Assembly: GCA_027310185.1 (NCBI GenBank)
Contig: DAIDBH010000014.1
Location: forward strand, 160,001 to 224,000
Direction: 5' to 3'
DNA from: Thermoplasmatales archaeon
Lineage (GTDB): Archaea > Thermoplasmatota > Thermoplasmata > Thermoplasmatales > Thermoplasmataceae
DNA: 64,000 bases
Shown: in pieces, positions 1 to 64,000 of the stretch
How the letters are laid out: every line of letters starts with the position of its first letter
Numbering within the stretch: the first letter of the stretch is position 1
Notes under the pieces: model-generated
The model's input: only the letters and a program-made list of their open reading frames with translations
Database searches by the model: none
Told to the model about the DNA's origin: nothing
Translations under genes and position numbers: made by a program

Positions 1-394
1 CAGTTTCAGTCTGTGGCATCACGCCCTCCACAGAATCAACAACGATAATACAGCCATCTACAGCCCTCATTGCTCTTGTAACGTCCCCACCAAAATCAAC
101 ATGTCCTGGGGTATCGATCAGGTTGATCAAATAATCCTTACCATCTACCTGATGAACCATTGAAGCATTTGCTGCATTTATTGTAATTCCTCTTGCCTGT
201 TCCTGCTCATCATAATCCAGCATCAACTGCTTTCCAGCAAGATCCTCACTCATCATTCCTGCTCCAGCAATCAGATTATCACTGAGTGTTGTTTTACCAT
301 GATCTATATGTGCAGCTATATCTATATTTCTTATACTTTCTGCCTTATTAACTAATGTTGCAGCCTTTGCAATATTATCTTCTTTTCGACCCAT
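1..394 (-). CDS. fusA: Elongation factor EF-2, N-terminal part (runs off window start)
   Basis: Manual translation from ATG at 394: [10 protein letters not shown]...[16 protein letters not shown]...EQARGITI...[23 protein letters not shown] (translational GTPase G1-G3 motifs); GGTG RBS upstream. Confidence 0.97.
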
Positions 395-423
395 AAAAAC
401 ACCTTTAAAATATTTAAAAAAAA

Positions 424-738
424 TTAATTTTTCATTTGAATTTCTATTTGGACTCCATCTGGTATTGAGATTTTCATTACCTGCTTAAGTGTCCTTTCGT
501 CTCCGTCAATATCGATCAGTCTCTTGTGAACCCTCATTTCCCATCTGTCCCAAGTTGGTGAACCTTCTCCATCCGGGCTCTTCCTGACAGGAACTGTTAA
601 CCTCTTTGTTGGTAATGGAACAGGACCGTGAATATCGACTCCTGTCCTCTGGGCTATACCTTTGATCTCTCTGCAGACTTCATCTACGATCCTGTGATCA
701 GTTCCACTCAGTGAAATCCTAGCTCTATATGATACCAT
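424..738 (-). CDS. rps10: 30S ribosomal protein S10 (uS10)
   Basis: [40 protein letters not shown]; start taken at MVSY. Confidence 0.97.
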
Positions 739-748
739 ATTATTCACT

Positions 749-2023
749 TTACTTAGTTTCTACTTCCTGGCAGAGACCGGCGGCAACAGTTTGCCCCATA
801 TCCCTAATTGCAAATCTACCAAGTTGAGGGAACTCCGCAACCTTTTCAATCACGAGTGGTTTGTCTGGCACTACCTTAACAACTGCTATATCTCCTGTCT
901 TTATGAACTGCGGGTTGTTTTCCTTTGTTGTACCATCCTTAGGATTAATTGTCTTTATAAGCTCTTCAAACCTGCAAGCAACCTGAGTTGTATGCACGTG
1001 GAAGACTGGCTTGTAACCAACTGCAATAACACTTGGATGGTTTAGAACTACTATCTGTGCTGTGAATGATTTAGCTACGGTTGGTGGTGCATTAAGTGGT
1101 CCACAAACATCTCCTCTCTTTACATCGTTTTTAGCTATTCCTCTTACGTTGAACCCGACATTGTCTCCTGGTTCTGCCTGAGGTAGTGACTCATGATGCA
1201 TTTCCACGGATTTTACTTCACCCTGCTTGTTGGCTGGCATGAATATAACCTTGTCTCCTGGTTTTATAATTCCAGTTTCAACTCTTCCTACAGGAACAGT
1301 TCCTATTCCAGTTATAGAATAAACATCCTGTACTGGAAGTCTCAGAGGCTTGTTTGTTGGCTTCTCTGGAACCTTTAATGATTCGAGTGCCTCCAATAGT
1401 GTGGGTCCACTGTACCATTTCATATTTTCTGATTTTTTCGTGATGTTGTCTCCCTTATAACCGCTGATTGGGATTATTGGGAAATTCCTGTAACCAACAG
1501 ATGCCATGAACTTCTCTATCTCGCCCTTAACTTCTGTAAATCTCTTTTCACTGTAAGGTGGCTGTACAGAGTCCATCTTGTTTGCAAGTACTATGATCTG
1601 CTGTACTCCAAGAGTCTTTGCAAGGAATGCATGTTCTCTTGTCTGTGCCATTATACCTTCTCCTTCCCTTGCAGATATTACAAGCATAGCTGCATCTGCC
1701 TGGCTTGTCCCGGTAATCATGTTCTTGACAAAGTCTCTGTGCCCGGGTGCATCAATGATAGTGAAGTAGTACTTATCTGTCTCAAATTTTCTATGAGATA
1801 GATCAATCGTAACTCCCCTTTCTCTTTCCTCTTTGTACCTGTCCATTACCCAGGCAAACTCGAACGTAGCTTTTCCCTTTTCATCGGCCTGTTTCTTGTA
1901 ATCATCGATTATATGCTGTGGAATTTCACCGTGCTCGAACAGCAGTCTTCCTACTAAAGTCGACTTTCCATGATCAACATGCCCTATCGTTACCAAATTT
2001 ATGTGTGGTTTTTGTCCTGCCAT
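749..2023 (-). CDS. tuf: Elongation factor EF-1alpha
   Basis: [43 protein letters not shown]; GGTGA RBS upstream. Confidence 0.99.
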
Positions 2024-2310
2024 TTATTCACCTTTTACTTATTTGAGTTATCCCGTTAGAGGATTTTATTTATTAAACTCTTCGTACGGTAATTTATAAT
2101 AGTTATAATAGGTTTTCCAATTGCTTTCACTTTTAGTTATCACTAAATCAGTTTCACTAATCAGGTGCTGGAATATGATAACTGTGTATGTCCTATACAT
2201 GAAGAAAGTTCTCAGGTGGCTTTTGAAAATAGTACAACCTTAATAATCGAAACATTTAATTTCACTGTTATTATTTCGTAAAGTTTAAAGTACACCTTTA
2301 GAGGGATTGA

Positions 2311-2955
2311 ATGGCCGGAGAAAGATCAAATAAGAGAACAAAGGATAAGTGGAAAGAGAAAAAGTGGTACAGGATTATGGCTCCAAGTCAGCTTGGAGGT
2401 AAGGAAATAGCAATGACAGTGGGTACTGGACCCGAGGGCATAAAGGGAAGAGTAGTTGAGATTCCCATATCAGATTTTTCTGGGAACTTTAAGAAATCAA
2501 ACGCCAAGCTTGAGTTTAAGGTTTTAGACTGTGTTGGAACAAAATGCAGTACGATTTTTGTTGGTCATTCTGTTAATGACGATTATATAAGAAGAATGGT
2601 TAGAAGAAGAAAGGAGAGAATAGATATCGTAAAGGACGTGAAAACCACCGATGGTTACGAGTTCGTTCTTAAGGTTGTTGCAGTCACAGAAAACAAGCTC
2701 ACATCAGCTAAAAGTGTTGAGCTAAGGAATGCAATTACTCAACTGGTTGCTGATAAAGTTAAGAATATGGATTACTTTGAATTTGCGAGATTTATAATAG
2801 AAGACGAATCAGTATCAGAAATACTCAATGGAGTCAAAGATATATATCCACTTAAAAAACTTGAATTTAGGAAGTCAGAGCTTACAAGCACTGGGGAGAA
2901 ATACAACTTTTCAGTTCCTGAAGATGCTCCGGCAGAGGAAGTTCCAGCTCAATAA
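2311..2955 (+). CDS. rps3ae: 30S ribosomal protein S3Ae (eS1)
   Basis: KDKWKEKKWYRIMAP...DYIRRMVRRRKERID...IYPLKKLEFRKSE. Confidence 0.95.
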   Translation: MAGERSNKRTKDKWKEKKWYRIMAPSQLGGKEIAMTVGTGPEGIKGRVVEIPISDFSGNFKKSNAKLEFKVLDCVGTKCSTIFVGHSVNDDYIRRMVRRRKERIDIVKDVKTTDGYEFVLKVVAVTENKLTSAKSVELRNAITQLVADKVKNMDYFEFARFIIEDESVSEILNGVKDIYPLKKLEFRKSELTSTGEKYNFSVPEDAPAEEVPAQ

Positions 2956-2973
2956 TCTAAAACCATTTTTAGC

Positions 2974-3062
2974 GCCGGGGTGGCTTAGTAGGTGGAGCGC
3001 CGGACTCATAAGAATTTTTCTGAGAAATCCGGAGGTCTCGGGTTCGATCCCCGATCCCGGCA
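2974..3062 (+). tRNA. tRNA-Met(CAT), elongator type, with a 16-nt intron (3011-3026) at position 37/38
   Basis: Acceptor GCCGGGG/TCCCGGC-A, anticodon arm CCGGA-CTCATA^A-TCCGG, T-loop GGTTCGATCCC; bulge-helix-bulge formed by CTCA/TGAG. Confidence 0.93.
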
Positions 3063-3196
3063 TACAGTTAAAGGTTCAATGTCTCGTTAGCATTTTTTGA
3101 ATGATTCTGTTTTTAATGTCTTGGTAAGATTTGAACTTACAAAGAATGATTGGAATCATAATTGGTGAAATAGAAAACAAATATTTATCTCAATAT

Positions 3197-3820
3197 CTAT
3201 GTCCTGGATAATCTGGAAAAATTAGATTTCAAGATCTCATCTGCTGTGTCTTTTGCATTCTGTTCATTTATTCTATTCAGGTTTTCCACTACATTCCTGA
3301 TATCTTCAACTGGTCTGTTTTGACTCATTTTCCACTTTGCATATATCGCTGAAGCTTTTATTCTAAAACCCACAATTTCTTCTATCATTTTTTGATAGTA
3401 AACTTCTTTTTCCTTTTTCTGTGCTTTCCACTCTGGATCAAATTCAGCACTGAGTTCCTTTAGTAATGTTTCTGTTTGACTTCGGCTCAATAATTCGAAT
3501 ATGCCTTGGATTTTTACAGTTGCATAATCCCAGGTTGGGACTGATGACTCTACGATATACCATCTGGGTGAGATATAATGATGAGGACCAAGAAAAAGAA
3601 TTGTCACCTTCTTATTCTGAGAGACTTTCCACTGATCGTTATTCCTGGAAAGATGACCGTAAAGAACTAATGAATCTTCCTCATGCTTGATGATGAATGG
3701 AATCTGTGAATTATAAATTTCATCATTGTATGCGGTTAGTAGTATTCCAAAACTGTTGTTCTGAATGAATTTATTGATCTTCTCTTGATCTTTCTCCTCA
3801 AATTCATCTGGTATATACAC
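3197..3820 (-). CDS. FMN-binding negative transcriptional regulator (PaiB family)
   Basis: MYIP start, LYGHLSRNN, GPHHYISPRWY, VPTWDY, KWKMSQNR. Confidence 0.9.
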   Translation of the reverse strand: MYIPDEFEEKDQEKINKFIQNNSFGILLTAYNDEIYNSQIPFIIKHEEDSLVLYGHLSRNNDQWKVSQNKKVTILFLGPHHYISPRWYIVESSVPTWDYATVKIQGIFELLSRSQTETLLKELSAEFDPEWKAQKKEKEVYYQKMIEEIVGFRIKASAIYAKWKMSQNRPVEDIRNVVENLNRINEQNAKDTADEILKSNFSRLSRT

Positions 3821-3881
3821 AGTGGAACATGATGATTTGATATATTATCTTATGAATATGACTACTACTATTTATATGGAT

Positions 3882-5054
3882 TTATGAGATATATTTGCTG
3901 AAACGTTCTCTGTAATTTTTTATAGTCCTGTAAAAGAATACTAGGAGTATTGTAGCAATAAATCCCGGGAGAGTGACGTAGATCCAGAAAAGCGTGTGAC
4001 TGGAAATAATGGGCAAAAATGCCCCTCCTAGAAGTGGACCAAAGGCACGTCCAGCTGAACAGAATGCGTTATAAATTCCAATATTGGTGCCAATTTTTTC
4101 CTTTCGCGAAATGCTTGCAACTATGGAGTAACCATTTGGGAATGAAAGATTTTCCCCCATTGTAAATATTGCCGTGGAAATTAGCATCTGTATAAGGTTT
4201 GAGTCCAGCCCGTAAGATGCAAAACCTATTGTGTATATCAGTCCTCCCATAATCAACGCCTGAAATTCTCCTATTTTTCTTGAAATCCTGTAGAAAAAAG
4301 GCTGTGTGAATGCGACCAAGAGCCCATTTAGCATGTAGACTATTCCTGTCTCATAATACTGACCGGAGAATATTCCGTCTGAATATAGTGACAGGGATAT
4401 TGTTTCCTGGGCCTGGACCATAAATATCAGGAGCGCTGAAACAGATATGACTATGAGGGCCAGGTTGCTGGTGTTGAACTTCAGATGTTTTTCCTCGATA
4501 GTTACTGGTATGTTCTTCACTCTTAGGGAGATTAAAAACGAAATCATGGCGGTTACAGTGAAAAAATAGAAGATGCCAGGAAATCCAAAGTATGATAGTA
4601 TGAATCCTCCCATAGCAGGACCGAACCCCCATCCAAGATTGTTTCCTACCCTCATTATGGAGAATCCCTTCAGCTGGACATTGCTTGACCTGGAAACAAG
4701 AGCGTTTGAAGATGGGGACTGAAAGCCGTTAAGTATCATTATAGCTCCGAAACTCAGTGAAAAGAGAATTGGCGAGCCATTGATTTCCTTGCTTACTGCA
4801 AGAATAAGACTCATTAGAAAGACCCCCGATAGGAATAGAGTGAAGACTCTTTTGTGCCCGATCCGGTCACCAATCCTTCCGCCACCATACTGGGCAAATG
4901 AGGAAATAATCCCTCCAGACATGAATACGAGGGCCGCAAAGAAGGTTGAAAGGCCAAGAAATTTGGTCATGTAAATAGAACTGTAAATCCATACAGAAGA
5001 GTATCCAAGGCCCCTTATTGCAGAGGAAACAGTCACTATTTTCACATTGTCCAT
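3882..5054 (-). CDS. MFS transporter
   Basis: About 12 hydrophobic segments; motif A GGRIGDRIGHK. Confidence 0.9.
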   Translation of the reverse strand: MDNVKIVTVSSAIRGLGYSSVWIYSSIYMTKFLGLSTFFAALVFMSGGIISSFAQYGGGRIGDRIGHKRVFTLFLSGVFLMSLILAVSKEINGSPILFSLSFGAIMILNGFQSPSSNALVSRSSNVQLKGFSIMRVGNNLGWGFGPAMGGFILSYFGFPGIFYFFTVTAMISFLISLRVKNIPVTIEEKHLKFNTSNLALIVISVSALLIFMVQAQETISLSLYSDGIFSGQYYETGIVYMLNGLLVAFTQPFFYRISRKIGEFQALIMGGLIYTIGFASYGLDSNLIQMLISTAIFTMGENLSFPNGYSIVASISRKEKIGTNIGIYNAFCSAGRAFGPLLGGAFLPIISSHTLFWIYVTLPGFIATILLVFFYRTIKNYRERFSKYIS

Positions 5055-5170
5055 TGAGGAGGAGACGTTGAAATTGTCTATTTAGAAATATTCTCTAATT
5101 TTTCAGACATTACTCCTAAAGATTAACACTTTTAAAAAAATTATAAGATATTGTAGTGGAAAATTCCGGT

Positions 5171-5608
5171 TTACTTTATTGACGAAAAGACTGAGATTGT
5201 TTCCGTTCTTTCAACTCCTGCTACAGACCTGAGTTTATCAAGAACAAAGTCACCGATTTCTTCGATGCTTTTTCCTCTCACTTTGATAATTAAATCCCAC
5301 TGTCCGGCCACAATGCTTACTTCGTAAACCTGTGGGAAATTCCCTATGATTCTTGCCATTTCCCTCTGCTGTACATTTGCCTTAGGATCAAAGGATACAA
5401 AGACATAAGCCATTGCACCCAGTCCAATCTGTGAATAATCGGGAATTGCAGTAAACCCTTTTATTACTCCCTGGGAGATCATGTTCTGCATCCTTTCATA
5501 AATGGTAATTCTTGGAATATCCAGATTTCTTGAAATGTCTGCAATTTTGTCCCTCCCCTTTTCTATCAGGTATTCCAGTATTATCCTATCCTTGTCATCC
5601 ATTAGCAC
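5171..5608 (-). CDS. Lrp/AsnC family transcriptional regulator
   Basis: MDDKDRIIL HTH, GVIKGFTAIPD, VAGQWDLIIKV, GVERTET. Confidence 0.93.
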   Translation of the reverse strand: MLMDDKDRIILEYLIEKGRDKIADISRNLDIPRITIYERMQNMISQGVIKGFTAIPDYSQIGLGAMAYVFVSFDPKANVQQREMARIIGNFPQVYEVSIVAGQWDLIIKVRGKSIEEIGDFVLDKLRSVAGVERTETISVFSSIK

Positions 5609-5732
5609 TGTATAGTTTTTTACTATTTAAGATTTTAAAACGTCTGATAAAATTTGTAATTAATTTCAAATGACTACAAAATGTCTAAAATATGCAACGA
5701 AATGTTATATTAAGATACATAATTACCATATC

Positions 5733-6665
5733 ATGCAGGAAATTGTAACTACTGAACTGAGAGAACATCTCAGGGGAGAGAAGTTAAAGATAGCCCTTGA
5801 AGTGAACACGGTAATTAGGAGAAAAATGTCAGATATTCTGGTTGACCATGGATTCCTTGAGATTCCACCAGTAATATTCTCATCTGTAACAGACCCACTG
5901 AACCATCCGGTTTATGATCCAACATTCGAATATGAGGGATCAAGATATTCACTTACAAAAAGCATGATCTTCCATAAGCAGATGATTGTGCAGGAAATAC
6001 CTAAAATATATACATTTTCACCAAATGTGAGACTTGAGACCGCAGATAAGGCGAAGAGCGGCAGACACCTGCTTGAGTTCACCCAGCTTGATCTGGAAAT
6101 GCTTAACGCATCAAGGGAGGATGCAATGAAGCTTGGGGAAGAGCTCATAAAAGGTGCCATAGAGGAAGTAGTGAAGAAGCTTCCTGATGAATTGAAAGCT
6201 CTGAACAGAAAACTGAGAATTCCAGAGACTCCGTTTAAGACGTACAGGTATACCGAAGCAAAGGAGAAATATGGTGATGACTTTGAACAGAAATTGTCAG
6301 AGAAAGAAAGTGACCCATTCTGGATAATAGATATTCCACTGAAGGAAAGAGAGTTCTATGACAGGGAGAAGGATGATGAAAAGGGAATTCTCAGGGACAT
6401 GGACCTGATGTATCCGGAGGGATTCAATGAGGCTATTTCAGGTGGAGAAAGGGAATATGAGATCGAGAGGATAAAGGAAAGAATACTGGCCAAGGGACAG
6501 ACCTTTGAGCAATTCAAGTGGTTCCTTGATTATGCTGAGGAGGGTCTGCAGCTTTCATCAGGGTTCGGGATAGGAATTGAGAGACTGGTAAGGTATATAT
6601 GTGGATTCAAGCGTATTGAGGATGTGCATCCATTTCCAAAAACACCGGGTAAATTTTCTATCTGA
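5733..6665 (+). CDS. asnA: Archaeal asparagine synthetase A (AspRS/AsnRS catalytic-domain paralog)
   Basis: TDPL, LTKSMIFHKQ, SPNVRLE, GRHLLEFTQLDLE, ISGGEREYE, GFGIGIERLVRYICG; no anticodon-binding domain; start at MQEIV. Confidence 0.9.
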   Translation: MQEIVTTELREHLRGEKLKIALEVNTVIRRKMSDILVDHGFLEIPPVIFSSVTDPLNHPVYDPTFEYEGSRYSLTKSMIFHKQMIVQEIPKIYTFSPNVRLETADKAKSGRHLLEFTQLDLEMLNASREDAMKLGEELIKGAIEEVVKKLPDELKALNRKLRIPETPFKTYRYTEAKEKYGDDFEQKLSEKESDPFWIIDIPLKEREFYDREKDDEKGILRDMDLMYPEGFNEAISGGEREYEIERIKERILAKGQTFEQFKWFLDYAEEGLQLSSGFGIGIERLVRYICGFKRIEDVHPFPKTPGKFSI

Positions 6666-6714
6666 ATCCAATCCGCCACAGGTTCAATTTTTCTTAATTT
6701 TTAAAAATTAGGAC

Positions 6715-8502
6715 TCAGGACTGGAGGGAGTAGGTTATTGCCCTTCCTGATTTCATTGCCTTTTCCAGGTTGATTCCAGCCTCACTATCAACCTTTATTC
6801 GTATTATTCCCTTGCTGGAAGTTCTTCCCTGTATTGCCATTACCTCGTCAATATATATGTTCACAAGGCTGTTTTTCTCGTTGCAGTGCAGATAGATTAT
6901 CCTGTTCTTCACCTCCACAGCAACGCTTCTCCTTTTCCTGTCTTCCTCGGAAACTACATCGATGGATACTCCAAGACTCTTTTCAAGCTCACTTATATTT
7001 GATCCTTTTCTTCCAAGCAATTTTGGGCGCAGGGACTCCGGGATCGTGACCCTGTACTTCCTTCTTCCTTTTGGTGACACCTCAACCTGGTCGTATCCAA
7101 GATATTCTGAAATCGTTGACCTGACCATTTCTGTTTTTGCCTCATCTATCTGTGATGTGCCTTCACTTTCATCTATGGGAACTACAACTATCTGCTCCCC
7201 GAATGAATAAATCTCATAGAGTTCCTGCCTGGTTAAGGCATCCTTTACCTGGATCACGGGCCTGGAGAGATCTTCCTGAACCATTCCGAAAGGTACCTTA
7301 ACAGTGTGTGAAATGGACAGGTATTTTGAAATCCTTCCATCCCTTACAAACAGGATCGTATCTATAACCTGTGGTATAAGTCCAAGTTCTATACGGCCGA
7401 TAAACCTGTGCAATGCATCCACTGGCTTTGTTGCATGAACTACACCGATCATTCCAACTCCAGCCATTCGAAGATCTGAGAATACCTTGAAATCTGAAGT
7501 GACCCTCATCTCATCGAAAACGGTATAATCGTTCCTCACGAGAAGCAATATATTTCCTGTCTGTTCCATAGATCCTTCAAGAGATGTATACTGTGTGATC
7601 TCCTTGTTCACCTGAAGGTCCCTTGGTTTTTCCATGGTTTTAACTATCATCCCCTGATCGTTTAGATGATCAGCCAGTGCCTGGACAAATGTACTTTTAC
7701 CTGCTCCAGGGCTACCTGCAACAAGAATGCCTGCCGACCCAGAGGTAATGTGATTCATGATTTCGTCTGGAAGTTCGTAATACGCTAGTTCTTTCTTGAT
7801 TACCGGCCTTACTGCTGTTATTTCTGCAGTGCTGGAAAATGGTGGCCTTGCAATCACGATTCTGTAAACATTCAGTTGAAGTACCGTGGCTCCAGCCATA
7901 TCCATTTCAACAAAGGAATCCTTCTCATTTCCGGCTCTCTTGATCAGGTTGTTTATAAGCGCATCCACCTCTGAACTTTTTAGGAAATGCCCGGTACGCA
8001 CTGTTTCAACCTTTCCCGGGACCCCTTTCTTTACTTTCACATATGTATCCGCCTTTATGTGAACTGAGATGGTATCACTGTCAAAAAACTCTTCCAGTTT
8101 CACGGATATCTTGTCATCAGGTTCCAGATACTGGCACTGGATGCCCTTGAGAACCGCTATGTTCTTCTGAACAATATCACCGGTAACAAGAATTCCATTG
8201 AGATCCATTGCCTCTGATCGAATTATCTCATCTATTTCTCCGTTGTGCCCATTTACTTTCTGCCACTGAGTGGGACGCTTGCCGAAAAATTCAATAATTA
8301 TCCCCTTCTTTTCACATATTTCCTTGACCTTCTTCAATTCATCAAGTGCAGCAAATCCTATGGACCTGCTCTGATTCGCCTGGTGCTCAACTTCTGCAAT
8401 AAGCGCTTCACTTATAATGATCCTGGAATCACTCTTTATCTTTGCAATGTATTTTGTAAATCTTCCATCTACTATGACAGATGTGTCTGGGATATAATCC
8501 AC
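6715..8502 (-). CDS. PIN-domain/ATPase/KH protein (PINA-type Holliday-junction branch-migration ATPase)
   Basis: N-terminal PIN (PDTSVIVDG), Walker A GSPGAGKST, DYTVFDEMR, KH motif LLGRKGSNISELEKSLG. Confidence 0.88.
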   Translation of the reverse strand: MDYIPDTSVIVDGRFTKYIAKIKSDSRIIISEALIAEVEHQANQSRSIGFAALDELKKVKEICEKKGIIIEFFGKRPTQWQKVNGHNGEIDEIIRSEAMDLNGILVTGDIVQKNIAVLKGIQCQYLEPDDKISVKLEEFFDSDTISVHIKADTYVKVKKGVPGKVETVRTGHFLKSSEVDALINNLIKRAGNEKDSFVEMDMAGATVLQLNVYRIVIARPPFSSTAEITAVRPVIKKELAYYELPDEIMNHITSGSAGILVAGSPGAGKSTFVQALADHLNDQGMIVKTMEKPRDLQVNKEITQYTSLEGSMEQTGNILLLVRNDYTVFDEMRVTSDFKVFSDLRMAGVGMIGVVHATKPVDALHRFIGRIELGLIPQVIDTILFVRDGRISKYLSISHTVKVPFGMVQEDLSRPVIQVKDALTRQELYEIYSFGEQIVVVPIDESEGTSQIDEAKTEMVRSTISEYLGYDQVEVSPKGRRKYRVTIPESLRPKLLGRKGSNISELEKSLGVSIDVVSEEDRKRRSVAVEVKNRIIYLHCNEKNSLVNIYIDEVMAIQGRTSSKGIIRIKVDSEAGINLEKAMKSGRAITYSLQS

Positions 8503-8528
8503 ATATGGTTAATCCTTAAGATTATTTA

Positions 8529-9263
8529 TTGGTTATGATATCGGATTTCATGGGGTCAGAAAATTTATCTCTTCACCTAATCACTATGCTGAAGGAACAG
8601 GAAGAATTAATAGATGACTCTGCTTTCGCTCTTTCCGGTGGAATTGACAGCTCCCTTTTGTATTCAGTTCTTGGGAAGGGCAGGCATGCTTACTGTGCTG
8701 GCACAGAAGGGTCCCTAGATTTTATCTACGCAGAGGAATTATGCAGGATATCAGGGACAACCCTTTCAAGAATAAATGTTGAAGAGGATGATGTTCTGGA
8801 GTTCACAAATATCGTGAAAAGCATTGATCCTGGGATATCATTTCTGGACCTTGGATTTGAGACTGTTCTGGCAATTGTTCTGTCAAGAATAAATGAAGAT
8901 GCACTCGTTACAGGTCAGGGTGCAGATGAAATCTTTTACGGATACAGGAAATTTTCGGATGGCAGGGAGGAAGATAATAAAAGGAGTCTTGACAAACTAT
9001 TCAGATTAACACTTCCAAGAGAGAGCAAGATTGCGGAATATTTTGGGAAGAAACTCATCACCCCTTACCTGGAAAATGGCATTCCTGAATATTTCAGCAA
9101 GATGGATCGTGGGGTTCACCTTGATGAGGTAAATAATAAATTAATACTGAGGGAAGCGGGCAGGATTTCTGGACTCCCGGATTCCATATACCTCAGAGGA
9201 AAGAAAGCGGCACAGTATGGAACAGGCATCAAGAAGGTTCAGGAAAGACTCGGATTGAAATAA
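8529..9263 (+). CDS. Stand-alone asparagine synthase C-terminal (adenine nucleotide alpha hydrolase) domain protein
   Basis: PP-loop ALSGGIDSS, TGQGADEIFYGY, NKLILRE, KKAAQYGTG; no glutaminase domain. Confidence 0.82.
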   Translation: MVMISDFMGSENLSLHLITMLKEQEELIDDSAFALSGGIDSSLLYSVLGKGRHAYCAGTEGSLDFIYAEELCRISGTTLSRINVEEDDVLEFTNIVKSIDPGISFLDLGFETVLAIVLSRINEDALVTGQGADEIFYGYRKFSDGREEDNKRSLDKLFRLTLPRESKIAEYFGKKLITPYLENGIPEYFSKMDRGVHLDEVNNKLILREAGRISGLPDSIYLRGKKAAQYGTGIKKVQERLGLK

Positions 9264-9269
9264 GGGTGA

Positions 9270-10427
9270 ATGAAGCTGTATAAGTTGAGTGGAAGGAATA
9301 GCATTATTCTGCTTCTAGGTCTCAGGGCACTGTACTCGATGAACTGGTACAATGTATCCCCGATGCTATTCAATATAACCACAACCTATGGTGTCAGTTC
9401 CTCACTTTCTGGCCTTATTCTTTCTGCATTTCTCATAGGTACAGGTCTCTTCCAGATTCCATCAGGACTTGTAGCCTCAAAAATAGGCTCAAAAAACACA
9501 GCCCTGACAGGAATGGCAATCATGTCCATAGCTGCCACAACGTCCCTTGTTTCTCCTGATTTCACAATTTTCCTGGTAACAAGATTCGTTGTAGGCCTGG
9601 GATCTGCATTCTTCTTTTCATCCGGTATAGCCGTTCTCAATGATATCGATGAAAGAAATGTAAGCAGGAATATTGCAGCATTCAACACGGCGTTTTCCAT
9701 TGGAGGAGGTTTCGGCGTGGTCGGATTTGCATACTTCCTACAGTTTACCTCCTGGCAGAACCTCCTTGCAGCTGGAGGTATTATAACACTTGTTCTCACC
9801 ATAGTCTCATTCGTACTTATCCCGGATATGAGTGCAAAGAGCGATAAAAAGAAGGAATTCGGGAGGAACGTATATCGGAGGCTCACATCGAGGCCATTAC
9901 TGCTTCTTTCAATGTCCCTTGCGGGCTACTGGGGATTGAATTTTACATTTGAAGAATACCTGCAGCCCTTCGCAGAGAAACTTGGTTTCAGTGGACCAGT
10001 CTCAGGATTCATAGGATCATTGTCCCTATTTGCAGGTATTCTTGGAATGCTGCTCTTCGCCTATTTTTCAAGCAAGAAGGCATCTGTTGTACTCCCTTCA
10101 CTTGTCATATTTATCTCAGCAATACTGGCCCTTCAATTCTTCGGGCTGTCATACTACCTGTTCCTTACGGCAATACTTGGTGGAAGCATAAGCGTAATAA
10201 TATTTTCACTTGAATATTCCTATGTCGTGAAGTTAGAAACGGAAAGGCAGTTTGTGGCCCTTGGAATATCAATTATGAATGCACTTCAAATTGCAACCGG
10301 GTCTGCCATTACATTCCTGTTCGGCTACCTGTTCTCGGTGAACGCAGATCTTTCCTGGATAATTCTTGGAATAATCGCCCTGGTCTTCCTTCCAATGGGA
10401 TTTTCTGTCATGAAGCAGAGAGGTTAA
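9270..10427 (+). CDS. MFS transporter
   Basis: Multiple TM helices; QIPSGLVASKIGSK motif A variant. Confidence 0.87.
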   Translation: MKLYKLSGRNSIILLLGLRALYSMNWYNVSPMLFNITTTYGVSSSLSGLILSAFLIGTGLFQIPSGLVASKIGSKNTALTGMAIMSIAATTSLVSPDFTIFLVTRFVVGLGSAFFFSSGIAVLNDIDERNVSRNIAAFNTAFSIGGGFGVVGFAYFLQFTSWQNLLAAGGIITLVLTIVSFVLIPDMSAKSDKKKEFGRNVYRRLTSRPLLLLSMSLAGYWGLNFTFEEYLQPFAEKLGFSGPVSGFIGSLSLFAGILGMLLFAYFSSKKASVVLPSLVIFISAILALQFFGLSYYLFLTAILGGSISVIIFSLEYSYVVKLETERQFVALGISIMNALQIATGSAITFLFGYLFSVNADLSWIILGIIALVFLPMGFSVMKQRG

Positions 10428-11656
10428 TTATTGTGCTCCCTCATGTTAACTTTCTTCCACAGTGGTATGAATGACAGGAAGAAAATTGTACCTATTATGG
10501 TGAAAGGATACCATATCAGGCCAAGATCAGCTGAGAATATGGTGAGGAAGAATGTCCCCAGCACAGGTGCAATTGGTGTAACCATTCCTGAAAGTACCTG
10601 AAATGATGTGAAATACTGCCCCCTTTTATTAACAGGTGCAATCCTGCTTATGACTGTATTGATTGATGGTGAAACAATATTTTCACCCATAGTTATCAGA
10701 ATTGTGTCCAGTACCAGGAAGGTGAATCCCCTGAAGAAAGGCAGTAAGGAGAATGAAAAGAGATACACAATATAGCCAAGATTGATCCTGGTGATATCTT
10801 CCATCTTCTTCAGCAGCCTGTTTATGGGAAGCTGGCCTAAAGTCACAACAACCCCGTTAACAGAATAGAGCAAGCCTATGTCAAAATCCGTCATGCTGTC
10901 AAATCCCTTCCAGAAGAATGTGAGTGTTGTTCCCCATTGACCTAAAATCAGGTAAAATAATGAAATCAGAATGGCAACTATGAAGAATGGCCTGTCCTTG
11001 AAAGCCTTGAAGATATCCGGTTTCATGTTCACTGAGTCTTCCTTTTCATTCTCCCTTTTTATCTGCTGCTTTTTCAGGAATTTTGCATAGATAAACAGTT
11101 CCGAGAATGAGAAAACGGTCGTTAGGAGGAATATATAGCCATAGCCTATTCCTGCGATGAAACCTCCAATGGCTGGACCCAGTGAAAACCCAAGATTCTG
11201 AAGTATTCTGACAATACTGAACGCTGAGTTTCTCTCTGATACTGTTGAATTGTCTGAAACAATTACATTATCTGCGGCGCCAATTATGTTCATAAGCGGC
11301 TCGCTCAGGATGAGTACGAGATAGATCAGATAGAGGTTGCTGTTTTCAAAGATCAGCAATGTCAGGGAAAGAAGGAGGAGACCAAGAAATATATTTGATA
11401 TGATGATTACAGATCTGGCACCTCTCTTATCGATGAGACCGCCTGCCACCAGTGTTAAAGGAAGTGAGGATATTGCCATTAGAAATACTACAAAACCGAT
11501 GATGAGGTAAGGGACATGCCTTATTACAAGAAGGTAGAGAGGCAGGAAAATCCACATTTGCGATCTGGCAAATACTCTTATGAACTGGTTTGAGGCTACA
11601 ACGGCAATACCGTTCCTCCTGAAAATACTTATAGTTTGGTTACCTGATTGTTCCAA
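10424..11656 (-). CDS. MFS transporter
   Basis: GGLIDKRGAR motif A; NLGFSLGPAIGG; about 12 TM; TTG start uncertain. Confidence 0.87.
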   Translation of the reverse strand: MEQSGNQTISIFRRNGIAVVASNQFIRVFARSQMWIFLPLYLLVIRHVPYLIIGFVVFLMAISSLPLTLVAGGLIDKRGARSVIIISNIFLGLLLLSLTLLIFENSNLYLIYLVLILSEPLMNIIGAADNVIVSDNSTVSERNSAFSIVRILQNLGFSLGPAIGGFIAGIGYGYIFLLTTVFSFSELFIYAKFLKKQQIKRENEKEDSVNMKPDIFKAFKDRPFFIVAILISLFYLILGQWGTTLTFFWKGFDSMTDFDIGLLYSVNGVVVTLGQLPINRLLKKMEDITRINLGYIVYLFSFSLLPFFRGFTFLVLDTILITMGENIVSPSINTVISRIAPVNKRGQYFTSFQVLSGMVTPIAPVLGTFFLTIFSADLGLIWYPFTIIGTIFFLSFIPLWKKVNMREHNN

Positions 11657-11728
11657 GCGATTCAGAGCCTCATATCAGTGAAGCATATAAGCCTGATTTC
11701 AAAGTTAGAACGTAGTAATAAGTTAATT

Positions 11729-11749
11729 CTGTTTCGTGACTTTACATCT
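11729..11749. repeat. Target-site duplication copy 1 (CTGTTT) plus terminal inverted repeat
   Basis: ctgttt|cgtgactttacatct. Confidence 0.9.
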
Positions 11750-11819
11750 ATTTTAATTTTGTAGACTTCCCAATATGATTTTCAGGCTGTTTTTCTAAAC
11801 CACTATTGTGGGTGCACTA

Positions 11820-12221
11820 CTATTTCAATACCTGATCAAGTTTCATGATCATTCCAATCTTCCTTCCCGTTTCTGACTTGAAATCCAATCTCTCGCTCAC
11901 CTTTTTTCCCCTGGCAGCATATACAACCATTATATCTTTCATAACATCAACTGTTGATGGAAGAGATACGCTCTTCTCTGTCCTGTGCATTTCATTATAT
12001 ATCAGTGAAAGGAAAAGATAGGCAAGAAGAGACATAAACATGTGAACCCTAATCTTCTGTGGAGTTCTGTGATATACTGGAAATGCAATGCCCATGCTGT
12101 TTATTGTGCGGAAGCAGTGTTCCACCCTGTTTCTTTTCTTGTAGAGATCAATTATCCCAGCAGGATCCATATCCATGATGTTTGTGAATATGGCATTCTT
12201 TCCCATCATGGATAAACGTTC
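11820..12221 (-). pseudogene. IS1634-family DDE transposase, C-terminal fragment
   Basis: GKNAIFTN...IIDLYKKRNRVEHCFRTI...PVYHRTPQKIRVHMFMSLLAY (Y-x2-R-x3-E-x2-FR signature); N-terminal/central part missing. Confidence 0.85.
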
Positions 12222-12515
12222 GAAGAGATCCAAAAAGCCTATTTCAGGATGAAGACTGATAATCCATCACTTTACAAATTCCTGGAACGAGCGACGGACG
12301 ACCTCAAGCAAAACCCTTTCTGTGGTATTCAGATGCCAAAACGGCAAATACCGAAAACCTACGTGAGCAAATATGAGGTCAACAACCTGTGGAAATACAA
12401 CTTACCCAACGCCTGAAGGTTAGTTTATTCAGTTGCCGGGAGCGAAGTGGAAATAATTGCAATTCTGCTGGAGTGGTTTCCTCACAAGGAATATGAGAAG
12501 AGATTCAATTATTGA
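12222..12515 (+). pseudogene. RelE/ParE-like toxin pseudogene (5'-truncated, in-frame TGA at 12414-12416)
   Basis: Manual translation EEIQKAYFRMKTDNPSLYKFLERATDDLKQNPFCGIQMPKRQIPKTYVSKYEVNNLWKYNLPNA*RLVYSVAGSEVEIIAILLEWFPHKEYEKRFNY*. Confidence 0.65.
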
Positions 12516-12753
12516 AATTTGATGACGATTCTCTGGATTAACCACAGTCTAAATTGATTTTACAAAAATAAACGTGATATACTTTGAGATTGTTTTTCCA
12601 AAGGCGACGCTAACGTTTCCGAGGTACAGATAGTACCCACTTAATTGATTAAGGGAATAATTAACTTTAGGGTTCAGGTCTATCCTTCTTATGTGAAAAT
12701 GATGTTTCATTCACTAAATTAGCACTTTGATTGACACTGATTAACCTCACTTT

Positions 12754-13060
12754 TTACAACTTCCAGGATGTGAGTGAAAGTCCCAACGCAATAATTACGC
12801 TGACTCCCGAAACTAATGGCAGCATTGATAGGGAAAAGTAGCCGAATAGACTTCCGCCCAAAACGATTCCCAGAGCTATACCTATGTACAACATTGAGTT
12901 GTTAATAGCAAGGGCAGTTTGATGAGAATTTTTCGGCGAAAAATAGACCACCCTTCGTAACTGGGAAGGCATAAAGCCCAAAAGCAATCCATAGTGGAAG
13001 GGGTACACTTTCTATGAGCAAATACACGCCAAGTAGAATACCATAAACCGAAAACACGGG
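12754..13060 (-). pseudogene. C-terminal fragment of an MFS (DHA1-like) transporter, frameshifted
   Basis: PSQLRRVV...ALAINNSMLYIGIALGIVLGG resembles MFS TM10-12; upstream hydrophobic stretch lies in another frame. Confidence 0.6.
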
Positions 13061-13061
13061 A

Positions 13062-13415
13062 TCACGAACGCAATTGGCGTGTCATAGAATCTTTGCTTCT
13101 CATTAAAATGAGATATTTCATGTGGGTAAACGAAGCTAATAGAATCAGAGGAAAATAGGAAGCAATAAAAACCCATTGAGCTTGCTCTACTGAAGGCACG
13201 TAAACCGTCTCCAAGAGTACATGTCTGAAAATATAGAGCTCAAGCACGGTGACTATTGTAGCTACAACCATAATTGAAAGAGTCATTTTTTCGTAAAACG
13301 CTGCCCTAATAGGAACCGAAGTACGAAAATATCTGAAAGCGAGGCAAAAAGCCGCTCCTCCCTCGATTGCGAGAAGTAAAATCCAAAAATAAAGAAGTTG
13401 GATAATAATTGTCAC
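13062..13415 (-). CDS. Small 3-TM membrane protein (candidate immunity protein)
   Basis: Hydrophobic ORF directly behind the stop of 13420..14550; probable GTG start at 13415 (ORF track extends to 13451). Confidence 0.6.
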   Translation of the reverse strand: MTIIIQLLYFWILLLAIEGGAAFCLAFRYFRTSVPIRAAFYEKMTLSIMVVATIVTVLELYIFRHVLLETVYVPSVEQAQWVFIASYFPLILLASFTHMKYLILMRSKDSMTRQLRS

Positions 13416-13419
13416 CTTC

Positions 13420-14550
13420 TTAACTAAACCAAACCCAGTTTCCGCTACCATAATCGCTTACAAACTGATTATTAACGCTGGAAACCTCAGCACTGAAAGT
13501 GACTCCCATGATACCCCCATAGGCTACAAATGGTACGTTATACCAAAAAGTATAAGAGTTTCCATTGGAGTTCAAACCATATAGACCAACAGATGATGCA
13601 AACGTACCTACAAGTGTAATCCATGGATAAAAGTAATCATTAACGAAATCCAGATGGATATAAGAAAAGCCAGTGCTTTCATAGTAGCTAAGCATTGTTG
13701 AAGCCTCATACAATAATCCCACGCCTACAATTATCAGAGCAGCTCCAATTGCTTGTGCCAAGACCGGAACCGGTATGAAAAGTGCGACCAGCCCTGCAGC
13801 AGCCAATCCATATCCAGCGTATGTAGTTGTACTTTCCCAATTATTGAAAAACGATTGAGCAGCAGAACCTGTAAATTCCACATTGTAGTTATCATTTTCA
13901 CCATACGTTAGAGACCATCCCCCAAGGTACCACGGGGCGTGATAAACATAATAATTAATGTTGACCCATACCCACGGGTCTATCACGCTACCAGTAGGCG
14001 TAGTAACGTTCACTGCCCATACTTCATACTGGGTTCCATTAAAGTTCGCTTCGTATAACACGCTATGGTCATGAAATGTTCCCTGAGAAGTGACAGTAGA
14101 AGTATTTATTTCGTTAATCGGTGTTCCAGAATAAACAACCTGCTCCTTTAACTGCAAGGATTGCTGGGCACTTTGAGCATTTGAATAGTTATTTTGTTCC
14201 TCACTGGTAAGAATCTGAAGATACATTTCCGCCGTCTGATTTTGACTTACAAATTCTTGAAACAATGCGATTGATGCATTCGTGTTTTGAATGCCTTGTG
14301 CTTGTCCATTAGACTGCAACCAATTTAAAAACAGAGTGGCTATCGAATTTTCTGTTCCACTCTGATTTTGTGTAGTAAATGTGGCAGCTTCAAAGTTAGG
14401 CGAATATCCGTTAACAACATGAGAATTGGAAGTTTGAACCAAATCTGAATTGCTTGTAACAGGAGAGAACCACAAAGCAGAAAGAGCAACCACTACAATC
14501 AGAGAAATAGATATTATAAGTTTTCCTCGGAGGCCATTTTTTAAGTTCAT
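13420..14550 (-). CDS. Secreted protein with C-terminal hydrophobic hairpin (candidate archaeocin/toxin precursor)
   Basis: Basic n-region MNLKNGLRGK plus h-region; N/Q/S/T-rich N-half with 7 N-glycosylation sequons; hairpin GLAAAGLVALFIPVPVLAQAIGAALIIVGVGLLY; function inferred. Confidence 0.7.
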   Translation of the reverse strand: MNLKNGLRGKLIISISLIVVVALSALWFSPVTSNSDLVQTSNSHVVNGYSPNFEAATFTTQNQSGTENSIATLFLNWLQSNGQAQGIQNTNASIALFQEFVSQNQTAEMYLQILTSEEQNNYSNAQSAQQSLQLKEQVVYSGTPINEINTSTVTSQGTFHDHSVLYEANFNGTQYEVWAVNVTTPTGSVIDPWVWVNINYYVYHAPWYLGGWSLTYGENDNYNVEFTGSAAQSFFNNWESTTTYAGYGLAAAGLVALFIPVPVLAQAIGAALIIVGVGLLYEASTMLSYYESTGFSYIHLDFVNDYFYPWITLVGTFASSVGLYGLNSNGNSYTFWYNVPFVAYGGIMGVTFSAEVSSVNNQFVSDYGSGNWVWFS

Positions 14551-14817
14551 AAATTATTATCACAATACAACGTATATAGTTATGGATACGTTATGAAGCG
14601 TTCCAGCCTGGGAGAGTTCGGTGTCATACAATGCAACACCAAAAAATAATAGATATTTATTTCGTTTATGGCGTTTTCCTTTTCTTTTTGCCTACTTTTT
14701 CGGGAAAAATTATGGTCGAAGAAATCCGCTAATCTGCATTAATCAAAAATGCGGGTCTCTGAGAATCCCCTTTCTTGGTGAAACTTCTTTCTAAGAAGTT
14801 TGAACAAGAAATAGAAA

Positions 14818-15210
14818 TTAACTATTATGAGAAGGATGATTTAAATATGCTAACCTAACTGCGATTAAAACTACTATAATCAGGAACGCTTGAAGTATCA
14901 CAACTGCAACTATATCTGTGAAGCCTCTTAGATAAAGATATAGTTCTATCTCTGATAACATTATAAAGAGTAAAGTTAGTAACGAGGTGATATTAACAAA
15001 ACTTGAGAAACCATATCCATGTTTTTTACCACCGAAATAACCCAGACTATTCATAAACAAAAGCAAGAAAAGCCCAATCAGTAAAAAGAATAGAACAATG
15101 CTTTCCAAATTTAAGTTCTTAAATATGGTGAATAATACCGATAGTAATGAAATACTTGCGAGAGCCTCTGATATTGTGTAAAATTTATTAAAGAATTTAG
15201 CATTTTTCAA
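14818..15210 (-). CDS. Small 4-TM membrane protein (candidate immunity protein)
   Basis: Four hydrophobic segments; TTG start 10 nt after the upstream stop, with AGGTGG RBS. Confidence 0.65.
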   Translation of the reverse strand: MKNAKFFNKFYTISEALASISLLSVLFTIFKNLNLESIVLFFLLIGLFLLLFMNSLGYFGGKKHGYGFSSFVNITSLLTLLFIMLSEIELYLYLRGFTDIVAVVILQAFLIIVVLIAVRLAYLNHPSHNS

Positions 15211-15220
15211 GTAAGACCAC

Positions 15221-15691
15221 CTAACAATCCTGCGTTAGTAGAATGGCCTCTGCTATTGGCAGAATATTGATAATCGCATACAGAGCAATACACCCAAATA
15301 TGTCTCCAGAAAAACAAGCGACTGCAGCAGCAACAAGACCTATGCCTGTGACGCCTAATGATGCAATTTCTGCGAGGCAAGCAGCCAAGTTTCCATCAAT
15401 AAGGTATACCCCTGTCATAACTACTTTTTGTTTCAGAATGTGGTCTGGTGTAATTTTTATAAAAGAAGTCAACGATTGCGCTGTAAGTAGATAATAGATG
15501 CCAAGGGTTGTTAATGTTTTATTTCCACTTTCTAGATATTTCATGGATAGTGAATATATACCGGACTGTATGCTTAGAAGCTGCCCATACAAGTCGGAAC
15601 TGAAATTGGTGATGAGTACGTCCCCTAAATGTAAATCTCTCCCTTGATTTGGTTGAAAGGCAATTGCCATCACAGATAATAGTGCACCCAC
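15221..15691 (-). CDS. Probably 5'-truncated secreted precursor with Cys-stapled hydrophobic C-terminal hairpin (bacteriocin/halocin-like)
   Basis: C105-x20-C126-x7-C134-x21-C156(C-terminus); residual hydrophobic N-terminus (FVS)VGALLSVMAIAF without a basic n-region. Confidence 0.6.
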   Translation of the reverse strand: MGALLSVMAIAFQPNQGRDLHLGDVLITNFSSDLYGQLLSIQSGIYSLSMKYLESGNKTLTTLGIYYLLTAQSLTSFIKITPDHILKQKVVMTGVYLIDGNLAACLAEIASLGVTGIGLVAAAVACFSGDIFGCIALYAIINILPIAEAILLTQDC

Positions 15692-15806
15692 ACTAACAAA
15701 CTCTTCTCTCTAAATACATTGTGTACATATGAAAATACTGTGTACCCACAGACAGATTTACAGAAAATAGCTAAATTGCGTGTTCCATGATATACTAATA
15801 AAAAGA

Positions 15807-15827
15807 AGATGTAAAGTCACGCTGTTT
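15807..15827. repeat. Terminal inverted repeat plus target-site duplication copy 2 (CTGTTT)
   Basis: agatgtaaagtcacg|ctgttt. Confidence 0.9.
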
Positions 15828-15834
15828 TCTTAAA

Positions 15835-16947
15835 TTATCTGATTTCCTTTATGGTATTTGGAGGTAGATATGCACATGATGGATCTGATTCAAGGAAATT
15901 GCCTGTTTCTACATATGCCCTTGCCCTTGATCCTCCACACACTCCATTGAACTCACATGATGCACATTTCCCCATAAGCCGCCCCGTATCACTGATCTCT
16001 TTTAGAACATGGCTCGCCCTTATGATGTCCTTCAGGTTCTGTTCCCTGACATTTCCAATGGACAGGTTGAAGAGGCCTGATACTGAGACTTCACCGGTAG
16101 AAGAAACGAAGAGTGTCCTGATTCTTCTTCTGGGATTGTACTGCTCCGGAATTTCCAGATCGAATATATCAATGCCAGTGAGCTTCCTGGTTTCCACTGC
16201 CAGGGCATTGAGAAGCGTTCCACCTTCCATGTATCCCTTTCGTATGGTCTCGATCTCTATCCTGCTTATTTCAGGCGCCTCTACAGTTCTTATGGAACAG
16301 CCTGCTACCTTCAACATGTACAGGTATTTGAGCACATCTTCCATTTCCTGTGATGAAATTGGTTCCTCTGAAATGCCTCTTCCTGTCTTTATCAGGAAGA
16401 ACAGTTCCCATATGTTTATGCCAAGTTCCCTCAGGGTATGAAAGATGAATGGCAGGTCCATTATATTTCTCTCCATTACAGTGGTATTTATCTGTGTCTT
16501 GATCCCCTCTGATTTGATCAGGCTTGCCAGTTCTACAGTTTTCTTGAACGAACCCCTCCTGTTCCTTATATGGTCGTGAGTTGACGGAATACCATCAAGA
16601 GAAAGAGATATGGAACTTACACCGTATTCCTCCATCTGGAATATCTGATCCACTGTCATAAAGTCTCCAGCTGAGGGGCTCACGGAAAAACTCAATCGCA
16701 GTCTGGATGCATCCAGCAGGATGCTTGCGAAATCCGGATGAAGCAATGGGTTACCACCTGTAAAGATGATGTGTGGTATTCGATCCATTGAGGAAGAGAG
16801 GTTTTCCAGCAATTTCCTGATTTCATAACCTTTCATCTCTTCCGGACTGACTTCAGTGATGGAAGAGGCCCTGCAATGTACACAACTATAATCGCACGCT
16901 TTTGTTAATTCAATAAACAGTAAGTCCGGTGAATACTCTCTTTCCAT
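15835..16947 (-). CDS. Radical SAM/SPASM domain protein (TIGR04053/NirJ-Ahb-like)
   Basis: ELTKACDYSCVHCRA, FTGGNPL, C-terminal GKCASCEFNGVCGGSRARAY...DPSC. Confidence 0.88.
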   Translation of the reverse strand: MEREYSPDLLFIELTKACDYSCVHCRASSITEVSPEEMKGYEIRKLLENLSSSMDRIPHIIFTGGNPLLHPDFASILLDASRLRLSFSVSPSAGDFMTVDQIFQMEEYGVSSISLSLDGIPSTHDHIRNRRGSFKKTVELASLIKSEGIKTQINTTVMERNIMDLPFIFHTLRELGINIWELFFLIKTGRGISEEPISSQEMEDVLKYLYMLKVAGCSIRTVEAPEISRIEIETIRKGYMEGGTLLNALAVETRKLTGIDIFDLEIPEQYNPRRRIRTLFVSSTGEVSVSGLFNLSIGNVREQNLKDIIRASHVLKEISDTGRLMGKCASCEFNGVCGGSRARAYVETGNFLESDPSCAYLPPNTIKEIR

Positions 16948-17114
16948 AATCTCTCTATAAGCCGTATAAATAAATAGTAATACCCCAATATGTTAAGGTA
17001 AATTATTTCTAGCAGACAATATAGAAATAGCAAAACTCAATTTATACGGACATAGTATTGTTTCCGGAGTCCGTTGAATAGATAATAATTTAAATGTCAT
17101 ACACATGTCATACC

Positions 17115-18296
17115 ATGGATTTGCTGGTGGTTTTCATCACTGGATTTGGTTCAGGTGCCATTGTTTCATCTGTACTTTTCTATCTCCATTTCAGGAAAAA
17201 ACCCAGCCTTTCAGTGGATCGGGATATAATTAAGTCAATTTCTGTAGATGTCCTGAAGGAGGCCAGTGAGCAGAATATAAAAATGACAGAAAATCTGCTG
17301 AAGAGTGTTTCATACAATACCGCATCCATATTTGATGAAAAGAAATCCGAAATTGATTCGCTGGTCATCCCACTGAGGGATGAACTTAAACATTACAGGG
17401 AACAGATAGAGAAGATAGAGAATATCAGGAGAGAAGATTACGGAAATATAAGGAATTTCCTGGACACAATTGGTGAGACAACATCCAGGATAAGACAGGA
17501 GACACTTGCGCTGAACCAGATGTTGAAAAATTCCCAGTCCAGAGGTAGATGGGGAGAGATAACACTGAGGAAGATTGTGGAAAATGCTGGACTCACAGAG
17601 CACATAGATTTTGAGGAACAGGTACAGGGTACCGGAGGTGAGAGACCAGACATGATAATACACCTACCGGGTTCCAAGGAAGTTATCGTGGATTCTAAGG
17701 CCCCATACAAGAAATTCATAGAAGCATTCGAAGAGGAGAATCCTGAAAAAAAATCTGAAATAATGAAGGAATTTGCAGCGGATCTGAAAAAACAGATAAA
17801 GAACCTGAGCTCTAAGCAATATTATGAGAAGGTGCCAGGCTCATTCCAGTTCACAGTAATGTTCCTGCCCCATGAAAGCATGCTCAACGGTGCCATTGGA
17901 ACAGATCCAGAAATTCTGGATTATGCACTATGGAACAACATAGTACTGGCCACCCCACTTACCTTCTTTGCACTCATGAAGGTGATCCAGATGTCATGGA
18001 AGGAAGATTCAATGCTGAGAAATTCTGGAGAACTGGTGAAAATATCCGGGAATATCTATGAGAGAATGAACGGGATGTATGAACGGGTTGAAAGGATTGG
18101 GAAAAATATAAATTCTCTCGTAAAGGATTATAATTCGCTTATTTCATTCAGTGAAAGCAGGGTCCTGCCATCACTTAGAAGAATGAACCAGATAGGCGAG
18201 CTTGGGAAAACTGAAACAATGTCTGGCAAGGAATTGGAAGAATTAACAAGGGAGCCCGTTGCTGAAAAGTGGAACGCAACAGAAAGAACAGATTAA
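17115..18296 (+). CDS. rmuC: DNA recombination protein RmuC
   Basis: N-terminal TM, coiled coil, RGRWGEITL, RPDMIIHLPG, VIVDSKAP, FTVMFLPHE, ATPLT; start at MDLL. Confidence 0.92.
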   Translation: MDLLVVFITGFGSGAIVSSVLFYLHFRKKPSLSVDRDIIKSISVDVLKEASEQNIKMTENLLKSVSYNTASIFDEKKSEIDSLVIPLRDELKHYREQIEKIENIRREDYGNIRNFLDTIGETTSRIRQETLALNQMLKNSQSRGRWGEITLRKIVENAGLTEHIDFEEQVQGTGGERPDMIIHLPGSKEVIVDSKAPYKKFIEAFEEENPEKKSEIMKEFAADLKKQIKNLSSKQYYEKVPGSFQFTVMFLPHESMLNGAIGTDPEILDYALWNNIVLATPLTFFALMKVIQMSWKEDSMLRNSGELVKISGNIYERMNGMYERVERIGKNINSLVKDYNSLISFSESRVLPSLRRMNQIGELGKTETMSGKELEELTREPVAEKWNATERTD

Positions 18297-18356
18297 CTCA
18301 TACGGCTCCAGCCTTGCATGAGAGAATATTGGTTTGGACATCTACCTCATTTAAAA

Positions 18357-19127
18357 TTAAAGTTCAGTATCCATGAAGATGGTTACTGGAGCGTGATCTG
18401 AACCTTTCACATTATCCATTATGTCTGCTGAAATCATCTTTCCCTTAAGGGCAGCGGAAATAATGAAATAATCTATTCTCCATCCTATATTCTTTTCCCT
18501 TGCCCTTCCCATATAAGACCACCATGAGTACTTTACCTCATTCTGGTGAGTTATCCTGAAACTATCGATGAAACCATCACCAAGAAAATTGTCCATCCAT
18601 GTTCTCTCCTCAATTGTGAATCCTGCGTTCTTCTGGTTTTCCTTTGGCCTTGCAATATCTATCTCGGTGTGCGCAACGTTGAAATCCCCACATATTATGA
18701 CCGGCTTCCTCTTCTCCAGATCCTTTATCCATTCCTGAAATTCCCGGTTGAAATCAAGTTTATACTGAAGTCTTTCAAGATTCCTCCTTGAATTGGGGAA
18801 ATATGAGTTTACAAGGAAGAATTCCCTGAATTCCAGTGTAAGCAGCCTCCCTTCCCCATCATATTTCTGGCTTCCCATGCCTTTCATTACACTCAGTGGT
18901 TCCACCTTTGTCAGTGTGATCGTGCCGCTGTATCCCTTTTTTTCTGCTTCATTGATATACAATTTATATCCTGCCGAAAGTAGTTCAACGGGAAGGGATG
19001 ATCCCATTATCTTTGTTTCCTGCATACAGAGAACATCCGGTTTCACCGATTCTACAAAATCCATTAAACCATGGTCCATTGAAGCTCTAAGTCCATTTAC
19101 ATTCCATGAATATAATTTAACTACCAT
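18357..19127 (-). CDS. xth: Exodeoxyribonuclease III (AP endonuclease)
   Basis: SWNVNGLRA, QETK, GYSG, ICGDFNVAH, YSWWSY, GWRIDYF, GSDHAPV. Confidence 0.95.
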   Translation of the reverse strand: MVVKLYSWNVNGLRASMDHGLMDFVESVKPDVLCMQETKIMGSSLPVELLSAGYKLYINEAEKKGYSGTITLTKVEPLSVMKGMGSQKYDGEGRLLTLEFREFFLVNSYFPNSRRNLERLQYKLDFNREFQEWIKDLEKRKPVIICGDFNVAHTEIDIARPKENQKNAGFTIEERTWMDNFLGDGFIDSFRITHQNEVKYSWWSYMGRAREKNIGWRIDYFIISAALKGKMISADIMDNVKGSDHAPVTIFMDTEL

Positions 19128-19226
19128 ATTATCAGTTCCATTTTTCAAATATATACTTCAGGAGGTATTAATAATATAACTTTTTAACCATCCTAGTCCT
19201 TCCCCAGAATCTGGTGTCGGGGTTAA

Positions 19227-20075
19227 ATGGATCTGTTTATTTTTTCTCTACCATTCCTTGTCCTTCTTCTCTGGACAGGCTCAAATTCGCTGATCAAGAA
19301 GGGCCTCAATGATCTTGGACCTGACAGAATATCTGTTTTTGTTGTGGGAATGGGACTGTTGCCTATCCTTGTTTTCGTTTTCCTTGATGGTGGCTGGCCA
19401 TTCAGTCCCGACGTTATATTATTAGGCGTATTTTCCGGTGTGTTTCTTGGCACAGGTTATTTACTGTTCTATCGTGGACTCGGTGTGGAATCTTTATCGA
19501 GTACGGGTGTAACTCTTAACGTACAGCAGATCATTGTTATTTTCATAGGAATTTTTTTCCTGAAGGAGGAGGTGAATTATTTTGAGTATGCAGGTATCCT
19601 GCTTATAATTCTTGGAGCTGTACTTGTTACGATTCAGAATGCTCCAGCCAAGAGAAAATTTTTGATAATAGCCGGGATTGCAAACGTATCATGGGGAATA
19701 TACTATCTACCACTTTCTGAATCTATCCTCCTGATTCACTACAGTGCCCTTCCCCTGTTTTTGGGGCGTTTAATTGGCTTTGCCTTTGTCCTGATCATAA
19801 GTTTGAATCTCAAGCATCCGCCTGAGAAAGCCCGGTTGAAAATTTCATCCATTTATGCTGGACTTCTGGCAGGGCTACTCGATGGACTGGGGAATGTGTT
19901 TTATTCATATTCTATCCAGCTTGGGGTATTCATCGTATCAGGTGCAATAGTTGCAATGATTCCTGCTACGCTTGCTGTTATAGGTTTCCTGTATTTCAAG
20001 GATAGAATGACTTCGTTGAAGCTGTCCGGCATTATTCTATCAGTTACCGGTGCACTGCTTATTTCTTTGCTCTAA
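19227..20075 (+). CDS. EamA/DMT family transporter
   Basis: About 10 TM in two repeats, FFLKEE and FKDR loop motifs. Confidence 0.85.
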   Translation: MDLFIFSLPFLVLLLWTGSNSLIKKGLNDLGPDRISVFVVGMGLLPILVFVFLDGGWPFSPDVILLGVFSGVFLGTGYLLFYRGLGVESLSSTGVTLNVQQIIVIFIGIFFLKEEVNYFEYAGILLIILGAVLVTIQNAPAKRKFLIIAGIANVSWGIYYLPLSESILLIHYSALPLFLGRLIGFAFVLIISLNLKHPPEKARLKISSIYAGLLAGLLDGLGNVFYSYSIQLGVFIVSGAIVAMIPATLAVIGFLYFKDRMTSLKLSGIILSVTGALLISLL

Positions 20076-20120
20076 ATTTTTCAGGAAAAAATTTATTTTC
20101 GATGTTATGCATGTGGCAAC

Positions 20121-20492
20121 ATGGAAAGGACAGTGATTGATTATAACAAGAATGATCATAAAATAACGGTAAAAACCATTGAAAAACATATCAAGGTGTC
20201 ATCTGATGGCGTGGTAATTGCAGAAACTGATGATGCTTTGATGTTGAGTGAGCAGGGACACGGAGATACTGTGTACATACCTGTAAGGGATGCAAAACTC
20301 AAGTATTTTAAGGAATCGCCAACAAAATCAAAGTGCCCATATAAGGGAACGGCTGATTACTATTCACTGAACATAAATGGAAATGAGAAGAAAGATGCCG
20401 TATGGCGATACATCAAGCCATCACTCGATTTTATCCCCATAAAAGATTACATGGCATTTGACCAGAACTCAATTGATAAGATAGAAATGTGA
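20121..20492 (+). CDS. DUF427 family protein
   Basis: VIAETDDALML, VYIP, SKCPYKGTADYYSL, AVWRY, IKDYMAF. Confidence 0.88.
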   Translation: MERTVIDYNKNDHKITVKTIEKHIKVSSDGVVIAETDDALMLSEQGHGDTVYIPVRDAKLKYFKESPTKSKCPYKGTADYYSLNINGNEKKDAVWRYIKPSLDFIPIKDYMAFDQNSIDKIEM

Positions 20493-20517
20493 GAAAACAA
20501 AAACAAAATTTTAATTT

Positions 20518-21093
20518 TTAATTATTAGCGTATTTCTGTTTCCTGATCTCGTCAATGAGCCTGTTCAGGAGTTGCTTTATCAGATTTATGGCCATTTCAT
20601 CGACTAGATGACCATTTTCATCAAATTTTGTATGAGCAAAACTTATGAAGACCTCGGGCCTGTTTATGACCCTTGCATCCATGAACCCCATTACCTGTCT
20701 CAGGTGGTACTGTGCCCTTGAACCTCCCAGCATGCTTGGAGATGCACTCATTATTGCTCCAATCTTTTCTGTGAAGGGATTATCCTGTGGTGGTCTTGAG
20801 ATATAGTCCAGTGTGTTCTTGAGAAAACCCGGAATTGAAAAGTCATACTCTGGCGTTGCAATTATGAATCCATCTGCGTTCTTGATCTGGTTTCTGAATT
20901 TCCCGACAGGTTCTGGCTGGTTTTCATCAAGGTCCTGATTGTATAATGGGATATCCTTAATACTTACAATTTCCAGTTCGGCACCTTCTGGCATCAATCT
21001 CTGGCATTCCTTTAAAAGCTTCATGTTAAAGGAATCCTTCCTGAGACTACCACCGAATCCTGTTATCCTGACTGTCTGGCTACCTGTGACCAT
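20518..21093 (-). CDS. NADPH-dependent FMN reductase
   Basis: GSLRKDSFN, ATPEYDFSIPGFLKNTLD, GGSRAQYHLRQ. Confidence 0.93.
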   Translation of the reverse strand: MVTGSQTVRITGFGGSLRKDSFNMKLLKECQRLMPEGAELEIVSIKDIPLYNQDLDENQPEPVGKFRNQIKNADGFIIATPEYDFSIPGFLKNTLDYISRPPQDNPFTEKIGAIMSASPSMLGGSRAQYHLRQVMGFMDARVINRPEVFISFAHTKFDENGHLVDEMAINLIKQLLNRLIDEIRKQKYANN

Positions 21094-21209
21094 AAGCCCT
21101 GAAAGTAACAACCCTATACAACGTTTTTTAATTTTTCAGAATGGTAAACCGGAAAATGATAAATTATCAAAACCACTTTATATGTTATAATATTTACTTA
21201 TTGATTATC

Positions 21210-22994
21210 ATGGTAAAGTACAAGTGGGTTGCCCTGTCAAACACAACCCTGGGCGTACTGATGGCCAGCATAAACGGTACGATAATTCTGATTTCACTAC
21301 CTGCAATCCTAGGACCTAAAGGAATAGATGTAAACCCTTTTGCTCCTGGAACTTTTATCTACCTCATCTGGCTCATAATGGGCTATAACATCATAACTGC
21401 TGTAATACTCCTGACAATAGGTAGGTTTTCAGATATATACGGGAGAACAAGATTGTTCAACTGGGGATTTGTAATTTTCACTGTTGGTTCTATTCTGTTG
21501 TTCCTGACTCCGGGTAAAGGCAATACCGGTGCCATAGAACTTATTGCCTTCAGGCTTGTTCAGGGCCTGGGTGCGGCTTTCCTCTTTGCAAATAGCACTG
21601 CAATTCTCACAGATGCCTTCCCTGTGAAAGAGAGGGGAAAGGCACTTGGCTTGAATCAGGTTGCAGCGCTGGGAGGATCATTCATAGGTCTCATACTTGG
21701 TGGAATTCTTTCAGTCTTCAACTGGAGATATGTGTTCCTTGTCAGTGTACCGGTGGGTATCTTCGGAAGTGTATGGTCTCTCCTCAAACTGAAAGATAAC
21801 TCCATAAGGGATAAAACACAGAGAGTTGACTATGTGGGCAACATAGTTTTTGGAAGTGGTCTGACCATATTTCTGCTGGCATTGACCTATGGTCTTCTTC
21901 CCTATGGAACGAGTGTAATGGGATGGGGTAATCCATGGGTCATAGCAGGGATGATTTCAGGTGCAATTCTCCTCATAGCGTTTCCATTTGTTGAGATCAA
22001 GGTCAGCCAGCCTATGTTCAGGATGTCACTTTTCAGGATAAGGGCCTTTGTTTTTGGAAACTTTGCATCATTTCTGGGTTCTCTTGGAAGGGGTGGTCTT
22101 ATGTTCATGCTGATCATTCTCCTTCAGGGGGTCTGGCTTCCCCTGCATGGGTACTCATATTCATCTACACCTTTCTGGGCAGGTATTTACATGATTCCAA
22201 TGACACTGGGGTTCCTTACAATGGGACCCCTTGGTGGTGCTCTTTCTGACAGGTACGGAGCAAGAGGTATTGCAACCATAGGAATGAGCATAGTTGCAGT
22301 ATCCTTCCTGATCCTCACCTTCTTCTCCTATAACTTCACGTACCTCCCATTTGGGGCCACAATATACATGCTTGGTTTCGGGAGTGGCATGTTTGCAGCA
22401 CCTAACACTGCAGCCATCATGAACTCTGTTTCAGCAGAAAACAGGGGAATTTCATCAGGAATGGTGGCTACCGTGAGAAATGTTGCCCAGACAGCAAGTA
22501 TGGGAATATTTTTCACAATAGTCATACTTGCACTCTCTACCAATCTACCTCATTATTTCAATATCGCTCTCACATCAGCCAACGCCTCCGGACTATCCAC
22601 CTATTTAGACAAAATACCCCCAACCTCTGCCATTTTTTCGGCGTTCCTTGGTTACAACCCAATGCAGACAATTCTCAGCCAGATTCCATCTTCCTATCTG
22701 AGCTCACTTAACCTGAGCAGCACTACTATTGCAACACTTGAAAGTAACACATGGTTCCCGCTTGCCCTTGCTCCAGCGGTGATGAACTCGCTCAGAGACT
22801 CGTTCTATATAGGCGCAGCCCTTTCAGTGGTTGCAGCAATTTTATCTTTATTAAGGGGAAAGAAATATTACCACCCGGGTGGAGAAAGTCATAATGACCC
22901 TGATAGCGAAAATGTCCAGAAAGGGAAGCAGGAAATGAATATAGAAATTGACAAGGGAGAAATGAAAGGGAAAGAGGTATCAAAAAATGAGTGA
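21210..22994 (+). CDS. MFS drug:H+ antiporter (DHA2-like, 14 TM)
   Basis: GRFSDIYGR, RLVQGLGAA, ERGKALG, GALSDRYGAR; start at MVKYKW. Confidence 0.9.
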   Translation: MVKYKWVALSNTTLGVLMASINGTIILISLPAILGPKGIDVNPFAPGTFIYLIWLIMGYNIITAVILLTIGRFSDIYGRTRLFNWGFVIFTVGSILLFLTPGKGNTGAIELIAFRLVQGLGAAFLFANSTAILTDAFPVKERGKALGLNQVAALGGSFIGLILGGILSVFNWRYVFLVSVPVGIFGSVWSLLKLKDNSIRDKTQRVDYVGNIVFGSGLTIFLLALTYGLLPYGTSVMGWGNPWVIAGMISGAILLIAFPFVEIKVSQPMFRMSLFRIRAFVFGNFASFLGSLGRGGLMFMLIILLQGVWLPLHGYSYSSTPFWAGIYMIPMTLGFLTMGPLGGALSDRYGARGIATIGMSIVAVSFLILTFFSYNFTYLPFGATIYMLGFGSGMFAAPNTAAIMNSVSAENRGISSGMVATVRNVAQTASMGIFFTIVILALSTNLPHYFNIALTSANASGLSTYLDKIPPTSAIFSAFLGYNPMQTILSQIPSSYLSSLNLSSTTIATLESNTWFPLALAPAVMNSLRDSFYIGAALSVVAAILSLLRGKKYYHPGGESHNDPDSENVQKGKQEMNIEIDKGEMKGKEVSKNE

Positions 22995-23445
22995 AGAGAG
23001 AGAACCGATAGAAGTATGGAGAGCTATGGTTGAAACCTGGAAGGTCTGGAAGAAGGGCGTGGACAAGAATCTGGAAAGGATAAATCTTGGAAGCACTGAA
23101 TATTCAATACTCAGGTATCTTACTGAGGAGGGGAGCATGCCCATGGTTCAGATGGCCAACAATATAATGGTCACCCAGGGATGGATCACAGGCCTCATCG
23201 ATTCAATGGAGGGCCGAAAACTCGTTGAGAGAACAAGAAGCAGGGATGACAGGAGAGTCATAGAACTCAATATAACGAAAGAGGGCAGCAAGGTGTTTGA
23301 AAGAGCTAAAAAGGTTCATCTTGAATATATAGAGAACTGCATCAAGCACATGGACGATGAGACTGTAAACTCTACGGTTAAATTATTAAAGGACCTGAGA
23401 ACAAATGTAGAGAATGCAGAAATGCCAGAAATTAAATTAGAGTAA
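22987..23445 (+). CDS. MarR family transcriptional regulator
   Basis: ITGLIDSME...LVERTRSRDDRRVIELNITKEG; overlaps the MFS stop. Confidence 0.92.
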   Translation: MSEEREPIEVWRAMVETWKVWKKGVDKNLERINLGSTEYSILRYLTEEGSMPMVQMANNIMVTQGWITGLIDSMEGRKLVERTRSRDDRRVIELNITKEGSKVFERAKKVHLEYIENCIKHMDDETVNSTVKLLKDLRTNVENAEMPEIKLE

Positions 23446-23539
23446 ACAGAACCACCATTCTGCCAAGGCATGTTCCAGATAGAGAATCTCTAATTCAGTA
23501 ATATTTATATTTGAACTCTCGATCATATAACTGGTACCC

Positions 23540-23878
23540 ATGGGCTTATTATCACTTCGCAGGAACAGGACAAAAAGCGCGGTTATCAATCTTGAGTCTG
23601 AGAATGACAGAATAGAGCCCTACATGGTTAGGGTTCTTGAAAGAGATCAGGAAAGGAGGGCCATGGATTATGAAAAGCACAGTTCAATGGCATATGAGTA
23701 TGTCTCCAGCAGCCTTATTCTGGCCGAAGTGTATGCCAAAACAGGAAGAATAGATGAGGCAAGGAAACTTGCTGAATCTTCTAAAAGTGAGATTGACAAA
23801 ATTGAAAACATGGACAAGAAGAACACCATGGAGACCCTGTATGGAAAAGTGATCCAGAGAATTGAACGGGTTGACTGA
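23540..23878 (+). CDS. Hypothetical helical (TPR-like) protein
   Basis: LAEVYAKTGRIDEARKL TPR-like helix; TATA-like TTTATAT upstream. Confidence 0.55.
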   Translation: MGLLSLRRNRTKSAVINLESENDRIEPYMVRVLERDQERRAMDYEKHSSMAYEYVSSSLILAEVYAKTGRIDEARKLAESSKSEIDKIENMDKKNTMETLYGKVIQRIERVD

Positions 23879-24152
23879 TTTTTAATGCTCAAATTTTGCT
23901 GAATTCTCACGCAATTATTTGTAAGGCTGATTTCCATTACGTTGTATATCTGTTGATAAAAATATATTCCGGGAATATGACAGAACTGACTGAAAATATA
24001 ATTGTATATCTTTACAGGTGGTAAAATATGAAAATTCTTATTCGCTTTAGCAGCCATAATTTGCTCCTGATCCAGATTTTTTCTCATCGATACCAAGGCG
24101 AATAATTAAGTAAAATGATTCATATATTACATGTATAAAAAAGAGTGAAGAA

Positions 24153-25547
24153 ATGGTATCTAAAAAAGTTGTAAATCAGAAAGTAAGGGCACATAACATG
24201 CAATATGGAAGGGGTCACAACAGATTTCTTGATAATGATGTTCCAAAATATGTATTTCCAGAAGGAAAAATGGAACCAAGAGCGGCATATCAGCTGATTC
24301 ATGATGAACTGAATCTTGATGGAAATCCAGATCTAAACCTGGCAACGTTTGTCACCACCTGGATGGAACCTGAGGCTGATAAATTGATAATGGAAAATCT
24401 GCATAAGAATTTCATCGATCACTTTGAATACCCACAAGTAAAGGATATAGAAGAGAGGATTGTGAACATAATGGCCAATCTATATAACGTTCCAGATAAG
24501 GACGATTTTATCGGGACTTCAACAATAGGTTCATCAGAGGCAATAATGCTGGGATTACTTGCCCACAAGTGGAACTGGAAGCAGAAGAGAATGAAGGAAA
24601 ATAAGCCCACTGACAGGCCAAATATAGTGTTTGGTGGTGATACCCATGTTTCATGGGACAAATTTGCACGATATTTTGATGTTGAACCCAGGGTAGTTCC
24701 AATTGCCAGGGATCATTTCACCATAAGACCTGAAGATGTTAGGGAAAAGATAGACGAGAATACAATAGCCGTTGGAGTTGTCCTTGGTACCACCTTTACT
24801 GGGGAATTTGATCCTGTTGTCGAAATAAACCAGATGCTGCTTGACCTGAAAAAGACTAAAGGACTGGATATACCCATACATGTTGATGCAGCAAGTGCAG
24901 GATATATCACGCCGTTCTATGAACCGGATTTCAAATGGGATTTCAGGCTTGAGCAGGTTAAATCTATCAACACATCAGGTCATAAATTCGGTCTTGTGTA
25001 TCCTGGACTGGGATGGCTCATCTTCAGGAATGAGCACCTCCTGCCTGAGGAGCTAAAGTTTTATGTGAACTATCTTGGTGACGAGATGCCTACCTACACA
25101 CTCAATTTCTCGGAAGGAAGTTCAATGGTAGTTGCTCAGTATTACAACATTCTGAGACTTGGCAGGAAAGGTTATGGCGAAATCGTAAGGAAGATGATGA
25201 ACAATGCAAACTATCTTGCAGAAAGACTTACAGCTAGTGGTGAATTTGAGGTTATAAATGGAGCAAAACATATTCCTGTGGTTACATTTAAGCTAAAGAA
25301 CATGGATAGTTCGAAGGCATTTGACCTCTCTTACAAGATAAGGGAGAGAGGATGGATTGTTCCTGCTTATTCCCTGCCGCCAAATGCACAAGATACAACA
25401 ATAATGAGGGTTGTTGTGAGGGAAAACTTCACTGCCGACATGGTGGATATATTTGTTGAGGATATCCTAAATGCAAAGAAAGCGATCACCAACGGGCTAT
25501 CCATTGGAAAACAGACAGATCCGAGAAAGGGTCATTCAGTTTCATGA
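24153..25547 (+). CDS. gadB: Glutamate decarboxylase (PLP-dependent, GadB type)
   Basis: LNLATFVTTWMEPEA, STIGSSEAIML, IHVDAASAG, SINTSGHKFGLVYPG, GWIVPAYSLP. Confidence 0.93.
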   Translation: MVSKKVVNQKVRAHNMQYGRGHNRFLDNDVPKYVFPEGKMEPRAAYQLIHDELNLDGNPDLNLATFVTTWMEPEADKLIMENLHKNFIDHFEYPQVKDIEERIVNIMANLYNVPDKDDFIGTSTIGSSEAIMLGLLAHKWNWKQKRMKENKPTDRPNIVFGGDTHVSWDKFARYFDVEPRVVPIARDHFTIRPEDVREKIDENTIAVGVVLGTTFTGEFDPVVEINQMLLDLKKTKGLDIPIHVDAASAGYITPFYEPDFKWDFRLEQVKSINTSGHKFGLVYPGLGWLIFRNEHLLPEELKFYVNYLGDEMPTYTLNFSEGSSMVVAQYYNILRLGRKGYGEIVRKMMNNANYLAERLTASGEFEVINGAKHIPVVTFKLKNMDSSKAFDLSYKIRERGWIVPAYSLPPNAQDTTIMRVVVRENFTADMVDIFVEDILNAKKAITNGLSIGKQTDPRKGHSVS

Positions 25548-25575
25548 TCTGTGTAATAAGTCCCTAATCCTATTT

Positions 25576-25794
25576 TCAGTTCATTAATTTTCTAACATAA
25601 TAATTATTGAACAGGTACACAATGCCAAAAATGACCGCGGTCATTATGGTTGCTATTATGCCACCATCAATTAAGGATGAATCCACTGGCCTGTTGAACA
25701 GGAAGTAAGCTGCAGGGCCAAAGGCAATGAAGTAGCATACCCACATAACTGCTATCATTTTTATGCTCTTTTTTCTGCTGAGTGAGGGTGACAT
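25576..25794 (-). CDS. Small 2-TM membrane protein
   Basis: Two hydrophobic helices with a basic N-terminus. Confidence 0.6.
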   Translation of the reverse strand: MSPSLSRKKSIKMIAVMWVCYFIAFGPAAYFLFNRPVDSSLIDGGIIATIMTAVIFGIVYLFNNYYVRKLMN

Positions 25795-25896
25795 CTACAG
25801 CCTGAGTATTGGAGAGTTTTACTTATAACTTTCCTGGACATGTGTGTAAAATATTATTTGACAATATGTTTTAATAAACACAGGATATACTTACTT

Positions 25897-26361
25897 ATGA
25901 CATTAAACGTTGGAGAAACAGCTCCTGATTTTGAAGGAATCACAGACAGTGGCGAAAAGGTTAAATTCTCGGATATTGGAGGAAAGGGCAATGTTGTCCT
26001 GTACTTCTATCCGAAGGATGAAACACCTGGATGCACTGCTGAGGCATGCGCATTCAGGGATGAATGGGACGAATTCGAGAAAATGAATGCGAAGGTAATA
26101 GGTATTAGTTCGGACTCTCCTGAATCCCACAAAAAGTTCAAGGAACACAGGAAATTACCATTCATGCTAATAAGTGACCCTGGCCAGAAAATCAGGGAAA
26201 TGTATGGTGCAAAGGGAAGGTTCATACCACCGAGGATATCGTTCGTCATAATTGATGGGAAGATAGTTAATGTTTATAATTCACAGATGAACGCAACCAA
26301 TCATGTAAAAATTGCAAGGGAAGTCCTTTCAAAAATTGGTAATGAGAAAACCAATCAGTGA
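25897..26361 (+). CDS. bcp: Peroxiredoxin (Bcp/PrxQ)
   Basis: VVLYFYPKDETPGCTAEACAFRD; start at MTLN. Confidence 0.93.
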   Translation: MTLNVGETAPDFEGITDSGEKVKFSDIGGKGNVVLYFYPKDETPGCTAEACAFRDEWDEFEKMNAKVIGISSDSPESHKKFKEHRKLPFMLISDPGQKIREMYGAKGRFIPPRISFVIIDGKIVNVYNSQMNATNHVKIAREVLSKIGNEKTNQ

Positions 26362-28121
26362 TTCAGAAGGTACCTATCAAACCATTCCTTCTTTCTCTGC
26401 AGTCTGTCGATCATGTTATCGGGCTTTCCTGCCCTTGCATGTTCATGACTGTCTCCCTGGTACCTGATCAGTTCCGTGTCAATACCATTCATTTTCAGGC
26501 CAACAAACATCTGCTCTGACTGCTCTATTGGGCATCTATAATCATTCTCTCCATGTATGAACATTGTTGGGGTCCTTGCCTTTTTTATGCCGGTTATTGG
26601 CGAGTTTTCCAGTAGTTTTGTAATGGATTCGGGTGCCCATGGATCTTCCACCTTCATATACATGGCGTTGAACCAGAACCCAATGTCACTTGTTCCGCAC
26701 ATGCTCATGAGGTTTGAAACACATCTTTCACTGATGCCCACCTTGAAGAAGTCTGAGTGCGTGATCATCCAGTTTGTCATGTACCCGCCGTATGATCCAC
26801 CTGTTATGCCAAACTGCCCGGTAAGATCATATTTCTTCTTAGCAGCCTCGATGAAGTTGAAAATGTCCTCTGCCGGTCCCTTTCCCCAGTCCTCCACGCA
26901 TGCCGCAGCGAATTCTGAGCCATAGCTTGAACTTCCCCTGGGATTGCAGAACAGTATATTATATCCGTTTCTCAAGAAGTACTGAAATTCAATCATGTAT
27001 GACTCTCCATATGCATCATGTGGGCCACCGTGAACAAACACCAGGTTGGGGCTATTTCTTCCTGCAATCATGCACCATCCCTCCACTTCACCAACCTTCA
27101 TTTCTTCAGCTGCCTCTCCGGACATTCCACCATTAGGATCATATTCCTTGCCATCGAATACCAGAATCGATGGCTTAGTCTGGGAACTATAAATATACGC
27201 AATTTTCTTATCCCTTACATCAAAGCACTGAACTACGAACTTCCCTTTTACAACCTCCCTTACACTGGAATCCTCTATGGAATATATGGATGATATGCCT
27301 CCATTTTCCCCAGGGGCGTATACTGTACCATATTCACATATTAGATTTTCATCTGTACCCTGAAAGTGATCTGATATGGATGAGCCATTCCCTGAATGCT
27401 TTCCTAGAAGTACATGTTTATTCACTGGTAAATACAGATATTTTGTTGCCCATGGAGTCCTTCCTTCACTGTGGCCAATGTATACAACTTCATCATTTCC
27501 ATCAAATGCCATGGTTGACACCTGATCTTCGTTTATCTTGCTTAGGTGACCGTCCTTGACATCAACTTCGTACATATTTGTCAGGCCCTCGTCATTATTC
27601 ATGAATGAAATCATGGCAATTACCCTGTCATTGTTGGAAATGACATCCGATACGTCAAAATCTCCCGATACAATCTTTGTTAACTTTTCATTGAATAGAT
27701 AGAGATTTTTTCTCTGCCTGATGAAGCCTCTTGTGTCGAATCTGTAGTTCAGCCTCTTTGCGACAACTGGAAGATCATTATTTGATTCCTCTGAACCTAT
27801 AACTAGGAATCCATCTCCGTGCCTGACAACCTTGTTGATTTTTGCCATGCTGAATAAAGTAAATGGTTCGGTGTTGCCCTTAATCCGGACAAAATGATTG
27901 ATCTTTTCTTCCGATTTTACATAATACAGGTTATCATCAATAATCATTGGGTGGCTTTCCTTCCCTTCGAAAGTTGCTCTTTCCACTTTTCCATTTTCAA
28001 ACTTAAAAATTGATGTCTTATATTCATTGCCCTCGATCCACTTTTCCGTAAAGTATACCGTATCTCTGTAAATCACTGGCTCTGACAAAAACTTCACACC
28101 ATATGCTTCTCTGGCATCCAT
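26355..28121 (-). CDS. S9 family peptidase (acylaminoacyl peptidase-like)
   Basis: VHGGPH, NPRGS, GGSYGGYMT, HGENDYRC, DSHEH. Confidence 0.92.
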   Translation of the reverse strand: MDAREAYGVKFLSEPVIYRDTVYFTEKWIEGNEYKTSIFKFENGKVERATFEGKESHPMIIDDNLYYVKSEEKINHFVRIKGNTEPFTLFSMAKINKVVRHGDGFLVIGSEESNNDLPVVAKRLNYRFDTRGFIRQRKNLYLFNEKLTKIVSGDFDVSDVISNNDRVIAMISFMNNDEGLTNMYEVDVKDGHLSKINEDQVSTMAFDGNDEVVYIGHSEGRTPWATKYLYLPVNKHVLLGKHSGNGSSISDHFQGTDENLICEYGTVYAPGENGGISSIYSIEDSSVREVVKGKFVVQCFDVRDKKIAYIYSSQTKPSILVFDGKEYDPNGGMSGEAAEEMKVGEVEGWCMIAGRNSPNLVFVHGGPHDAYGESYMIEFQYFLRNGYNILFCNPRGSSSYGSEFAAACVEDWGKGPAEDIFNFIEAAKKKYDLTGQFGITGGSYGGYMTNWMITHSDFFKVGISERCVSNLMSMCGTSDIGFWFNAMYMKVEDPWAPESITKLLENSPITGIKKARTPTMFIHGENDYRCPIEQSEQMFVGLKMNGIDTELIRYQGDSHEHARAGKPDNMIDRLQRKKEWFDRYLLNH

Positions 28122-28416
28122 TTTGCAATAGCGAAATCTACCTTAAGAAATTTACTGAAACTATGGCACTGTCCACTGGCAGGCAGGAGTGAACGGGATC
28201 AGATCTCATACAGCTATATTTGCACATATTCCAGCAGGACAGATGACGTTTACGCATCACGGAAAGTCATCAGATCTGAAAGAACTAAAGTTAGTTAAGG
28301 CTATACCAGAAGATTATAAAAGCTGTAAGTTTCCCTGGAAAAATGCAATTGGAGGTTATCTCTTTCTAATCTTATAAGAAATTATCAATTACTGTAATTC
28401 CATTATGGAATTGCAA

Positions 28417-28746
28417 CTAATGTGTTGCAACTGTCAGTTCATTCAGCTTTCCGTTGATAAAATTGCTGAGACCCCCCTCAACTGTTAATCCTTCTCCAAG
28501 ATAAAGCTTGATCCTGCCATTTGTGTATGTAAATGCATGAGCTCCAACACCAGATACTATAACTGATGTAACACCACGATCGACAATGGATTTCAGCATC
28601 ATAATTCCTTTTGCAGATTTCGCTGTTAATGCTGGATTGGCATATGATTCTACCAGTTCATTGTTATCAGTATTGTAAATTCTTATCTCTTCAGCTTCTC
28701 CAGGACCGCTGATCATTCCCCTGTCAACTGCTATTGCGAGTTTCAT
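28417..28746 (-). CDS. NifB/NifX (dinitrogenase FeMo-cofactor biosynthesis) family protein
   Basis: MKLAIAVD...GEAEEIRIY...NPA...VIVSGVGAHAF...TVEGGL pattern. Confidence 0.75.
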   Translation of the reverse strand: MKLAIAVDRGMISGPGEAEEIRIYNTDNNELVESYANPALTAKSAKGIMMLKSIVDRGVTSVIVSGVGAHAFTYTNGRIKLYLGEGLTVEGGLSNFINGKLNELTVATH

Positions 28747-28832
28747 TTATGTATATTGCCAGAGAAGTCATAAATTTTTGTAAAATATGAGAAAACCTGA
28801 TATTTATAGTTACAGGATGAGTTTTTTATCAA

Positions 28833-29852
28833 TCATGCGGACGTTGTTCTTGAGTGGATATAATCTATCAACCCATCTATGATTCTTTCTTTTATCATGG
28901 TGGGATTTTTCCAGGAGAATAAAGAGGGTTCAAGATAGCATGATAGCGCACATTTATTACAGCTTTCAAATTCTGCCCAGTTATAGTTGTTCCAAACCTT
29001 TACAATATCCACATCCCAGACCTTGGAGGTCCCCTTGTATTCATTCAGAACGTAACACGGCATGACAAGATTCCCAATGGGATCAACGTTCATTGTAAGC
29101 CAAGGCTTGCACTTCCACTCAATTCCGTTGAACCATGAATTTGTGACCGCCTGGAAATATTCCCTGGAGTTTACAATCCTGTAACCTTTTTCTTTCATTG
29201 CTGACAGTGTTTCAATGGCTTCCTTCAGCTTTCCCATTCCAGGAGATTCCTTTTCTGCAGTTGTATAATTGTAAGCGATCTGGAAATTAATTGGCACTCC
29301 CAGCTTTTCTGCCATGAGTACCAGATCTTTCGCCTGGAAGTAATTTTCTTCGGTAATAGTAGAGCTGAGTGAAAGAGAGATATGCCCCCGGGCAGCTTTA
29401 ATTCCTTCCATAGCCTTGTTGAATGATCCGCTGACTCCCCTCATTTTGTCGTGCAGTTCACCTACTCCGTCTATGGAAACAAACATGTAGTCAACATAGT
29501 CTTCAATACTCTTCAATTTGGTCTTTAAAAGCCATCCATTGGTAACCATGGATGTGTGAAAGCGATTATGGGATTCAGCAAGAATATCCTGCACATCATT
29601 CCTCAACAATGGTTCACCTCCCTCGAAACCAAGGAATGAAACTCCCGCTCTTTTCAATGCTTCCATCATCCTTACTTCATCCTCCACGGATAGAAGTTCC
29701 TCATCTTTCCTTCTCCAGAACGGACACATCTTGCACTCAAGGTTACATGTGTAGAGTAATTTATGGCCGGCGATCAACGGTGCCTTGCTGCCATTGAACC
29801 CTTTCATCTTCCGCTCTATCGTCCTCCATAGAACGGGTTTTATCATTGCCAT
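28833..29852 (-). CDS. Radical SAM protein (PTO1314-like family)
   Basis: AGHKLLYTCNLECKMCPFW, FEGGEPLLR, C-terminal CNKCALSCYLEPS. Confidence 0.85.
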   Translation of the reverse strand: MAMIKPVLWRTIERKMKGFNGSKAPLIAGHKLLYTCNLECKMCPFWRRKDEELLSVEDEVRMMEALKRAGVSFLGFEGGEPLLRNDVQDILAESHNRFHTSMVTNGWLLKTKLKSIEDYVDYMFVSIDGVGELHDKMRGVSGSFNKAMEGIKAARGHISLSLSSTITEENYFQAKDLVLMAEKLGVPINFQIAYNYTTAEKESPGMGKLKEAIETLSAMKEKGYRIVNSREYFQAVTNSWFNGIEWKCKPWLTMNVDPIGNLVMPCYVLNEYKGTSKVWDVDIVKVWNNYNWAEFESCNKCALSCYLEPSLFSWKNPTMIKERIIDGLIDYIHSRTTSA

Positions 29853-30211
29853 AATTATATAGCATCATACAGTACTTAAACCTGAGTGGCATCATATTTT
29901 AACTTTTATATTGATGCAAAATTCTGCCAGTACGTATCTTGAATTGCAACAATAAGAAATATTCCATATATAATACAATAATTGCAAATTAATGAAATGG
30001 ATGATGATACTTTTCTGTAAGGATTCAGATTCTGCGGTAAAATTACGAAATTATAAAGATATATGTTTAATGTATTTTGGAAAACCTCCCAAAAAATAAC
30101 AGTAAGATAACCTGAACTGGAAAAGGGTGTCTAAATTTAATAAAATATGATGGGAACATTTAAAGATATCAGCCCTGAAATCAGAACGCGATAAATAGAA
30201 ATGATATAGAA

Positions 30212-30550
30212 CTAATTTCGTGGTACAAGCTGTATTGCTCTCTCTGGACATGCCGTTACACAATCACTGCAGGAGTGGCATCTGTCAATACCCGGTGTGC
30301 GAGCAATCATGTTTCCATGTGCCCTTGCCTTTATGCGGCTGAAAAATCCCAGACCTGCGATTTCATCGGGTGTTCTTGGGGTGACTTCAAATACATCATA
30401 TGGACAGACCTTCACGCACTCACCCTTCGCCTCGCATTTTTCTGGATCAACCATTGGAACGACTCCTGAAGAGTCAGGCTTGCAATGGGTACCATTCATA
30501 AGGACTTTATCACCACTCATTTCCTTTCCATGGCTTTGATGATCGGCCAA
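30212..30550 (-). CDS. Dicluster ferredoxin (probable 3Fe-4S/4Fe-4S)
   Basis: CEAKGECVKVCP and CHSCSDCVTACP; start uncertain. Confidence 0.82.
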   Translation of the reverse strand: MADHQSHGKEMSGDKVLMNGTHCKPDSSGVVPMVDPEKCEAKGECVKVCPYDVFEVTPRTPDEIAGLGFFSRIKARAHGNMIARTPGIDRCHSCSDCVTACPERAIQLVPRN

Positions 30551-31077
30551 TACATAACCTTTAGCATCATTTCATTATACATCAGCAACTTTTACTTTAG
30601 CAGTTAGTGGTGTTGACCCCCACTAATAGTTTTGTCCTTTTTTATCAGATCTAACGAGTGGAAAATAGAGACTTTGCAAGGAAACCAAAAACAAACCTTT
30701 GACCTCATCCCATTGAGTTATGTAATAATCTACTCCTGAACTCTTAAGGATCGCTTCGGAAGATTGAAGGTTAACTTTTTCATTTCAGCTCAAGCTTGTC
30801 GGGCATGAACAGAGTGCGAAAATAAAATTTAAAAACCTGTTAGATTGAAAAACTAGTTCCCTAAGCTTGTTGAGTTGGCAACTTAGCCAATCAGGATTTA
30901 TTGCATATGCCTATGAATTCATCGTTATTTCTATCATACCATATTTATATACTAAGGGCTTAAAATATAGTTATTGAATTAATTCTTAGAAGTACAAACA
31001 CCTTTGGATGTTGTTTAAAAGAGGCCTGTTTTACCTAATTTATGAATTTTATGAAACAAATTTAAGATGGTCAATAG

Positions 31078-31150
31078 TGGGTCTGCCCGGATTTGAACCG
31101 GGGTTTCCAACTCCCGAAGCTGGAAGGATACCAGGCTACCCCACAAACCC
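31078..31150 (-). tRNA. tRNA-Pro(CGG)
   Basis: GGGTTTGTGGGGTAGCCTGGTATCCTTCCAGCTTCGGGAGTTGGAAACCCCGGTTCAAATCCGGGCAGACCCA folds as a cloverleaf. Confidence 0.95.
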
Positions 31151-31196
31151 TTCGTTATTTTCCGTATATTTCATGGTTATATTTAATTTGATCTTA

Positions 31197-32330
31197 TTAT
31201 GAAACAGAAACACTTTGGACTGATTCTCTTTTGTTTATTTTGTTGTTAACTTGAAGTCCTATTTCCATCAATATGACAAGCAAAAGTAATAGCGGAAGAC
31301 CAGTGTTAGGATCCGTTGCAGGGAGTATATAGATACCCATATCCTGGAATAGAACCCATGTGATCCCTGTAAAAACCATGGCAAGTACCAATCCAGCTTT
31401 ATGATATAATATGATCAGTATAGCTGCAGCAAGCATAAGTAGAAACATGAACACGTTGATATAGCTCTCCCTGAATAGCAAATATACATATGTATGATTC
31501 AATATATAATAAACAACGGGATTTTCTCCCTGCTGGTTAATATTCATGTAAATATCGTATGAGAGTTGTCCTTTTGTCCAGAAGGTGTTTCCCGGTACGA
31601 GTTGAAGCACTGCCCCAATGAAGAAAATAACGGATACAGAATATATAAAGTATTTCTGAAGGAAATTTATGTTGTTGAACTTTGCTGAGACGTAAGGCAC
31701 TGCCAGAATAATATAAATGAGTGCTGAACCGGGGAAACCTGTCAAAAGAGATACACCACTCTCCGGTATTCCTCCAAAGCCTTCACCGAATATCCAGATG
31801 ACTATAGCCCAGATGATGGAAATGATGCTGATGTATTTCAGGGCTTTTGCACTCCTGTTTGATAAATATGATGCACCAATAAATATCTGGAGAGCACCAC
31901 TTAAGGCATCAAACTGAAATGGGTGCAGCAGCCATGTATTATATGCTATCATCAAGAATCTCTCAATTCCTGCATTATTAATTGCCTGAATTGATGGACC
32001 GATAACAACTGACAGGAACCCGTAAGGCATCTCAGGTTGAAACTGGAGAACACCATCAACAATCCATAATATACCGAGAACCAGTCTAATTGTGTTAGGT
32101 ATTACGCTTCTTTCTTCCTTCCTGAACATCATGGCTATGATTATTGCAGCAAGAATCCCCAATATGGAATAAATCATGGAATATATGTAAAACCTGCCTA
32201 TTTCACTTTCTGGAATATAGTAAAATTTAAGATCGAATGAGAAAATTGTAATGACCGGTACAATAAGAACGAGAATGAGGAATATAACTAAAAGTTCTTT
32301 TATACTTTTATCTAGCTTAATCTCACTCAT
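31197..32330 (-). CDS. Multi-pass membrane protein with an internal repeat (DoxX-like halves)
   Basis: About 10 TM; GILWIVDGVLQFQP / IFFIGAVLQLVP repeat. Confidence 0.7.
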   Translation of the reverse strand: MSEIKLDKSIKELLVIFLILVLIVPVITIFSFDLKFYYIPESEIGRFYIYSMIYSILGILAAIIIAMMFRKEERSVIPNTIRLVLGILWIVDGVLQFQPEMPYGFLSVVIGPSIQAINNAGIERFLMIAYNTWLLHPFQFDALSGALQIFIGASYLSNRSAKALKYISIISIIWAIVIWIFGEGFGGIPESGVSLLTGFPGSALIYIILAVPYVSAKFNNINFLQKYFIYSVSVIFFIGAVLQLVPGNTFWTKGQLSYDIYMNINQQGENPVVYYILNHTYVYLLFRESYINVFMFLLMLAAAILIILYHKAGLVLAMVFTGITWVLFQDMGIYILPATDPNTGLPLLLLLVILMEIGLQVNNKINKRESVQSVSVS

Positions 32331-32441
32331 GTTTCCTAATAGAACACGTATTTATTATATAGTTACATTATATATCAGGTTGAGACCATATTGGATCTTG
32401 ATCGATTATGATCTGATGTTGAATTAAAAGGATGTGATTTG

Positions 32442-32831
32442 ATGGGATGGCAGGAAGCAGAAGTAAGAGAGTTGAAAGTAGGCAGGTACATGATGGTTGA
32501 TGAAACCCCGTGTAAAATAATGGAAATTAACCTTTCTAAACCAGGGAAACATGGTGAGGCAAAGGCAAGGATCGTTGCTATCGGAATATTTGATAACCAG
32601 AAAAAAAGCGTCGTTTTTCCAGTAAAGCACAAGGTTAAGGTACCCATAATAGAAAAGAAGAATGCACAGGTTCTGAGTGTTGCAAATAATGAGGCACAGC
32701 TCATGGATAGTGAGACTTATGAAACGTTTGTTCTACCACTTGAGCCGGATCAGATAGACAAAGTAAAGGCAGGAACTGAGGTATCATATTGGGAAGCAAT
32801 GGGAACCAGAAGGATCATGCTGCAGAATTAA
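32442..32831 (+). CDS. eif5a: Translation factor aIF-5A
   Basis: Hypusine loop [12 protein letters not shown]. Confidence 0.97.
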
Positions 32832-33697
32832 GTGCACTTGCATCACTTAAAAGAATAGCTGATGCTATATTTGACTATGAAGATGCAAAGTACGTAATTT
32901 TTGGAGTTCCATTCGATTATACATCTTCCTTCAGGAGAGGATCTTCAAGGGGACCGGCAGAAGTTAGAAGGGCTTATGACAATCTAGAGTCCTTTGACGT
33001 TAATTATGAGGTTGATTTTTCTGAACTTCCAATCTGTGATATAGGTGATATACAGGTAAATGAGGATGCATCTGAAACCGTCGATCTTGTAGAAGAGGTA
33101 ACCTCAATAATTACAAGGGACGGGAAAATCCCGGTAATGATAGGAGGGGAGCACTCCATTACCGGTGGATCTATCAGAAATTTCAGGGATGCGAGCATGG
33201 TGATAATTGATGCCCATTCTGATTTCAGGAATTCATACATGGGAAACAAGCACAATCATGCATGTGTTACCCATAGAGCACTGGATGTTCTTGGAGAAAG
33301 CAGGATATTTTCCTTTGGTACAAGATCAACATCAAGGGAAGAGTTTGAGGATCCAGATTATCATAAAGTGAGATTTGTGTCCGCCGATGAGATCAGGAAG
33401 AAGGGAATTGATGGATGTCTGTCAGAAATTGAAGGCAGATTAAGGGATAAAGTCTATTTTTCCATAGACATGGATGGAATAGACCCTTCCTTCGCACCAG
33501 GTGTGGGAACACCTGAACCTTTTGGGTTAAATGACATTGACGTAAGATACCTCATAAGGAAGCTGGCCAGGAAGATTCATGGATTTGATGTTCTTGAATT
33601 CACGCCGGATTTTGATAATGGAAATACCTCTATGCTTGCAGCCAAATTAATCCAGGACTTTATAGGAAGTAGAGAGACAAAGAAAGAGTTATTTTAA
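32789..33697 (+). CDS. speB: Agmatinase (ureohydrolase)
   Basis: [37 protein letters not shown]; start uncertain, overlaps eif5a. Confidence 0.92.
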
Positions 33698-33771
33698 AAG
33701 TCTCTAAACATATAATTTACAGGAATTTAGGGTACTAGAGAAATATGGATATAAAATGAATTTTAAGATCA

Positions 33772-34344
33772 TTATAGTGGGTTTAGATTTTGCCTTTGAA
33801 AATATTGTTTCACGTGTGGTCTGGTGAAATAATACAGGAAAATGATACCCAAGATCGTTCCTACTGGTATGGCTATTAATGCAAGGACAGAAAAGATCAT
33901 TATAAGTATTCTTGCCCATTCCTTTCCGGAAAACAATGAAATAGATGCAATTAGGAAAAGTGCACCAACAATTATTATAGGTACTCCAATAATAGGAAAA
34001 CCAATAGTAAATATATATCCTATTAAAAGTTCAGGTAAGGAACCTAATATACCAAGAATCGCAAGAATAGTTATTCCTGTTGGTCTGTTATCAACCCTTG
34101 GTGTTGAAGAGAATTTAGAACTCCCGCAATTTGAACATACGGTGCTAGAAAGTGTGTTTGCAGTCCCACAGTTCTGACAATATTTTATTCTTTCACCAAT
34201 AGAACCACCAGTTTGCTGGTTTAAATCTACACCAGATGATGATGGAGCAGCATCAAATTGATATCCACATTGGGTACAGATCGTCGCATTATCGTCCATT
34301 ACTGAACTGCAGTTAGGGCATACTTTCATAAGAGTCACATACAA
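33772..34344 (-). CDS. Double zinc-ribbon membrane protein
   Basis: CPNC..CTQC and CQNC..CSNC, then RPTGITILAIL and 3-4 TM. Confidence 0.8.
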   Translation of the reverse strand: MYVTLMKVCPNCSSVMDDNATICTQCGYQFDAAPSSSGVDLNQQTGGSIGERIKYCQNCGTANTLSSTVCSNCGSSKFSSTPRVDNRPTGITILAILGILGSLPELLIGYIFTIGFPIIGVPIIIVGALFLIASISLFSGKEWARILIMIFSVLALIAIPVGTILGIIFLYYFTRPHVKQYFQRQNLNPL

Positions 34345-34406
34345 ACTATATTAATAAAAGCTTTCTTTTAGAAAAATATAATTCGGTGGGTTTAGAATAT
34401 AGAAAA

Positions 34407-34937
34407 TTAAATGCCTATTTTCCCTGCTATATCCTTGCCCTTGGTTATTTCTATTCTGCATGGGGTGGGAAGCTTGATTGATGCTTTGTGAAGGGCTTCC
34501 TTCATTTGTTTTGCCCCTTCAGGAGTTACCCTTGCAACCATTATTATATCATTTGCATGAACCCTTGCAGCGGTACCCACAGGCTTTCCGAAAGCATTTC
34601 TCATTCCACTTGAAATCCTATCAGCTCCAGCGCCGGTAGCCATTTTGTGTTCCCTTATAACGTGATGAGGATATGGCCTGATCTGGAAGTAATAATTATC
34701 CAATCCCAAGGATTCACTAACCTTTCTGTTTATTGATATCCTGGCGGCTTCGAGTGCACTGTGCCTTATCTGGCAGCTTTCCTCGGCTATCATTCTGAAT
34801 TCAATTGGGAAATCTCTTTTCTGGTTCCCATGTGTGAATGTTGTTATTTTTGGATAAGGTACTCCTCCCATAAAGTCTCTTCTTGTATAGGCAGGACCTG
34901 ATATTTTTGTATACATTCTTGCTGGCTTTGTTACCAT
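34407..34937 (-). CDS. rpl10e: 50S ribosomal protein L10e (uL16)
   Basis: QIRHSALEAARI, PHHVIREHKMATGAGADRISSGMRNAFGKPVGTAARV. Confidence 0.97.
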   Translation of the reverse strand: MVTKPARMYTKISGPAYTRRDFMGGVPYPKITTFTHGNQKRDFPIEFRMIAEESCQIRHSALEAARISINRKVSESLGLDNYYFQIRPYPHHVIREHKMATGAGADRISSGMRNAFGKPVGTAARVHANDIIMVARVTPEGAKQMKEALHKASIKLPTPCRIEITKGKDIAGKIGI

Positions 34938-35077
34938 TATAATCTATCTGTAAATACTAAGATGTATAAAAATTAATTGAATCCTTCTGGTTTTTTTGAA
35001 TTTGAAAGATATGCTTAAATCTGTCATTCTCCATTTTTTGGAAAATGGCTATTAATAAATAAATCATTCCGGGAAGA

Positions 35078-36199
35078 ATGCGCCATACATCCTTCTCCAT
35101 AGAAACTCCATATATTTTTTCCATATCAACAATACTTTTTTCCATGGCGTGGTTCTGGTTGAGCTTCACATTCCCCTTAAGATTAGTATCCCTGCATTAT
35201 AACTATTTTCAAATCGGTGCAATTGGTACATCTTCATCCCTTCCATTTATTTTGATTTCTTACCTGTACAGAAAATCCGGTAGAACACATCTCAATATAG
35301 CATTGAAGATTCCATATATTGTTCTTATAGTGGCATCTATCCTGTTATTAATGAGGATAGATGATTCAGGCTCTTATCTTCTCATAATAATTTTTACAGG
35401 ATTGTTCCAGAGCATGTGGTGGATTTCAGCGGAAATAGAGACTGGTTTGCTGGACAGGGATGGAATGGCAGAGAAATATTCCGCTGCATGGTCCATACCA
35501 ACAGGAATATTCCCTCTTTTTTCTGGGGTAATGCTGCAGTATATAGGTTTTTATTCAGTATACCTTTTTGTTCTTGCTGTATCCGTTGTTGGGCTTATTT
35601 TACAGCCAATTGACAGAAAGGAGCGTCCAAAGCGTAAAATAATGATGAAACTAAATTACCGGATGGTTCTCCCCATGTCGTTTTCTGGAATAGGTATGGG
35701 ATTTGTGATCTTTGTAATTGTTCCCATCATAAGAACAGGTAACTATTCCTATCTGCTCATAGGCATACTTCTCACCATATACTGGCTGATGTTTGCAGTT
35801 GGCTCAATTGTCGCAAACTTCTCCAGGATATCAAAGCAGAGGAATTTCACCATAATTTCCAGCCTGCTCTCGGCTTTCCCCTTAATCCTGATGTTTGGAT
35901 TTACTGTTCCATTGCTGATCATTGCCCTGGCAATATCGGGATTTGGAAGTAGCATGGGTTTCTCAAAAATACTCAGTTATATTAATAAAACTGAAAGCCC
36001 AAGAGATGGTGTTTTCTTTTATGAGAGCTTTTTTTCCTTTGGTTTTGTTACAGGGACATTTCTTGGTGGATTTCTTGCTTATTTTGTCAGCTTGACATTA
36101 TCCCTCATTGTGTTCATTCCTGCAATAGTTTTTGCTGTCCTGATGATCGTGACCAAAGACTCAGACCCGGTAATTCCTGTTTCTCCCAACCTTGAATGA
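35078..36199 (+). CDS. MFS-like transporter
   Basis: About 11-12 hydrophobic segments in two bundles. Confidence 0.75.
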   Translation: MRHTSFSIETPYIFSISTILFSMAWFWLSFTFPLRLVSLHYNYFQIGAIGTSSSLPFILISYLYRKSGRTHLNIALKIPYIVLIVASILLLMRIDDSGSYLLIIIFTGLFQSMWWISAEIETGLLDRDGMAEKYSAAWSIPTGIFPLFSGVMLQYIGFYSVYLFVLAVSVVGLILQPIDRKERPKRKIMMKLNYRMVLPMSFSGIGMGFVIFVIVPIIRTGNYSYLLIGILLTIYWLMFAVGSIVANFSRISKQRNFTIISSLLSAFPLILMFGFTVPLLIIALAISGFGSSMGFSKILSYINKTESPRDGVFFYESFFSFGFVTGTFLGGFLAYFVSLTLSLIVFIPAIVFAVLMIVTKDSDPVIPVSPNLE

Positions 36200-37288
36200 C
36201 TGGAATTCAGTTTCTCTTCCAGTCCATATACTCTTGCATTTTTTACATTCCAAATCTCCACTATCTTTAATGTAAAATTCCACAGAGTCACAGTGAGGAC
36301 AGACACCTCTGATAAATAGCTGATCCTTCAGTTCCCTTGAATCTTTAAGCCTGTTTTTTTCATTGAATTGGACCTGATTGGGAGTAGATTTTAGTTCAGA
36401 TATTCCATCCTTAACAGTTCCACCTGAATCATCCCTGCTGTTAGTCTCCGTAACTGCAGGTGTTTTTGCATTGAAGAAGAGACTTGATATAAATCCCAGA
36501 AATGCAAACACAAGTATTAGAATGGGGTAAATAATTCCAGTTACGGGCTTTGCAACAAGTTCTATAGAATTTGAGCCGAAAGTGAGGGTCAGCAGCATGA
36601 TTGCCATTATAAGACCATATCTTTTGACAAAGATGAAAAGAATAAGGAATATCATGAAGAAAAATATTATATCATAACCTGTGAATCCATAGAAAATGTA
36701 AAAGAATACTGAAGCAAGTACTGCCGGTATAACGGTGTAAAAATAGTTATAGACATTCCTTTCTTCACTTCCAGTCATTAGTGCCATAAGAACCGGTCTA
36801 TCTGTATCCTTTTGGATTAATGGTATCATTATTATGGACAGGACACCGATCACCAGGGAAAACATTATTGCAGTTTGTTCATAATATGCAGCCAGTCCAA
36901 AGTTTCCGATTAATTTGTCAAGCCCTGGCACCGATGGTGTGACGGATGAGAGAAGGGATAGCATGAGGAAGAGAAACAGAAATCCCTGTGCAATGGGAAT
37001 TCTTGAAAAATTTCCAGTTTTTGAGGGCTCTGGATCACTCCTTGCCAGGTAATATGCTGTGCTTAAGACGGCAATTAAGATAAATATTAATGTGCTTATC
37101 AGGAAGGTTATTCTTGCATTATGGATCAGGAAGAAAAGCGAATCAATTGCATAGGATGAAAAATGTGGCTCTCCCTTTATTACATAATCTAGATAAAGAA
37201 ACAGCGATGTAAGAATTGTGAGTAAAGCAATTACGGAAGCCAGAAGAATTTCAGTTATATTTATTGCCTTCTTGATTTCCATATTCAA
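36161..37288 (-). CDS. Membrane protein with C-terminal zinc ribbon
   Basis: Multiple TM then CPHC...CKKC. Confidence 0.7.
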   Translation of the reverse strand: MNMEIKKAINITEILLASVIALLTILTSLFLYLDYVIKGEPHFSSYAIDSLFFLIHNARITFLISTLIFILIAVLSTAYYLARSDPEPSKTGNFSRIPIAQGFLFLFLMLSLLSSVTPSVPGLDKLIGNFGLAAYYEQTAIMFSLVIGVLSIIMIPLIQKDTDRPVLMALMTGSEERNVYNYFYTVIPAVLASVFFYIFYGFTGYDIIFFFMIFLILFIFVKRYGLIMAIMLLTLTFGSNSIELVAKPVTGIIYPILILVFAFLGFISSLFFNAKTPAVTETNSRDDSGGTVKDGISELKSTPNQVQFNEKNRLKDSRELKDQLFIRGVCPHCDSVEFYIKDSGDLECKKCKSIWTGRETEFQSFKVGRNRNYRV

Positions 37289-37348
37289 GAATTACGCATT
37301 TGATAATAAATATATCCGCACATTTCCGGCAAGAAATGAAAGAAGAGT

Positions 37349-38086
37349 TTACTCGAGAGACAGGTTAACTCTTGTTCCTACCTTTCCCTTGATCAGGTTT
37401 GTCTTGAGTTTAATCTGACCAACTTCGCTGGAATTCTTTACCAAGGTTCCCATTTCCATCTGGTCCGGCAACCCATTTATTTTGACTATTCTTATCTCAG
37501 GTATATCAGGGACCTTCCCCTTGATTGAGGCCATCAGGGTTTCATTTTTCATGAACTCTTCCTTTGATATGGTGCTATAGGTTGGTTCAACCCCACTCTT
37601 CAGAAGCTGATTCGTCTCAGTTTCCAGCTCTTTTACTATCTCCTCAGATATATCCGGGATTTCAAGATCGATCCAGGCATAATCTTCGTAAGTCTGGTTC
37701 AACCTGTGAGGTGCGGAATATTTTTTGTATGCAAGCCCCGCAAGAATCCTGAGTGCAGTTCTGAATTTCATGTGGTTATATCTTATTGGCCAGTCTACAA
37801 TCTGCTTGATTGTCTTTCCCTTGCTATCACTTGGATATGTATCGTGGGAAATAAGATGTACTCCATCTCCATCGTCCCAGACATCGATTATTTCAAATTC
37901 CTTTCCTTCAATAACTATCTTTCCCTTGTCATTTGGCTGGCCATATGAGGTTGGAAAAAGGATACTGTCATCTACAATAATATCAGTGAACTCATTGAAT
38001 ACTACCTTTCCCTCGCCTTCAACTCTGTATGCATCATCAAGATATCTGTGTACTGTTGGCATGTTCATGGAGATTGCATATTGCAT
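37349..38086 (-). CDS. AlaX-M-like alanyl-tRNA editing paralog with degenerate active site
   Basis: YLDDAY, FPTSYGQPNDKG, VDWPIRYNHMKFRTALRIL (HxxxH lost), IRIVKI, EMGTLV (CGGTHV lost). Confidence 0.8.
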   Translation of the reverse strand: MQYAISMNMPTVHRYLDDAYRVEGEGKVVFNEFTDIIVDDSILFPTSYGQPNDKGKIVIEGKEFEIIDVWDDGDGVHLISHDTYPSDSKGKTIKQIVDWPIRYNHMKFRTALRILAGLAYKKYSAPHRLNQTYEDYAWIDLEIPDISEEIVKELETETNQLLKSGVEPTYSTISKEEFMKNETLMASIKGKVPDIPEIRIVKINGLPDQMEMGTLVKNSSEVGQIKLKTNLIKGKVGTRVNLSLE

Positions 38087-38156
38087 ATATTCTTTCTCAT
38101 TGTAAGAGGGACTTTTTCACACAAATAGGACTTAAATTATTGCAATCAATATATAT

Positions 38157-39458
38157 GTGATAAGTCTTACCAATCGCTTGAGAGACGAAAATCTTCAATT
38201 TATATACAGATTGAAAAGGGAGGGGATAAAGTATGACCTTTCCACCATGAGAGAGTTTGATTTATATTTCGGAAACCCTCATAAAGATTTCAAGAGTGCA
38301 CATATTACAGGTTCGAACGGGAAGGGATCCGTTTCAAACATGATTTTTAATGTCCTTAGACTCAAAGGGAAAACTGGATTGTACACTTCACCTCACCTTG
38401 TTGATTTCAATGAAAGAATATTCCTCCAGGACAGGAGGATAAATGATGGAGAGATAGAACATTACATTGATATTTACAGGGATTACATAAATAAGGGAAA
38501 GAGTAAGAACAGGAACCCAACATTTTTCGAGGTAACCACTGAAATGGCTTTTCAGTTCTTCAAAGACCAGAAAGCGGAATATGCGTCCGTAGAGGTAGGT
38601 CTTGGAGGAAGACTCGACGCGACAAATATTATAACCCCAATTGTTTCCGTCATAACACGAATCAGCTATGAACATACTGACAGGCTTGGGACAACCCTGG
38701 AAGAAATTGCAAGGGAAAAGGGTGGAATAATAAAGCAAGGAATTCCTGTCGTGACTGGAGAGGATAAGGCGGAGCCTGTGAGGGTGATAAAAAGGATCGC
38801 AGAGCTCAGGAATAGTAAATATTTGAACAGTTATGAGTATACCAAGGTTTCAGGCATAAAGGTAAAGGATACAGGATCGAGGATATGGATTACAACGCCA
38901 ACAGAAGAGTATAAAATAGACCTGAACCTCATAGGAAACTTCCAGGTAGACAACGCCAGAACAAGTATAACTGCACTGGAAAGTATTGATGAAAATATAG
39001 GCAGGAAAGATGTTGAAAAGGGATTGTCCAATGCCAGATGGCCCGGCAGGATGGACGTGGTTAGGACAAATCCTCTGGTTATCTTAGATTCAAGTCACAA
39101 TCCATCTGCAGCCCAGACATTATCAAGGTCCATAAGAGAAATATACCATAAGAAGCCACTGCTTGTTGTCGGCATGTTATCAGATAAGGATCATTTTTCC
39201 TACCTTCACAACATATCAACATGTGCAGACGATATTATCCTGACCACTCCAGAGGAACCTGACAGGAAGGTAGATCCTGAAAAATTGAAGCCAATGGCAG
39301 AAAAAACATTCAAAAGCGTCAGGGTAATCCATGATCCCATAGAAGCGTACAGGGAAGCTATAAAGGACTCTGATTTCGTGGTTGTGACTGGATCTATGTA
39401 CCTAGTGGGTGCAATAAGCAGATATCTGGGTGAAGATATGTCACCATTCCGGAAATGA
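38157..39458 (+). CDS. folC: Folylpolyglutamate synthase/dihydrofolate synthase
   Basis: HITGSNGKGS, YTSPHL, TFFE, EVGLGGRLDATN, WPGR, LDSSHNP, TGSMYLVG. Confidence 0.94.
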   Translation: MISLTNRLRDENLQFIYRLKREGIKYDLSTMREFDLYFGNPHKDFKSAHITGSNGKGSVSNMIFNVLRLKGKTGLYTSPHLVDFNERIFLQDRRINDGEIEHYIDIYRDYINKGKSKNRNPTFFEVTTEMAFQFFKDQKAEYASVEVGLGGRLDATNIITPIVSVITRISYEHTDRLGTTLEEIAREKGGIIKQGIPVVTGEDKAEPVRVIKRIAELRNSKYLNSYEYTKVSGIKVKDTGSRIWITTPTEEYKIDLNLIGNFQVDNARTSITALESIDENIGRKDVEKGLSNARWPGRMDVVRTNPLVILDSSHNPSAAQTLSRSIREIYHKKPLLVVGMLSDKDHFSYLHNISTCADDIILTTPEEPDRKVDPEKLKPMAEKTFKSVRVIHDPIEAYREAIKDSDFVVVTGSMYLVGAISRYLGEDMSPFRK

Positions 39459-39543
39459 ATCTACCTGTGATCAGATATGTTATCAGTTTCGTATTAAAAA
39501 TGCTTTTATGGTAGTCTCAATTATGAGGAGTTACGGTGCACTG

Positions 39544-40770
39544 ATGAATCCATTTGACAAATATGAAACTCAAAATATTGCCCTGAAGGGCGATTTATCT
39601 ATACTTTCAGTCATTCATCAACCTGACGAATTTCCCCATAGGGAAAGCCAGATCAACACAATGGTAGCCTCCCTCAGTGGACTTATCAGGGGCTTTTCTG
39701 CCAATAATTTATTGATTTATGGAAAAACAGGGACCGGAAAGACGTCCGTTACAAGGTATGTTACAGGGATGCTTGAAGAGAAGATAGGCGACAGAGTTGC
39801 AACCTGTTATGTGAATTGCCAGACCTATGATTCACCATATTCCATACTTGTAAACCTTTCAAAATGCATCCCCGGAAGCTCAACAATTCCTCCTTCAGGC
39901 TGGACTCTTGACAGGATATATGATGAACTCGTTATCAAAATCCGGGAGAGTGGAAAGATACTCATTCTTGTTCTTGATGAAATAGATAAGCTGGTAGAAA
40001 AGAATGGAGGAGATTCTCTTTACGTTATTTTGAAGCTGATGGGAGAAGACACAGGTGCTGGTGGGACTATTATAGGCATCACCAACGACTCCTCATTTTA
40101 TGAAAGGCTCGACCCCAGGGTCAAGAGCAGAATGAGCAGGGAATCTGTAATGTTTTCACCATACAATGCAGAAGAACTTAAGGATATTCTTTATCCAAGA
40201 GTCACAAAGGTCCTGAATACAGAAAGCTATGAAGAGGCGGCAATCTCACTCTGTGCTGCCATTGGTGCAAGAGAGCACGGTGACGCAAGAAAGGCAATAG
40301 ACCTGATGAGGATTTCCATTGAGATGGCAATAAGGGAAAGTTCGGACAGGGTTAGTGTTAATCACGTCTACAAGGCTAGAGATACACTGGAAATTGATGT
40401 AATCAGGGAAACTGTTAAAACCCAGCCAACGCATTCAAAGATAGTCCTGCTTTCAGTCATTCTATCGGGAGAGAGGCATCCTAATTCAGCAACAACTGGA
40501 GAGGTTTCAAGCTTATATGCAGATCTATGCAGGGATATAGGTATTCAACCACTTACCTCAAGGAGGGTTAGTGACTACATATCAGAACTCGAGGATTTTG
40601 GAATGATCAATACAACTGTGAAGAGTCTAGGCAGGTATGGGAGAACAAGATATATCAAGATTACTGGCAGGGAAAATGACATTAAGAGATTTATCCTGGA
40701 AGATCCTGAACTCGAACCACTTAAGGATATCAGGGGTACCAGGCAGTTCCGACTGGATGAAAATATATAA
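39544..40770 (+). CDS. cdc6: Orc1/Cdc6 replication initiation protein
   Basis: FPHRESQI, Walker A GKTGTGKT, VLDEIDKL, LDPRVKSR, HGDARKAIDL, winged helix GRYGRT; start uncertain. Confidence 0.95.
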   Translation: MNPFDKYETQNIALKGDLSILSVIHQPDEFPHRESQINTMVASLSGLIRGFSANNLLIYGKTGTGKTSVTRYVTGMLEEKIGDRVATCYVNCQTYDSPYSILVNLSKCIPGSSTIPPSGWTLDRIYDELVIKIRESGKILILVLDEIDKLVEKNGGDSLYVILKLMGEDTGAGGTIIGITNDSSFYERLDPRVKSRMSRESVMFSPYNAEELKDILYPRVTKVLNTESYEEAAISLCAAIGAREHGDARKAIDLMRISIEMAIRESSDRVSVNHVYKARDTLEIDVIRETVKTQPTHSKIVLLSVILSGERHPNSATTGEVSSLYADLCRDIGIQPLTSRRVSDYISELEDFGMINTTVKSLGRYGRTRYIKITGRENDIKRFILEDPELEPLKDIRGTRQFRLDENI

Positions 40771-40785
40771 AAATCAGAGTCCAGA

Positions 40786-41475
40786 TCAGACCTCGATAGT
40801 CTGGTCAATTGACATTATCCTTACCTTGCTTGTTGAATTCCTTTCAACTTCCTTCCTGAACTCTTCTGGATTCTGTTCTATGGCTGGAAATGTTCCATAA
40901 TGCATCGGAATGGCTATCTGTGGCTTGATCATTTCAACTGCTATTGCAGCTTCTTTCGGTGCCATTGTGTAATGTCCCCCTATGGGTAACATTGCAATTT
41001 CTGGATGATACATCTTTCCTATCAGTTCCATATCCATAAAAACTCCAGTGTCCCCTGCGTGATACAGTGTTTTCCCATCCATTTCTATGATCATTCCACC
41101 CGGATTTCCTGCATACTTCCCCTCATATGATGAGGAATGATATGCCGGAACTGCAGTTATTTTGACCTTGTTTATGGTTACAGATCCGCTGTAATTCAAG
41201 TCATGAACTTCCAGGGATTCATCTTTCTCCTTCAATAGCCATGCCAATTCAACCATTGTAACTATGGGTGCCCTGTTCTTCTTTGCAATGAAAAGCGCAT
41301 CTCCGACGTGATCTCCGTGACCATGGGTAATAACAACAATATCGGCTTTTACATCTTCTTTCTTCCTTGTTGCCTTGGGGTTTCCCTCCAGGAAGGGATC
41401 GATAATTATCCTCTTTGAACCTTCTATCTCGAAACAGGCATGGCTGTCCCATCTAATTTTCAATTTTTCTGACAT
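40786..41475 (-). CDS. Metal-dependent hydrolase, beta-lactamase fold (UPF0173)
   Basis: IDPFL, THGHGDH, YHAGDT, LPIGGHYTM, PMHYGTF. Confidence 0.9.
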   Translation of the reverse strand: MSEKLKIRWDSHACFEIEGSKRIIIDPFLEGNPKATRKKEDVKADIVVITHGHGDHVGDALFIAKKNRAPIVTMVELAWLLKEKDESLEVHDLNYSGSVTINKVKITAVPAYHSSSYEGKYAGNPGGMIIEMDGKTLYHAGDTGVFMDMELIGKMYHPEIAMLPIGGHYTMAPKEAAIAVEMIKPQIAIPMHYGTFPAIEQNPEEFRKEVERNSTSKVRIMSIDQTIEV

Positions 41476-41536
41476 AATTGTAAATATCTTATTTTCTTAA
41501 AAGCTTTCACTTACTGTTACGTTTTTAATATAGTCT

Positions 41537-42160
41537 ATGATACTACTGCGTTTGATTACCATCTACACCATATTGATAGGCCTCATACTTGGAGTTTCAA
41601 TGGCTGCTCCCCCAGGACCCGTCATGACTGTTATAATGAAGAAATCCCTTGGCAGTGTAAAGGCGGGATTTCTTGTTGGAATGGGGGCCATGACGGCAGA
41701 TTTAATCCTGTTGATCCTTGTTCTACTTCTGAAAAATTATGTTGATCTAAAAGCGTATGAACCCTTGACTTTTATTTTAGGAGGGTTATATTTTATTTAC
41801 CTTGCACTTAAAATTCTTAGTGAAGTGATTAATAAAGACGTGGAGAGTAGGTTAGAATCCAGTGCAGATTTCAGTTATTTAAAGGGCCTGTTTACAGGAA
41901 TTCTGAATCCCATGCAGATAGGATGGTGGCTAACTGCGGGCCTCGGTATTATTGAGGCAGATGGAATTTCACCATTCTACTTCTTCTATATTGGAATAAT
42001 CGTTTATGTTTATCTTCTATGCCTGGTGATATACAAAACCCATGCAAGATATCAGGAGAAGGTGAGTTTTGTTGTAAACATATTCAGTATTTTTGTATTG
42101 CTTGGGTTCGGGTCGTATTTTATCTTCTCATTCCTTATCCTGGAAGGATTTCACTTCTGA
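41537..42160 (+). CDS. LysE family translocator
   Basis: GVSMAAPPGPV, GAMTAD, GILNP. Confidence 0.87.
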   Translation: MILLRLITIYTILIGLILGVSMAAPPGPVMTVIMKKSLGSVKAGFLVGMGAMTADLILLILVLLLKNYVDLKAYEPLTFILGGLYFIYLALKILSEVINKDVESRLESSADFSYLKGLFTGILNPMQIGWWLTAGLGIIEADGISPFYFFYIGIIVYVYLLCLVIYKTHARYQEKVSFVVNIFSIFVLLGFGSYFIFSFLILEGFHF

Positions 42161-42233
42161 GCTTGAATTCATTATCTCCACGGATATTTAGACAAACCTT
42201 TTATATATTTTTAAAATGAAGCTATGATAAAAG

Positions 42234-43244
42234 ATGGCACTCAATATTCAGGATTTAAGATTCGGTGAAGAGCTCCTTAAAACCGGCTTCGCGAAAATGA
42301 CAAAGGGAGGAGTGATCATGGATGTTACCAACGCCGAACAGGCCAGGATAGCTGAAACCGCTGGAGCAGTTGCAGTCATGGCTCTGGAAAAGGTCCCAGC
42401 AGACATCAGGGCAGAAGGTGGTGTTGCAAGAATGGCGGATCCGGCTAAGATAAGGGAAATAATTGATGCAGTGTCAATTCCTGTTATGGCCAAGGTAAGG
42501 ATAGGACATATAACAGAGGCACTTACTCTTGAGGCCCTCGGGGCTGATATGCTTGACGAGAGCGAGGTTCTGACCCCATCAGATCCTTTCTTTCACCTGA
42601 ACAAGAAGCAATTGAAGATTCCCACTGTTTGCGGTGCAAGAAACATTGCTGAGGCAATTAGGAGAATATTTGAAGGAGCTGCAATGGTAAGAACAAAGGG
42701 GGAGGCCGGAACAGGTAATGTTGTGGAAGCTGTAAGACACATAAGAATGGTAAACGAAGGAGTTTCCCTGATTAAGGGGATGAACAATAATGATATGGTC
42801 AAGGTTGCCGAAACAGCTGCAGACAGCTACCTTAGATTGAGGAAGGATGTCATGCCCAACCTATTCCTGAAAGAAACAAAGATCGATACGGAGGATATAT
42901 TTTATGGGATGAGCATGAAACAGATACAGGAAGAAATCCTTGGTGTTGTTAAGGATATCAAGAAGCTTGGAAGACTGCCTGTTGTCAATTTTGCTGCAGG
43001 AGGTGTTGCAACACCTGCTGATGGAGCACTCATGATGAAACTTGGAGTAGATGGAGTGTTTGTTGGTAGTGGCATATTCAAGTCTCCTGATCCAATAAGG
43101 ATGGCCAGGGCAATTGTTGAAGCAGTTGAGAATTATGATGATTACAGGATGATAGGCAATGTATCCACTGGTCTGTCTTCTATGGAAGGAAAGGACATAA
43201 ACGAAATTCCTAAAGAACAGAGGTTAGCTGAAAGGGGAATTTAG
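42234..43244 (+). CDS. pdxS: Pyridoxal 5'-phosphate synthase lyase subunit
   Basis: [50 protein letters not shown]. Confidence 0.97.
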
Positions 43245-43247
43245 TTA

Positions 43248-43970
43248 ATGCTCGTAGCCTTTAATTTTTATTATGTTCTAGAAGTTGTAATAGTACTGGT
43301 TATATTATTTGTTCTTTCCCAGATTTTCAAACTGTTTGATGTAAAAGGTGCCATAGGAGCTGTTATAATTGGCGCTATTGTTTCCTTCGCTGGGAACATA
43401 GACTGGCTCATCCTGTTAATAGTATTTGCATTTTTTTCTCACCTCGCAACAAAATATAGATTTAAAGAAAAGATGAGGTTGAAACAGCAGGAAGGTACGC
43501 GGGGAGAGAGGAAGATTTCCAATGTAGCTTACGGTGGAGCAATAGGAGTGGTGATTGCTATTTCTAACCTTATTGTACCATTTAGTTTTCCATTTTTTGT
43601 GATGTTTGCAGCAGCATTTGCTGCGATTACTTCTGATACATTTGGATCAGAAATTGGTGTCCTTGATGATAGGACGTACTTGATTACAACGTTAAAGAGA
43701 TGCGAAACTGGAATAAATGGAGGAGTTTCCATAATAGGAACTCTTGCCGCCTTTCTCGGATCCTTTGTGATTGCCATTTCCTATGTGATTCTAACGCGAA
43801 ATCTTGATTGGAAACCACTTGTTCTTATTCTTGTGGCCGGATTTCTGGGAAGCAATATTGATTCACTTCTTGGAGCTATGTTTGAAAATAAAAATGAGTT
43901 GTCTAAAGGTCAGGTTAACTTGATAGCTTCCATAGTAGCGGTTCTTTTTACGGTACCTTTTCTATTGTGA
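43248..43970 (+). CDS. DUF92 (TMEM19) membrane protein
   Basis: ATKY, SDTFGSEIG, NGGVSIIGT, GSNIDSLLGA. Confidence 0.88.
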   Translation: MLVAFNFYYVLEVVIVLVILFVLSQIFKLFDVKGAIGAVIIGAIVSFAGNIDWLILLIVFAFFSHLATKYRFKEKMRLKQQEGTRGERKISNVAYGGAIGVVIAISNLIVPFSFPFFVMFAAAFAAITSDTFGSEIGVLDDRTYLITTLKRCETGINGGVSIIGTLAAFLGSFVIAISYVILTRNLDWKPLVLILVAGFLGSNIDSLLGAMFENKNELSKGQVNLIASIVAVLFTVPFLL

Positions 43971-44020
43971 ACGTAAAAAAATAAAAATGTAAAGGATTCA
44001 TCCTGAAATATTCAATCTTA

Positions 44021-44698
44021 TTATGCCTTATTCCTGAAATCTTGGTTTTCCATTAGATATTTAGTGAGGTATATGGATCTTTCCTTTGAAAGGATTCCAT
44101 TTATGTCTCCTAATCTTTCTCTCCTTGCAATTGACATGTACTCCATTATATTTGTTAGAATGAAATCATTTGCCTTATCAAGAAATATCTCCTGCGGGAA
44201 AATTATGTCGCAATTCTTCCCCTCCTTTGATTCACCGTTTACAAATATGGGATACTTCATAATTGTGCGACTTAAACCCATTACAGGTGTGTAACTCTCG
44301 GATATACTAAAATTTGCACCTTCACGGGCGATACATACATCAGATAATAGAGTAAGTTCAACACCCAGATTCTTGCAGGTTCCATTTACAAGAGAAAACA
44401 CAGGTTTGTTTATCATGGCTATAAATGAAGCAACAGTGCTTACCATATCCAGATACCTTACAGATTGCACTGATTCAAATTTTCTTAATCCTGTGAGAAA
44501 GTTGTCATTAGAACCTGTTATTGCAACCGCTCTTACCTTATCATCAGTAATTGCAAGAGATATAGCTTTTAAAAATTCTTCAAAAAATAATAGGGAAACT
44601 CTCCCCTGATCATCTGATAGGATTGTGATGACGCCGATCCCATCCTCCTGCCAGAAGCTTATCTCCTTAAATCCGGCAACTCTAGGTGCATTACTCAT
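44021..44698 (-). CDS. Enoyl-CoA hydratase/crotonase-like protein (divergent)
   Basis: DDKVRAVAITGS, KPVFSLVNGTC..LGVELTLLSD. Confidence 0.7.
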   Translation of the reverse strand: MSNAPRVAGFKEISFWQEDGIGVITILSDDQGRVSLLFFEEFLKAISLAITDDKVRAVAITGSNDNFLTGLRKFESVQSVRYLDMVSTVASFIAMINKPVFSLVNGTCKNLGVELTLLSDVCIAREGANFSISESYTPVMGLSRTIMKYPIFVNGESKEGKNCDIIFPQEIFLDKANDFILTNIMEYMSIARRERLGDINGILSKERSIYLTKYLMENQDFRNKA

Positions 44699-46370
44699 TG
44701 TAGTATGCCAGCCTGTAAAGTCTTACACCAATTCCTACTATGAATAACAGTGCACCCAGTCCCATTCCGAAACCAGCTTCCTGAACCAGATTAGTTGGGT
44801 TAACCTGTATCATCAGCCATAATATTTCCGCTGCAATGATGAAAAGAATGGCAACCAGAACGTTTACCGTTTTCTGACTTATCTGAATTCCCTTTACCGG
44901 CTTTGTTTGTTGCATTGAAAGGTGCGCGAAATTGGATGATTTCATGGTTCCAAATGCCGCAAATGCAGTAGCAGCTCCGTATGCGCCAACGTTCAAAGTG
45001 TTTGAAACTGTAACCCCATGCATCATATTCCCCAGTTCCAGTGATAGTTCAAATATACCCAAGGACAGGAGAATTACGAATATTATGAAAGATCCTGTAA
45101 GCTTTGCCAGTGATGGCTTGAAGGCACCTTTCTTATACAGGTGACCAAATGCCAGGAAGAAGCCCATGACTATAATGAATGGTGGAAGTAATACCAGTGC
45201 CACTATGTCATTACTGATTGGTATACCTGGAGCGAGTACTCCCCAGAGGGAGAGAATTATAAGGTATATGATTGCCAGAAGACCGAAGGCAGTAAATACT
45301 GGCCTGGAGAGTGGATGCAAATTGTTAGAACGGTCTAAAAACGGCACCAGTAGGAAATAAACCAGTGGAATGCCTCCAAAGACTGCTGATGCCATCAGTG
45401 GTGAGTATGCACCAAATAGATTGAAGAATTTAAAATCTATTGCTTTGTAAACAAACAGTAAGAACCATGGAGGATATGGAGGAACATAGGGTGCCAGAGG
45501 TGATGTTGATGCTACCTGTGGGAAAGGATCGAATAGTGCTGGAACTCCCATATGTATTGCCCTTAGGGCGTCAATAGCCGATGGAAGAAATAGGAGAATA
45601 CCAAATGTAAAAGCCCCTAACTGCATCATAAACATCAGGTTGTAAGGATACCATTTTTTGTATTCTGGCTTGTCCTTGTCAACTGCTGGCGCCTTATAGT
45701 TTGCAAGTCTCTGAGAAGGCATCATTCCATTTGCCTCGGCTAGGTAGAAATGGAACCCAAATAGGGCACCGATCAGTGCTGCAAGAATTATATGAAGTCC
45801 AAGCATTCTGATAAACAGGGAGGTGTTTGTTCCATTTCCGAATACGATTTCCTCTGATATTTTACCTATTACAGGAACGGAGAGTGCAATTCCCCTTCCA
45901 ACATCTGTTGCATCAGATGATAATACATCTCCCGTCATTGAATACCCGAAATATCCAACTCCAATTGTTAATGCGAGTAATATAACTCCCGTTACCCACT
46001 GTAATTCCCTTGGTCTCTTGTATGCACCATTGAAATAGTTCCTGAACATATGCAGGTATACTAACACTACCATGGCATATGCGCCATACAGATGTGTTGT
46101 TAAAAAGATTTCACCATATGGAACGTCCCTCAACACATATTCAGTACATGCATAAGCGTTAGCGGGATTATAATAAAGCAGCAAAATAAGTCCGGTTACC
46201 ACCTGATAAATGAACGCCATTGATATTAACGCACCGGTCCAGTACCAGAATCCTCCTTTTTTTCGCATATAGTCAGGTACAGTCGCTAGGGGCAGCTCTT
46301 CTATCTTTAGCGGGTCTTCTCCCAGTACATTTTTTATACTAAAATTCTTTCTTATATCATTCATGCTCAT
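44691..46370 (-). CDS. Cytochrome b of an archaeal Rieske/cytb complex (SoxC/SoxN-like)
   Basis: QVVTGLILLLYY, heme His in THLYGAYAMVVLVYLHMFR and LHIILAALIGALFGFHF, RPRELQW, PPWF (PEWY equivalent). Confidence 0.92.
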   Translation of the reverse strand: MSMNDIRKNFSIKNVLGEDPLKIEELPLATVPDYMRKKGGFWYWTGALISMAFIYQVVTGLILLLYYNPANAYACTEYVLRDVPYGEIFLTTHLYGAYAMVVLVYLHMFRNYFNGAYKRPRELQWVTGVILLALTIGVGYFGYSMTGDVLSSDATDVGRGIALSVPVIGKISEEIVFGNGTNTSLFIRMLGLHIILAALIGALFGFHFYLAEANGMMPSQRLANYKAPAVDKDKPEYKKWYPYNLMFMMQLGAFTFGILLFLPSAIDALRAIHMGVPALFDPFPQVASTSPLAPYVPPYPPWFLLFVYKAIDFKFFNLFGAYSPLMASAVFGGIPLVYFLLVPFLDRSNNLHPLSRPVFTAFGLLAIIYLIILSLWGVLAPGIPISNDIVALVLLPPFIIVMGFFLAFGHLYKKGAFKPSLAKLTGSFIIFVILLSLGIFELSLELGNMMHGVTVSNTLNVGAYGAATAFAAFGTMKSSNFAHLSMQQTKPVKGIQISQKTVNVLVAILFIIAAEILWLMIQVNPTNLVQEAGFGMGLGALLFIVGIGVRLYRLAYYNE

Positions 46371-46380
46371 TGATTCACCT

Positions 46381-47136
46381 TTAACTAGATGCGAGTTTGT
46401 TTACAGTTGTCTTACTTAGGTTGCTTATTGCGTGGCCTCCTGTGAGATCTGACGGGTGTCCGAAAACTACTGGCCCAGTTAGTTTTTTAGCATAAAGGGT
46501 ATCAGTAAGATTGTCGTACTTCAAAGTCACAAATGGTAGTGGTCTTTGCGTTGGGTGTGTAATAATACCCGCGCCCCTGTAAGGATCATATGTGCTTCCA
46601 TGACAGTCGCAGTGAATAACACCATATGTAGGCTTGGTCGTATTATAAGTCTTTAATGTGCTGATGACGTTTGCGGGTAGAGTGCCCTCCTGACCCGGTG
46701 GGTAGTAATGTATAATTGGAGGTATACATCCCAAATGCTGACAAATTGCACTGTATGATACGATAGAATTACCTGGCCCCACACCCCCTGTAAACGTATA
46801 TACCTCACCTGAAGCATCTATGGTTACAGATGTAGGTGGGACTTCCCTGTCGAAGCGGATTATGAAATTAGGTTCATCTGATAGCGGATAATAATAAATC
46901 CAGATGTTTGGTGATTCTACCTCGAATTGACTTGCCTTCAGTGGCACTGGAGCACTGTTTGGCGTACTTGGATCATTCCAGTATAGTAATGTTTCTGGAA
47001 AATTTGTCAAACCTACGGCAGGTGTAATCAGGTTTTGAACCACTCCCTTGCCAAGTCCCCCTACAGCAGCAACAGCTGAGAGACCAACCATGGCTTTAAG
47101 AAATCCCCTTCTTGATGGATCAACTTCTCCTGTCAT
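46381..47136 (-). CDS. Rieske [2Fe-2S] protein (SoxL-like), Tat-exported
   Basis: SRRGFLK Tat motif, CQHLGC and CDCHGS boxes. Confidence 0.93.
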   Translation of the reverse strand: MTGEVDPSRRGFLKAMVGLSAVAAVGGLGKGVVQNLITPAVGLTNFPETLLYWNDPSTPNSAPVPLKASQFEVESPNIWIYYYPLSDEPNFIIRFDREVPPTSVTIDASGEVYTFTGGVGPGNSIVSYSAICQHLGCIPPIIHYYPPGQEGTLPANVISTLKTYNTTKPTYGVIHCDCHGSTYDPYRGAGIITHPTQRPLPFVTLKYDNLTDTLYAKKLTGPVVFGHPSDLTGGHAISNLSKTTVNKLASS

Positions 47137-47290
47137 AAATGGTTATTGAATTAATGGTTAAAATGGTTTTCCCTCGTGTTATAACAAGTATTTATACCGG
47201 CACGGGGTTTTTGGATCTTATGATAAGAAAAATCTATCTCTCTATATATTATCTTAAAAAAATTATTATAGACGATCTCAATTGAACAGA

Positions 47291-47599
47291 ATGGATTTTG
47301 ATGAGTATGCAAAAATGCAGAAAAGAACTTCGCCAAAGGGTTCAGATATAGTTATGGTCGCTCTAGGTCTTACTGGGGAATCTGGAGAATTTGCAGATAT
47401 GATTAAAAAACACCTTTTCCAGGGTCATGAACTTAATAGGGAAAAACTGATCGAGGAACTTGGGGATGTTTTATGGTATATCTTCGAGGGCGCAAGAGTT
47501 TTAGGAATAAGTGCCTCCGAGATTGCAGAGGAAAATGTAAAAAAATTAGAGAAAAGATACCCCGATGGATTTGATCCTGAAAGAAGCATAAAACGCTAG
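47291..47599 (+). CDS. MazG-like nucleoside triphosphate pyrophosphohydrolase
   Basis: LGLTGESGEFAD, EELGDVLWY, NVKKLEKRYPDGF. Confidence 0.88.
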   Translation: MDFDEYAKMQKRTSPKGSDIVMVALGLTGESGEFADMIKKHLFQGHELNREKLIEELGDVLWYIFEGARVLGISASEIAEENVKKLEKRYPDGFDPERSIKR

Positions 47600-47677
47600 G
47601 ACTGGACTTTTCATATAATAACAAATATTTTAATTTGATTACTTTTTTATATGTGTTAATTATTTCAATTACCAATA

Positions 47678-49267
47678 ATGAAACCTGTCAATGATGTCCT
47701 AAACTCAATAAGATCCAAGCTGAAACCACGGTCTATAATTATTTTGGCAGTAATTTGTGTTCTCATTTTCCCGGCATTGCTTATAGAGAACAGTTCCATA
47801 CCAACAAGTGATTCCCACCTGTATTTTCTAAGTATGGGAAGCAACAGTTTCCCAGGACTTATCTTACCAAACGAATACAGTTCTGGAAATTCAAGCGCAA
47901 ACAGCCAGAAAACTTTCTTTCTGTTAAACAACAGGCTGGAAACTGTTTCCAATACAACTGTAAGGCTGAATGCCTCTGTAGTTGATACAAACCTTTTGTC
48001 CCATTCATCAATTATCCTCACTCTGTATTTCGATACCAATACAGGTTTATCAGGTAATTTTACCCTGAATGATACAGATTTGAGGGGTCATTTACCAGTA
48101 GCTTACAATAAAACACAGAATATTGTTTCAGGTTATCAAATTTATAACTATACAGTCTTGAAAAGTAACAATAAACCTGTTCCAAACCAAAAGGATGATG
48201 AATTTGAATTTCGTTCCTGTGCGGTTGTTTTAAATAATAAGACAGGAGTAAGGGGCACTTTGAACATGGCCTTTTTACCATCTTATCAGTTAGGTTATTA
48301 TGGTATAGCTCCCGTCTTCTTCATGAATGGCAAACCTGACGGCAGTTATAACCTGTCATACCACCTTTACAATCCCCAGAATAATAATTCCGTTGGTCCA
48401 CTTGTCTATCTTGGCAATTTCTCCTTCAATAAGATGTATATGATCAATTCAAATGAGGAACCAATCCTTTCCATGAATGAAGCATACAATGTAACTTTTT
48501 TTGTTAACGGAACTGCAGTGGGAATAGTTTATAGGAGCAGCGTATCCTCTTCATTTTCTTCAGGCATATCGATCCTTGGATTACTTGGAAACACCGGTTC
48601 AGAGATAATGCTTCTTGTAACAGTGTTTATGGTGTTGATGCTGTTCGTGCCAATGTTCAATCCCTCTGTTTACAAATATTATCTATCCCTGCCAAGGAAG
48701 AGATGGTATACGGTTGTTAATGAGTTTATCTCGTCCTTACTGGCAATGTCAATCTTTGAGGGTTTCGCTTTTGTGGCGACCTATATGATTTCCCAATTAG
48801 TGCTACACTTTTCTATTTCCGGTCTTGCCTTTGCATACATTTACCTATTAAGCCTGGCTGCATTTACAGTCTTTGCATCCCTTTACCTCCTGTTAGGTGT
48901 TTATTTCATAGGCAAAGCCATGCCCAAAACTTTCCTAACAATATTCCTTGTCTTGGGATATCCCATAATAGATTCACTTTCACAAACTTTGTTTGAAATA
49001 CAGTCAATTCTCCCATTTTATTCTAGTAATTCCCTTTTCAAGCCAGTGCTAGAAAACATACGGACACTGAATGTCATCAGTGGCATATTGCCCGTACTTA
49101 ATGTGGAAGAATTGAATAGCTATTTCCTGAGAAGTCCGGTCAGTGGAGTGATAATGCTGAATCATCTCTCAATATTCGATCTGTCTCCCATAATATTCCT
49201 GTCATCCATAATTGGCATTTCAGTGGCTTTGTTTTACCTGTCAATAAAGAGGTATTACAGGTACTGA
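47678..49267 (+). CDS. Membrane protein with large glycosylated extracellular domain (ABC-2 permease-like)
   Basis: N-terminal TM, N/S/T-rich loop with many NxS/T sequons, YYLSLPRKR motif, 5-6 C-terminal TM. Confidence 0.65.
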   Translation: MKPVNDVLNSIRSKLKPRSIIILAVICVLIFPALLIENSSIPTSDSHLYFLSMGSNSFPGLILPNEYSSGNSSANSQKTFFLLNNRLETVSNTTVRLNASVVDTNLLSHSSIILTLYFDTNTGLSGNFTLNDTDLRGHLPVAYNKTQNIVSGYQIYNYTVLKSNNKPVPNQKDDEFEFRSCAVVLNNKTGVRGTLNMAFLPSYQLGYYGIAPVFFMNGKPDGSYNLSYHLYNPQNNNSVGPLVYLGNFSFNKMYMINSNEEPILSMNEAYNVTFFVNGTAVGIVYRSSVSSSFSSGISILGLLGNTGSEIMLLVTVFMVLMLFVPMFNPSVYKYYLSLPRKRWYTVVNEFISSLLAMSIFEGFAFVATYMISQLVLHFSISGLAFAYIYLLSLAAFTVFASLYLLLGVYFIGKAMPKTFLTIFLVLGYPIIDSLSQTLFEIQSILPFYSSNSLFKPVLENIRTLNVISGILPVLNVEELNSYFLRSPVSGVIMLNHLSIFDLSPIIFLSSIIGISVALFYLSIKRYYRY

Positions 49268-49268
49268 A

Positions 49269-49619
49269 TTAGAGTGTTAATACCATATAGGCGATCAGAA
49301 GCACTGCGATCAGAAGAATCAGAATTCCTGATGTTACTATTGCAGTTGACGATGGCCTGAAATCTCCTGATTCTATACTTTTCATGTTTTTCATGAAACT
49401 TCTCAGGGCCATTACCTGCATGAAACCACCTGACACAACCAGTATTATTCCTATGGAGGCTGAAAAAGGAGCAGTAACGTTTGAAGAACCTGGCACAAGT
49501 TCTTTTATAATTATTCCGAATTTTGCTACAACAAATCCCAGTGCCATTACTGCAATTCCTGTTCTGACCCATGCCAGATATGTTCTCTCGTTGGCCATAT
49601 GATCCGTTACAGTAGACAT
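49269..49619 (-). CDS. DUF202 (YidH) membrane protein
   Basis: DHMANERTYLAWVRTGIA. Confidence 0.92.
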   Translation of the reverse strand: MSTVTDHMANERTYLAWVRTGIAVMALGFVVAKFGIIIKELVPGSSNVTAPFSASIGIILVVSGGFMQVMALRSFMKNMKSIESGDFRPSSTAIVTSGILILLIAVLLIAYMVLTL

Positions 49620-49931
49620 ATTGTATTTCTGATTATTGTTCGTGTAATAAGATGCTATTAACCTATTTAAAAGCCATTTTCTGCAAAAATGAAGTTACAC
49701 TAAGTTTAAGGTCTTTACCTCAGTTTTGCCTGCTAGGCATACCCATATCAGTTTACTTTTGGATGCATGGATTCTTTTCGAGGTATGAATGAAGATAAAT
49801 GAGACTGGTTTTTTGATAGAACCAGGTGATTTTTTCTGGTTACAATGAAGATGAGGTGTTTATCAACTTTTATATTACATTTTAATTATTGTTTAATAAT
49901 CTTTATAAAGAACGTATTATAACGATGTAAA

Positions 49932-50711
49932 ATGAATGTCGTTCCCATACTCGACAGTGTTAATGGTTGTTCTTCATATATAATAGGAGATGAAATTTCT
50001 GGGAAGGCGATTGTGATAGATCCACTTCAATCCTATGGGTTTAAGAATTATGTTATAAGGGCGGCGAAAGAAAGATTATACATAGATATGATTGTTGATA
50101 CACATGTTCATGCTGATCATTATTCTGCAGCAAAACCTCTTGCCAGAGAACTTGGATTCAAGGTATCCATGAGCGAAAATTCACCCAATGAATTTGTATT
50201 TAATAAATTGCGTGATGAACAGGGATTCACGCTGGGAAATCTTGAAATTAAGGTTATGCATGCCGCCGGTCACACTCCTGATAATATTGTCGTAAAAACT
50301 ATTGATAAATCCCGTTCAGATGAGGTTGGGTGTGTATTTACAGGAGATTCACTTTTTGTTGGAGATGTGGGAAGACCAGATCTCGTATATGAAAGCGAGG
50401 AAATGATAAGAAATGCCATTAGAGATCAATACAATACCATATTCAAGAAATTACTTGTCCTCCCTGACTATGTAGAAATATTTCCATCCCATTCTGGATC
50501 ATCTTCCTGTGGTGGCCTCTTTCTAAGCCCAAAATTCAATTCAACAATAGGATATGAAAAAAGATACAATCAATTTCTAAGAGCAAAATCTCTGGAAGAA
50601 TTTTCCAGTATGGTCATGAAAACACTGAAACCTCCTCCGGTAAACGCAAAGCGGATCAGAGAGTGGAATCTGAGCAGTAATATTGAATACAATAAAGAAG
50701 AGGTGAATTAA
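49932..50711 (+). CDS. MBL-fold persulfide dioxygenase-like protein (CstB/ETHE1 type)
   Basis: THVHADH, GHTP, FTGDSLFVGDVGRPDL, HSGSSSCG, STIGYEK. Confidence 0.85.
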   Translation: MNVVPILDSVNGCSSYIIGDEISGKAIVIDPLQSYGFKNYVIRAAKERLYIDMIVDTHVHADHYSAAKPLARELGFKVSMSENSPNEFVFNKLRDEQGFTLGNLEIKVMHAAGHTPDNIVVKTIDKSRSDEVGCVFTGDSLFVGDVGRPDLVYESEEMIRNAIRDQYNTIFKKLLVLPDYVEIFPSHSGSSSCGGLFLSPKFNSTIGYEKRYNQFLRAKSLEEFSSMVMKTLKPPPVNAKRIREWNLSSNIEYNKEEVN

Positions 50712-51319
50712 TGGATACTGAAATAATAAAGAAGGAACTTGCGAATCCTGGAACTGTTCTCATTGATGTAGATCCCATGCCATATCTGGAAATTGGATAT
50801 CCGGAAGGTGCCATATGTCATCCCATATCCACGGAGCCGTGGGAGGAAATTCTTGAGAGCATGATGGGAAAAAATCATAATGCCATTGCTGTATACTCCT
50901 CTTTCAAACCTGTTGGAGAGTACGCAAGCAGGCTTGCTACAGAATATGGAATTCCAGTTAAATTCACGTTTTCAGATGGACTGGATAAGTGGTCATCAAT
51001 GGGACTTCCTGTCACAAGAATTAAGTCTATGGATGTAAAAGAATTAGAGAGAGATTTGAACCAATTCAATGTTATAGACGTCAGGGAAAGGGATGAGCTG
51101 AAATCGGGATTCATACATGGATCCATAAACATTCCGCTTAGTGAAATAGATTCTGCCCTATTCAGGCTTGATGTTAAGAAAAAATATGCGGTTATATGTG
51201 CCCATGGAAACAGGAGCAGGGAGGCCTCAAAAATACTTTCTGAATATGGTTTTGATGCACGGACAGTTAATGGTGGTATGTCCCAGTGGATAATTAAAAA
51301 GTTTTCGACGAAGTACTGA
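50711..51319 (+). CDS. Tandem rhodanese-domain sulfurtransferase
   Basis: IDVRERDE, GSINIPL, active loop CAHGNRS, GGMSQW; degenerate N-terminal rhodanese domain. Confidence 0.85.
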   Translation: MDTEIIKKELANPGTVLIDVDPMPYLEIGYPEGAICHPISTEPWEEILESMMGKNHNAIAVYSSFKPVGEYASRLATEYGIPVKFTFSDGLDKWSSMGLPVTRIKSMDVKELERDLNQFNVIDVRERDELKSGFIHGSINIPLSEIDSALFRLDVKKKYAVICAHGNRSREASKILSEYGFDARTVNGGMSQWIIKKFSTKY

Positions 51320-51384
51320 ATACTATGATCGTACCATTTCGACATACCAAAAGTCAAATATAGTTTTAGTCCTTAAAGATCAGT

Positions 51385-51993
51385 ATGACAGAGATAATTG
51401 GCGGGATAATATTAGAAAAAAGAATGCCGGAAACACTCCCTAAAGTAACGGTAAGCTGGACCTGGTTTGACCAGTTAAACGGGACAGTTGAGTGGACTTT
51501 CAAGAATAATACAAATTCTGTCCAGTCGTTTTTACTTTTCAGGAACACCTACTATTTCGGCAACGCCTTCTGGCCAGTTTACATTAATAATGAAGGGTTT
51601 AACGAGAAATTTGCAACCGCAGCAATCCCTCTTTCAGATTCAGGTACCAGTAATAACTCTGCACCACTTTGTGTTGCTGAGTTTCAGGATAAGAAGAGGA
51701 TAGTATGCTTTCTCTTCACGCTTTCACCAAATCAGCAGTGGTCAATGATAGAAGGCGGCTTTTCAGAATCGTTTCCTCCCTCAGGCTACTCGGCCATAAT
51801 AGCAAACGTTTCCGGATCGAAGGACTACTGTATTAAATATGATGAAACACAGGAAACGGACTGGGATTCACAGACTGGAACCAACTATACGGGATACGAA
51901 CCGAACCCAAGCACATTTAACACGGTAACCGCAAAAGTTCAATCAAGTTTTGTGTCATTGTTCAATGATGTAATAACCCCTGCTGAATGCTAG
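51385..51993 (+). CDS. Hypothetical beta-rich protein
   Basis: 202-aa open frame with aromatic/Asn/Thr-rich composition; start may be MPET (51424). Confidence 0.65.
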   Translation: MTEIIGGIILEKRMPETLPKVTVSWTWFDQLNGTVEWTFKNNTNSVQSFLLFRNTYYFGNAFWPVYINNEGFNEKFATAAIPLSDSGTSNNSAPLCVAEFQDKKRIVCFLFTLSPNQQWSMIEGGFSESFPPSGYSAIIANVSGSKDYCIKYDETQETDWDSQTGTNYTGYEPNPSTFNTVTAKVQSSFVSLFNDVITPAEC

Positions 51994-52035
51994 AATCAAT
52001 GAAAGGATCGTGATAACCCATATGTTGATAGAAAT

Positions 52036-52341
52036 CTAGTTTCTATCCTCGAAAGTCATCATTCTGCCATCTCCATATGTCCTGAAATAATATCTATAGG
52101 TTTTATCTCCAGACATTGCCTCACATTCTCTACCCTTGCTGTAGTTCCCAATCAGTTTTATGTAGTCAATGCTATCCCATCCTGTCCTTTTCTTTATCTC
52201 ATTAACCATGTTTTCAAATATATCAGCGCAGATATTGCAGCAGAAGAACATTCTCTCTCCTTCTATTTCCCTGTAATATTCCCCCCAGGTTGCGTCACAT
52301 AATGCACATCCTTTCTCATTGTTTGTTTTTATACATCTCAC
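52036..52341 (-). CDS. TA0938 family zinc-binding protein
   Basis: GCALCDATWGEYY...FFCCNICA...GNYSKGR. Confidence 0.85.
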   Translation of the reverse strand: MRCIKTNNEKGCALCDATWGEYYREIEGERMFFCCNICADIFENMVNEIKKRTGWDSIDYIKLIGNYSKGRECEAMSGDKTYRYYFRTYGDGRMMTFEDRN

Positions 52342-53230
52342 CTCGTTCTATTCTTGCGTCCAGATATTCGCTGAAAACCCTTGCAGAATTCAGGTACGCT
52401 GATTGTATGTCTTCAAAGTTTTCCTCAGTTGCATATTTTTCAATAATATCCAGTGCCACATAGGAATGGGATACATCCGCCTCATACCCCTCTTTCAGGA
52501 AGTCCTTTACCTCCTGCTTCACTGACATCTCTTTCAATATCTCTGGATTGAAATATGGATATCTTGCTCCATACCTGTTCAGATCCCTGTTTGCAACAAG
52601 TTCGAGTGAATGCACTGCAGCCATGATTTCGATCCACGATCTTTTCTCGGCAATATTTTCCCATGTTCTAACAGCCATTGCAGTTGCTTTCAGTGGTGTT
52701 GAATTCAGGATTTCTTCCCTCCTTAGACCAAGGGAAATCCCCATCCTGATTAGTAGTTCATGGTGAGATGGTTCCTTTTTCCCGAACCCCTGCATCTCTG
52801 TCATAATATTCTCCATCTCATAATCGTGTATGTCGTCAAAGTCACTTTTTGCGATTACATATGCACATGATTTTATCCACTGCTTTAAAAAGTGATGATG
52901 CTCCACGGCATAACCCTTCAGCAGATCTTCATCATACCTCTGCATAGCCATAATAAATGGATGTGGGTTTTCTCCCCTGAAGTTTAACACAAAATTATCT
53001 ATAATCCATCTTTTAATTCCCTTATCTTTCAGGGAATAAAATTCTGAAATCCTCTTTTCAAGTTCTTCCATGCTCAACTTATCCTTTGAAATATTTCTGT
53101 TCAGCCAGGACACATGTTCATAATTACTTTCTGAAGCCTCAGAAAGCAGATGTTCAGAAAGTCCATTAAAATTACCTTTATCAAAAGAACTGTAACAAAC
53201 AGGACAATTTACCATGACTATCCTAACCAA
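52316..53230 (-). CDS. Zinc-finger plus heme-oxygenase-like (PqqC/CADD/TenA superfamily) protein
   Basis: N-terminal CPVC...H...H; ENIMTE..SHHELL, AAVHSLE, EADVSH metal-ligand-like motifs. Confidence 0.75.
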   Translation of the reverse strand: MVRIVMVNCPVCYSSFDKGNFNGLSEHLLSEASESNYEHVSWLNRNISKDKLSMEELEKRISEFYSLKDKGIKRWIIDNFVLNFRGENPHPFIMAMQRYDEDLLKGYAVEHHHFLKQWIKSCAYVIAKSDFDDIHDYEMENIMTEMQGFGKKEPSHHELLIRMGISLGLRREEILNSTPLKATAMAVRTWENIAEKRSWIEIMAAVHSLELVANRDLNRYGARYPYFNPEILKEMSVKQEVKDFLKEGYEADVSHSYVALDIIEKYATEENFEDIQSAYLNSARVFSEYLDARIERGEMYKNKQ

Positions 53231-53423
53231 ATTTATTATAAATTAGTTTTGCTCGTGTTAAATACTTATTATAAATGACTAACATTGATGAATTCAATGA
53301 CAGAATAGTCATTTTGTCTTTATAACGCTCACATAAACACTGCGAATTATAAGGTCAAAGAATTGAACTTATATTCCTTGAAAACCCTTAAATAGACTGC
53401 TAAAATGGATCAATGATGATGTT

Positions 53424-54422
53424 ATGAAAATAAGGAATCTTGGAAAGACTGGGTTAAAGGTTACTGAACTGTGCATGGGAACCATGACGTTTGGAAATCA
53501 GAGCGACAAAAAGACATCGTTTCAGATACTTGATAAAGCATACAATGCTGGAATAAATTTTATTGATACGGCAGATGCTTATCCTCTTGGAAAGGATTTC
53601 AAATACGCGGGTGCCACCGAATCAATTATTGGCGAGTGGATAAAGGGTAAAAGAGATGATATAGTTCTTGCCTCTAAATGTTTCATGCCAACCGGTCCCG
53701 GTCCTAATGACAGGGGTATGAGCAGAAAGCATATAATGAGCGCCATAGACAGAACTCTTGAAAGACTGGGAACAGATTATCTTGATCTTTACCAGATTCA
53801 TAACTTCGATCCTTCTACCCCCATTGAAGAAATGATGAGTGCCTTTGATGATCTTGTCCATCAGGGAAAGATCAGGTATGTGGGTGTTTCCAACTGGAGG
53901 TCCTGGCAGGTTGCAAAGGCAAACGGCATAGCAGATAAGAACAATTTCGCCAGAGTGGTAAGCGTTCAACCAAGATACAACCTGTTGTTCAGGATGATTG
54001 AGGATGATATAGTTCCAATGACCCTTGATGAAGGCGCAGGTATAATGAGTTTCAACCCTCTGGCGGGTGGAATGCTCACAGGACGTTACAGAAAGGATTC
54101 AACACCTGAAAGTGGCACACGGTTTGCCCTTGAAAACAATGCAGGAGATCTTTATCAGGAGCGTTACTGGCAAAGTGCAACTTTTGATGTGGTTGAGGAT
54201 TACCTTGCCTGGTGCAGGGGGCAGGATCTTGATCCTGTCAGCACTGCAGTCCACTGGGTAACCCAGCAACCTGGCATAACTTCGGCAATTATTGGAGCCA
54301 GCAGGGTTGAACAGATTGATGGCAGCCTGAAGGCAGCAGATGTTGAAGACCTGACTCAGGAACAATTAAAATGGCTTGATCAGCTGTGGTACAGATTGCC
54401 AAGAAGGAAGGAAGTCAGATAG
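53424..54422 (+). CDS. Aldo/keto reductase
   Basis: LGKTGLKV, GTMTFG, DTADAY, LGTDYLDLYQIH, GKIRYVGVSN, QPRYNL, PLAGGMLTG. Confidence 0.95.
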   Translation: MKIRNLGKTGLKVTELCMGTMTFGNQSDKKTSFQILDKAYNAGINFIDTADAYPLGKDFKYAGATESIIGEWIKGKRDDIVLASKCFMPTGPGPNDRGMSRKHIMSAIDRTLERLGTDYLDLYQIHNFDPSTPIEEMMSAFDDLVHQGKIRYVGVSNWRSWQVAKANGIADKNNFARVVSVQPRYNLLFRMIEDDIVPMTLDEGAGIMSFNPLAGGMLTGRYRKDSTPESGTRFALENNAGDLYQERYWQSATFDVVEDYLAWCRGQDLDPVSTAVHWVTQQPGITSAIIGASRVEQIDGSLKAADVEDLTQEQLKWLDQLWYRLPRRKEVR

Positions 54423-54546
54423 GCAAGATACCGGGTAACAATTTTCCCTAATTTACCAGTTAACCTGAAATATATAAATAGAGTTGCTTTCACATGAGGT
54501 CTATATGATGGTATTTACTGGATTTTAATTTGTGCTGCCTGATATT

Positions 54547-55323
54547 TTATTGAACAAGAGCGACTTCTTTTTCTCTTACCAGCATTCTTCTCTGCATATA
54601 GATTACTGCGAATGATACGACTGAAAAAATATCAAGATAGATGAAGTAGATGTTATCCGAAGGAGATAATAGAGAATTGAGAATCCTGAAACTCCCGTAT
54701 CCAATGTAAATGAGAAAAATGAACCGGATAAGATACCCTGTTGTTATAGAAATGGTAAAGTTTGAAAATTTCATCTTCAATATCCCTGCTCCAAGAGCAA
54801 AAAGAACCTTGCCATAGGGTATGAATGTTGAGATAAAAATAGAGAACGTTCCATGTGTTGCGATCCAGTCATCTGCCTTATTGATGTCTTTTTCCCTTAT
54901 CTTGATCTTTGATAGTGCTTTAAGTAAAAGTTCTCTTCCAGCGAATCTCCCACTGAGATATTCAATCAACGAAACGAAAAGCATGGCCAGTACTGAAACA
55001 AAGAGTGTGGCATAAACGTTAAACAGGCCGACAAAAGCGAGATACCCGTAGAACGGCACCAGTATATCGTCAGGCAATGGGCCAAAAGCTATTATAATAA
55101 ACATCCCGAAATAACCAAGCCTGTAGATGGGTTCAAAGGCGCCGAAACTTACATTCTTTAGATTTATATCAGTGCTGATATAATGGAAATATCCATTTGC
55201 TATATCCAGAGAGCTGAGGATGATGAACACAATCAGTAATGTTTCAGCATAAAGGTAATACCTGTTCAGATTTGATCTCAGGAACCTGTACAAATCAAGA
55301 AATGTTTCACTGGTCGTATTCAT
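54547..55323 (-). CDS. DedA/VTT family membrane protein
   Basis: PLPDDILVPFYG, YLSGRFAG, STFIPYGK..ALGAGILKM. Confidence 0.82.
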   Translation of the reverse strand: MNTTSETFLDLYRFLRSNLNRYYLYAETLLIVFIILSSLDIANGYFHYISTDINLKNVSFGAFEPIYRLGYFGMFIIIAFGPLPDDILVPFYGYLAFVGLFNVYATLFVSVLAMLFVSLIEYLSGRFAGRELLLKALSKIKIREKDINKADDWIATHGTFSIFISTFIPYGKVLFALGAGILKMKFSNFTISITTGYLIRFIFLIYIGYGSFRILNSLLSPSDNIYFIYLDIFSVVSFAVIYMQRRMLVREKEVALVQ

Positions 55324-55415
55324 CCACTATAACTGATTATATCACCTGTGTATTTAAGGAATATAGCTGACTCATGACTCTAATATGATTCCGTTATACT
55401 ATTTTCTAAGTGATT

Positions 55416-56153
55416 TCAGCTGGTAGGTGCCTGTTCTGGACTGTAGTGGATTCTTCCCTTCTCCTTATACATGAACTTATATGAAAGAGCTCCTAAAGTT
55501 CCACCTATTACTGGAGCTACCCAGTATATCCACTGATAATACTGTCCTTTTAGTAATATCCCCGACAGTACTGCAGGTCCAAAGGATCTGGCCGGATTGA
55601 TAGAACCCCCACTTATGGTTGCTAGCATGAATATCATAATTGAAACATATATTCCAATTACAATTGCTATAATTGCAGTATTACTTGTTCTGGAAGTTAC
55701 TCCCATAATGGTCCAGAGGAAGAAGAAAGTCATTATCAGTTCACCTGCAAAGGCGACCCATGGTCCCCTGATCCCTGGAATGGTTGCACCGAACTGAACA
55801 CTATTTGCGACGTTATAGCCAAATAAAAGCCCGACTGTTGCTGAGGCCAGTACCGCTCCTATTAACTGCGCAATTATATACTGAAACACATATTTTCCTG
55901 GAAAACGCCCGGCAAAGAACATTGCTATGGTAACGGCAGGATTGACATGTCCTCCAGAAATGTTTGCAACTGCCATGATGCCGATGGAAATCCCCAGTCC
56001 GAAGGTGATGGCAAGATAGAAAAGCGTTGATGGATTGAGAGTTTGATTGAAAGCAGCGATGAAAGCGACGACGCTCCCTGGCCCAAAAAGGACGAAAATA
56101 TAAGTTCCAACGAGTTCAGCCAACGATTTCCTGATGATATCTGCCATATTCAA
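55416..56153 (-). CDS. MIP family aquaporin
   Basis: AELVGT, SGGHVNPAVT, GGSINPARSFGPA, WIYWVAP. Confidence 0.95.
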   Translation of the reverse strand: MNMADIIRKSLAELVGTYIFVLFGPGSVVAFIAAFNQTLNPSTLFYLAITFGLGISIGIMAVANISGGHVNPAVTIAMFFAGRFPGKYVFQYIIAQLIGAVLASATVGLLFGYNVANSVQFGATIPGIRGPWVAFAGELIMTFFFLWTIMGVTSRTSNTAIIAIVIGIYVSIMIFMLATISGGSINPARSFGPAVLSGILLKGQYYQWIYWVAPVIGGTLGALSYKFMYKEKGRIHYSPEQAPTS

Positions 56154-56239
56154 TAACTAATAAATAAGCATTATAATAATATTTTTAATTTTATTTTTTC
56201 CGAAAATATACTATTGGGGTTTAAGTATTGCGAATCCTC

Positions 56240-56515
56240 GTGACCTTCTCTCTTAGCTTTCGCAGGGAACTTCCCACTTCAAAGGTTACTGACAAATTCT
56301 CAATTGGCTTGAATTCCCCCGGTCTGAAGGTACTATGTATTTCATGCTAAGCCATCTGACTTTACAGATACAGGCACGTATGAAGCTATATGCAATCCGA
56401 TCTCTTTCACTTCTGTCCTCCAGCAAACACACCATAATAATACCTCAGCAAGTTGTAACTGTTTATCCCGCTTTCATCCCCTATCTTTCGAAAAGGGGAT
56501 TCCCTCTCGCAAATT
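56240..56515 (-). mobile_element. Degenerate non-autonomous IS200/IS605-family remnant (left-end hairpin plus tnpB 3'-end)
   Basis: Hairpin ATCCCCT(56476-82)...AGGGGAT(56494-500); minus strand GTACCTTCAGACCGGGGGAATTCAAGCC...GAAGTGGGAAGTTCCCTGCGAAAGCT...GGTCAC resembles archaeal tnpB 3' ends (from recall). Confidence 0.55.
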
Positions 56516-56734
56516 TAAAGAACCAGCTATATAACTAGTCAGCTGCCTTGAATGAGGCTTTGCGTTCATAGAAAAATGACTGAAACCTGTGATAGCGAGA
56601 CTGAAATATAGCAAAAACCAAAGAAAACATAGTGAAACAGAGAACGTCTCGTGACTGAAATTTTATCACATTGCAGACAGAAATTTAGGATACACAAACA
56701 AACAATATATGTGATATGGATATTTACGCTGCCC

Positions 56735-57742
56735 ATGGGACGAAACTTGAATTATATAAACAGCCTGGCAGAAAATACACCATCAATACATTATCATTCA
56801 TATGCTACCATCCTGCTAATCGCATGTTTAAGTTTCTTTGGGGCAGAGATCCTGACCGGTTCCACAAGTGTCGAGGGAATTTTTCAATATCCTGTATCTT
56901 TCCTGATGGGTCTCGCTTTCTATGGATTCCAGATCACAATCATTGCTGACATTTCGGCTAGATACAACCTCAAATTAGGTACTATTTACATATTAGGACT
57001 TATTTATGGAATTCTTGAAGAAGGTATATCCATATTTACGATGGAGGCTACCGGCGCACATAAATTATGGCTTACCGCATTTGGACTGAACCTCACGTGG
57101 ACCCTATATGTTATGATACTTCATGCTGTAGTCACAGTTATTACAACCCTTTTTATCCTAAGGGTTATCTGGCCTAAAAAACTGCAGAATCCAATTCTGT
57201 CCAAAAGGAACTATATGATCATGGTTCCCGTAATCATGTTAATTTATTACTTTTTGATGGTTGCTTCCATTTCTGCAGGAAGAGTGCCTGGAATTCTGCC
57301 AGTTATTCTTCTCATTTTGCTGCTTTTTGTATTGATCTTTGCAGCATGGAAAAATTCTCAAATAGAAAGAATGAGGAAAAAAGAAAGAATAGGTACCGGG
57401 GTAAAATACGGCGTTTTAATCCCATTCGCTGCTGGAATGATTCTTCCCTTCATTCTCGGAAACCGCCTTCCAGAAATTTTAATCCCGGAAACTTTGGCAC
57501 TGCTTCTTTTAACGGTCTACCTCTTTCTATATTTCAACAGGTTTGACACTATAGTGAACATTAAAAGGAAATTTCTATGGTCCTTTAGCTCAATCATTCT
57601 TATTATAATGCTAGTTGGAGGTAGTTTTAACAGAACTGTTCCCAGTGATGTATTGGCGATAATTGCATGCGTCATTATCATTCTATTTGGGTACCTGAAA
57701 GTCAGAAGAACTGAAAATAATAAAAAGTGTGTAATTTCCTGA
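56735..57742 (+). CDS. Multi-pass membrane protein
   Basis: About 10 TM; AEILTGST, LGLIYGILEEG motif; start at MGRN. Confidence 0.75.
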   Translation: MGRNLNYINSLAENTPSIHYHSYATILLIACLSFFGAEILTGSTSVEGIFQYPVSFLMGLAFYGFQITIIADISARYNLKLGTIYILGLIYGILEEGISIFTMEATGAHKLWLTAFGLNLTWTLYVMILHAVVTVITTLFILRVIWPKKLQNPILSKRNYMIMVPVIMLIYYFLMVASISAGRVPGILPVILLILLLFVLIFAAWKNSQIERMRKKERIGTGVKYGVLIPFAAGMILPFILGNRLPEILIPETLALLLLTVYLFLYFNRFDTIVNIKRKFLWSFSSIILIIMLVGGSFNRTVPSDVLAIIACVIIILFGYLKVRRTENNKKCVIS

Positions 57743-57871
57743 TCATAATATCAATCTTGAAAGAACTCTGTTGAAATCGCATAAAAATTCGAATGCAGAT
57801 TTGGATCATCTATGTATTGTTATCGAAAATCGCAACCTCCTTTAATATCGTCTATTTCCCCCTGAGTAGAA

Positions 57872-57944
57872 TGGGACCGTTGAGATTTGAACTCAAGTCA
57901 CTAACACCCCAAGCTAGTAGGATACCAAGCTACCCCACGGTCCC
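57872..57944 (-). tRNA. tRNA-Pro(GGG)
   Basis: GGGACCGTGGGGTAGCTTGGTATCCTACTAGCTTGGGGTGTTAGTGACTTGAGTTCAAATCTCAACGGTCCCA cloverleaf, directly downstream of rpoN. Confidence 0.95.
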
Positions 57945-57958
57945 AAAAAGTATATGCC

Positions 57959-58177
57959 TTAGGAGAAAGGCATTATTTCGTCTATAAGTTCGATGTGCGA
58001 AAGAACCATTCTTCTGCAGCAATATCTTTCAAGCCCGAGCCTGTCCATAATTGCAGAAATTTCATCTGGAGTTGGTTCCCTGTTCCTGGCCCTTATCTGG
58101 TTTAACTCAGCCTCGAATCGTCTGTAGTCAGAGCCTATAACCCTGCCGCAGCTGAAACATCTTACCGGTATTATCAT
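57959..58177 (-). CDS. rpoN: RNA polymerase subunit N (Rpo10)
   Basis: MIIPVRCFSCG...RYCCRRM. Confidence 0.97.
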   Translation of the reverse strand: MIIPVRCFSCGRVIGSDYRRFEAELNQIRARNREPTPDEISAIMDRLGLERYCCRRMVLSHIELIDEIMPFS

Positions 58178-58182
58178 TCAGA

Positions 58183-58587
58183 TCACCTGTAAGATTTCTG
58201 TCTTTTGGCTCTGGCTCCTCTTCCCATGGGCTTCTTTGGCAGCTTTCTTCTGATATCGTTAACCATTATGGTCCTGTCATACTGTCTGTATATTTCCTCT
58301 ATTGTATTGTCCTTCAGGAATTTGACTATTCCCTTGGCCATTGCTGTTCTTGCAGCGTCAACCTGTCCTGTCAGCCCACCACCACTTACGGAAATATCCA
58401 CGTCAATTGCACCTGATCTTTCACCTATCAATGCTATTGGCTCCATCAATTTTTCCCTAAGCAAGGCGACAGGATAAAGTTCAACCGGATAATCGTTTAT
58501 CCTGAATTTCCCTGTTCCACTCTTTGTATATGCCCTTGCCGTAGCTGTTTTTCTCTTTCCTGTCGTGATAACTATTTCTTCACTCAA
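58183..58587 (-). CDS. rps9: 30S ribosomal protein S9
   Basis: GKRKTATARA, GGGLTGQ, GARAKRQKSYR. Confidence 0.97.
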   Translation of the reverse strand: MSEEIVITTGKRKTATARAYTKSGTGKFRINDYPVELYPVALLREKLMEPIALIGERSGAIDVDISVSGGGLTGQVDAARTAMAKGIVKFLKDNTIEEIYRQYDRTIMVNDIRRKLPKKPMGRGARAKRQKSYR

Positions 58588-59005
58588 TTACTTTTACCTC
58601 CTTTCCCATTATTTTTGCTACTTCTGTAAGGGTTACAAAACCACTTACCCTGTTATTCTGAGCCTTTTCAAATTTCTCGAATTGCTTATCCTTCAGTTCT
58701 GGTGGTACCCCATCGTAAACAATGCATCTCTTCAGTGCTTCCCTTCCCCTGGCCTTGTCTTTTGGAAGCATATCTCCAATGGATCTCTTGAGAATAGCCT
58801 TTGGATTTCTTGGATAATAGGGCCCCTTCCTGACGCTCCCTATATCTCTTCTGCTCCTGAACTTCCCTAGTACTGCATCCCTGCCGCCTGTTACCGCTAC
58901 CTTTGCAGCGTTCACTATTGTAACTGATTCTCCTTCAAGCAACTTTTTTGCCAGTATAGTTGAAAGCCTGCCATAAACTGCGTTATCCGCATCTACATAT
59001 ATCAT
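58580..59005 (-). CDS. rpl13: 50S ribosomal protein L13
   Basis: DADNAVYGRLST, KGPYYPRNP, MLPK, GVPPEL. Confidence 0.96.
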   Translation of the reverse strand: MIYVDADNAVYGRLSTILAKKLLEGESVTIVNAAKVAVTGGRDAVLGKFRSRRDIGSVRKGPYYPRNPKAILKRSIGDMLPKDKARGREALKRCIVYDGVPPELKDKQFEKFEKAQNNRVSGFVTLTEVAKIMGKEVKVIE

Positions 59006-59009
59006 TATC

Positions 59010-59378
59010 TTACCTCATTATTTTTAGATTCTTAGGTTCAGGATTTTCCTTTGCCAGATCAGCCAGGAATACGAATTCAGAGCCAGAATCCTTGATCTTC
59101 TTCATTGCCTTCTCACTGACATCAAGTGCTGAAATCTTTAATTTCCTTTCCATATATCCGCTTCCAAGCACCTTGCCTGGCACAACAACTATATCTCCAT
59201 CCTTGCACATTTTTGATATCTTTCCAACATTTAGATCTGCATAATTTTGCCTTGTCTCGGAGAGCCTCTTTGCAATGTCCCTCCATAGGGGTGACTGGTT
59301 TTCCCTTGACAGTTGGAGAAGGGTTTCAACCGTTTCCATAATTTTAGGGCTTGTTTTTCTTTCTGCTTGTATACTCAT
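59010..59378 (-). CDS. rpl18e: 50S ribosomal protein L18e
   Basis: LWRDIAKRL, VVVPGKVLGSG; start taken at MSIQ. Confidence 0.95.
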   Translation of the reverse strand: MSIQAERKTSPKIMETVETLLQLSRENQSPLWRDIAKRLSETRQNYADLNVGKISKMCKDGDIVVVPGKVLGSGYMERKLKISALDVSEKAMKKIKDSGSEFVFLADLAKENPEPKNLKIMR

Positions 59379-59427
59379 TTTGACCATCGGAATATAAACC
59401 TGAATGCCCAAGAATTAATAAAGATTT

Positions 59428-60168
59428 TCACGAAGAACCATCTTTTTCATTTCTCATGTCCCTGGATGCGATTTCAATTTTCCTCAGTATACCCATGATT
59501 CTATAAAATTCACTTCTTGCCATGTCGGATCTTGAAATAAGCCTCCTGAACATTACCATTGTGTTTGGAATCTTATGTGCAGGAAAATTGACCTTGCCCA
59601 TTATATTATTTATATTATTCAGCAGAATCTCAATCTCCTCACTTGATGCCCTATCTTTTTCTGGATAGGCAACTTCATCGTTTGACATTGACTCATACAA
59701 GATCAGTGTGACGGCGTGGGATATATTATAAACGGGATATTCTGGATTTCCAGGGATAGTCAGGAAAAAGTCACATAACTCCAGTTCAGAATTTTTCAGT
59801 CCATCCCCTTCCCTTCCGATCACAAGAGCCGTCTTCTTCTCATTCCTGTAATGATCCGACCAGAATACTGAGGGCTTAATTGGTATTCTCCTGTAATCCC
59901 TCATGTTCTCGGATGAAACTGCGGATGTTCCTACCAGAACGTCAAAACGATTCCTTACTTCCCTTAGATCTGGGTAATATTCTGCCTTAGCAAGAAGGTC
60001 AGATGGTTCTTTAGCCCGTGCAAAGGCGTCATCGTCAAAAAATGATGTGCCAACAACTATCAGATCATTGAAAAATGTATTTTTCATTGATCTGGCAACT
60101 GCGCCAATATTGCCCTGAACCTCTGGTTCCACCAGTACGATGGAAACCTGATCCCTGTCCAGTTTCAT
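59428..60168 (-). CDS. TrmJ-like SPOUT tRNA/rRNA methyltransferase
   Basis: VLVEP..GNIGAVARSMKN, GREGDGL.N.EL, YPVYNISHAV. Confidence 0.9.
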   Translation of the reverse strand: MKLDRDQVSIVLVEPEVQGNIGAVARSMKNTFFNDLIVVGTSFFDDDAFARAKEPSDLLAKAEYYPDLREVRNRFDVLVGTSAVSSENMRDYRRIPIKPSVFWSDHYRNEKKTALVIGREGDGLKNSELELCDFFLTIPGNPEYPVYNISHAVTLILYESMSNDEVAYPEKDRASSEEIEILLNNINNIMGKVNFPAHKIPNTMVMFRRLISRSDMARSEFYRIMGILRKIEIASRDMRNEKDGSS

Positions 60169-60929
60169 TGTGCACTGACGCTTTTCTCGTTTTCCTTGTC
60201 TGTTGTTTCTTCTGCAACGGGTTTATCCTGTGCACTGTCTTCCTTTACTTCTTCTTTCACTGGTTCATACTTCTCTGTTATGTAAAGAACAAGGTCCTTC
60301 AGATATTTTCTTGTTGCTTCAACTACCCTGTATTTTGCATCGAACCACTCTATGTTGAATTTCATGTCTTCCGGGACAACTATCTCCAGATCATTTCCCC
60401 TTTCTTCAATCACAAAGTTATCCGATCCTCTTGAGAAGTTAAGGTCGATTATCCCCTTGAGCTTATCCTTCTTTCCATCCAGCTGCTCAACTAGGGAATA
60501 TTTATAGAAAACGTCCTTTCCAGCCCATGGGTGATTATAGTCGACAACCACTCTACCTGGACTGACAGAGAGTATCCTTCCCCTCTTGTTGTTTATTCTC
60601 ACTTCTGCTCCGGGAACAGGATCTATGTTATTTCTCTTGAACTCAGACATGGTATGCACTTTTAGATTCTTTGAATCCCTCATACCATAGGCATTTTCTG
60701 CCTTGATCTCCACTTCATGCTCTTCTCCAATCTTTGAACCCAGCAGGCTGTCATTTATCTCTTTGAACAGATCCTCTGATCCAACTACAAGAACTCCCTC
60801 TCCATACTTCTGATCCGGATCATATATATTGTTCTCTTTTGCTAGTGCTTCATCGCTCGTTGCAACAAGTTGTTTATCTGACCCGACTCTCATTTCGAAT
60901 TTAATTTTTACAAAGTCTCCATTTTCCAT
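60165..60929 (-). CDS. Long-type FKBP peptidyl-prolyl isomerase (SlyD-like)
   Basis: GDFVKI, ENAYG, GRVVVDYNHPWAGK. Confidence 0.9.
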   Translation of the reverse strand: MENGDFVKIKFEMRVGSDKQLVATSDEALAKENNIYDPDQKYGEGVLVVGSEDLFKEINDSLLGSKIGEEHEVEIKAENAYGMRDSKNLKVHTMSEFKRNNIDPVPGAEVRINNKRGRILSVSPGRVVVDYNHPWAGKDVFYKYSLVEQLDGKKDKLKGIIDLNFSRGSDNFVIEERGNDLEIVVPEDMKFNIEWFDAKYRVVEATRKYLKDLVLYITEKYEPVKEEVKEDSAQDKPVAEETTDKENEKSVSAQ

Positions 60930-61008
60930 GGTATCACCGGAATAAGTTATACGTAATTTCAGATATTATTTAAAGGTATTCTGTAAAAATTAAGCTTTTG
61001 AAATGCTT

Positions 61009-62709
61009 TCATGAATAAACGAAGCCAATATCGGAATCTATGAGCACATTATCACCATCTTTGACATCATTGAGCACTATTGTACTGTATATGCACGTTT
61101 TCCCTGCTTTTTGAATTTTCTGTATTACCGATCTTACTGGATTTCCTGTTATTATGAAAGCTTCATAGGAACTGAAATCAAAATTATCTCCTGCAATTTG
61201 TTCGCAGCTTCCCATGTAGATACTTCCATTTCCACTGTTGATTCTTCCAGATACATTCTTTCCTGATGCATATCCTCTGGCAACAAGGATTCCAGCTGTG
61301 AGAACACTGACCTGGGCTGTACCTGCAAATAGGTGATCGGGATGACCGGAGATTACAACTATCCTCTCCCCCTTAAGGATCATCCCATCCCTAACCAGTG
61401 CATTTAGAACATCCTTTACAGAGATATCTTCTGTGAAATTTTCCATGACATATGGAAACACTCCACGGTAAAGATTGGTTCTGGATGCAACATATCTTGA
61501 AGGTGTTACGGATATTATTCCAGAGGATGGCCTCATTGATGATGCCATCCTGGCGGTGTTCCCGCCCCTTGTGCATGCTACAATATGATGTGCATTTATC
61601 TGGTCAGAAAGAATCTTTGTTGACCTTGCGACAGAAAACGTTACCCTGCTTCCCGTGAATTCCCTTGGCTCTTCAAAATTATGGTAAAATGACTCCACAT
61701 ATAGTGAAGTGTCTTTCAGCACTTTCACAGCTTCAAGTGGAAAAGAACCTATTGCTGTCTCTTCAGAGAGCATGAGTGCGTCAGTGTTGTCCAGGATGGC
61801 ATTTGTCACGTCTGAAATTTCTGCCCTGGTTGGTGAATCACTTGAAACCATGCTTTCAAGCATCTGGGTTGCTACTATTATTGGTATGCCATTTGAATGT
61901 GCCTTCTGCATTATGTACTTCTGGCTTACTGTTACCTCATGAACAGGCATCTCTACACCGAGATCGCCTCTTGCAACCATTATGGCATCAGTTGCCTTTA
62001 CTATGCCGTCTATGTTTTCCATGGCCTGCTTGGTTTCAATTTTGGCAATAAGATGGATGTTTCCCCCCATCTCTCCTATCATGTCATGAACCATGTCTAT
62101 TTCATCACGATTCTGGACGAATGAAAGTGCAATATATTCAACATTTTTTTCAACTGACATCTTCAGGTATTCCTTGTCCCTTTCCTGCAGTATACCCATG
62201 GGAATGTACCTTCCGGGAATGTTCATTCTTCCGTTGTTTTTCAATATGCCATCAACTGAAGAACTCAATTTGCAGATCCTTTCTCCTTCCCCTGTAACAG
62301 TAGTTCTTATCTTTCCATCCATGAATAGAACTTCATCACCCTTCTTCAGTGAGTTAACCACACCATCAACAGCTATGCAGATGTCAGCTTTTTCATCCTT
62401 CTGTCCCAGAGTATATTCCTTACCTGCTGTAATGGTAATTGTATCTCCCTTCAACAGGGCTCTCAACTCCGGCCCCTTAAGATCGACCATTATGCTCACA
62501 TACATCTTCCTCTCACTGGCCATCCTATCCCTGAAATCCACCAGATTCTGAAGTTCTTCCTTCGTACTGTGTGCAGTGTTCAGCCTGAAACATGTAACCC
62601 CAGATTCTACCATACTTTCCATTATATTTTCCTTGGAACATGCAGGACCATATGTGGCAACAATCTTGGTCTTAGGTCTCTTTGAAATGTCCATCTTCTG
62701 ATAATTCAT
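61009..62709 (-). CDS. pyk: Pyruvate kinase
   Basis: TKIVATYGP, RLNTAH, DLKGPELR, IAKIE, MVARGDLGVE, ATQMLESM, PTRAEISD, MLSEETA. Confidence 0.97.
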   Translation of the reverse strand: MNYQKMDISKRPKTKIVATYGPACSKENIMESMVESGVTCFRLNTAHSTKEELQNLVDFRDRMASERKMYVSIMVDLKGPELRALLKGDTITITAGKEYTLGQKDEKADICIAVDGVVNSLKKGDEVLFMDGKIRTTVTGEGERICKLSSSVDGILKNNGRMNIPGRYIPMGILQERDKEYLKMSVEKNVEYIALSFVQNRDEIDMVHDMIGEMGGNIHLIAKIETKQAMENIDGIVKATDAIMVARGDLGVEMPVHEVTVSQKYIMQKAHSNGIPIIVATQMLESMVSSDSPTRAEISDVTNAILDNTDALMLSEETAIGSFPLEAVKVLKDTSLYVESFYHNFEEPREFTGSRVTFSVARSTKILSDQINAHHIVACTRGGNTARMASSMRPSSGIISVTPSRYVASRTNLYRGVFPYVMENFTEDISVKDVLNALVRDGMILKGERIVVISGHPDHLFAGTAQVSVLTAGILVARGYASGKNVSGRINSGNGSIYMGSCEQIAGDNFDFSSYEAFIITGNPVRSVIQKIQKAGKTCIYSTIVLNDVKDGDNVLIDSDIGFVYS

Positions 62710-62828
62710 GGATTTAAAAGTGTATTATGGTATAATAAGAAAACTAATGATTCGTTGTGAAGACCTGTTCAGAATTGCATGAATAAACATTGACAAAAAT
62801 AAATAACTTTAGTTTTATCATGATCTGA

Positions 62829-63446
62829 ATGACGGAGAAATATCCCATAGAAGCAGTTATTGAAGTTGAAAGGGACGACTGCAAGATTACCCAGGCAATA
62901 ATGAAGATGAAAGGGGTAAAATCAGTAACGAGACTCAAGATAGAAGTTGATGAGACACTGCATCTGGTTGAGAAGGAGACATTTACGGATGAGGATATGA
63001 GAATCATCAATTCCCTTTCAAAAAAGGTTGCAAAAACCGGTCCCGGTAAGTTGTGGATATATGGAAAGAGCTGTTCGGCCTGCAAGGCGCTGGCACTGAG
63101 CGAGGCGGTCATGGTTTCCAGTAAATCAGTTGACTCGAGGAAGATCCTTTTCAGGATCCTGGTTGAGAACAGAGTTTCACTGAAAAAATTGATGAAACAA
63201 CTTGAAGCAGATCAGTTAAACCCAAAGATTGTTGAAGAACCGGATGAACAGAGGAATGAAATGTCAGATAGAGAACTGAGTGTGCTCAAGATGTGCTATG
63301 ATCTTGGTTACTTTGAGAATGACAGGGCATCATCACTGACAGAGATAGCGAAAGTACTGGGTGTTTCAACATCATCCCTATCAGAAACATTAAGGAGGGC
63401 GATGAAAAAAACAGTGAGGGATTATCTCACAAGAAAGAATCCCTGA
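62829..63446 (+). CDS. HTH-10 (bacterio-opsin activator type) transcriptional regulator
   Basis: C-terminal MSDRELSVL..CYDLGYFE..RASSLTEIAKVLGVSTSSLSETLRRAMKK; CSAC motif. Confidence 0.85.
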   Translation: MTEKYPIEAVIEVERDDCKITQAIMKMKGVKSVTRLKIEVDETLHLVEKETFTDEDMRIINSLSKKVAKTGPGKLWIYGKSCSACKALALSEAVMVSSKSVDSRKILFRILVENRVSLKKLMKQLEADQLNPKIVEEPDEQRNEMSDRELSVLKMCYDLGYFENDRASSLTEIAKVLGVSTSSLSETLRRAMKKTVRDYLTRKNP

Positions 63447-63563
63447 TATTTTTCCCTCTATTTTATTGCCTGTAACAATACCTGATTGAAATTCCTGGCT
63501 AATGATATTTATTTCAAAAATGAAGAATCAGGTAATGCCTGATTCCCTGGTTTAGAAAGTAAT

Positions 63564-64000
63564 TTAAAGATTCAGTGCCCTTATTTTCATGGCCTTTTTG
63601 TAAAGTGAAGAAAACTCCTTGAAGTTCAGTTGCTGTTCCTTATCGCTCATTGCCTCTTCCGGCCTTGGATGCGTTTCTACCATTAATCCATCTGCTCCGG
63701 CCGCCACCGCTGCCAGTGCAAGTGGTTCAACATATTCCCTTCTTCCTGCTGGATGACTTGGATCCACCACTATGGGGAATTTTACCTTTTTCCTGAGCAC
63801 AGGAATTGCCGAAATATCCAGGGTGAATCTGGTAGAAGTTTCGAACGTCCTGATACCCCTCTCAACGAGAATTATATCCTCGTTTCCACCAGCACTGAGA
63901 TATCTGGAAGCCTGATAGAATTCCTCAACAGTGTTTCCGAATCCCCTCTTCAGAAGGACGGGTTTCGATTGTTTCGCCACGTCCTTTAACAGGGAAAAAT
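63564..64000 (-). CDS. aroF: DAHP synthase (class I-beta), C-terminal part (runs off window end)
   Basis: KPVLLKRG, LVERGIRTFE..TRFTLD, IVVDPSH, ADGLMVETHP, SDKEQQL. Confidence 0.93.
   Translation of the reverse strand, partial: FSLLKDVAKQSKPVLLKRGFGNTVEEFYQASRYLSAGGNEDIILVERGIRTFETSTRFTLDISAIPVLRKKVKFPIVVDPSHPAGRREYVEPLALAAVAAGADGLMVETHPRPEEAMSDKEQQLNFKEFSSLYKKAMKIRALNL

Follow-up and report, generated by a model that had tools for sequence, protein, structure and literature searches.

Here we describe a 4087-bp unit in the genome of a Thermoplasmatales archaeon that is a non-autonomous, cargo-carrying derivative of a 1760-bp insertion sequence (IS) of the IS1634 family. It is mobile-insertion-cassette-like, a kind of element that is already known, yet rarely described from archaea. 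The unit occupies positions 11735-15821 of the window, by which we mean the whole 64,000-nucleotide stretch of DNA that was analysed. What remains of the parent is its first 487 bp and its last 143 bp, and the middle consists of 3457 bp of unrelated DNA that has taken the place of IS positions about 488-1617, including transposase codons 1-370. The transposase has therefore lost its N-terminal 370 residues and keeps the last 133 of its 503 codons. The original prediction, made from the window alone, that the transposase centre had been replaced by about 3.5 kb of foreign cargo was borne out, as the cargo has no other copy in its own genome.

Ends, parent element and insertion site

The landmarks of the unit and its two host flanks are as follows.

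10424..11656, minus strand: flanking MFS transporter gene, host, intact (Pfam MFS_1 6.7e-48; syntenic neighbour of the radical SAM gene in relatives)
11729..11734, no strand: left copy of the CTGTTT target-site duplication (direct reading; the spacer length in genome G012 fits a single copy)
11735..11749, plus strand: left terminal inverted repeat, CGTGACTTTACATCT, shared with intact IS copies of sister species
11735..12221, minus strand: left arm, the parent's first 487 bp with the transposase's last 133 codons (90% identity to positions 1-487 of the IS in G013:C19; 98-99% to the copies in G014)
15679..15821, minus strand: right arm, the parent's last 143 bp, the leader upstream of the transposase gene (97% identity to the copies in G014 over 15729-15821)
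15807..15821, minus strand: right terminal inverted repeat (direct reading)
15822..15827, no strand: right copy of the CTGTTT duplication (direct reading)
15835..16947, minus strand: flanking radical SAM/SPASM gene (rSAM), host, intact (Pfam Radical_SAM 8.3e-21, SPASM 2.5e-4; synteny)

Both the perfect 15-bp terminal inverted repeat, with CGTGACTTTACATCT on the left and its exact reverse complement on the right, and the exact 6-bp direct repeat can be read directly, as the original prediction had stated. The inverted repeat by itself is not beyond chance, since the window holds one perfect 15-nt inverted pair no more than 6 kb apart, against a mean of 0.8 and a maximum of 5 in 50 mononucleotide shuffles. 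That the element is real is decided by the adjacent 6-nt direct repeat, by the homology of both arms to an intact IS of sister species, and by the uninterrupted site in relatives.

The prediction had pointed to an intact parent ending in the same sequence, and such copies were found in sister species, their ends identical to those of the unit. The copy in G013:C19 is 1760 bp long, shares the 15-bp ends and is flanked by a 5-bp duplication; its 503-aa transposase scores 213 bits on the NCBIfam profile NF033559 (IS1634; cut-off 100). Among 169 genomes of the order there are 10 convergent pairs of these ends on one contig: eight span 1570-1762 bp, and only two span 4087 bp, the present unit and its copy in the conspecific genome G011. 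At the eight intact copies checked, the duplication is 5 bp in four, 6 bp in one and absent or imperfect in two, and the remaining one abuts the end of its contig. One more 5-bp repeat was seen besides. The idea that a 6-bp duplication is the sign of another transposase was ruled out, as an IS-sized copy in G099:C15 also has 6 bp. In the available text of PMC2266710, the IS1634 family is characterised by lengths of 1500-2000 bp, ends of the form C-----YT and AT-rich target duplications of 5-6 bp. The parent copies, at 1570-1762 bp, fall within this length range, and the 4087-bp unit falls outside it because it is a derivative; its ends read CGTGACTT, in agreement with the family's form, and its 6-bp CTGTTT is a duplication of the family's kind.

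Sister genomes also hold damaged copies of the IS, among them a 920-bp copy in G014:C3, in which positions 1-577 are joined to 1401-1753, and solo ends of 83 bp. The end pattern occurs at 12 places in G014, most of them within about 140 bp of contig ends. An IS-derived unit on G014:C3 ends in a second, solo right end, and a 3970-bp unit flanked by TTGATC is found on that contig. The conspecific contig G011:C5 carries a related IS with an open 502-codon frame and ends matching at 14 of 15 and 13 of 15 positions.

Just inside the left end, the transposase remnant is part of an open frame at 11820-12233 that is IS-derived up to 12221, and its identification as the 3' part of an IS1634-type transposase proved correct. 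It matches NF033559 at 5.4e-22 over profile positions 356-466 of 483 (its 78.5 bits lie below the cut-off of 100 because it is a fragment), it aligns over 132 aa with residues 371-502 of the parent's 503-aa protein at 87.9% identity, and it matches the C-terminal end of Pfam DDE_Tnp_1 at 1.2e-7.

The host is an acid-loving, Cuniculiplasma-like archaeon of the order Thermoplasmatales. In five of the six relatives examined (G012, G015, G007, G010 and G005) the MFS and rSAM genes are neighbours, about 88-121 bp apart. The spacer of the sister species G012 measures 37 nt between conserved anchors, precisely the length that the window predicts with one copy of the duplication, where 31 would be predicted with none and 43 with two. 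An empty site in relatives had been foreseen, and the uninterrupted spacer and its exact length for a single copy agree with it; its letters do not, as G012 reads CAATTT rather than CTGTTT, in flanks that are about 85% identical. Among the contigs of four metagenome runs from four studies, none joins 11734 to 15822, which would be the empty-site allele, although short contigs cannot prove absence. A single metagenome contig spans the whole stretch, with the unit at the same MFS-rSAM site; loose contig ends show only that the communities of the four runs contain both intact IS copies and native cargo loci.

The cargo and its two junctions

The cargo is a patchwork in which at least four blocks can be told apart. 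In each relative their homologues are spread over different contigs, and three of the cargo genes are cut.

12222..12515, plus strand: block A, fragment of a RelE/ParE/YoeB-like toxin gene (87.6% identity over 97 aa to a 109-aa gene in G005:C84)
12649..12979, minus strand: block B, 3'-terminal fragment of an MFS transporter gene (open frame 12754-13008; Pfam MFS_1 5e-5, below cut-off)
13062..13451, minus strand: block C, first gene, predicted membrane protein of 129 aa, no family (74.6% identity, residues 1-122, to G005:C19)
13420..14550, minus strand: block C, second gene, 376 aa with hydrophobic N- and C-terminal stretches, no family (open frame)
14818..15210, minus strand: block D, first gene, hydrophobic protein of 130 aa, apparently complete (130-aa homologues at 59-71% identity)
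15221..15691, minus strand: block D, second gene, C-terminal half (from about residue 157) of the gene for a 310-aa protein, fused to the IS leader (homologues)

Blocks A and B lie on contigs other than those of C and D in every relative, and C and D are less than 1 kb apart in G013:C20, in an orientation relative to each other that is opposite to that in the unit. The toxin fragment of block A lacks its first 12 codons, has an in-frame TGA at 12414-12416 and reaches only 0.002-0.009 on Pfam ParE/YoeB, below the cut-offs. Block B has DNA matches in G016:C34, in G003:C10 (ending at 12979) and in G015:C45 (ending at 12978), and a metagenome contig shows the native gene running on beyond 12979. 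That block B is a copy of the MFS gene next to the unit was ruled out, as tblastn gave no other match in its own genome. The 129-, 376- and 130-aa frames have full-length homologues elsewhere, and the remaining three cargo genes are truncated. The 376-aa protein has three paralogues on contig C1 of its own genome at 27-35% identity, and an Atlas search with it returned nothing usable (scores of at most 0.81, TM below 0.3). Homologues of the 130-aa protein adjoin the 310-aa gene in G013:C20, G014:C2 and G003:C3. Searches with the 129-, 376-, 130-, 156- and 310-aa proteins gave nothing above the cut-offs of NCBIfam or of Pfam, including a re-scan up to E = 5, and a profile search with the 310-aa family collected 10 proteins in all, none distant and all annotated as hypothetical. 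The cargo had been thought to carry candidate antagonism genes, and this claim was not supported: it goes back to one sub-threshold language-model lead, which hints only weakly at such a role.

Genes are cut mid-gene at both junctions, as predicted at about 12221 and about 15699. The left position stood, as the junction is clean and falls exactly between 12221 and 12222; the right one is to be moved to between 15678 and 15679. The right arm lacks about 33 bp after 15738 that are present in intact copies, and metagenome copies of the IS carry 23-34 extra letters there. Within this arm, MYTMYLERRV had been taken for the start of the transposase; it belongs to a separate leader frame of 11 codons (MYTMYLERRVC and a stop; 15728-15693, minus strand), which is in a different reading frame from the transposase and is also found in the intact IS. 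The right crossover falls in TAT beside TGATGGCA, 8 bases that are common to the IS and the donor gene and include the transposase ATG. Through this microhomology the true transposase start (ATG, MA-FAYKR...) was replaced by an internal Met of the truncated gene for the 310-aa membrane protein, whose Met-Ala (ATG at 15670-15668) now occupies the former place of the transposase ATG. Cargo DNA stops at 15678, and the first codons of the fused frame (GTG at 15691, MGALL) are IS-derived. Since the truncated gene and the 130-aa gene behind it now stand directly behind the IS leader, the two may be read from the former transposase promoter, as a by-product of the right junction.

Origin and probable movement of the unit

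Neither the cargo DNA nor five of the six cargo protein frames has another match in its own genome, which is 99.5% complete, and blastn found no further copy there of the arms or of the whole unit. Using the 137-aa fragment and the 503-aa parent, tblastn found no such transposase in the same assembly, the sole match being a 21%-identical IS4-like frame at C1:167101-168240; any movement of the unit therefore needed a transposase in trans, as the original prediction had presumed. An end-like 15-mer with one mismatch at C18:231430 was rejected as an IS end, its surroundings being without IS homology. A 24-mer across the left junction has one match in genome contigs, at the same site in the conspecific G011, and none in metagenome contigs; a 26-mer across the right junction has none in metagenome contigs, the 30-mer of the left end has none in viral contigs, and the whole unit has no match among plasmids or phages in distant mode. 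In these searches neither chimeric junction was found at a second locus, so the unit is known from one site only, the G011 copy being from the same site and the same species. A recent arrival of the unit is indicated by its arms, which are 97-99% identical to the copies in G014, compared with the MFS-gene region beside the site, which is only 67% identical in that genome.

The explanation that we rate best overall, at somewhat under an even chance, is that the chimera formed elsewhere from one IS copy and was then transposed in one piece. It would have arisen in a different Cuniculiplasma-like genome, one with the IS as well as the cargo loci, where the middle of one IS copy would have been replaced by illegitimate recombination, for example during the interrupted repair of an excision gap with template switching, and the right join would have been guided by the 8-base patch TGATGGCA. 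The whole unit would then have transposed into the MFS-rSAM spacer with a transposase acting in trans, and would now be stranded there, as its own genome is without such a transposase. The cargo could come from a plasmid or virus since lost from the present lineage, and the donor may already have held the patchwork as a degraded island, in which case it was not assembled in the course of capture. Taking all readings together, sequence comparison makes it moderately probable that the 4087-bp unit moved as one piece, which is favoured by the foreignness of the cargo to its own genome. The original prediction had gone further and read a single event from the intact duplication. Insertion between the MFS and rSAM genes with a 6-bp duplication stands; a single event is not implied, because an intact IS that landed first and was gutted later leaves an identical duplication. 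Such a course, in which the intact IS made CTGTTT, its middle was swapped on site for incoming foreign DNA through two illegitimate joins and the unit never moved, is a serious though rather unlikely alternative. It predicts the duplication and the empty site just as well, it suits a unit for which one site is known, damage of this sort is tolerated in an IS, which is a neutral place, and internally deleted or truncated copies do exist in sister genomes (the 920-bp copy and the 83-bp solo ends). However, no intact IS copy remains in the assembly, and because the cargo blocks have no source in their own genome, this course requires a second foreign import and two illegitimate joins within 1.1 kb of IS.

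It is less probable still that the unit is a decayed composite transposon, in which a donor island lay between two IS copies of the same orientation, two deletions took the inner IS parts and some of the island, and the outer ends moved the rest. The IS is multi-copy in some sister genomes, as the 12 places in G014 attest, the IS-derived unit on G014:C3 ends in a second, solo right end, and blocks C and D are neighbours in G013:C20, so that some of the cargo may be a single natural stretch. Blocks A and B, however, lie apart from them in every relative, the cargo contains no internal IS end or other IS remnant, two independent deletions would be required, and the right junction lies in a microhomology that takes in the transposase ATG, as one would sooner expect of a guided join than of a random deletion. 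That there is no mobile element at all, and that a variable region is bounded by an inverted repeat through chance, has next to no probability. The number of 15-nt pairs is close to the shuffle expectation, but this reading is refuted by the 487-bp and 143-bp arms, whose homology is to a defined IS that carries identical ends in many genomes, and by an empty site whose length fits exactly; the exact 6-bp duplication also speaks against it. A more far-reaching proposal, which we consider quite doubtful, is that IS1634-family ISs of archaea, moving by cut and paste, repeatedly give rise to Pack-type elements through template switching in interrupted gap repair, the 3970-bp unit of G014:C3 being a second independent product, and that the cassette carries an expressed antagonism/immunity module. 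This module would comprise the C-terminal, cysteine-bearing half of a candidate halocin-C8-like precursor and a small membrane partner, placed under the transposase promoter by the microhomology at the transposase ATG, and would aid persistence and spread among acid-mine Thermoplasmatales.

Meaning and comparison with known systems

With the parent IS, the empty site and both junctions resolved, the unit shows that an archaeal IS1634-family element is able to become a transposase-less carrier of foreign DNA. Its right junction illustrates that a truncated foreign gene can come to lie behind an IS promoter through a few bases shared around a start codon. Such carriers are one possible route for gene pieces and small gene pairs between co-existing acid-mine Thermoplasmatales, for which IS-rich genomic islands are on record in the available text of PMC5155288.

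The unit resembles internally deleted IS copies and MITEs, of which the 920-bp copy on G014:C3 is an example from the same IS, in deriving from an autonomous IS that lost its centre. Those elements, however, are free of foreign DNA and do not reach the parent's length, whereas the present unit is 2.3 times as long as its parent. Transporter ISs, in the available text of PMC3129680, carry passenger genes together with their own transposase. In these and in composite transposons, as is proposed here, IS ends move non-IS genes, whereas the present unit has no complete IS copies at its ends, no inner ends and no transposase gene, its arms being 487 and 143 bp of one IS. The Pack-MULEs of plants are non-autonomous elements with the Mutator-type ends of an autonomous family and an interior of host gene fragments, amplified to many copies. 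Common to both are the patchwork of fragments from several loci, the microhomology at a junction and possible chimeric transcripts; the transposase superfamily and the domain of life are different, the present unit has IS1634-family ends and sits at one site, and three of its cargo frames look complete. The label Pack-like in the original prediction is thus a fair description of the gene-piece patchwork, as an analogy only, and the documented prokaryotic counterpart is the mobile insertion cassette.

A limited full-text literature search, judged on titles and the starts of abstracts and with subscription journals mostly outside it, found no description of an archaeal mobile insertion cassette. 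The best comparison is MIC231 of Bacillus cereus, which derives from IS231 of the IS4 family (Chen 1999 and De Palmenaer 2004, via the available text of PMC6199540 and PMC3129680) and whose mobilisation in trans was shown experimentally according to the same two texts, whereas the present unit is known at one site only. The present unit also differs in its parent, an archaeal IS1634-family element; in its length of 4.09 kb, above the range of 0.7-3 kb quoted in one of those texts, a review; in a cargo of which half is gene fragments rather than whole passenger genes; and in retaining a recognisable third of the transposase gene. As the prokaryotic mobile insertion cassette concept already covers the unit, no new category is opened. 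As these sources describe such cassettes, the two share a pair of IS inverted repeats with unrelated coding sequence between them and no working transposase gene, together with sub-terminal IS sequence retained beyond the repeats and, presumably for the present unit, a need for the cognate transposase in trans.

Ends of the unit and its landing site

The unit opens with CGTGACTTTACATCT at 11735-11749 and closes with the exact reverse complement at 15807-15821; CTGTTT abuts both ends (11729-11734 and 15822-15827), leaving 4087 bp between. Read directly in the window, the perfect 15-bp terminal inverted repeats and the 6-bp target-site duplication named in the original prediction thus lie exactly where it placed them. 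The inverted pair alone is not beyond chance, with one perfect 15-nt pair within 6 kb in the window against a mean of 0.8 in 50 shuffles, and the case for an element is made instead by the adjacent direct repeat and, above all, by homology. The G+C content of the unit is 38.2%, against 41-42% in the flanks.

By tblastn, the MFS and radical-SAM genes that enclose the unit are adjacent, set about 88-121 bp apart, in five of the six relatives (genomes G012, G015, G007, G010 and G005), while in the sixth, G003, they are separated by an unrelated 7.46 kb. This intergenic spacer may be a place where insertions recur. The insert of G003 (locus L075, G003:C79:23000-33500, at 1506-8966) holds several frames of 130-446 aa. 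In G012, whose flanks are about 85% identical to the window as DNA and whose flanking proteins are 95% and 91% identical, two conserved anchors stand 37 nt apart, where the window predicts 37 with one copy of the duplication, 31 with none and 43 with two. The empty site expected in relatives was therefore found with a length that fits one copy exactly, but its hexamer is CAATTT and not CTGTTT, a change to be expected at that divergence of the flanks. The anchor distance and the synteny lend good support to a transpositional insertion at this point. One mine-tailings run holds a contig that joins 11370, in the MFS gene, to 11904, in the left arm, on opposite strands, and a second contig passes from dissimilar sequence into the stretch at 11601; both suggest that this community contains a rearranged version of the locus.

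Parent element and junctions

Features of the unit (window coordinates)
11735-12221: left arm (487 bp), equal to positions 1-487 of the intact insertion sequence (IS) of the sister species G013, 90% identity
11820-12233, minus strand: transposase remnant, IS-derived up to 12221
12222-12515: block A, fragment of a 109-aa RelE/ParE/YoeB-like gene, without its first 12 codons and with an internal TGA at 12414
12649-12979: block B, 3' end of an MFS gene not related to the flanking one
Block C: frames of 129 and 376 aa, also neighbours in G005:C19, with a shorter version of the larger gene
Block D: 130-aa frame and truncated 310-aa gene, adjacent also in G013:C20, G014:C2 and G003:C3
15679-15821: right arm (143 bp), last part of the IS, aligned to the copy in G013 at 75% identity and with a gap of about 33 bp
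15728-15693: short frame MYTMYLERRVC, closed by a stop

The parent IS was found intact on contig C19 of G013 (locus L022, 2048-3807) as a 1760-bp element whose ends are identical to the unit's 15-bp repeats, flanked by a 5-bp duplication, GTGTA, and carrying a single frame of 503 aa that scores 213 bits on NCBIfam NF033559, the IS1634 family transposase model (cut-off 100). The remnant in the left arm corresponds to residues 371-502 of this transposase at 87.9% identity; the first 370 residues are gone, and the unit is therefore unable to move itself. In a second sister species, G014, IS copies share 98-99% identity with the left arm and 97% with the right arm, whereas its MFS-gene region next to the site matches the window at only 67% identity, so the IS lineage has moved between species recently. 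Active multi-copy insertion sequences are usually broken at contig ends, and the G014 copies mostly are. With at most one mismatch, the end pattern occurs in 10 of the 17 genomes of the genus (reversed control, no match) and in 40 of the 169 of the order, and among the ten convergent pairs that share a contig in these 169 genomes, eight are spaced 1570-1762 bp and the two at 4087 bp are the unit and its copy in the conspecific genome G011. The IS1634 family is described in PMC2266710 as 1500-2000 bp long, with ends C-----YT and duplications of 5-6 bp; the parent fits these features, as do the ends and the duplication of the unit. The Cuniculiplasma genome paper places IS1634-family elements in genomic islands and, in the part available, mentions no such derivative (PMC5155288).

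About 33 bp of leader that the unit lacks at 15738 are present in the G013 copy and in metagenome IS copies, where they sit between a putative promoter region and the transposase start. Elsewhere in G014, locus L023 (G014:C3:16500-25000) holds at 2228-6209 what may be a second unit of cargo size from this IS, 3970 bp long and bounded on both sides by TTGATC, which directly adjoins a left end with 2 mismatches (2234) and a degenerate right end of 83 bp (6127-6203). Its interior comprises a 920-bp internally deleted IS, with positions 1-577 joined to 1401-1753 and the right repeat truncated, and two frames, of 347 and 288 aa, whose products resemble secreted proteins. In G013, the orthologous site (L069, G013:C5, 3949-4037) has the 83-bp right end and one TTGATC only.

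Comparison with the intact IS corrects the right-hand boundary. The frame MYTMYLERRV, which had been taken for the transposase start, exists, but the intact IS has an equivalent short frame, MYTMYLERRVY, which ends in a stop and is out of register with the transposase gene; the transposase start, an ATG giving MA(Y/C)FAYKRSGKNRYL, is kept between the G013 and G026 copies; the proposed start is therefore wrong. When the window is set against both the IS and the donor homologues of G013:C20 and G014:C2, the right junction falls between 15678 and 15679, not at about 15699. The join crosses in TAT, and directly beside it lies TGATGGCA, an 8-mer common to IS and donor that includes the transposase ATG, so that an internal Met-Ala of the donor, seven codons after an upstream in-frame GTG (the listed start of the frame), stands exactly where the Met-Ala of the transposase stood. 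The donor gene encodes the 310-aa protein in G013:C20, of which the window retains the C-terminal half only, from about residue 157. At the left junction, between 12221 and 12222, no microhomology was seen in the comparison. In acid-mine metagenome contigs native cargo sequence runs on at 12222, 12516, 12979, 14641 and 15678, and intact IS at 12221 and 15665, and the breakpoints are thereby confirmed independently.

Origin and possible role of the cargo

The window is C12:160001-224000 of a genome of 1.88 Mb in 19 contigs. Against this, its own genome, the 3457 bp of cargo find only one other DNA match, 75 bp at 79%, and the sole cargo protein with paralogues there is that of 376 aa, with three on contig C1 at 27-35% identity. 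These lie at C1:160370-168240 (a range that includes a distant IS4-like transposase frame), C1:259212-260168 and C1:271847-272803, and the proximity of the first to that frame suggests a variable region. The relatives carry the cargo as at least four blocks on different contigs. Homologues of one cargo protein bear the name Cuniculiplasma sp., which places the host among archaea of the Cuniculiplasma group. In G013:C20, blocks C and D lie less than 1 kb apart, in a relative orientation opposite to the unit's, so some of the mosaic may derive from a variable island that occurs naturally. The family assignment of block A is weak (Pfam E-values 0.002-0.009, below cut-offs). The match to 12649 is exactly where two independently assembled contigs start, G016:C34 and one from metagenome run X19, a hint that the native MFS locus borders a repeat at this point.

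The original prediction also saw candidate antagonism genes in the cargo. Pfam and NCBIfam searches assigned none of the four unknown cargo proteins to a family, and a language-model search with the full 310-aa homologue reached clusters named 'immunity protein/bacteriocin' and 'halocin C8 precursor-like' at 0.83-0.85, below the 0.9 above which the tool itself treats a match as more than a lead. Halocin C8 is released by cleavage from the C-terminal end of its precursor, the N-terminal part of which confers immunity. The 310-aa family, about ten proteins only, all from the Cuniculiplasma group of archaea, has four invariant cysteines in a hydrophobic C-terminal part, and the window's copy, besides having lost its N-terminal half, is two residues short in the most conserved motif. 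A putative role in antagonism stays a weak lead.

Probable movement of the unit and its place among known systems

The duplication and the empty site prove that both ends were inserted here together; they are silent on what the ends then enclosed. On balance we think that the unit probably moved as one piece. The leading account, at somewhat short of even chances, is that the centre of a single IS would have been replaced in a donor and the unit then moved here, while a composite transposon that had decayed before it moved here is quite improbable. That an intact IS landed at the site and had its centre replaced later is unlikely, though less so: every cargo block is foreign to a 99.5%-complete genome, so that the unit, if formed from DNA of its own cell, must have arisen elsewhere, and that genome has no remaining intact copy of the IS. 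Replacement in place is favoured by the unit being known at a single site only (G011 and one spanning metagenome contig), and the absence of both chimeric junction words from the metagenome collection counts against movement as a unit. Each of 20 runs, from seven studies, contains 74% or more of the words sampled from the stretch; the allele is therefore widespread in such habitats, and some of these runs may be the source of this DNA.

The own genome and G011 are near-identical over 19 kb, from 3.2 kb outside the left edge of the window up to 15840 (genome C12, about 156758-175840), with 22 differences in the tract and none within 10023-15840; outside it they diverge by about 1.5%, and the right-hand step begins 14 nt past the duplication, at 15841. 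This step reflects either a recombination tract that ended at a presence/absence difference or a switch of strains in the assembly at a repeated IS end.

Searches of the own genome found no further copy of the IS or its ends, and no related transposase beyond the IS4-like frame on C1, at 21% identity. Another contig of G011 carries a different IS1634-family element (L062, G011:C5:8582-12670, at 1094-2832), 1739 bp long, with an open frame of 502 codons and ends that match at 14 and 13 of 15 positions; it is absent from the own assembly and is conceivable as a helper for the unit.

Among known systems, Pack-MULEs are likewise patchworks of gene pieces, and to that extent the Pack-like label proposed earlier is apt, but they differ from the unit in copy number and in transposase family. 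Identification as a composite transposon, or as an IS with passenger genes, was rejected. Mobile insertion cassettes, as defined in PMC6199540 and PMC3129680, consist of two IS repeats with no transposase gene and at least one coding sequence between them, and are moved by the cognate transposase in trans. Apart from movement, which is only predicted for it, the unit has all the features of that definition, and the mobile insertion cassette is the closest known kind.

Follow-up and report, generated by a model that had tools for sequence, protein, structure and literature searches.

The window, which is the whole 64,000-nucleotide stretch of a Thermoplasmatales genome that was analysed, carries two adjacent minus-strand genes, a large one (A) and a small one (B), which ride as cargo on a 4,087-bp decayed element derived from IS1634. 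The features of this region are as follows, in order of position, with a dot where no strand applies:

11729-11734 (.): left target-site duplication CTGTTT, 6 bp, read from the sequence
11735-11763 (.): left terminal inverted repeat, 29 nt, 79% complementary to 15793-15821
11820-12233 (-): transposase remnant of the IS1634 family, C-terminal 137 aa (NF033559, DDE_Tnp_1)
12754-13008 (-): fragment of an MFS transporter, 84 aa, cargo debris (Pfam MFS_1)
13062-13415 (-): small partner gene B, 117 aa from GTG (open reading frame, junction sequence, transmembrane scan)
13420-14550 (-): large gene A, 376 aa (open reading frame list, sequence)
14573-14578 (-): TATATA box, 23-28 nt 5' of the ATG of A, read from the sequence
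14771-14811 (.): hairpin I4, 19-nt arms and 3-nt loop, 89% complementary, directly 3' of the stop of C130 and between the two pairs
14818-15210 (-): C130, intact 130-aa membrane protein with four segments, small partner of a second pair family, D/C (open reading frame, transmembrane scan)
15221-15691 (-): D', 156-aa chimera (junction compared with an intact IS copy and with the 310-aa D protein, D310)
15793-15821 (.): right terminal inverted repeat, pairing with 11735-11763
15822-15827 (.): right target-site duplication CTGTTT, read from the sequence

The proposal of the earlier note that the pair lies on a mobile element is borne out by the terminal inverted repeats, by the CTGTTT hexamer at both ends and by an empty site in genome G012, where the flanks lie ∼21 bp apart (positions 1364739 and 1364761) with one copy of a homologous hexamer. 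A subterminal inverted pair (11804-11823 and 15676-15695, 90% complementary) also bounds a 503-aa transposase in an intact copy in G013 (L058), and the stretch 15665-15838 is found again in G013 and G014, often at contig ends. The transposase remnant matches Pfam DDE_Tnp_1 (E 1.2e-7) and NCBIfam NF033559 (E 5.4e-22); the NCBIfam score, 78.5 bits, stays under the 100-bit threshold because only profile positions 356-466 of 483 survive. The MFS fragment matches MFS_1 below the cut-off (E 5e-5, profile positions 101-166 of 347). Judging from its sequence, the I4 hairpin may be a terminator.

In protein A the first residues, MNLKNGLRGK, precede a hydrophobic stretch (best 19-residue Kyte-Doolittle window 2.53, aa 5-33). 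This N-terminal segment leads into a Ser/Thr/Asn linker, a helical domain (aa 63-141), a beta-sheet (143-227), a long helical hairpin (228-292, hydrophobic core 245-283) and finally beta-strands with a helix (297-367). The description of A in the earlier note holds in these respects: the start is of Sec type, the part from residue 34 onwards contains one Lys and no Arg or Cys, and the internal Gly/Ala hairpin, which has a hydrophobic region at aa 245-288 (score 2.36), is broken by prolines in FIPVPVLA. The Lys plus Arg content of A, 1.1%, is lower than in any other of the genome's 1169 ORFs with 200 aa or more (median 12.2%), and the protein has seven N-X-S/T sequons. By the position rule for archaeal TATA boxes, the TATATA box upstream is consistent with a leaderless transcript of A.

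The small gene also agrees with what had been described, a three-segment membrane protein gene starting 4 nt past the stop of A. Its GTG at 13415 gives 117 aa, and the orthologue in G005 likewise has a GTG and a 4-nt gap; an alternative ATG at 13451 would give 129 aa and a 32-nt overlap with A. Hydrophobic segments begin at residues 1, 45 and 81, with scores of 2.11, 2.13 and 1.54, the third being weaker. Loop 1 and the tail are both basic, and B is predicted to cross the membrane three times, with the N-terminus out, the C-terminus in, and the basic loop and tail in the cytoplasm. Searches of B against Pfam, NCBIfam, PADLOC and PHROGs returned no family. Across 16 small partners Pfam gave no family in common, the best being MFS_1 in two members only; the homologues share a common architecture, yet not one residue is invariant in the 16 sequences.

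An AlphaFold2 model of A from a 37-sequence alignment (pLDDT 76.3, pTM 0.67) replaces a poor one built from 11 sequences (pLDDT 51). In this model the hairpin consists of helices 228-257 and 263-292 and has strands on either side (143-227 and 297-340) in place of amphipathic helices, and the two long helices stick out of the beta-sheet and are not buried in a helical bundle. Since a hydrophobic hairpin that protrudes from a sheet is here combined with a Sec-type N-terminus, membrane integration is predicted, and A is probably membrane-integral in the modelled structure rather than freely secreted. It would be a three-pass protein, made up of the N-terminal segment and two further passes: insertion would follow the Sec route, leaving the short basic N-terminus inside, the long Gly/Ala-rich hairpin would span the membrane, and the two ectodomains, one helical and variable, the other a conserved beta-sheet rich in aromatics, would lie outside on the naked membrane. 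Complex prediction with alignments of A 140-376 and B gave scores of 0.01 and 0.00 against a mark of 0.32, which are silent on binding either way.

Searches with the sequence and the model of A gave no lead to a known family. Foldseek found no match at E <= 0.001 in the PDB and none at the same threshold in the BFVD viral fold library. When the model was aligned with VIA-align to 48,161 chains, the best Z was 9.0 (2ch7_A, 65 residues aligned, rmsd 1.5), and the top rows were all restricted to the hairpin (228-297); unrelated hairpins scored as well as the AhlB pore (Z 8.4, rmsd 2.3 over 72 residues). Among the top 1000 Foldseek matches, re-examined, the best was the tetraspanin CD53 (Z 7.3, 67 aligned, rmsd 2.9), under the stated noise level of the tool, and the ESM Atlas gave a best feature score of 0.81 with a best TM-score of 0.29. 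In a Pfam scan of A at E <= 1, just two families appeared, Bax1-I (E 0.023) and SdpI (E 0.38), neither of them anywhere near the cut-off. At E <= 0.01, Pfam placed no family on the domain shared by the 37 members; the only matches, Big_1 and Invasin_D3, lie in the C-terminal extension of P0040. PADLOC and PHROGs gave nothing meaningful, the sole PADLOC matches being weak, low-complexity transmembrane ones (tm_4, E 6.6e-4, and Csx27) in one small paralogue. Overall, neither A nor B has a significant match to a toxin or immunity family in Pfam, NCBIfam, PADLOC, PHROGs or the PDB sequences. A conserved Y-G-E-x-D motif, with D220 invariant in the 37 sequences, raised the idea that A is an enzyme, for which there is no family or fold support.

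The A family comprises 58 clusters among 1.84 billion representatives, with no Pfam match, and every named match is from the Thermoplasmata. Far from being core, invariant and unlinked, the finding that the earlier note had named as telling against its reading, homologues of A are accessory, patchy, multi-copy and often decayed, and a small 3-TM gene is almost always linked to them. The family is present in 13 of 41 genomes, at 0-5 copies each and with many internal stops; the source genome has four paralogues, and all four of its pairs are intact.

In the source genome and its relatives there are 33 distinct places with a family member, A being intact in 15 and degenerate in 18. A partner was scored as an intact ORF with at least two TM segments and at least 95 aa, starting between -80 and +60 nt from the stop of A. 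Such a partner lies beside all 14 assessable intact A genes (the fifteenth is at a contig end) and beside 11 of the 18 degenerate ones, the other seven lacking one under these criteria. Every intact locus is tightly coupled, by a 4-nt gap or an overlap. The pairing, found in 25 of the 33 places, is far beyond chance; the counts include kin, so that the places are not independent, and the target size of the small gene is a confounder.

The degenerate loci show what happens to the two genes separately. A single 9-kb stretch of G005 (G005:C19) contains three degenerate A genes, two with internal deletions and one reduced to a C-terminal fragment, all without the sheet and hairpin, and each is followed by an intact small gene; three small genes (111, 105 and 117 aa) are arranged in tandem. 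At G013:C14 a 40-aa remnant of A precedes two tandem small genes. An orphan small gene occurs in G009 (C33) and G010 (C61), 54 nt past the same 205-aa gene, with no A remnant nearby at HMM E <= 0.01. A toxin/immunity-like genomic signature is present: the large gene is never found without the small one (14/14 assessable), and the small one often stands without an intact large one. Retention of B could come partly from its three-fold smaller mutational target. In P0055, a partial metagenome protein, the C-terminus of A is fused in frame to a B-type protein, an arrangement equally compatible with a complex and with antagonists. In five long relatives (582-1220 aa) the C-terminus is extended by repeat arrays, and Big_1 matches weakly in one of these proteins (E 4.8e-5); such extensions look like surface display or adhesion.

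The pair is a self-contained two-gene cassette of a Thermoplasmata-restricted family. Genome G011 is 99.2% identical to the window across 30.6 kb, and it has an identical counterpart of the window's pair only; its nearest match to a second pair is 79% and 55% identical and lies in unrelated flanks. In two comparisons, L005 with L006 and L020 with L021, shared DNA ends at the edges of the gene pair. L006 and L007 are 99.9% identical across 4161 bp, whereas their genomes are only 83-85% identical around the window. A flanking inverted pair (35 nt, 74% complementary) was seen only at L006 and is absent at the other three cassette loci.

The distribution of variation within A is the reverse of that proposed, a conserved N-half with a variable C-half. 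In the window's subfamily, mean pairwise identity is 0.18 in the linker and 0.30 in the helical domain, against 0.65 in the first sheet, 0.63 in the hairpin and 0.61 in the C-terminal part. The dN/dS ratio is below 1 throughout, with no signal of positive selection; it is lowest in the sheet (0.06) and the C-terminal ectodomain (0.09) and highest in the hairpin (0.32) and B (0.42), the least constrained parts. Purifying selection on both implies that A and B are real genes. The conservation of the ectodomain (dN/dS 0.06-0.09) suggests a conserved extracellular job and counts against a toxin. When the A remnant and the B gene of G005 were compared with the window's genes, the ratios (0.43 and 0.39) were uninformative on differential selection.

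The pattern had also been described as repeated twice. A second pair is indeed there, with an intact C130, although it belongs to a different family and its large gene is a 5'-truncated, 156-aa remnant of a 310-aa protein. D' consists of the GTG and first 4-5 codons of the transposase joined in frame to approximately residues 157-310 of a 310-aa hairpin protein; full-length D is found at L028, and tblastn covers residues 157-310 only. Homologues of C130, 59-71% identical, lie behind D in G013, G014 and G003, and here too the small partner diverges faster, with identities of 64% and 59% for C where those of D are 86% and 77%. The D/C layout is like that of A/B though the proteins are unrelated, and it adjoins A both in the window and in G013. 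As paralogues of A and B the two can be set aside, with an hhalign probability of 0.2% both when D is compared with A and when C is compared with B.

Several known systems resemble the pair in part. In pore-forming colicins of the E1 and A types, a Gly/Ala-rich hydrophobic helical hairpin is the membrane-active element, buried by definition in an all-alpha bundle of about ten helices. Their immunity proteins, of ∼110-180 aa with 3-4 TM segments, are encoded beside the toxin and, in the usual view, work inside the membrane through contacts between helices. The pair shares with them the Gly/Ala-rich hairpin, the 117-aa 3-TM protein next door and carriage on mobile DNA. It differs in that Pfam has no match on the shared domain of 37 A proteins and none that is consistent among 16 B proteins; the predicted hairpin protrudes from a beta-sheet ectodomain rather than lying in a ten-helix bundle; A, with its Sec-type start and two further passes, is probably membrane-integral and not released by lysis; and the host is an archaeon without an envelope to cross. 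The likeness to colicin hairpins drawn in the earlier note does not stand, given the hairpin on a beta-sheet in the model and searches of Pfam, PDB sequences and folds that made no link to pore formers, and the absence of colicins from the fold-search lists is not in itself evidence.

Among archaeal precedents, halocin H4 has a precursor of ∼359 aa and a protein of ∼35 kDa. It has a signal peptide, an internal TM region and a precursor similar in size to A, which has a signal-like N-terminus and an internal hydrophobic hairpin; H4 is presumed to act on membranes. The 37-member A profile was run against the six frames of the Haloferax plasmid pHM300 (NC_017943), which presumably carries halH4; the best E was 0.185, for a 792-aa frame, and two 50-kb annotation stretches of the plasmid contain no product named halocin. 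Reportedly there is no Pfam or TIGRFAM model of H4. A 2026 preprint (bioRxiv 10.64898/2026.07.27.741052) describes an internal TM region needed for killing, Sec-type H4 homologues in two Thermoplasmata MAGs and a conserved neighbour that sits upstream of the homologues. In contrast, B lies downstream of A, and where H4 has a single short TM stretch (residues 179-194), A has a two-helix hairpin. The sulfolobicins SulA and SulB are described as membrane- or vesicle-associated and inhibitory to related strains (PMC10117752). They share the two-gene layout, but activity requires the two proteins together, and an immunity role is not known for either; Sulfolobus has an S-layer, and the comparison with A/B is by layout alone.

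Polymorphic toxin and contact-dependent inhibition systems have orphan immunity genes and combine a conserved N-part with a variable C-terminal toxin tip. The likenesses here are an immunity-like gene directly downstream, several divergent pairs per genome, horizontal transfer, orphan and tandem immunity-like genes, and fragments of the large gene followed by intact small genes. On the other side, the N-half of A is variable and the C-half conserved in the window's subfamily, we saw neither a secretion-system marker nor a repeat shaft or pre-toxin domain, and the effector is itself a predicted three-pass membrane protein.

Our leading reading, to which we give a little less than an even chance, is that A and B form a toxin/immunity-like conflict cassette. 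A would be an effector that acts on membranes, damaging them or making them permeable with its hairpin. Small immunity proteins of pore-forming colicins, with 3-4 TM segments, act by binding or capping the hairpin in the membrane, and B may likewise be a cognate in-membrane protector that binds or caps the hairpin of A. Being probably bound to the membrane, A would not diffuse to other wall-less cells but would be passed to them through membrane contact, fusion or shed vesicles, and cells might retain, accumulate and trade B genes as protection. Two papers describe cells of a related cultured genus as bounded by a cytoplasmic membrane only and in tight contact with other cells (PMC5155288, PMC5498576). 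The archaeocin proposed in the earlier note survives in part: the comparative pattern expected of toxin and immunity genes and the mobile element support it, and a freely secreted, colicin-like bacteriocin is not supported. Its Sec-type start and strongly hydrophobic hairpin predict that A is retained in the membrane of its producer, which speaks against a toxin, and no release or delivery device is encoded near A/B.

A reading without any weapon, which we consider unlikely but worth weighing seriously, is a harmless surface complex on the bare membrane, which would serve in adhesion, in recognition between cells or in contacts with episymbionts or substrates. A would be a displayed glycoprotein and B its membrane chaperone or anchor, and copy number and divergence would reflect surface variation. 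The predicted topology agrees with this, with both ectodomains of A outside and no cytoplasmic domain, as do the sequons and extreme acid-exposed composition, the strong purifying selection on the ectodomain, the repeat arrays of the long relatives with their one weak Big_1 match, the single in-frame A-B fusion and the tight contact of related wall-less cells with ARMAN-type cells (PMC5155288, PMC5498576). What would not be expected of a structural partner is that the small protein persists, multiplies in tandem and stands alone. Decay of 18 of the 33 large genes, homology blocks that end at the two genes, as in selfish modules, and a small partner without any conserved residue in 16 sequences also argue against it.

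The patchy, mobile, multi-copy and fast-turning distribution is typical of defence islands too, and the D/C locus of G014 adjoins an ORF which, by eye only, resembles a Dam-type methylase. A high viral load and defence islands are reported for the related genus (PMC5155288). A defence or exclusion module against viruses or DPANN parasites that dock on the bare membrane would make A an exposed sensor, decoy or abortive-infection pore, with B restraining A or blocking entry itself. Such a module seems improbable: the weak, low-complexity PADLOC matches in one small paralogue (tm_4, E 6.6e-4, and Csx27) are all that tool offered, of 76 pattern matches on viral contigs none was confirmed as a relative, nothing links the locus to known virus receptors, and arrays of orphan B genes would be unexpected if B merely restrained A. 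Tight coupling of the genes in every intact locus and their behaviour as a cassette would equally suit a two-component membrane-active agent, in which A and B act jointly as in sulfolobicins, or an intracellular addiction module that stabilises its DNA by post-segregational killing. That B genes occur as orphans and in tandem argues for B working by itself, and an addiction toxin would have no need of a large conserved ectodomain; we regard either version as very improbable.

The conflict reading can be taken further, to an undescribed class of weapon in kin conflict among wall-less acidophilic archaea, in which a polymorphic, membrane-integral hairpin protein is passed on by contact, fusion or vesicles and neutralised by a fast-diversifying 3-TM immunity protein, with orphan immunity genes being hoarded. 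We hold this extended form to be speculative and on balance doubtful. The bare membranes of these organisms make membrane-to-membrane delivery plausible. To our knowledge, almost nothing is known of archaeal fighting or recognition outside the haloarchaea and the Sulfolobales. Our literature search found no description of Thermoplasmatales archaeocins, and Makarova et al. (2019), on archaeal toxins, may cover related families. If the weapon were real, no toxin/immunity system of Archaea that depends on contact or vesicles would have been defined before it, and the Thermoplasmatales would have their first archaeocin family, with new protein folds. The candidate involves two small genes; one genome has four intact natural variants of it, and 'immunity-only' strains occur in nature. 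If it is no weapon, A/B still represents two uncharacterised families of membrane proteins that are mobile as a pair and that Pfam does not cover. As the pair varies between genomes that are 99% identical across the 30 kb compared, it would then mark strain-level surface diversity in acid mine drainage communities.

The large gene A and its small partner B lie, with a second pair of the same layout (D and C), on one element in the window:

11735-15821: element of 4,087 bp, with 29-nt inverted repeats at both ends and CTGTTT outside each
13062-13415, minus strand: B, small membrane protein
13420-14550, minus strand: A, ORF of 376 aa
23-28 nt upstream of the A ATG: TATATA box, read from the sequence
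14818-15210, minus strand: C130, small gene of the second pair
15221-15691, minus strand: D156, remnant of D

The pairing of A and B was scored across pooled loci from the window's genome and its relatives. With identical copies removed, 33 distinct places were scored, taking as an intact A a single ORF of 340 aa or more in which both the N-terminal hydrophobic segment and the hairpin are present, and as an intact partner a multi-TM ORF no shorter than 95 aa that begins between -80 and +60 nt from the A stop. An intact A was present in 15 places, 14 of which had an intact partner, the 15th lying at a contig end. A was degenerate in the other 18, and 11 of these kept an intact partner; by the script's criteria the partner was absent in the remaining seven, one of which (L052) has atypical downstream membrane ORFs of 193 aa and 181 aa. 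That the intact large gene is never found without the small one, and the small one often without an intact large one, is the signature that a toxin gene and its immunity gene should leave, a count to be read with the relatedness of the genomes, the incompleteness of several MAGs and the three-fold smaller mutational target of the small gene in mind.

The case that shows this best is contig C19 of the relative G005, where three A remnants lie inside 9 kb, each followed by an intact small gene, and where a tandem of three small genes (111, 105 and 117 aa) is found. Two of the remnants are internal deletions of roughly residues 100-319, a type that arose independently in the A-family proteins P0037 and P0038, with P0058 similar. 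In these three proteins and at locus L051 (1921-2388 and 10525-10944), independent cases from different subfamilies, the N-terminal 60-100 residues are joined to the last 40-80, with the beta-sheet and hairpin removed each time. Searching with a small-gene subfamily profile gave further copies at sites without any A match. The relatives G009 and G010 share a 205-aa gene that has an orphan small gene 54 nt downstream, the orphan being preceded by GGAGGTGA; G010 (72% complete) has no A match anywhere, and in G013 a 40-aa A remnant is followed by two small genes. The orphan copies of G009 (L055 2677-2991, contig C33) and G010 (L056 2255-2455, contig C61) differ by five non-synonymous and two synonymous changes (dS 0.045 over 66 codons), and dS is 0.345 for the adjoining 205-aa gene; on these tiny counts the orphan may have been exchanged recently.

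The N-terminus of A is a basic tip followed by a hydrophobic stretch (aa 5-33; score 2.53, best 19-residue Kyte-Doolittle window); further on, aa 245-288 are again strongly hydrophobic (score 2.36), broken by FIPVPV. From residue 34 onwards there is a single Lys and neither Arg nor Cys. The K+R content of A, 1.1% against a median of 12.2%, is the lowest among the 1169 ORFs of 200 aa or longer that the 1.88-Mb genome contains; the next-lowest are mostly N-terminally anchored, sequon-rich proteins, and A itself has seven N-X-S/T sequons. B could start at an ATG inside A, with 32 nt of overlap (129 aa), or at the GTG at 13415, 4 nt past the A stop (117 aa). The latter, the start chosen in the earlier note, is favoured by the G005 orthologue, which likewise has a GTG 4 nt past the stop. 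B has three hydrophobic segments (scores 2.11, 2.13 and 1.54), the third being weaker.

The AF2 model of A, built on a 37-sequence alignment, has a pLDDT of 76.3 and a pTM of 0.67, and is laid out from the N-terminus as follows:

N-terminal helix, low confidence
Ser/Thr/Asn linker, disordered
63-141: helical domain
143-227: five to six strands
228-257 and 263-292: hairpin of two ~30-residue helices
297-367: three further strands and a helix

The hairpin is kept in all 37 aligned members as a Gly/Ala-rich hydrophobic segment (G+A 17-39%), bordered by a largely conserved Asn on one side and a Y-E-S motif on the other. No helical bundle encloses the modelled hairpin, and the protein has a Sec-type start; together these suggest that A is integral to the membrane and not a soluble secreted bacteriocin. 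From the charge distribution, the N-terminus of A and loop 1 and tail of B would be cytoplasmic, with both A ectodomains and the B N-terminus outside; a partial metagenome protein in which an A C-terminus is fused in frame to a B-type protein agrees with this topology. Fold searches with the whole model as query returned generic hairpin matches at most.

Between the loci L005 and L006, dN/dS was 0.20 for the whole of A (sheet 0.06, C-terminal ectodomain 0.09, helical domain 0.28, hairpin 0.32) and 0.42 for B, values which indicate that both are functional genes. Constraint is weakest, with dN/dS still <1 throughout, in the hairpin and B, where the predicted in-membrane contact between A and B would lie. 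Within the window's subfamily, identity is 0.18-0.30 in the N-half and 0.61-0.65 in the C-half, the reverse of the conserved N-half and variable C-half that the earlier note had proposed to look for. The 16 B proteins have a common architecture and zero invariant residues.

A matched no family in Pfam or NCBIfam, and a Pfam scan of 37 relatives gave only Big_1 and Invasin_D3, both in one member's C-terminal extension; none of the libraries searched describes the A and B families. A profile of the four paralogues in the window's genome (26-37% identity) matched 58 clusters in a set of 1.84 billion representative proteins, with E <= 1e-10 for 49 of them. A word-indexed search gave 11 A-family proteins, some from sources named Thermoplasmataceae archaeon or Ferroplasma sp. 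Type II, and a species-representative collection held nine A loci, all from Thermoplasmata, Thermoplasmatales or Ferroplasmaceae MAGs. Within the order, 13 of 41 genomes (the window's included) have A matches, at 0-5 per genome and many with internal stops; all belong to one family, where 12 of 24 other genomes are positive, against none of the 16 genomes from six other families. No A relative was confirmed on a viral contig. Long relatives carry adhesin-like C-terminal arrays. In the 651-aa member P0040 an Ig-like region is followed by a Cys-starting terminal segment (residues ~510-651), which by eye we take to be like a Hint-type autoprocessing domain; there was no Hint-type Pfam match at E <= 0.01.

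The comparative evidence is best fitted by a conflict cassette in which B would protect against A, a reading that we hold tentatively. The Gly/Ala hairpin would be the harmful element, B would neutralise it through contact inside the membrane, and A might pass between wall-less cells via contact, fusion or vesicles. [quoted passage not shown] The layout is similar to that of pore-forming colicins and the membrane proteins that give immunity to them, and the genomics to that of polymorphic toxin loci, but the membership tests for each place A/B outside both.

Several observations speak against a conflict cassette: the A ectodomain is strongly conserved, the arrays of the long relatives are adhesin-like, the neighbouring genes encode no delivery device, A has no homologue among known toxins, and in G005 the A remnant and B are alike in dN/dS. 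The main alternative, a harmless surface complex, would account for the ectodomain and the long forms but leaves the orphan and tandem small genes unexplained, and we consider it unlikely. A role in defence or exclusion is less probable still, and a two-component agent or addiction module seems very improbable. We rate A/B as a putative toxin-immunity-like cassette of wall-less archaea whose membrane-integral parts are new.

The carrier is a decayed insertion sequence bearing cargo. At its left end an IS1634-family transposase is reduced to its final 137 aa (NF033559, E 5.4e-22), and an intact IS copy in G013 has a 503-aa transposase and the same subterminal repeats ~1.5 kb apart. In the relative G012 the two flanks are adjacent, 9276-11710 ending at 1364739 (85% identity) and 15825-18292 beginning at 1364761 (83%), and the empty-site alignment has a single copy of the homologous hexamer. 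The inverted repeats, CTGTTT flanks, empty site and transposase remnant show that the pair was rightly placed on a mobile element. Transposase codons ~6-367 are replaced by ~3.4 kb of cargo, comprising a stretch with a 55-aa ORF, an MFS fragment, B, A, C130 and truncated D. Because only A, B and C130 are intact, the claim that the layout is repeated twice is half right: C130 stands intact beside A/B, and D is truncated to a chimeric remnant. No second assembled copy of either IS end was found in the window's genome. The IS ends (15665-15838 and 11732-11875) recur at many contig ends in G013 and G014, with best matches at 89-99% identity, so the element is active or abundant in those genomes. 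For the cargo stretch at 12222-12602, G002 and G003 gave nucleotide matches of 77-78%; its 55-aa ORF (12249-12416, plus strand) looks, by eye, like the N-terminal half of a toxin of the RelE/ParE type, and had no Pfam match.

G011 and the window are 99.2% identical across 30.6 kb and have the element in common. Another pair of the window's genome (L003) has its closest G011 relative at 79% (A) and 55% (B) with unrelated flanks, the alignable block running from ~22 nt ahead of the A start to just past the B stop. Between L020 and L021 homology is confined to 1460-3135, the pair with ~30 nt upstream and ~130 nt downstream. The A/B surroundings at L006 (G011) and L007 (G012) are 99.9% identical over 4161 bp, whereas G012 shows only 83-85% identity around the window, which suggests recent exchange between lineages. 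A 35-nt inverted repeat, 74% complementary, lies exactly at the homology-block edges of the L006 cassette (1482-1516 and 3093-3127, G011:C4); none like it flanks the three other cassettes checked, and it may have arisen by chance, the DNA being AT-rich, or may reflect how the cassette moves.

Full-length D, in G013, is 310 aa long: a hydrophobic segment at the N-terminus leads into an ectodomain, and a hydrophobic region of two segments lies at the C-terminus. D is followed by a 130-aa four-segment membrane protein. In D156 the transposase GTG and first 4-5 codons are joined in frame, at a short microhomology, to D from residue ~157 of 310, so the remnant could still be expressed from the transposase start. 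The D/C family counts nine proteins and is present in 6 of the 41 genomes, being intact in G013 and G003, interrupted by a stop in G014, truncated in the window and G011, and fragmentary in G008. C outpaces D in divergence (identity 64% vs 86%, and 59% vs 77%). Profile comparison detected no sequence relation of D/C to A/B, and D/C adjoins A both in the window and in G013; two unrelated pairs of the same layout side by side point to a common theme. Beside D/C at L027 (3981-5923, G014:C2) are Ser/Thr/Tyr/Asn-rich ORFs of 201 and 432 aa, the shorter with an N-terminal hydrophobic segment, and on the other side lies an ORF resembling, by eye, a Dam-type methylase.
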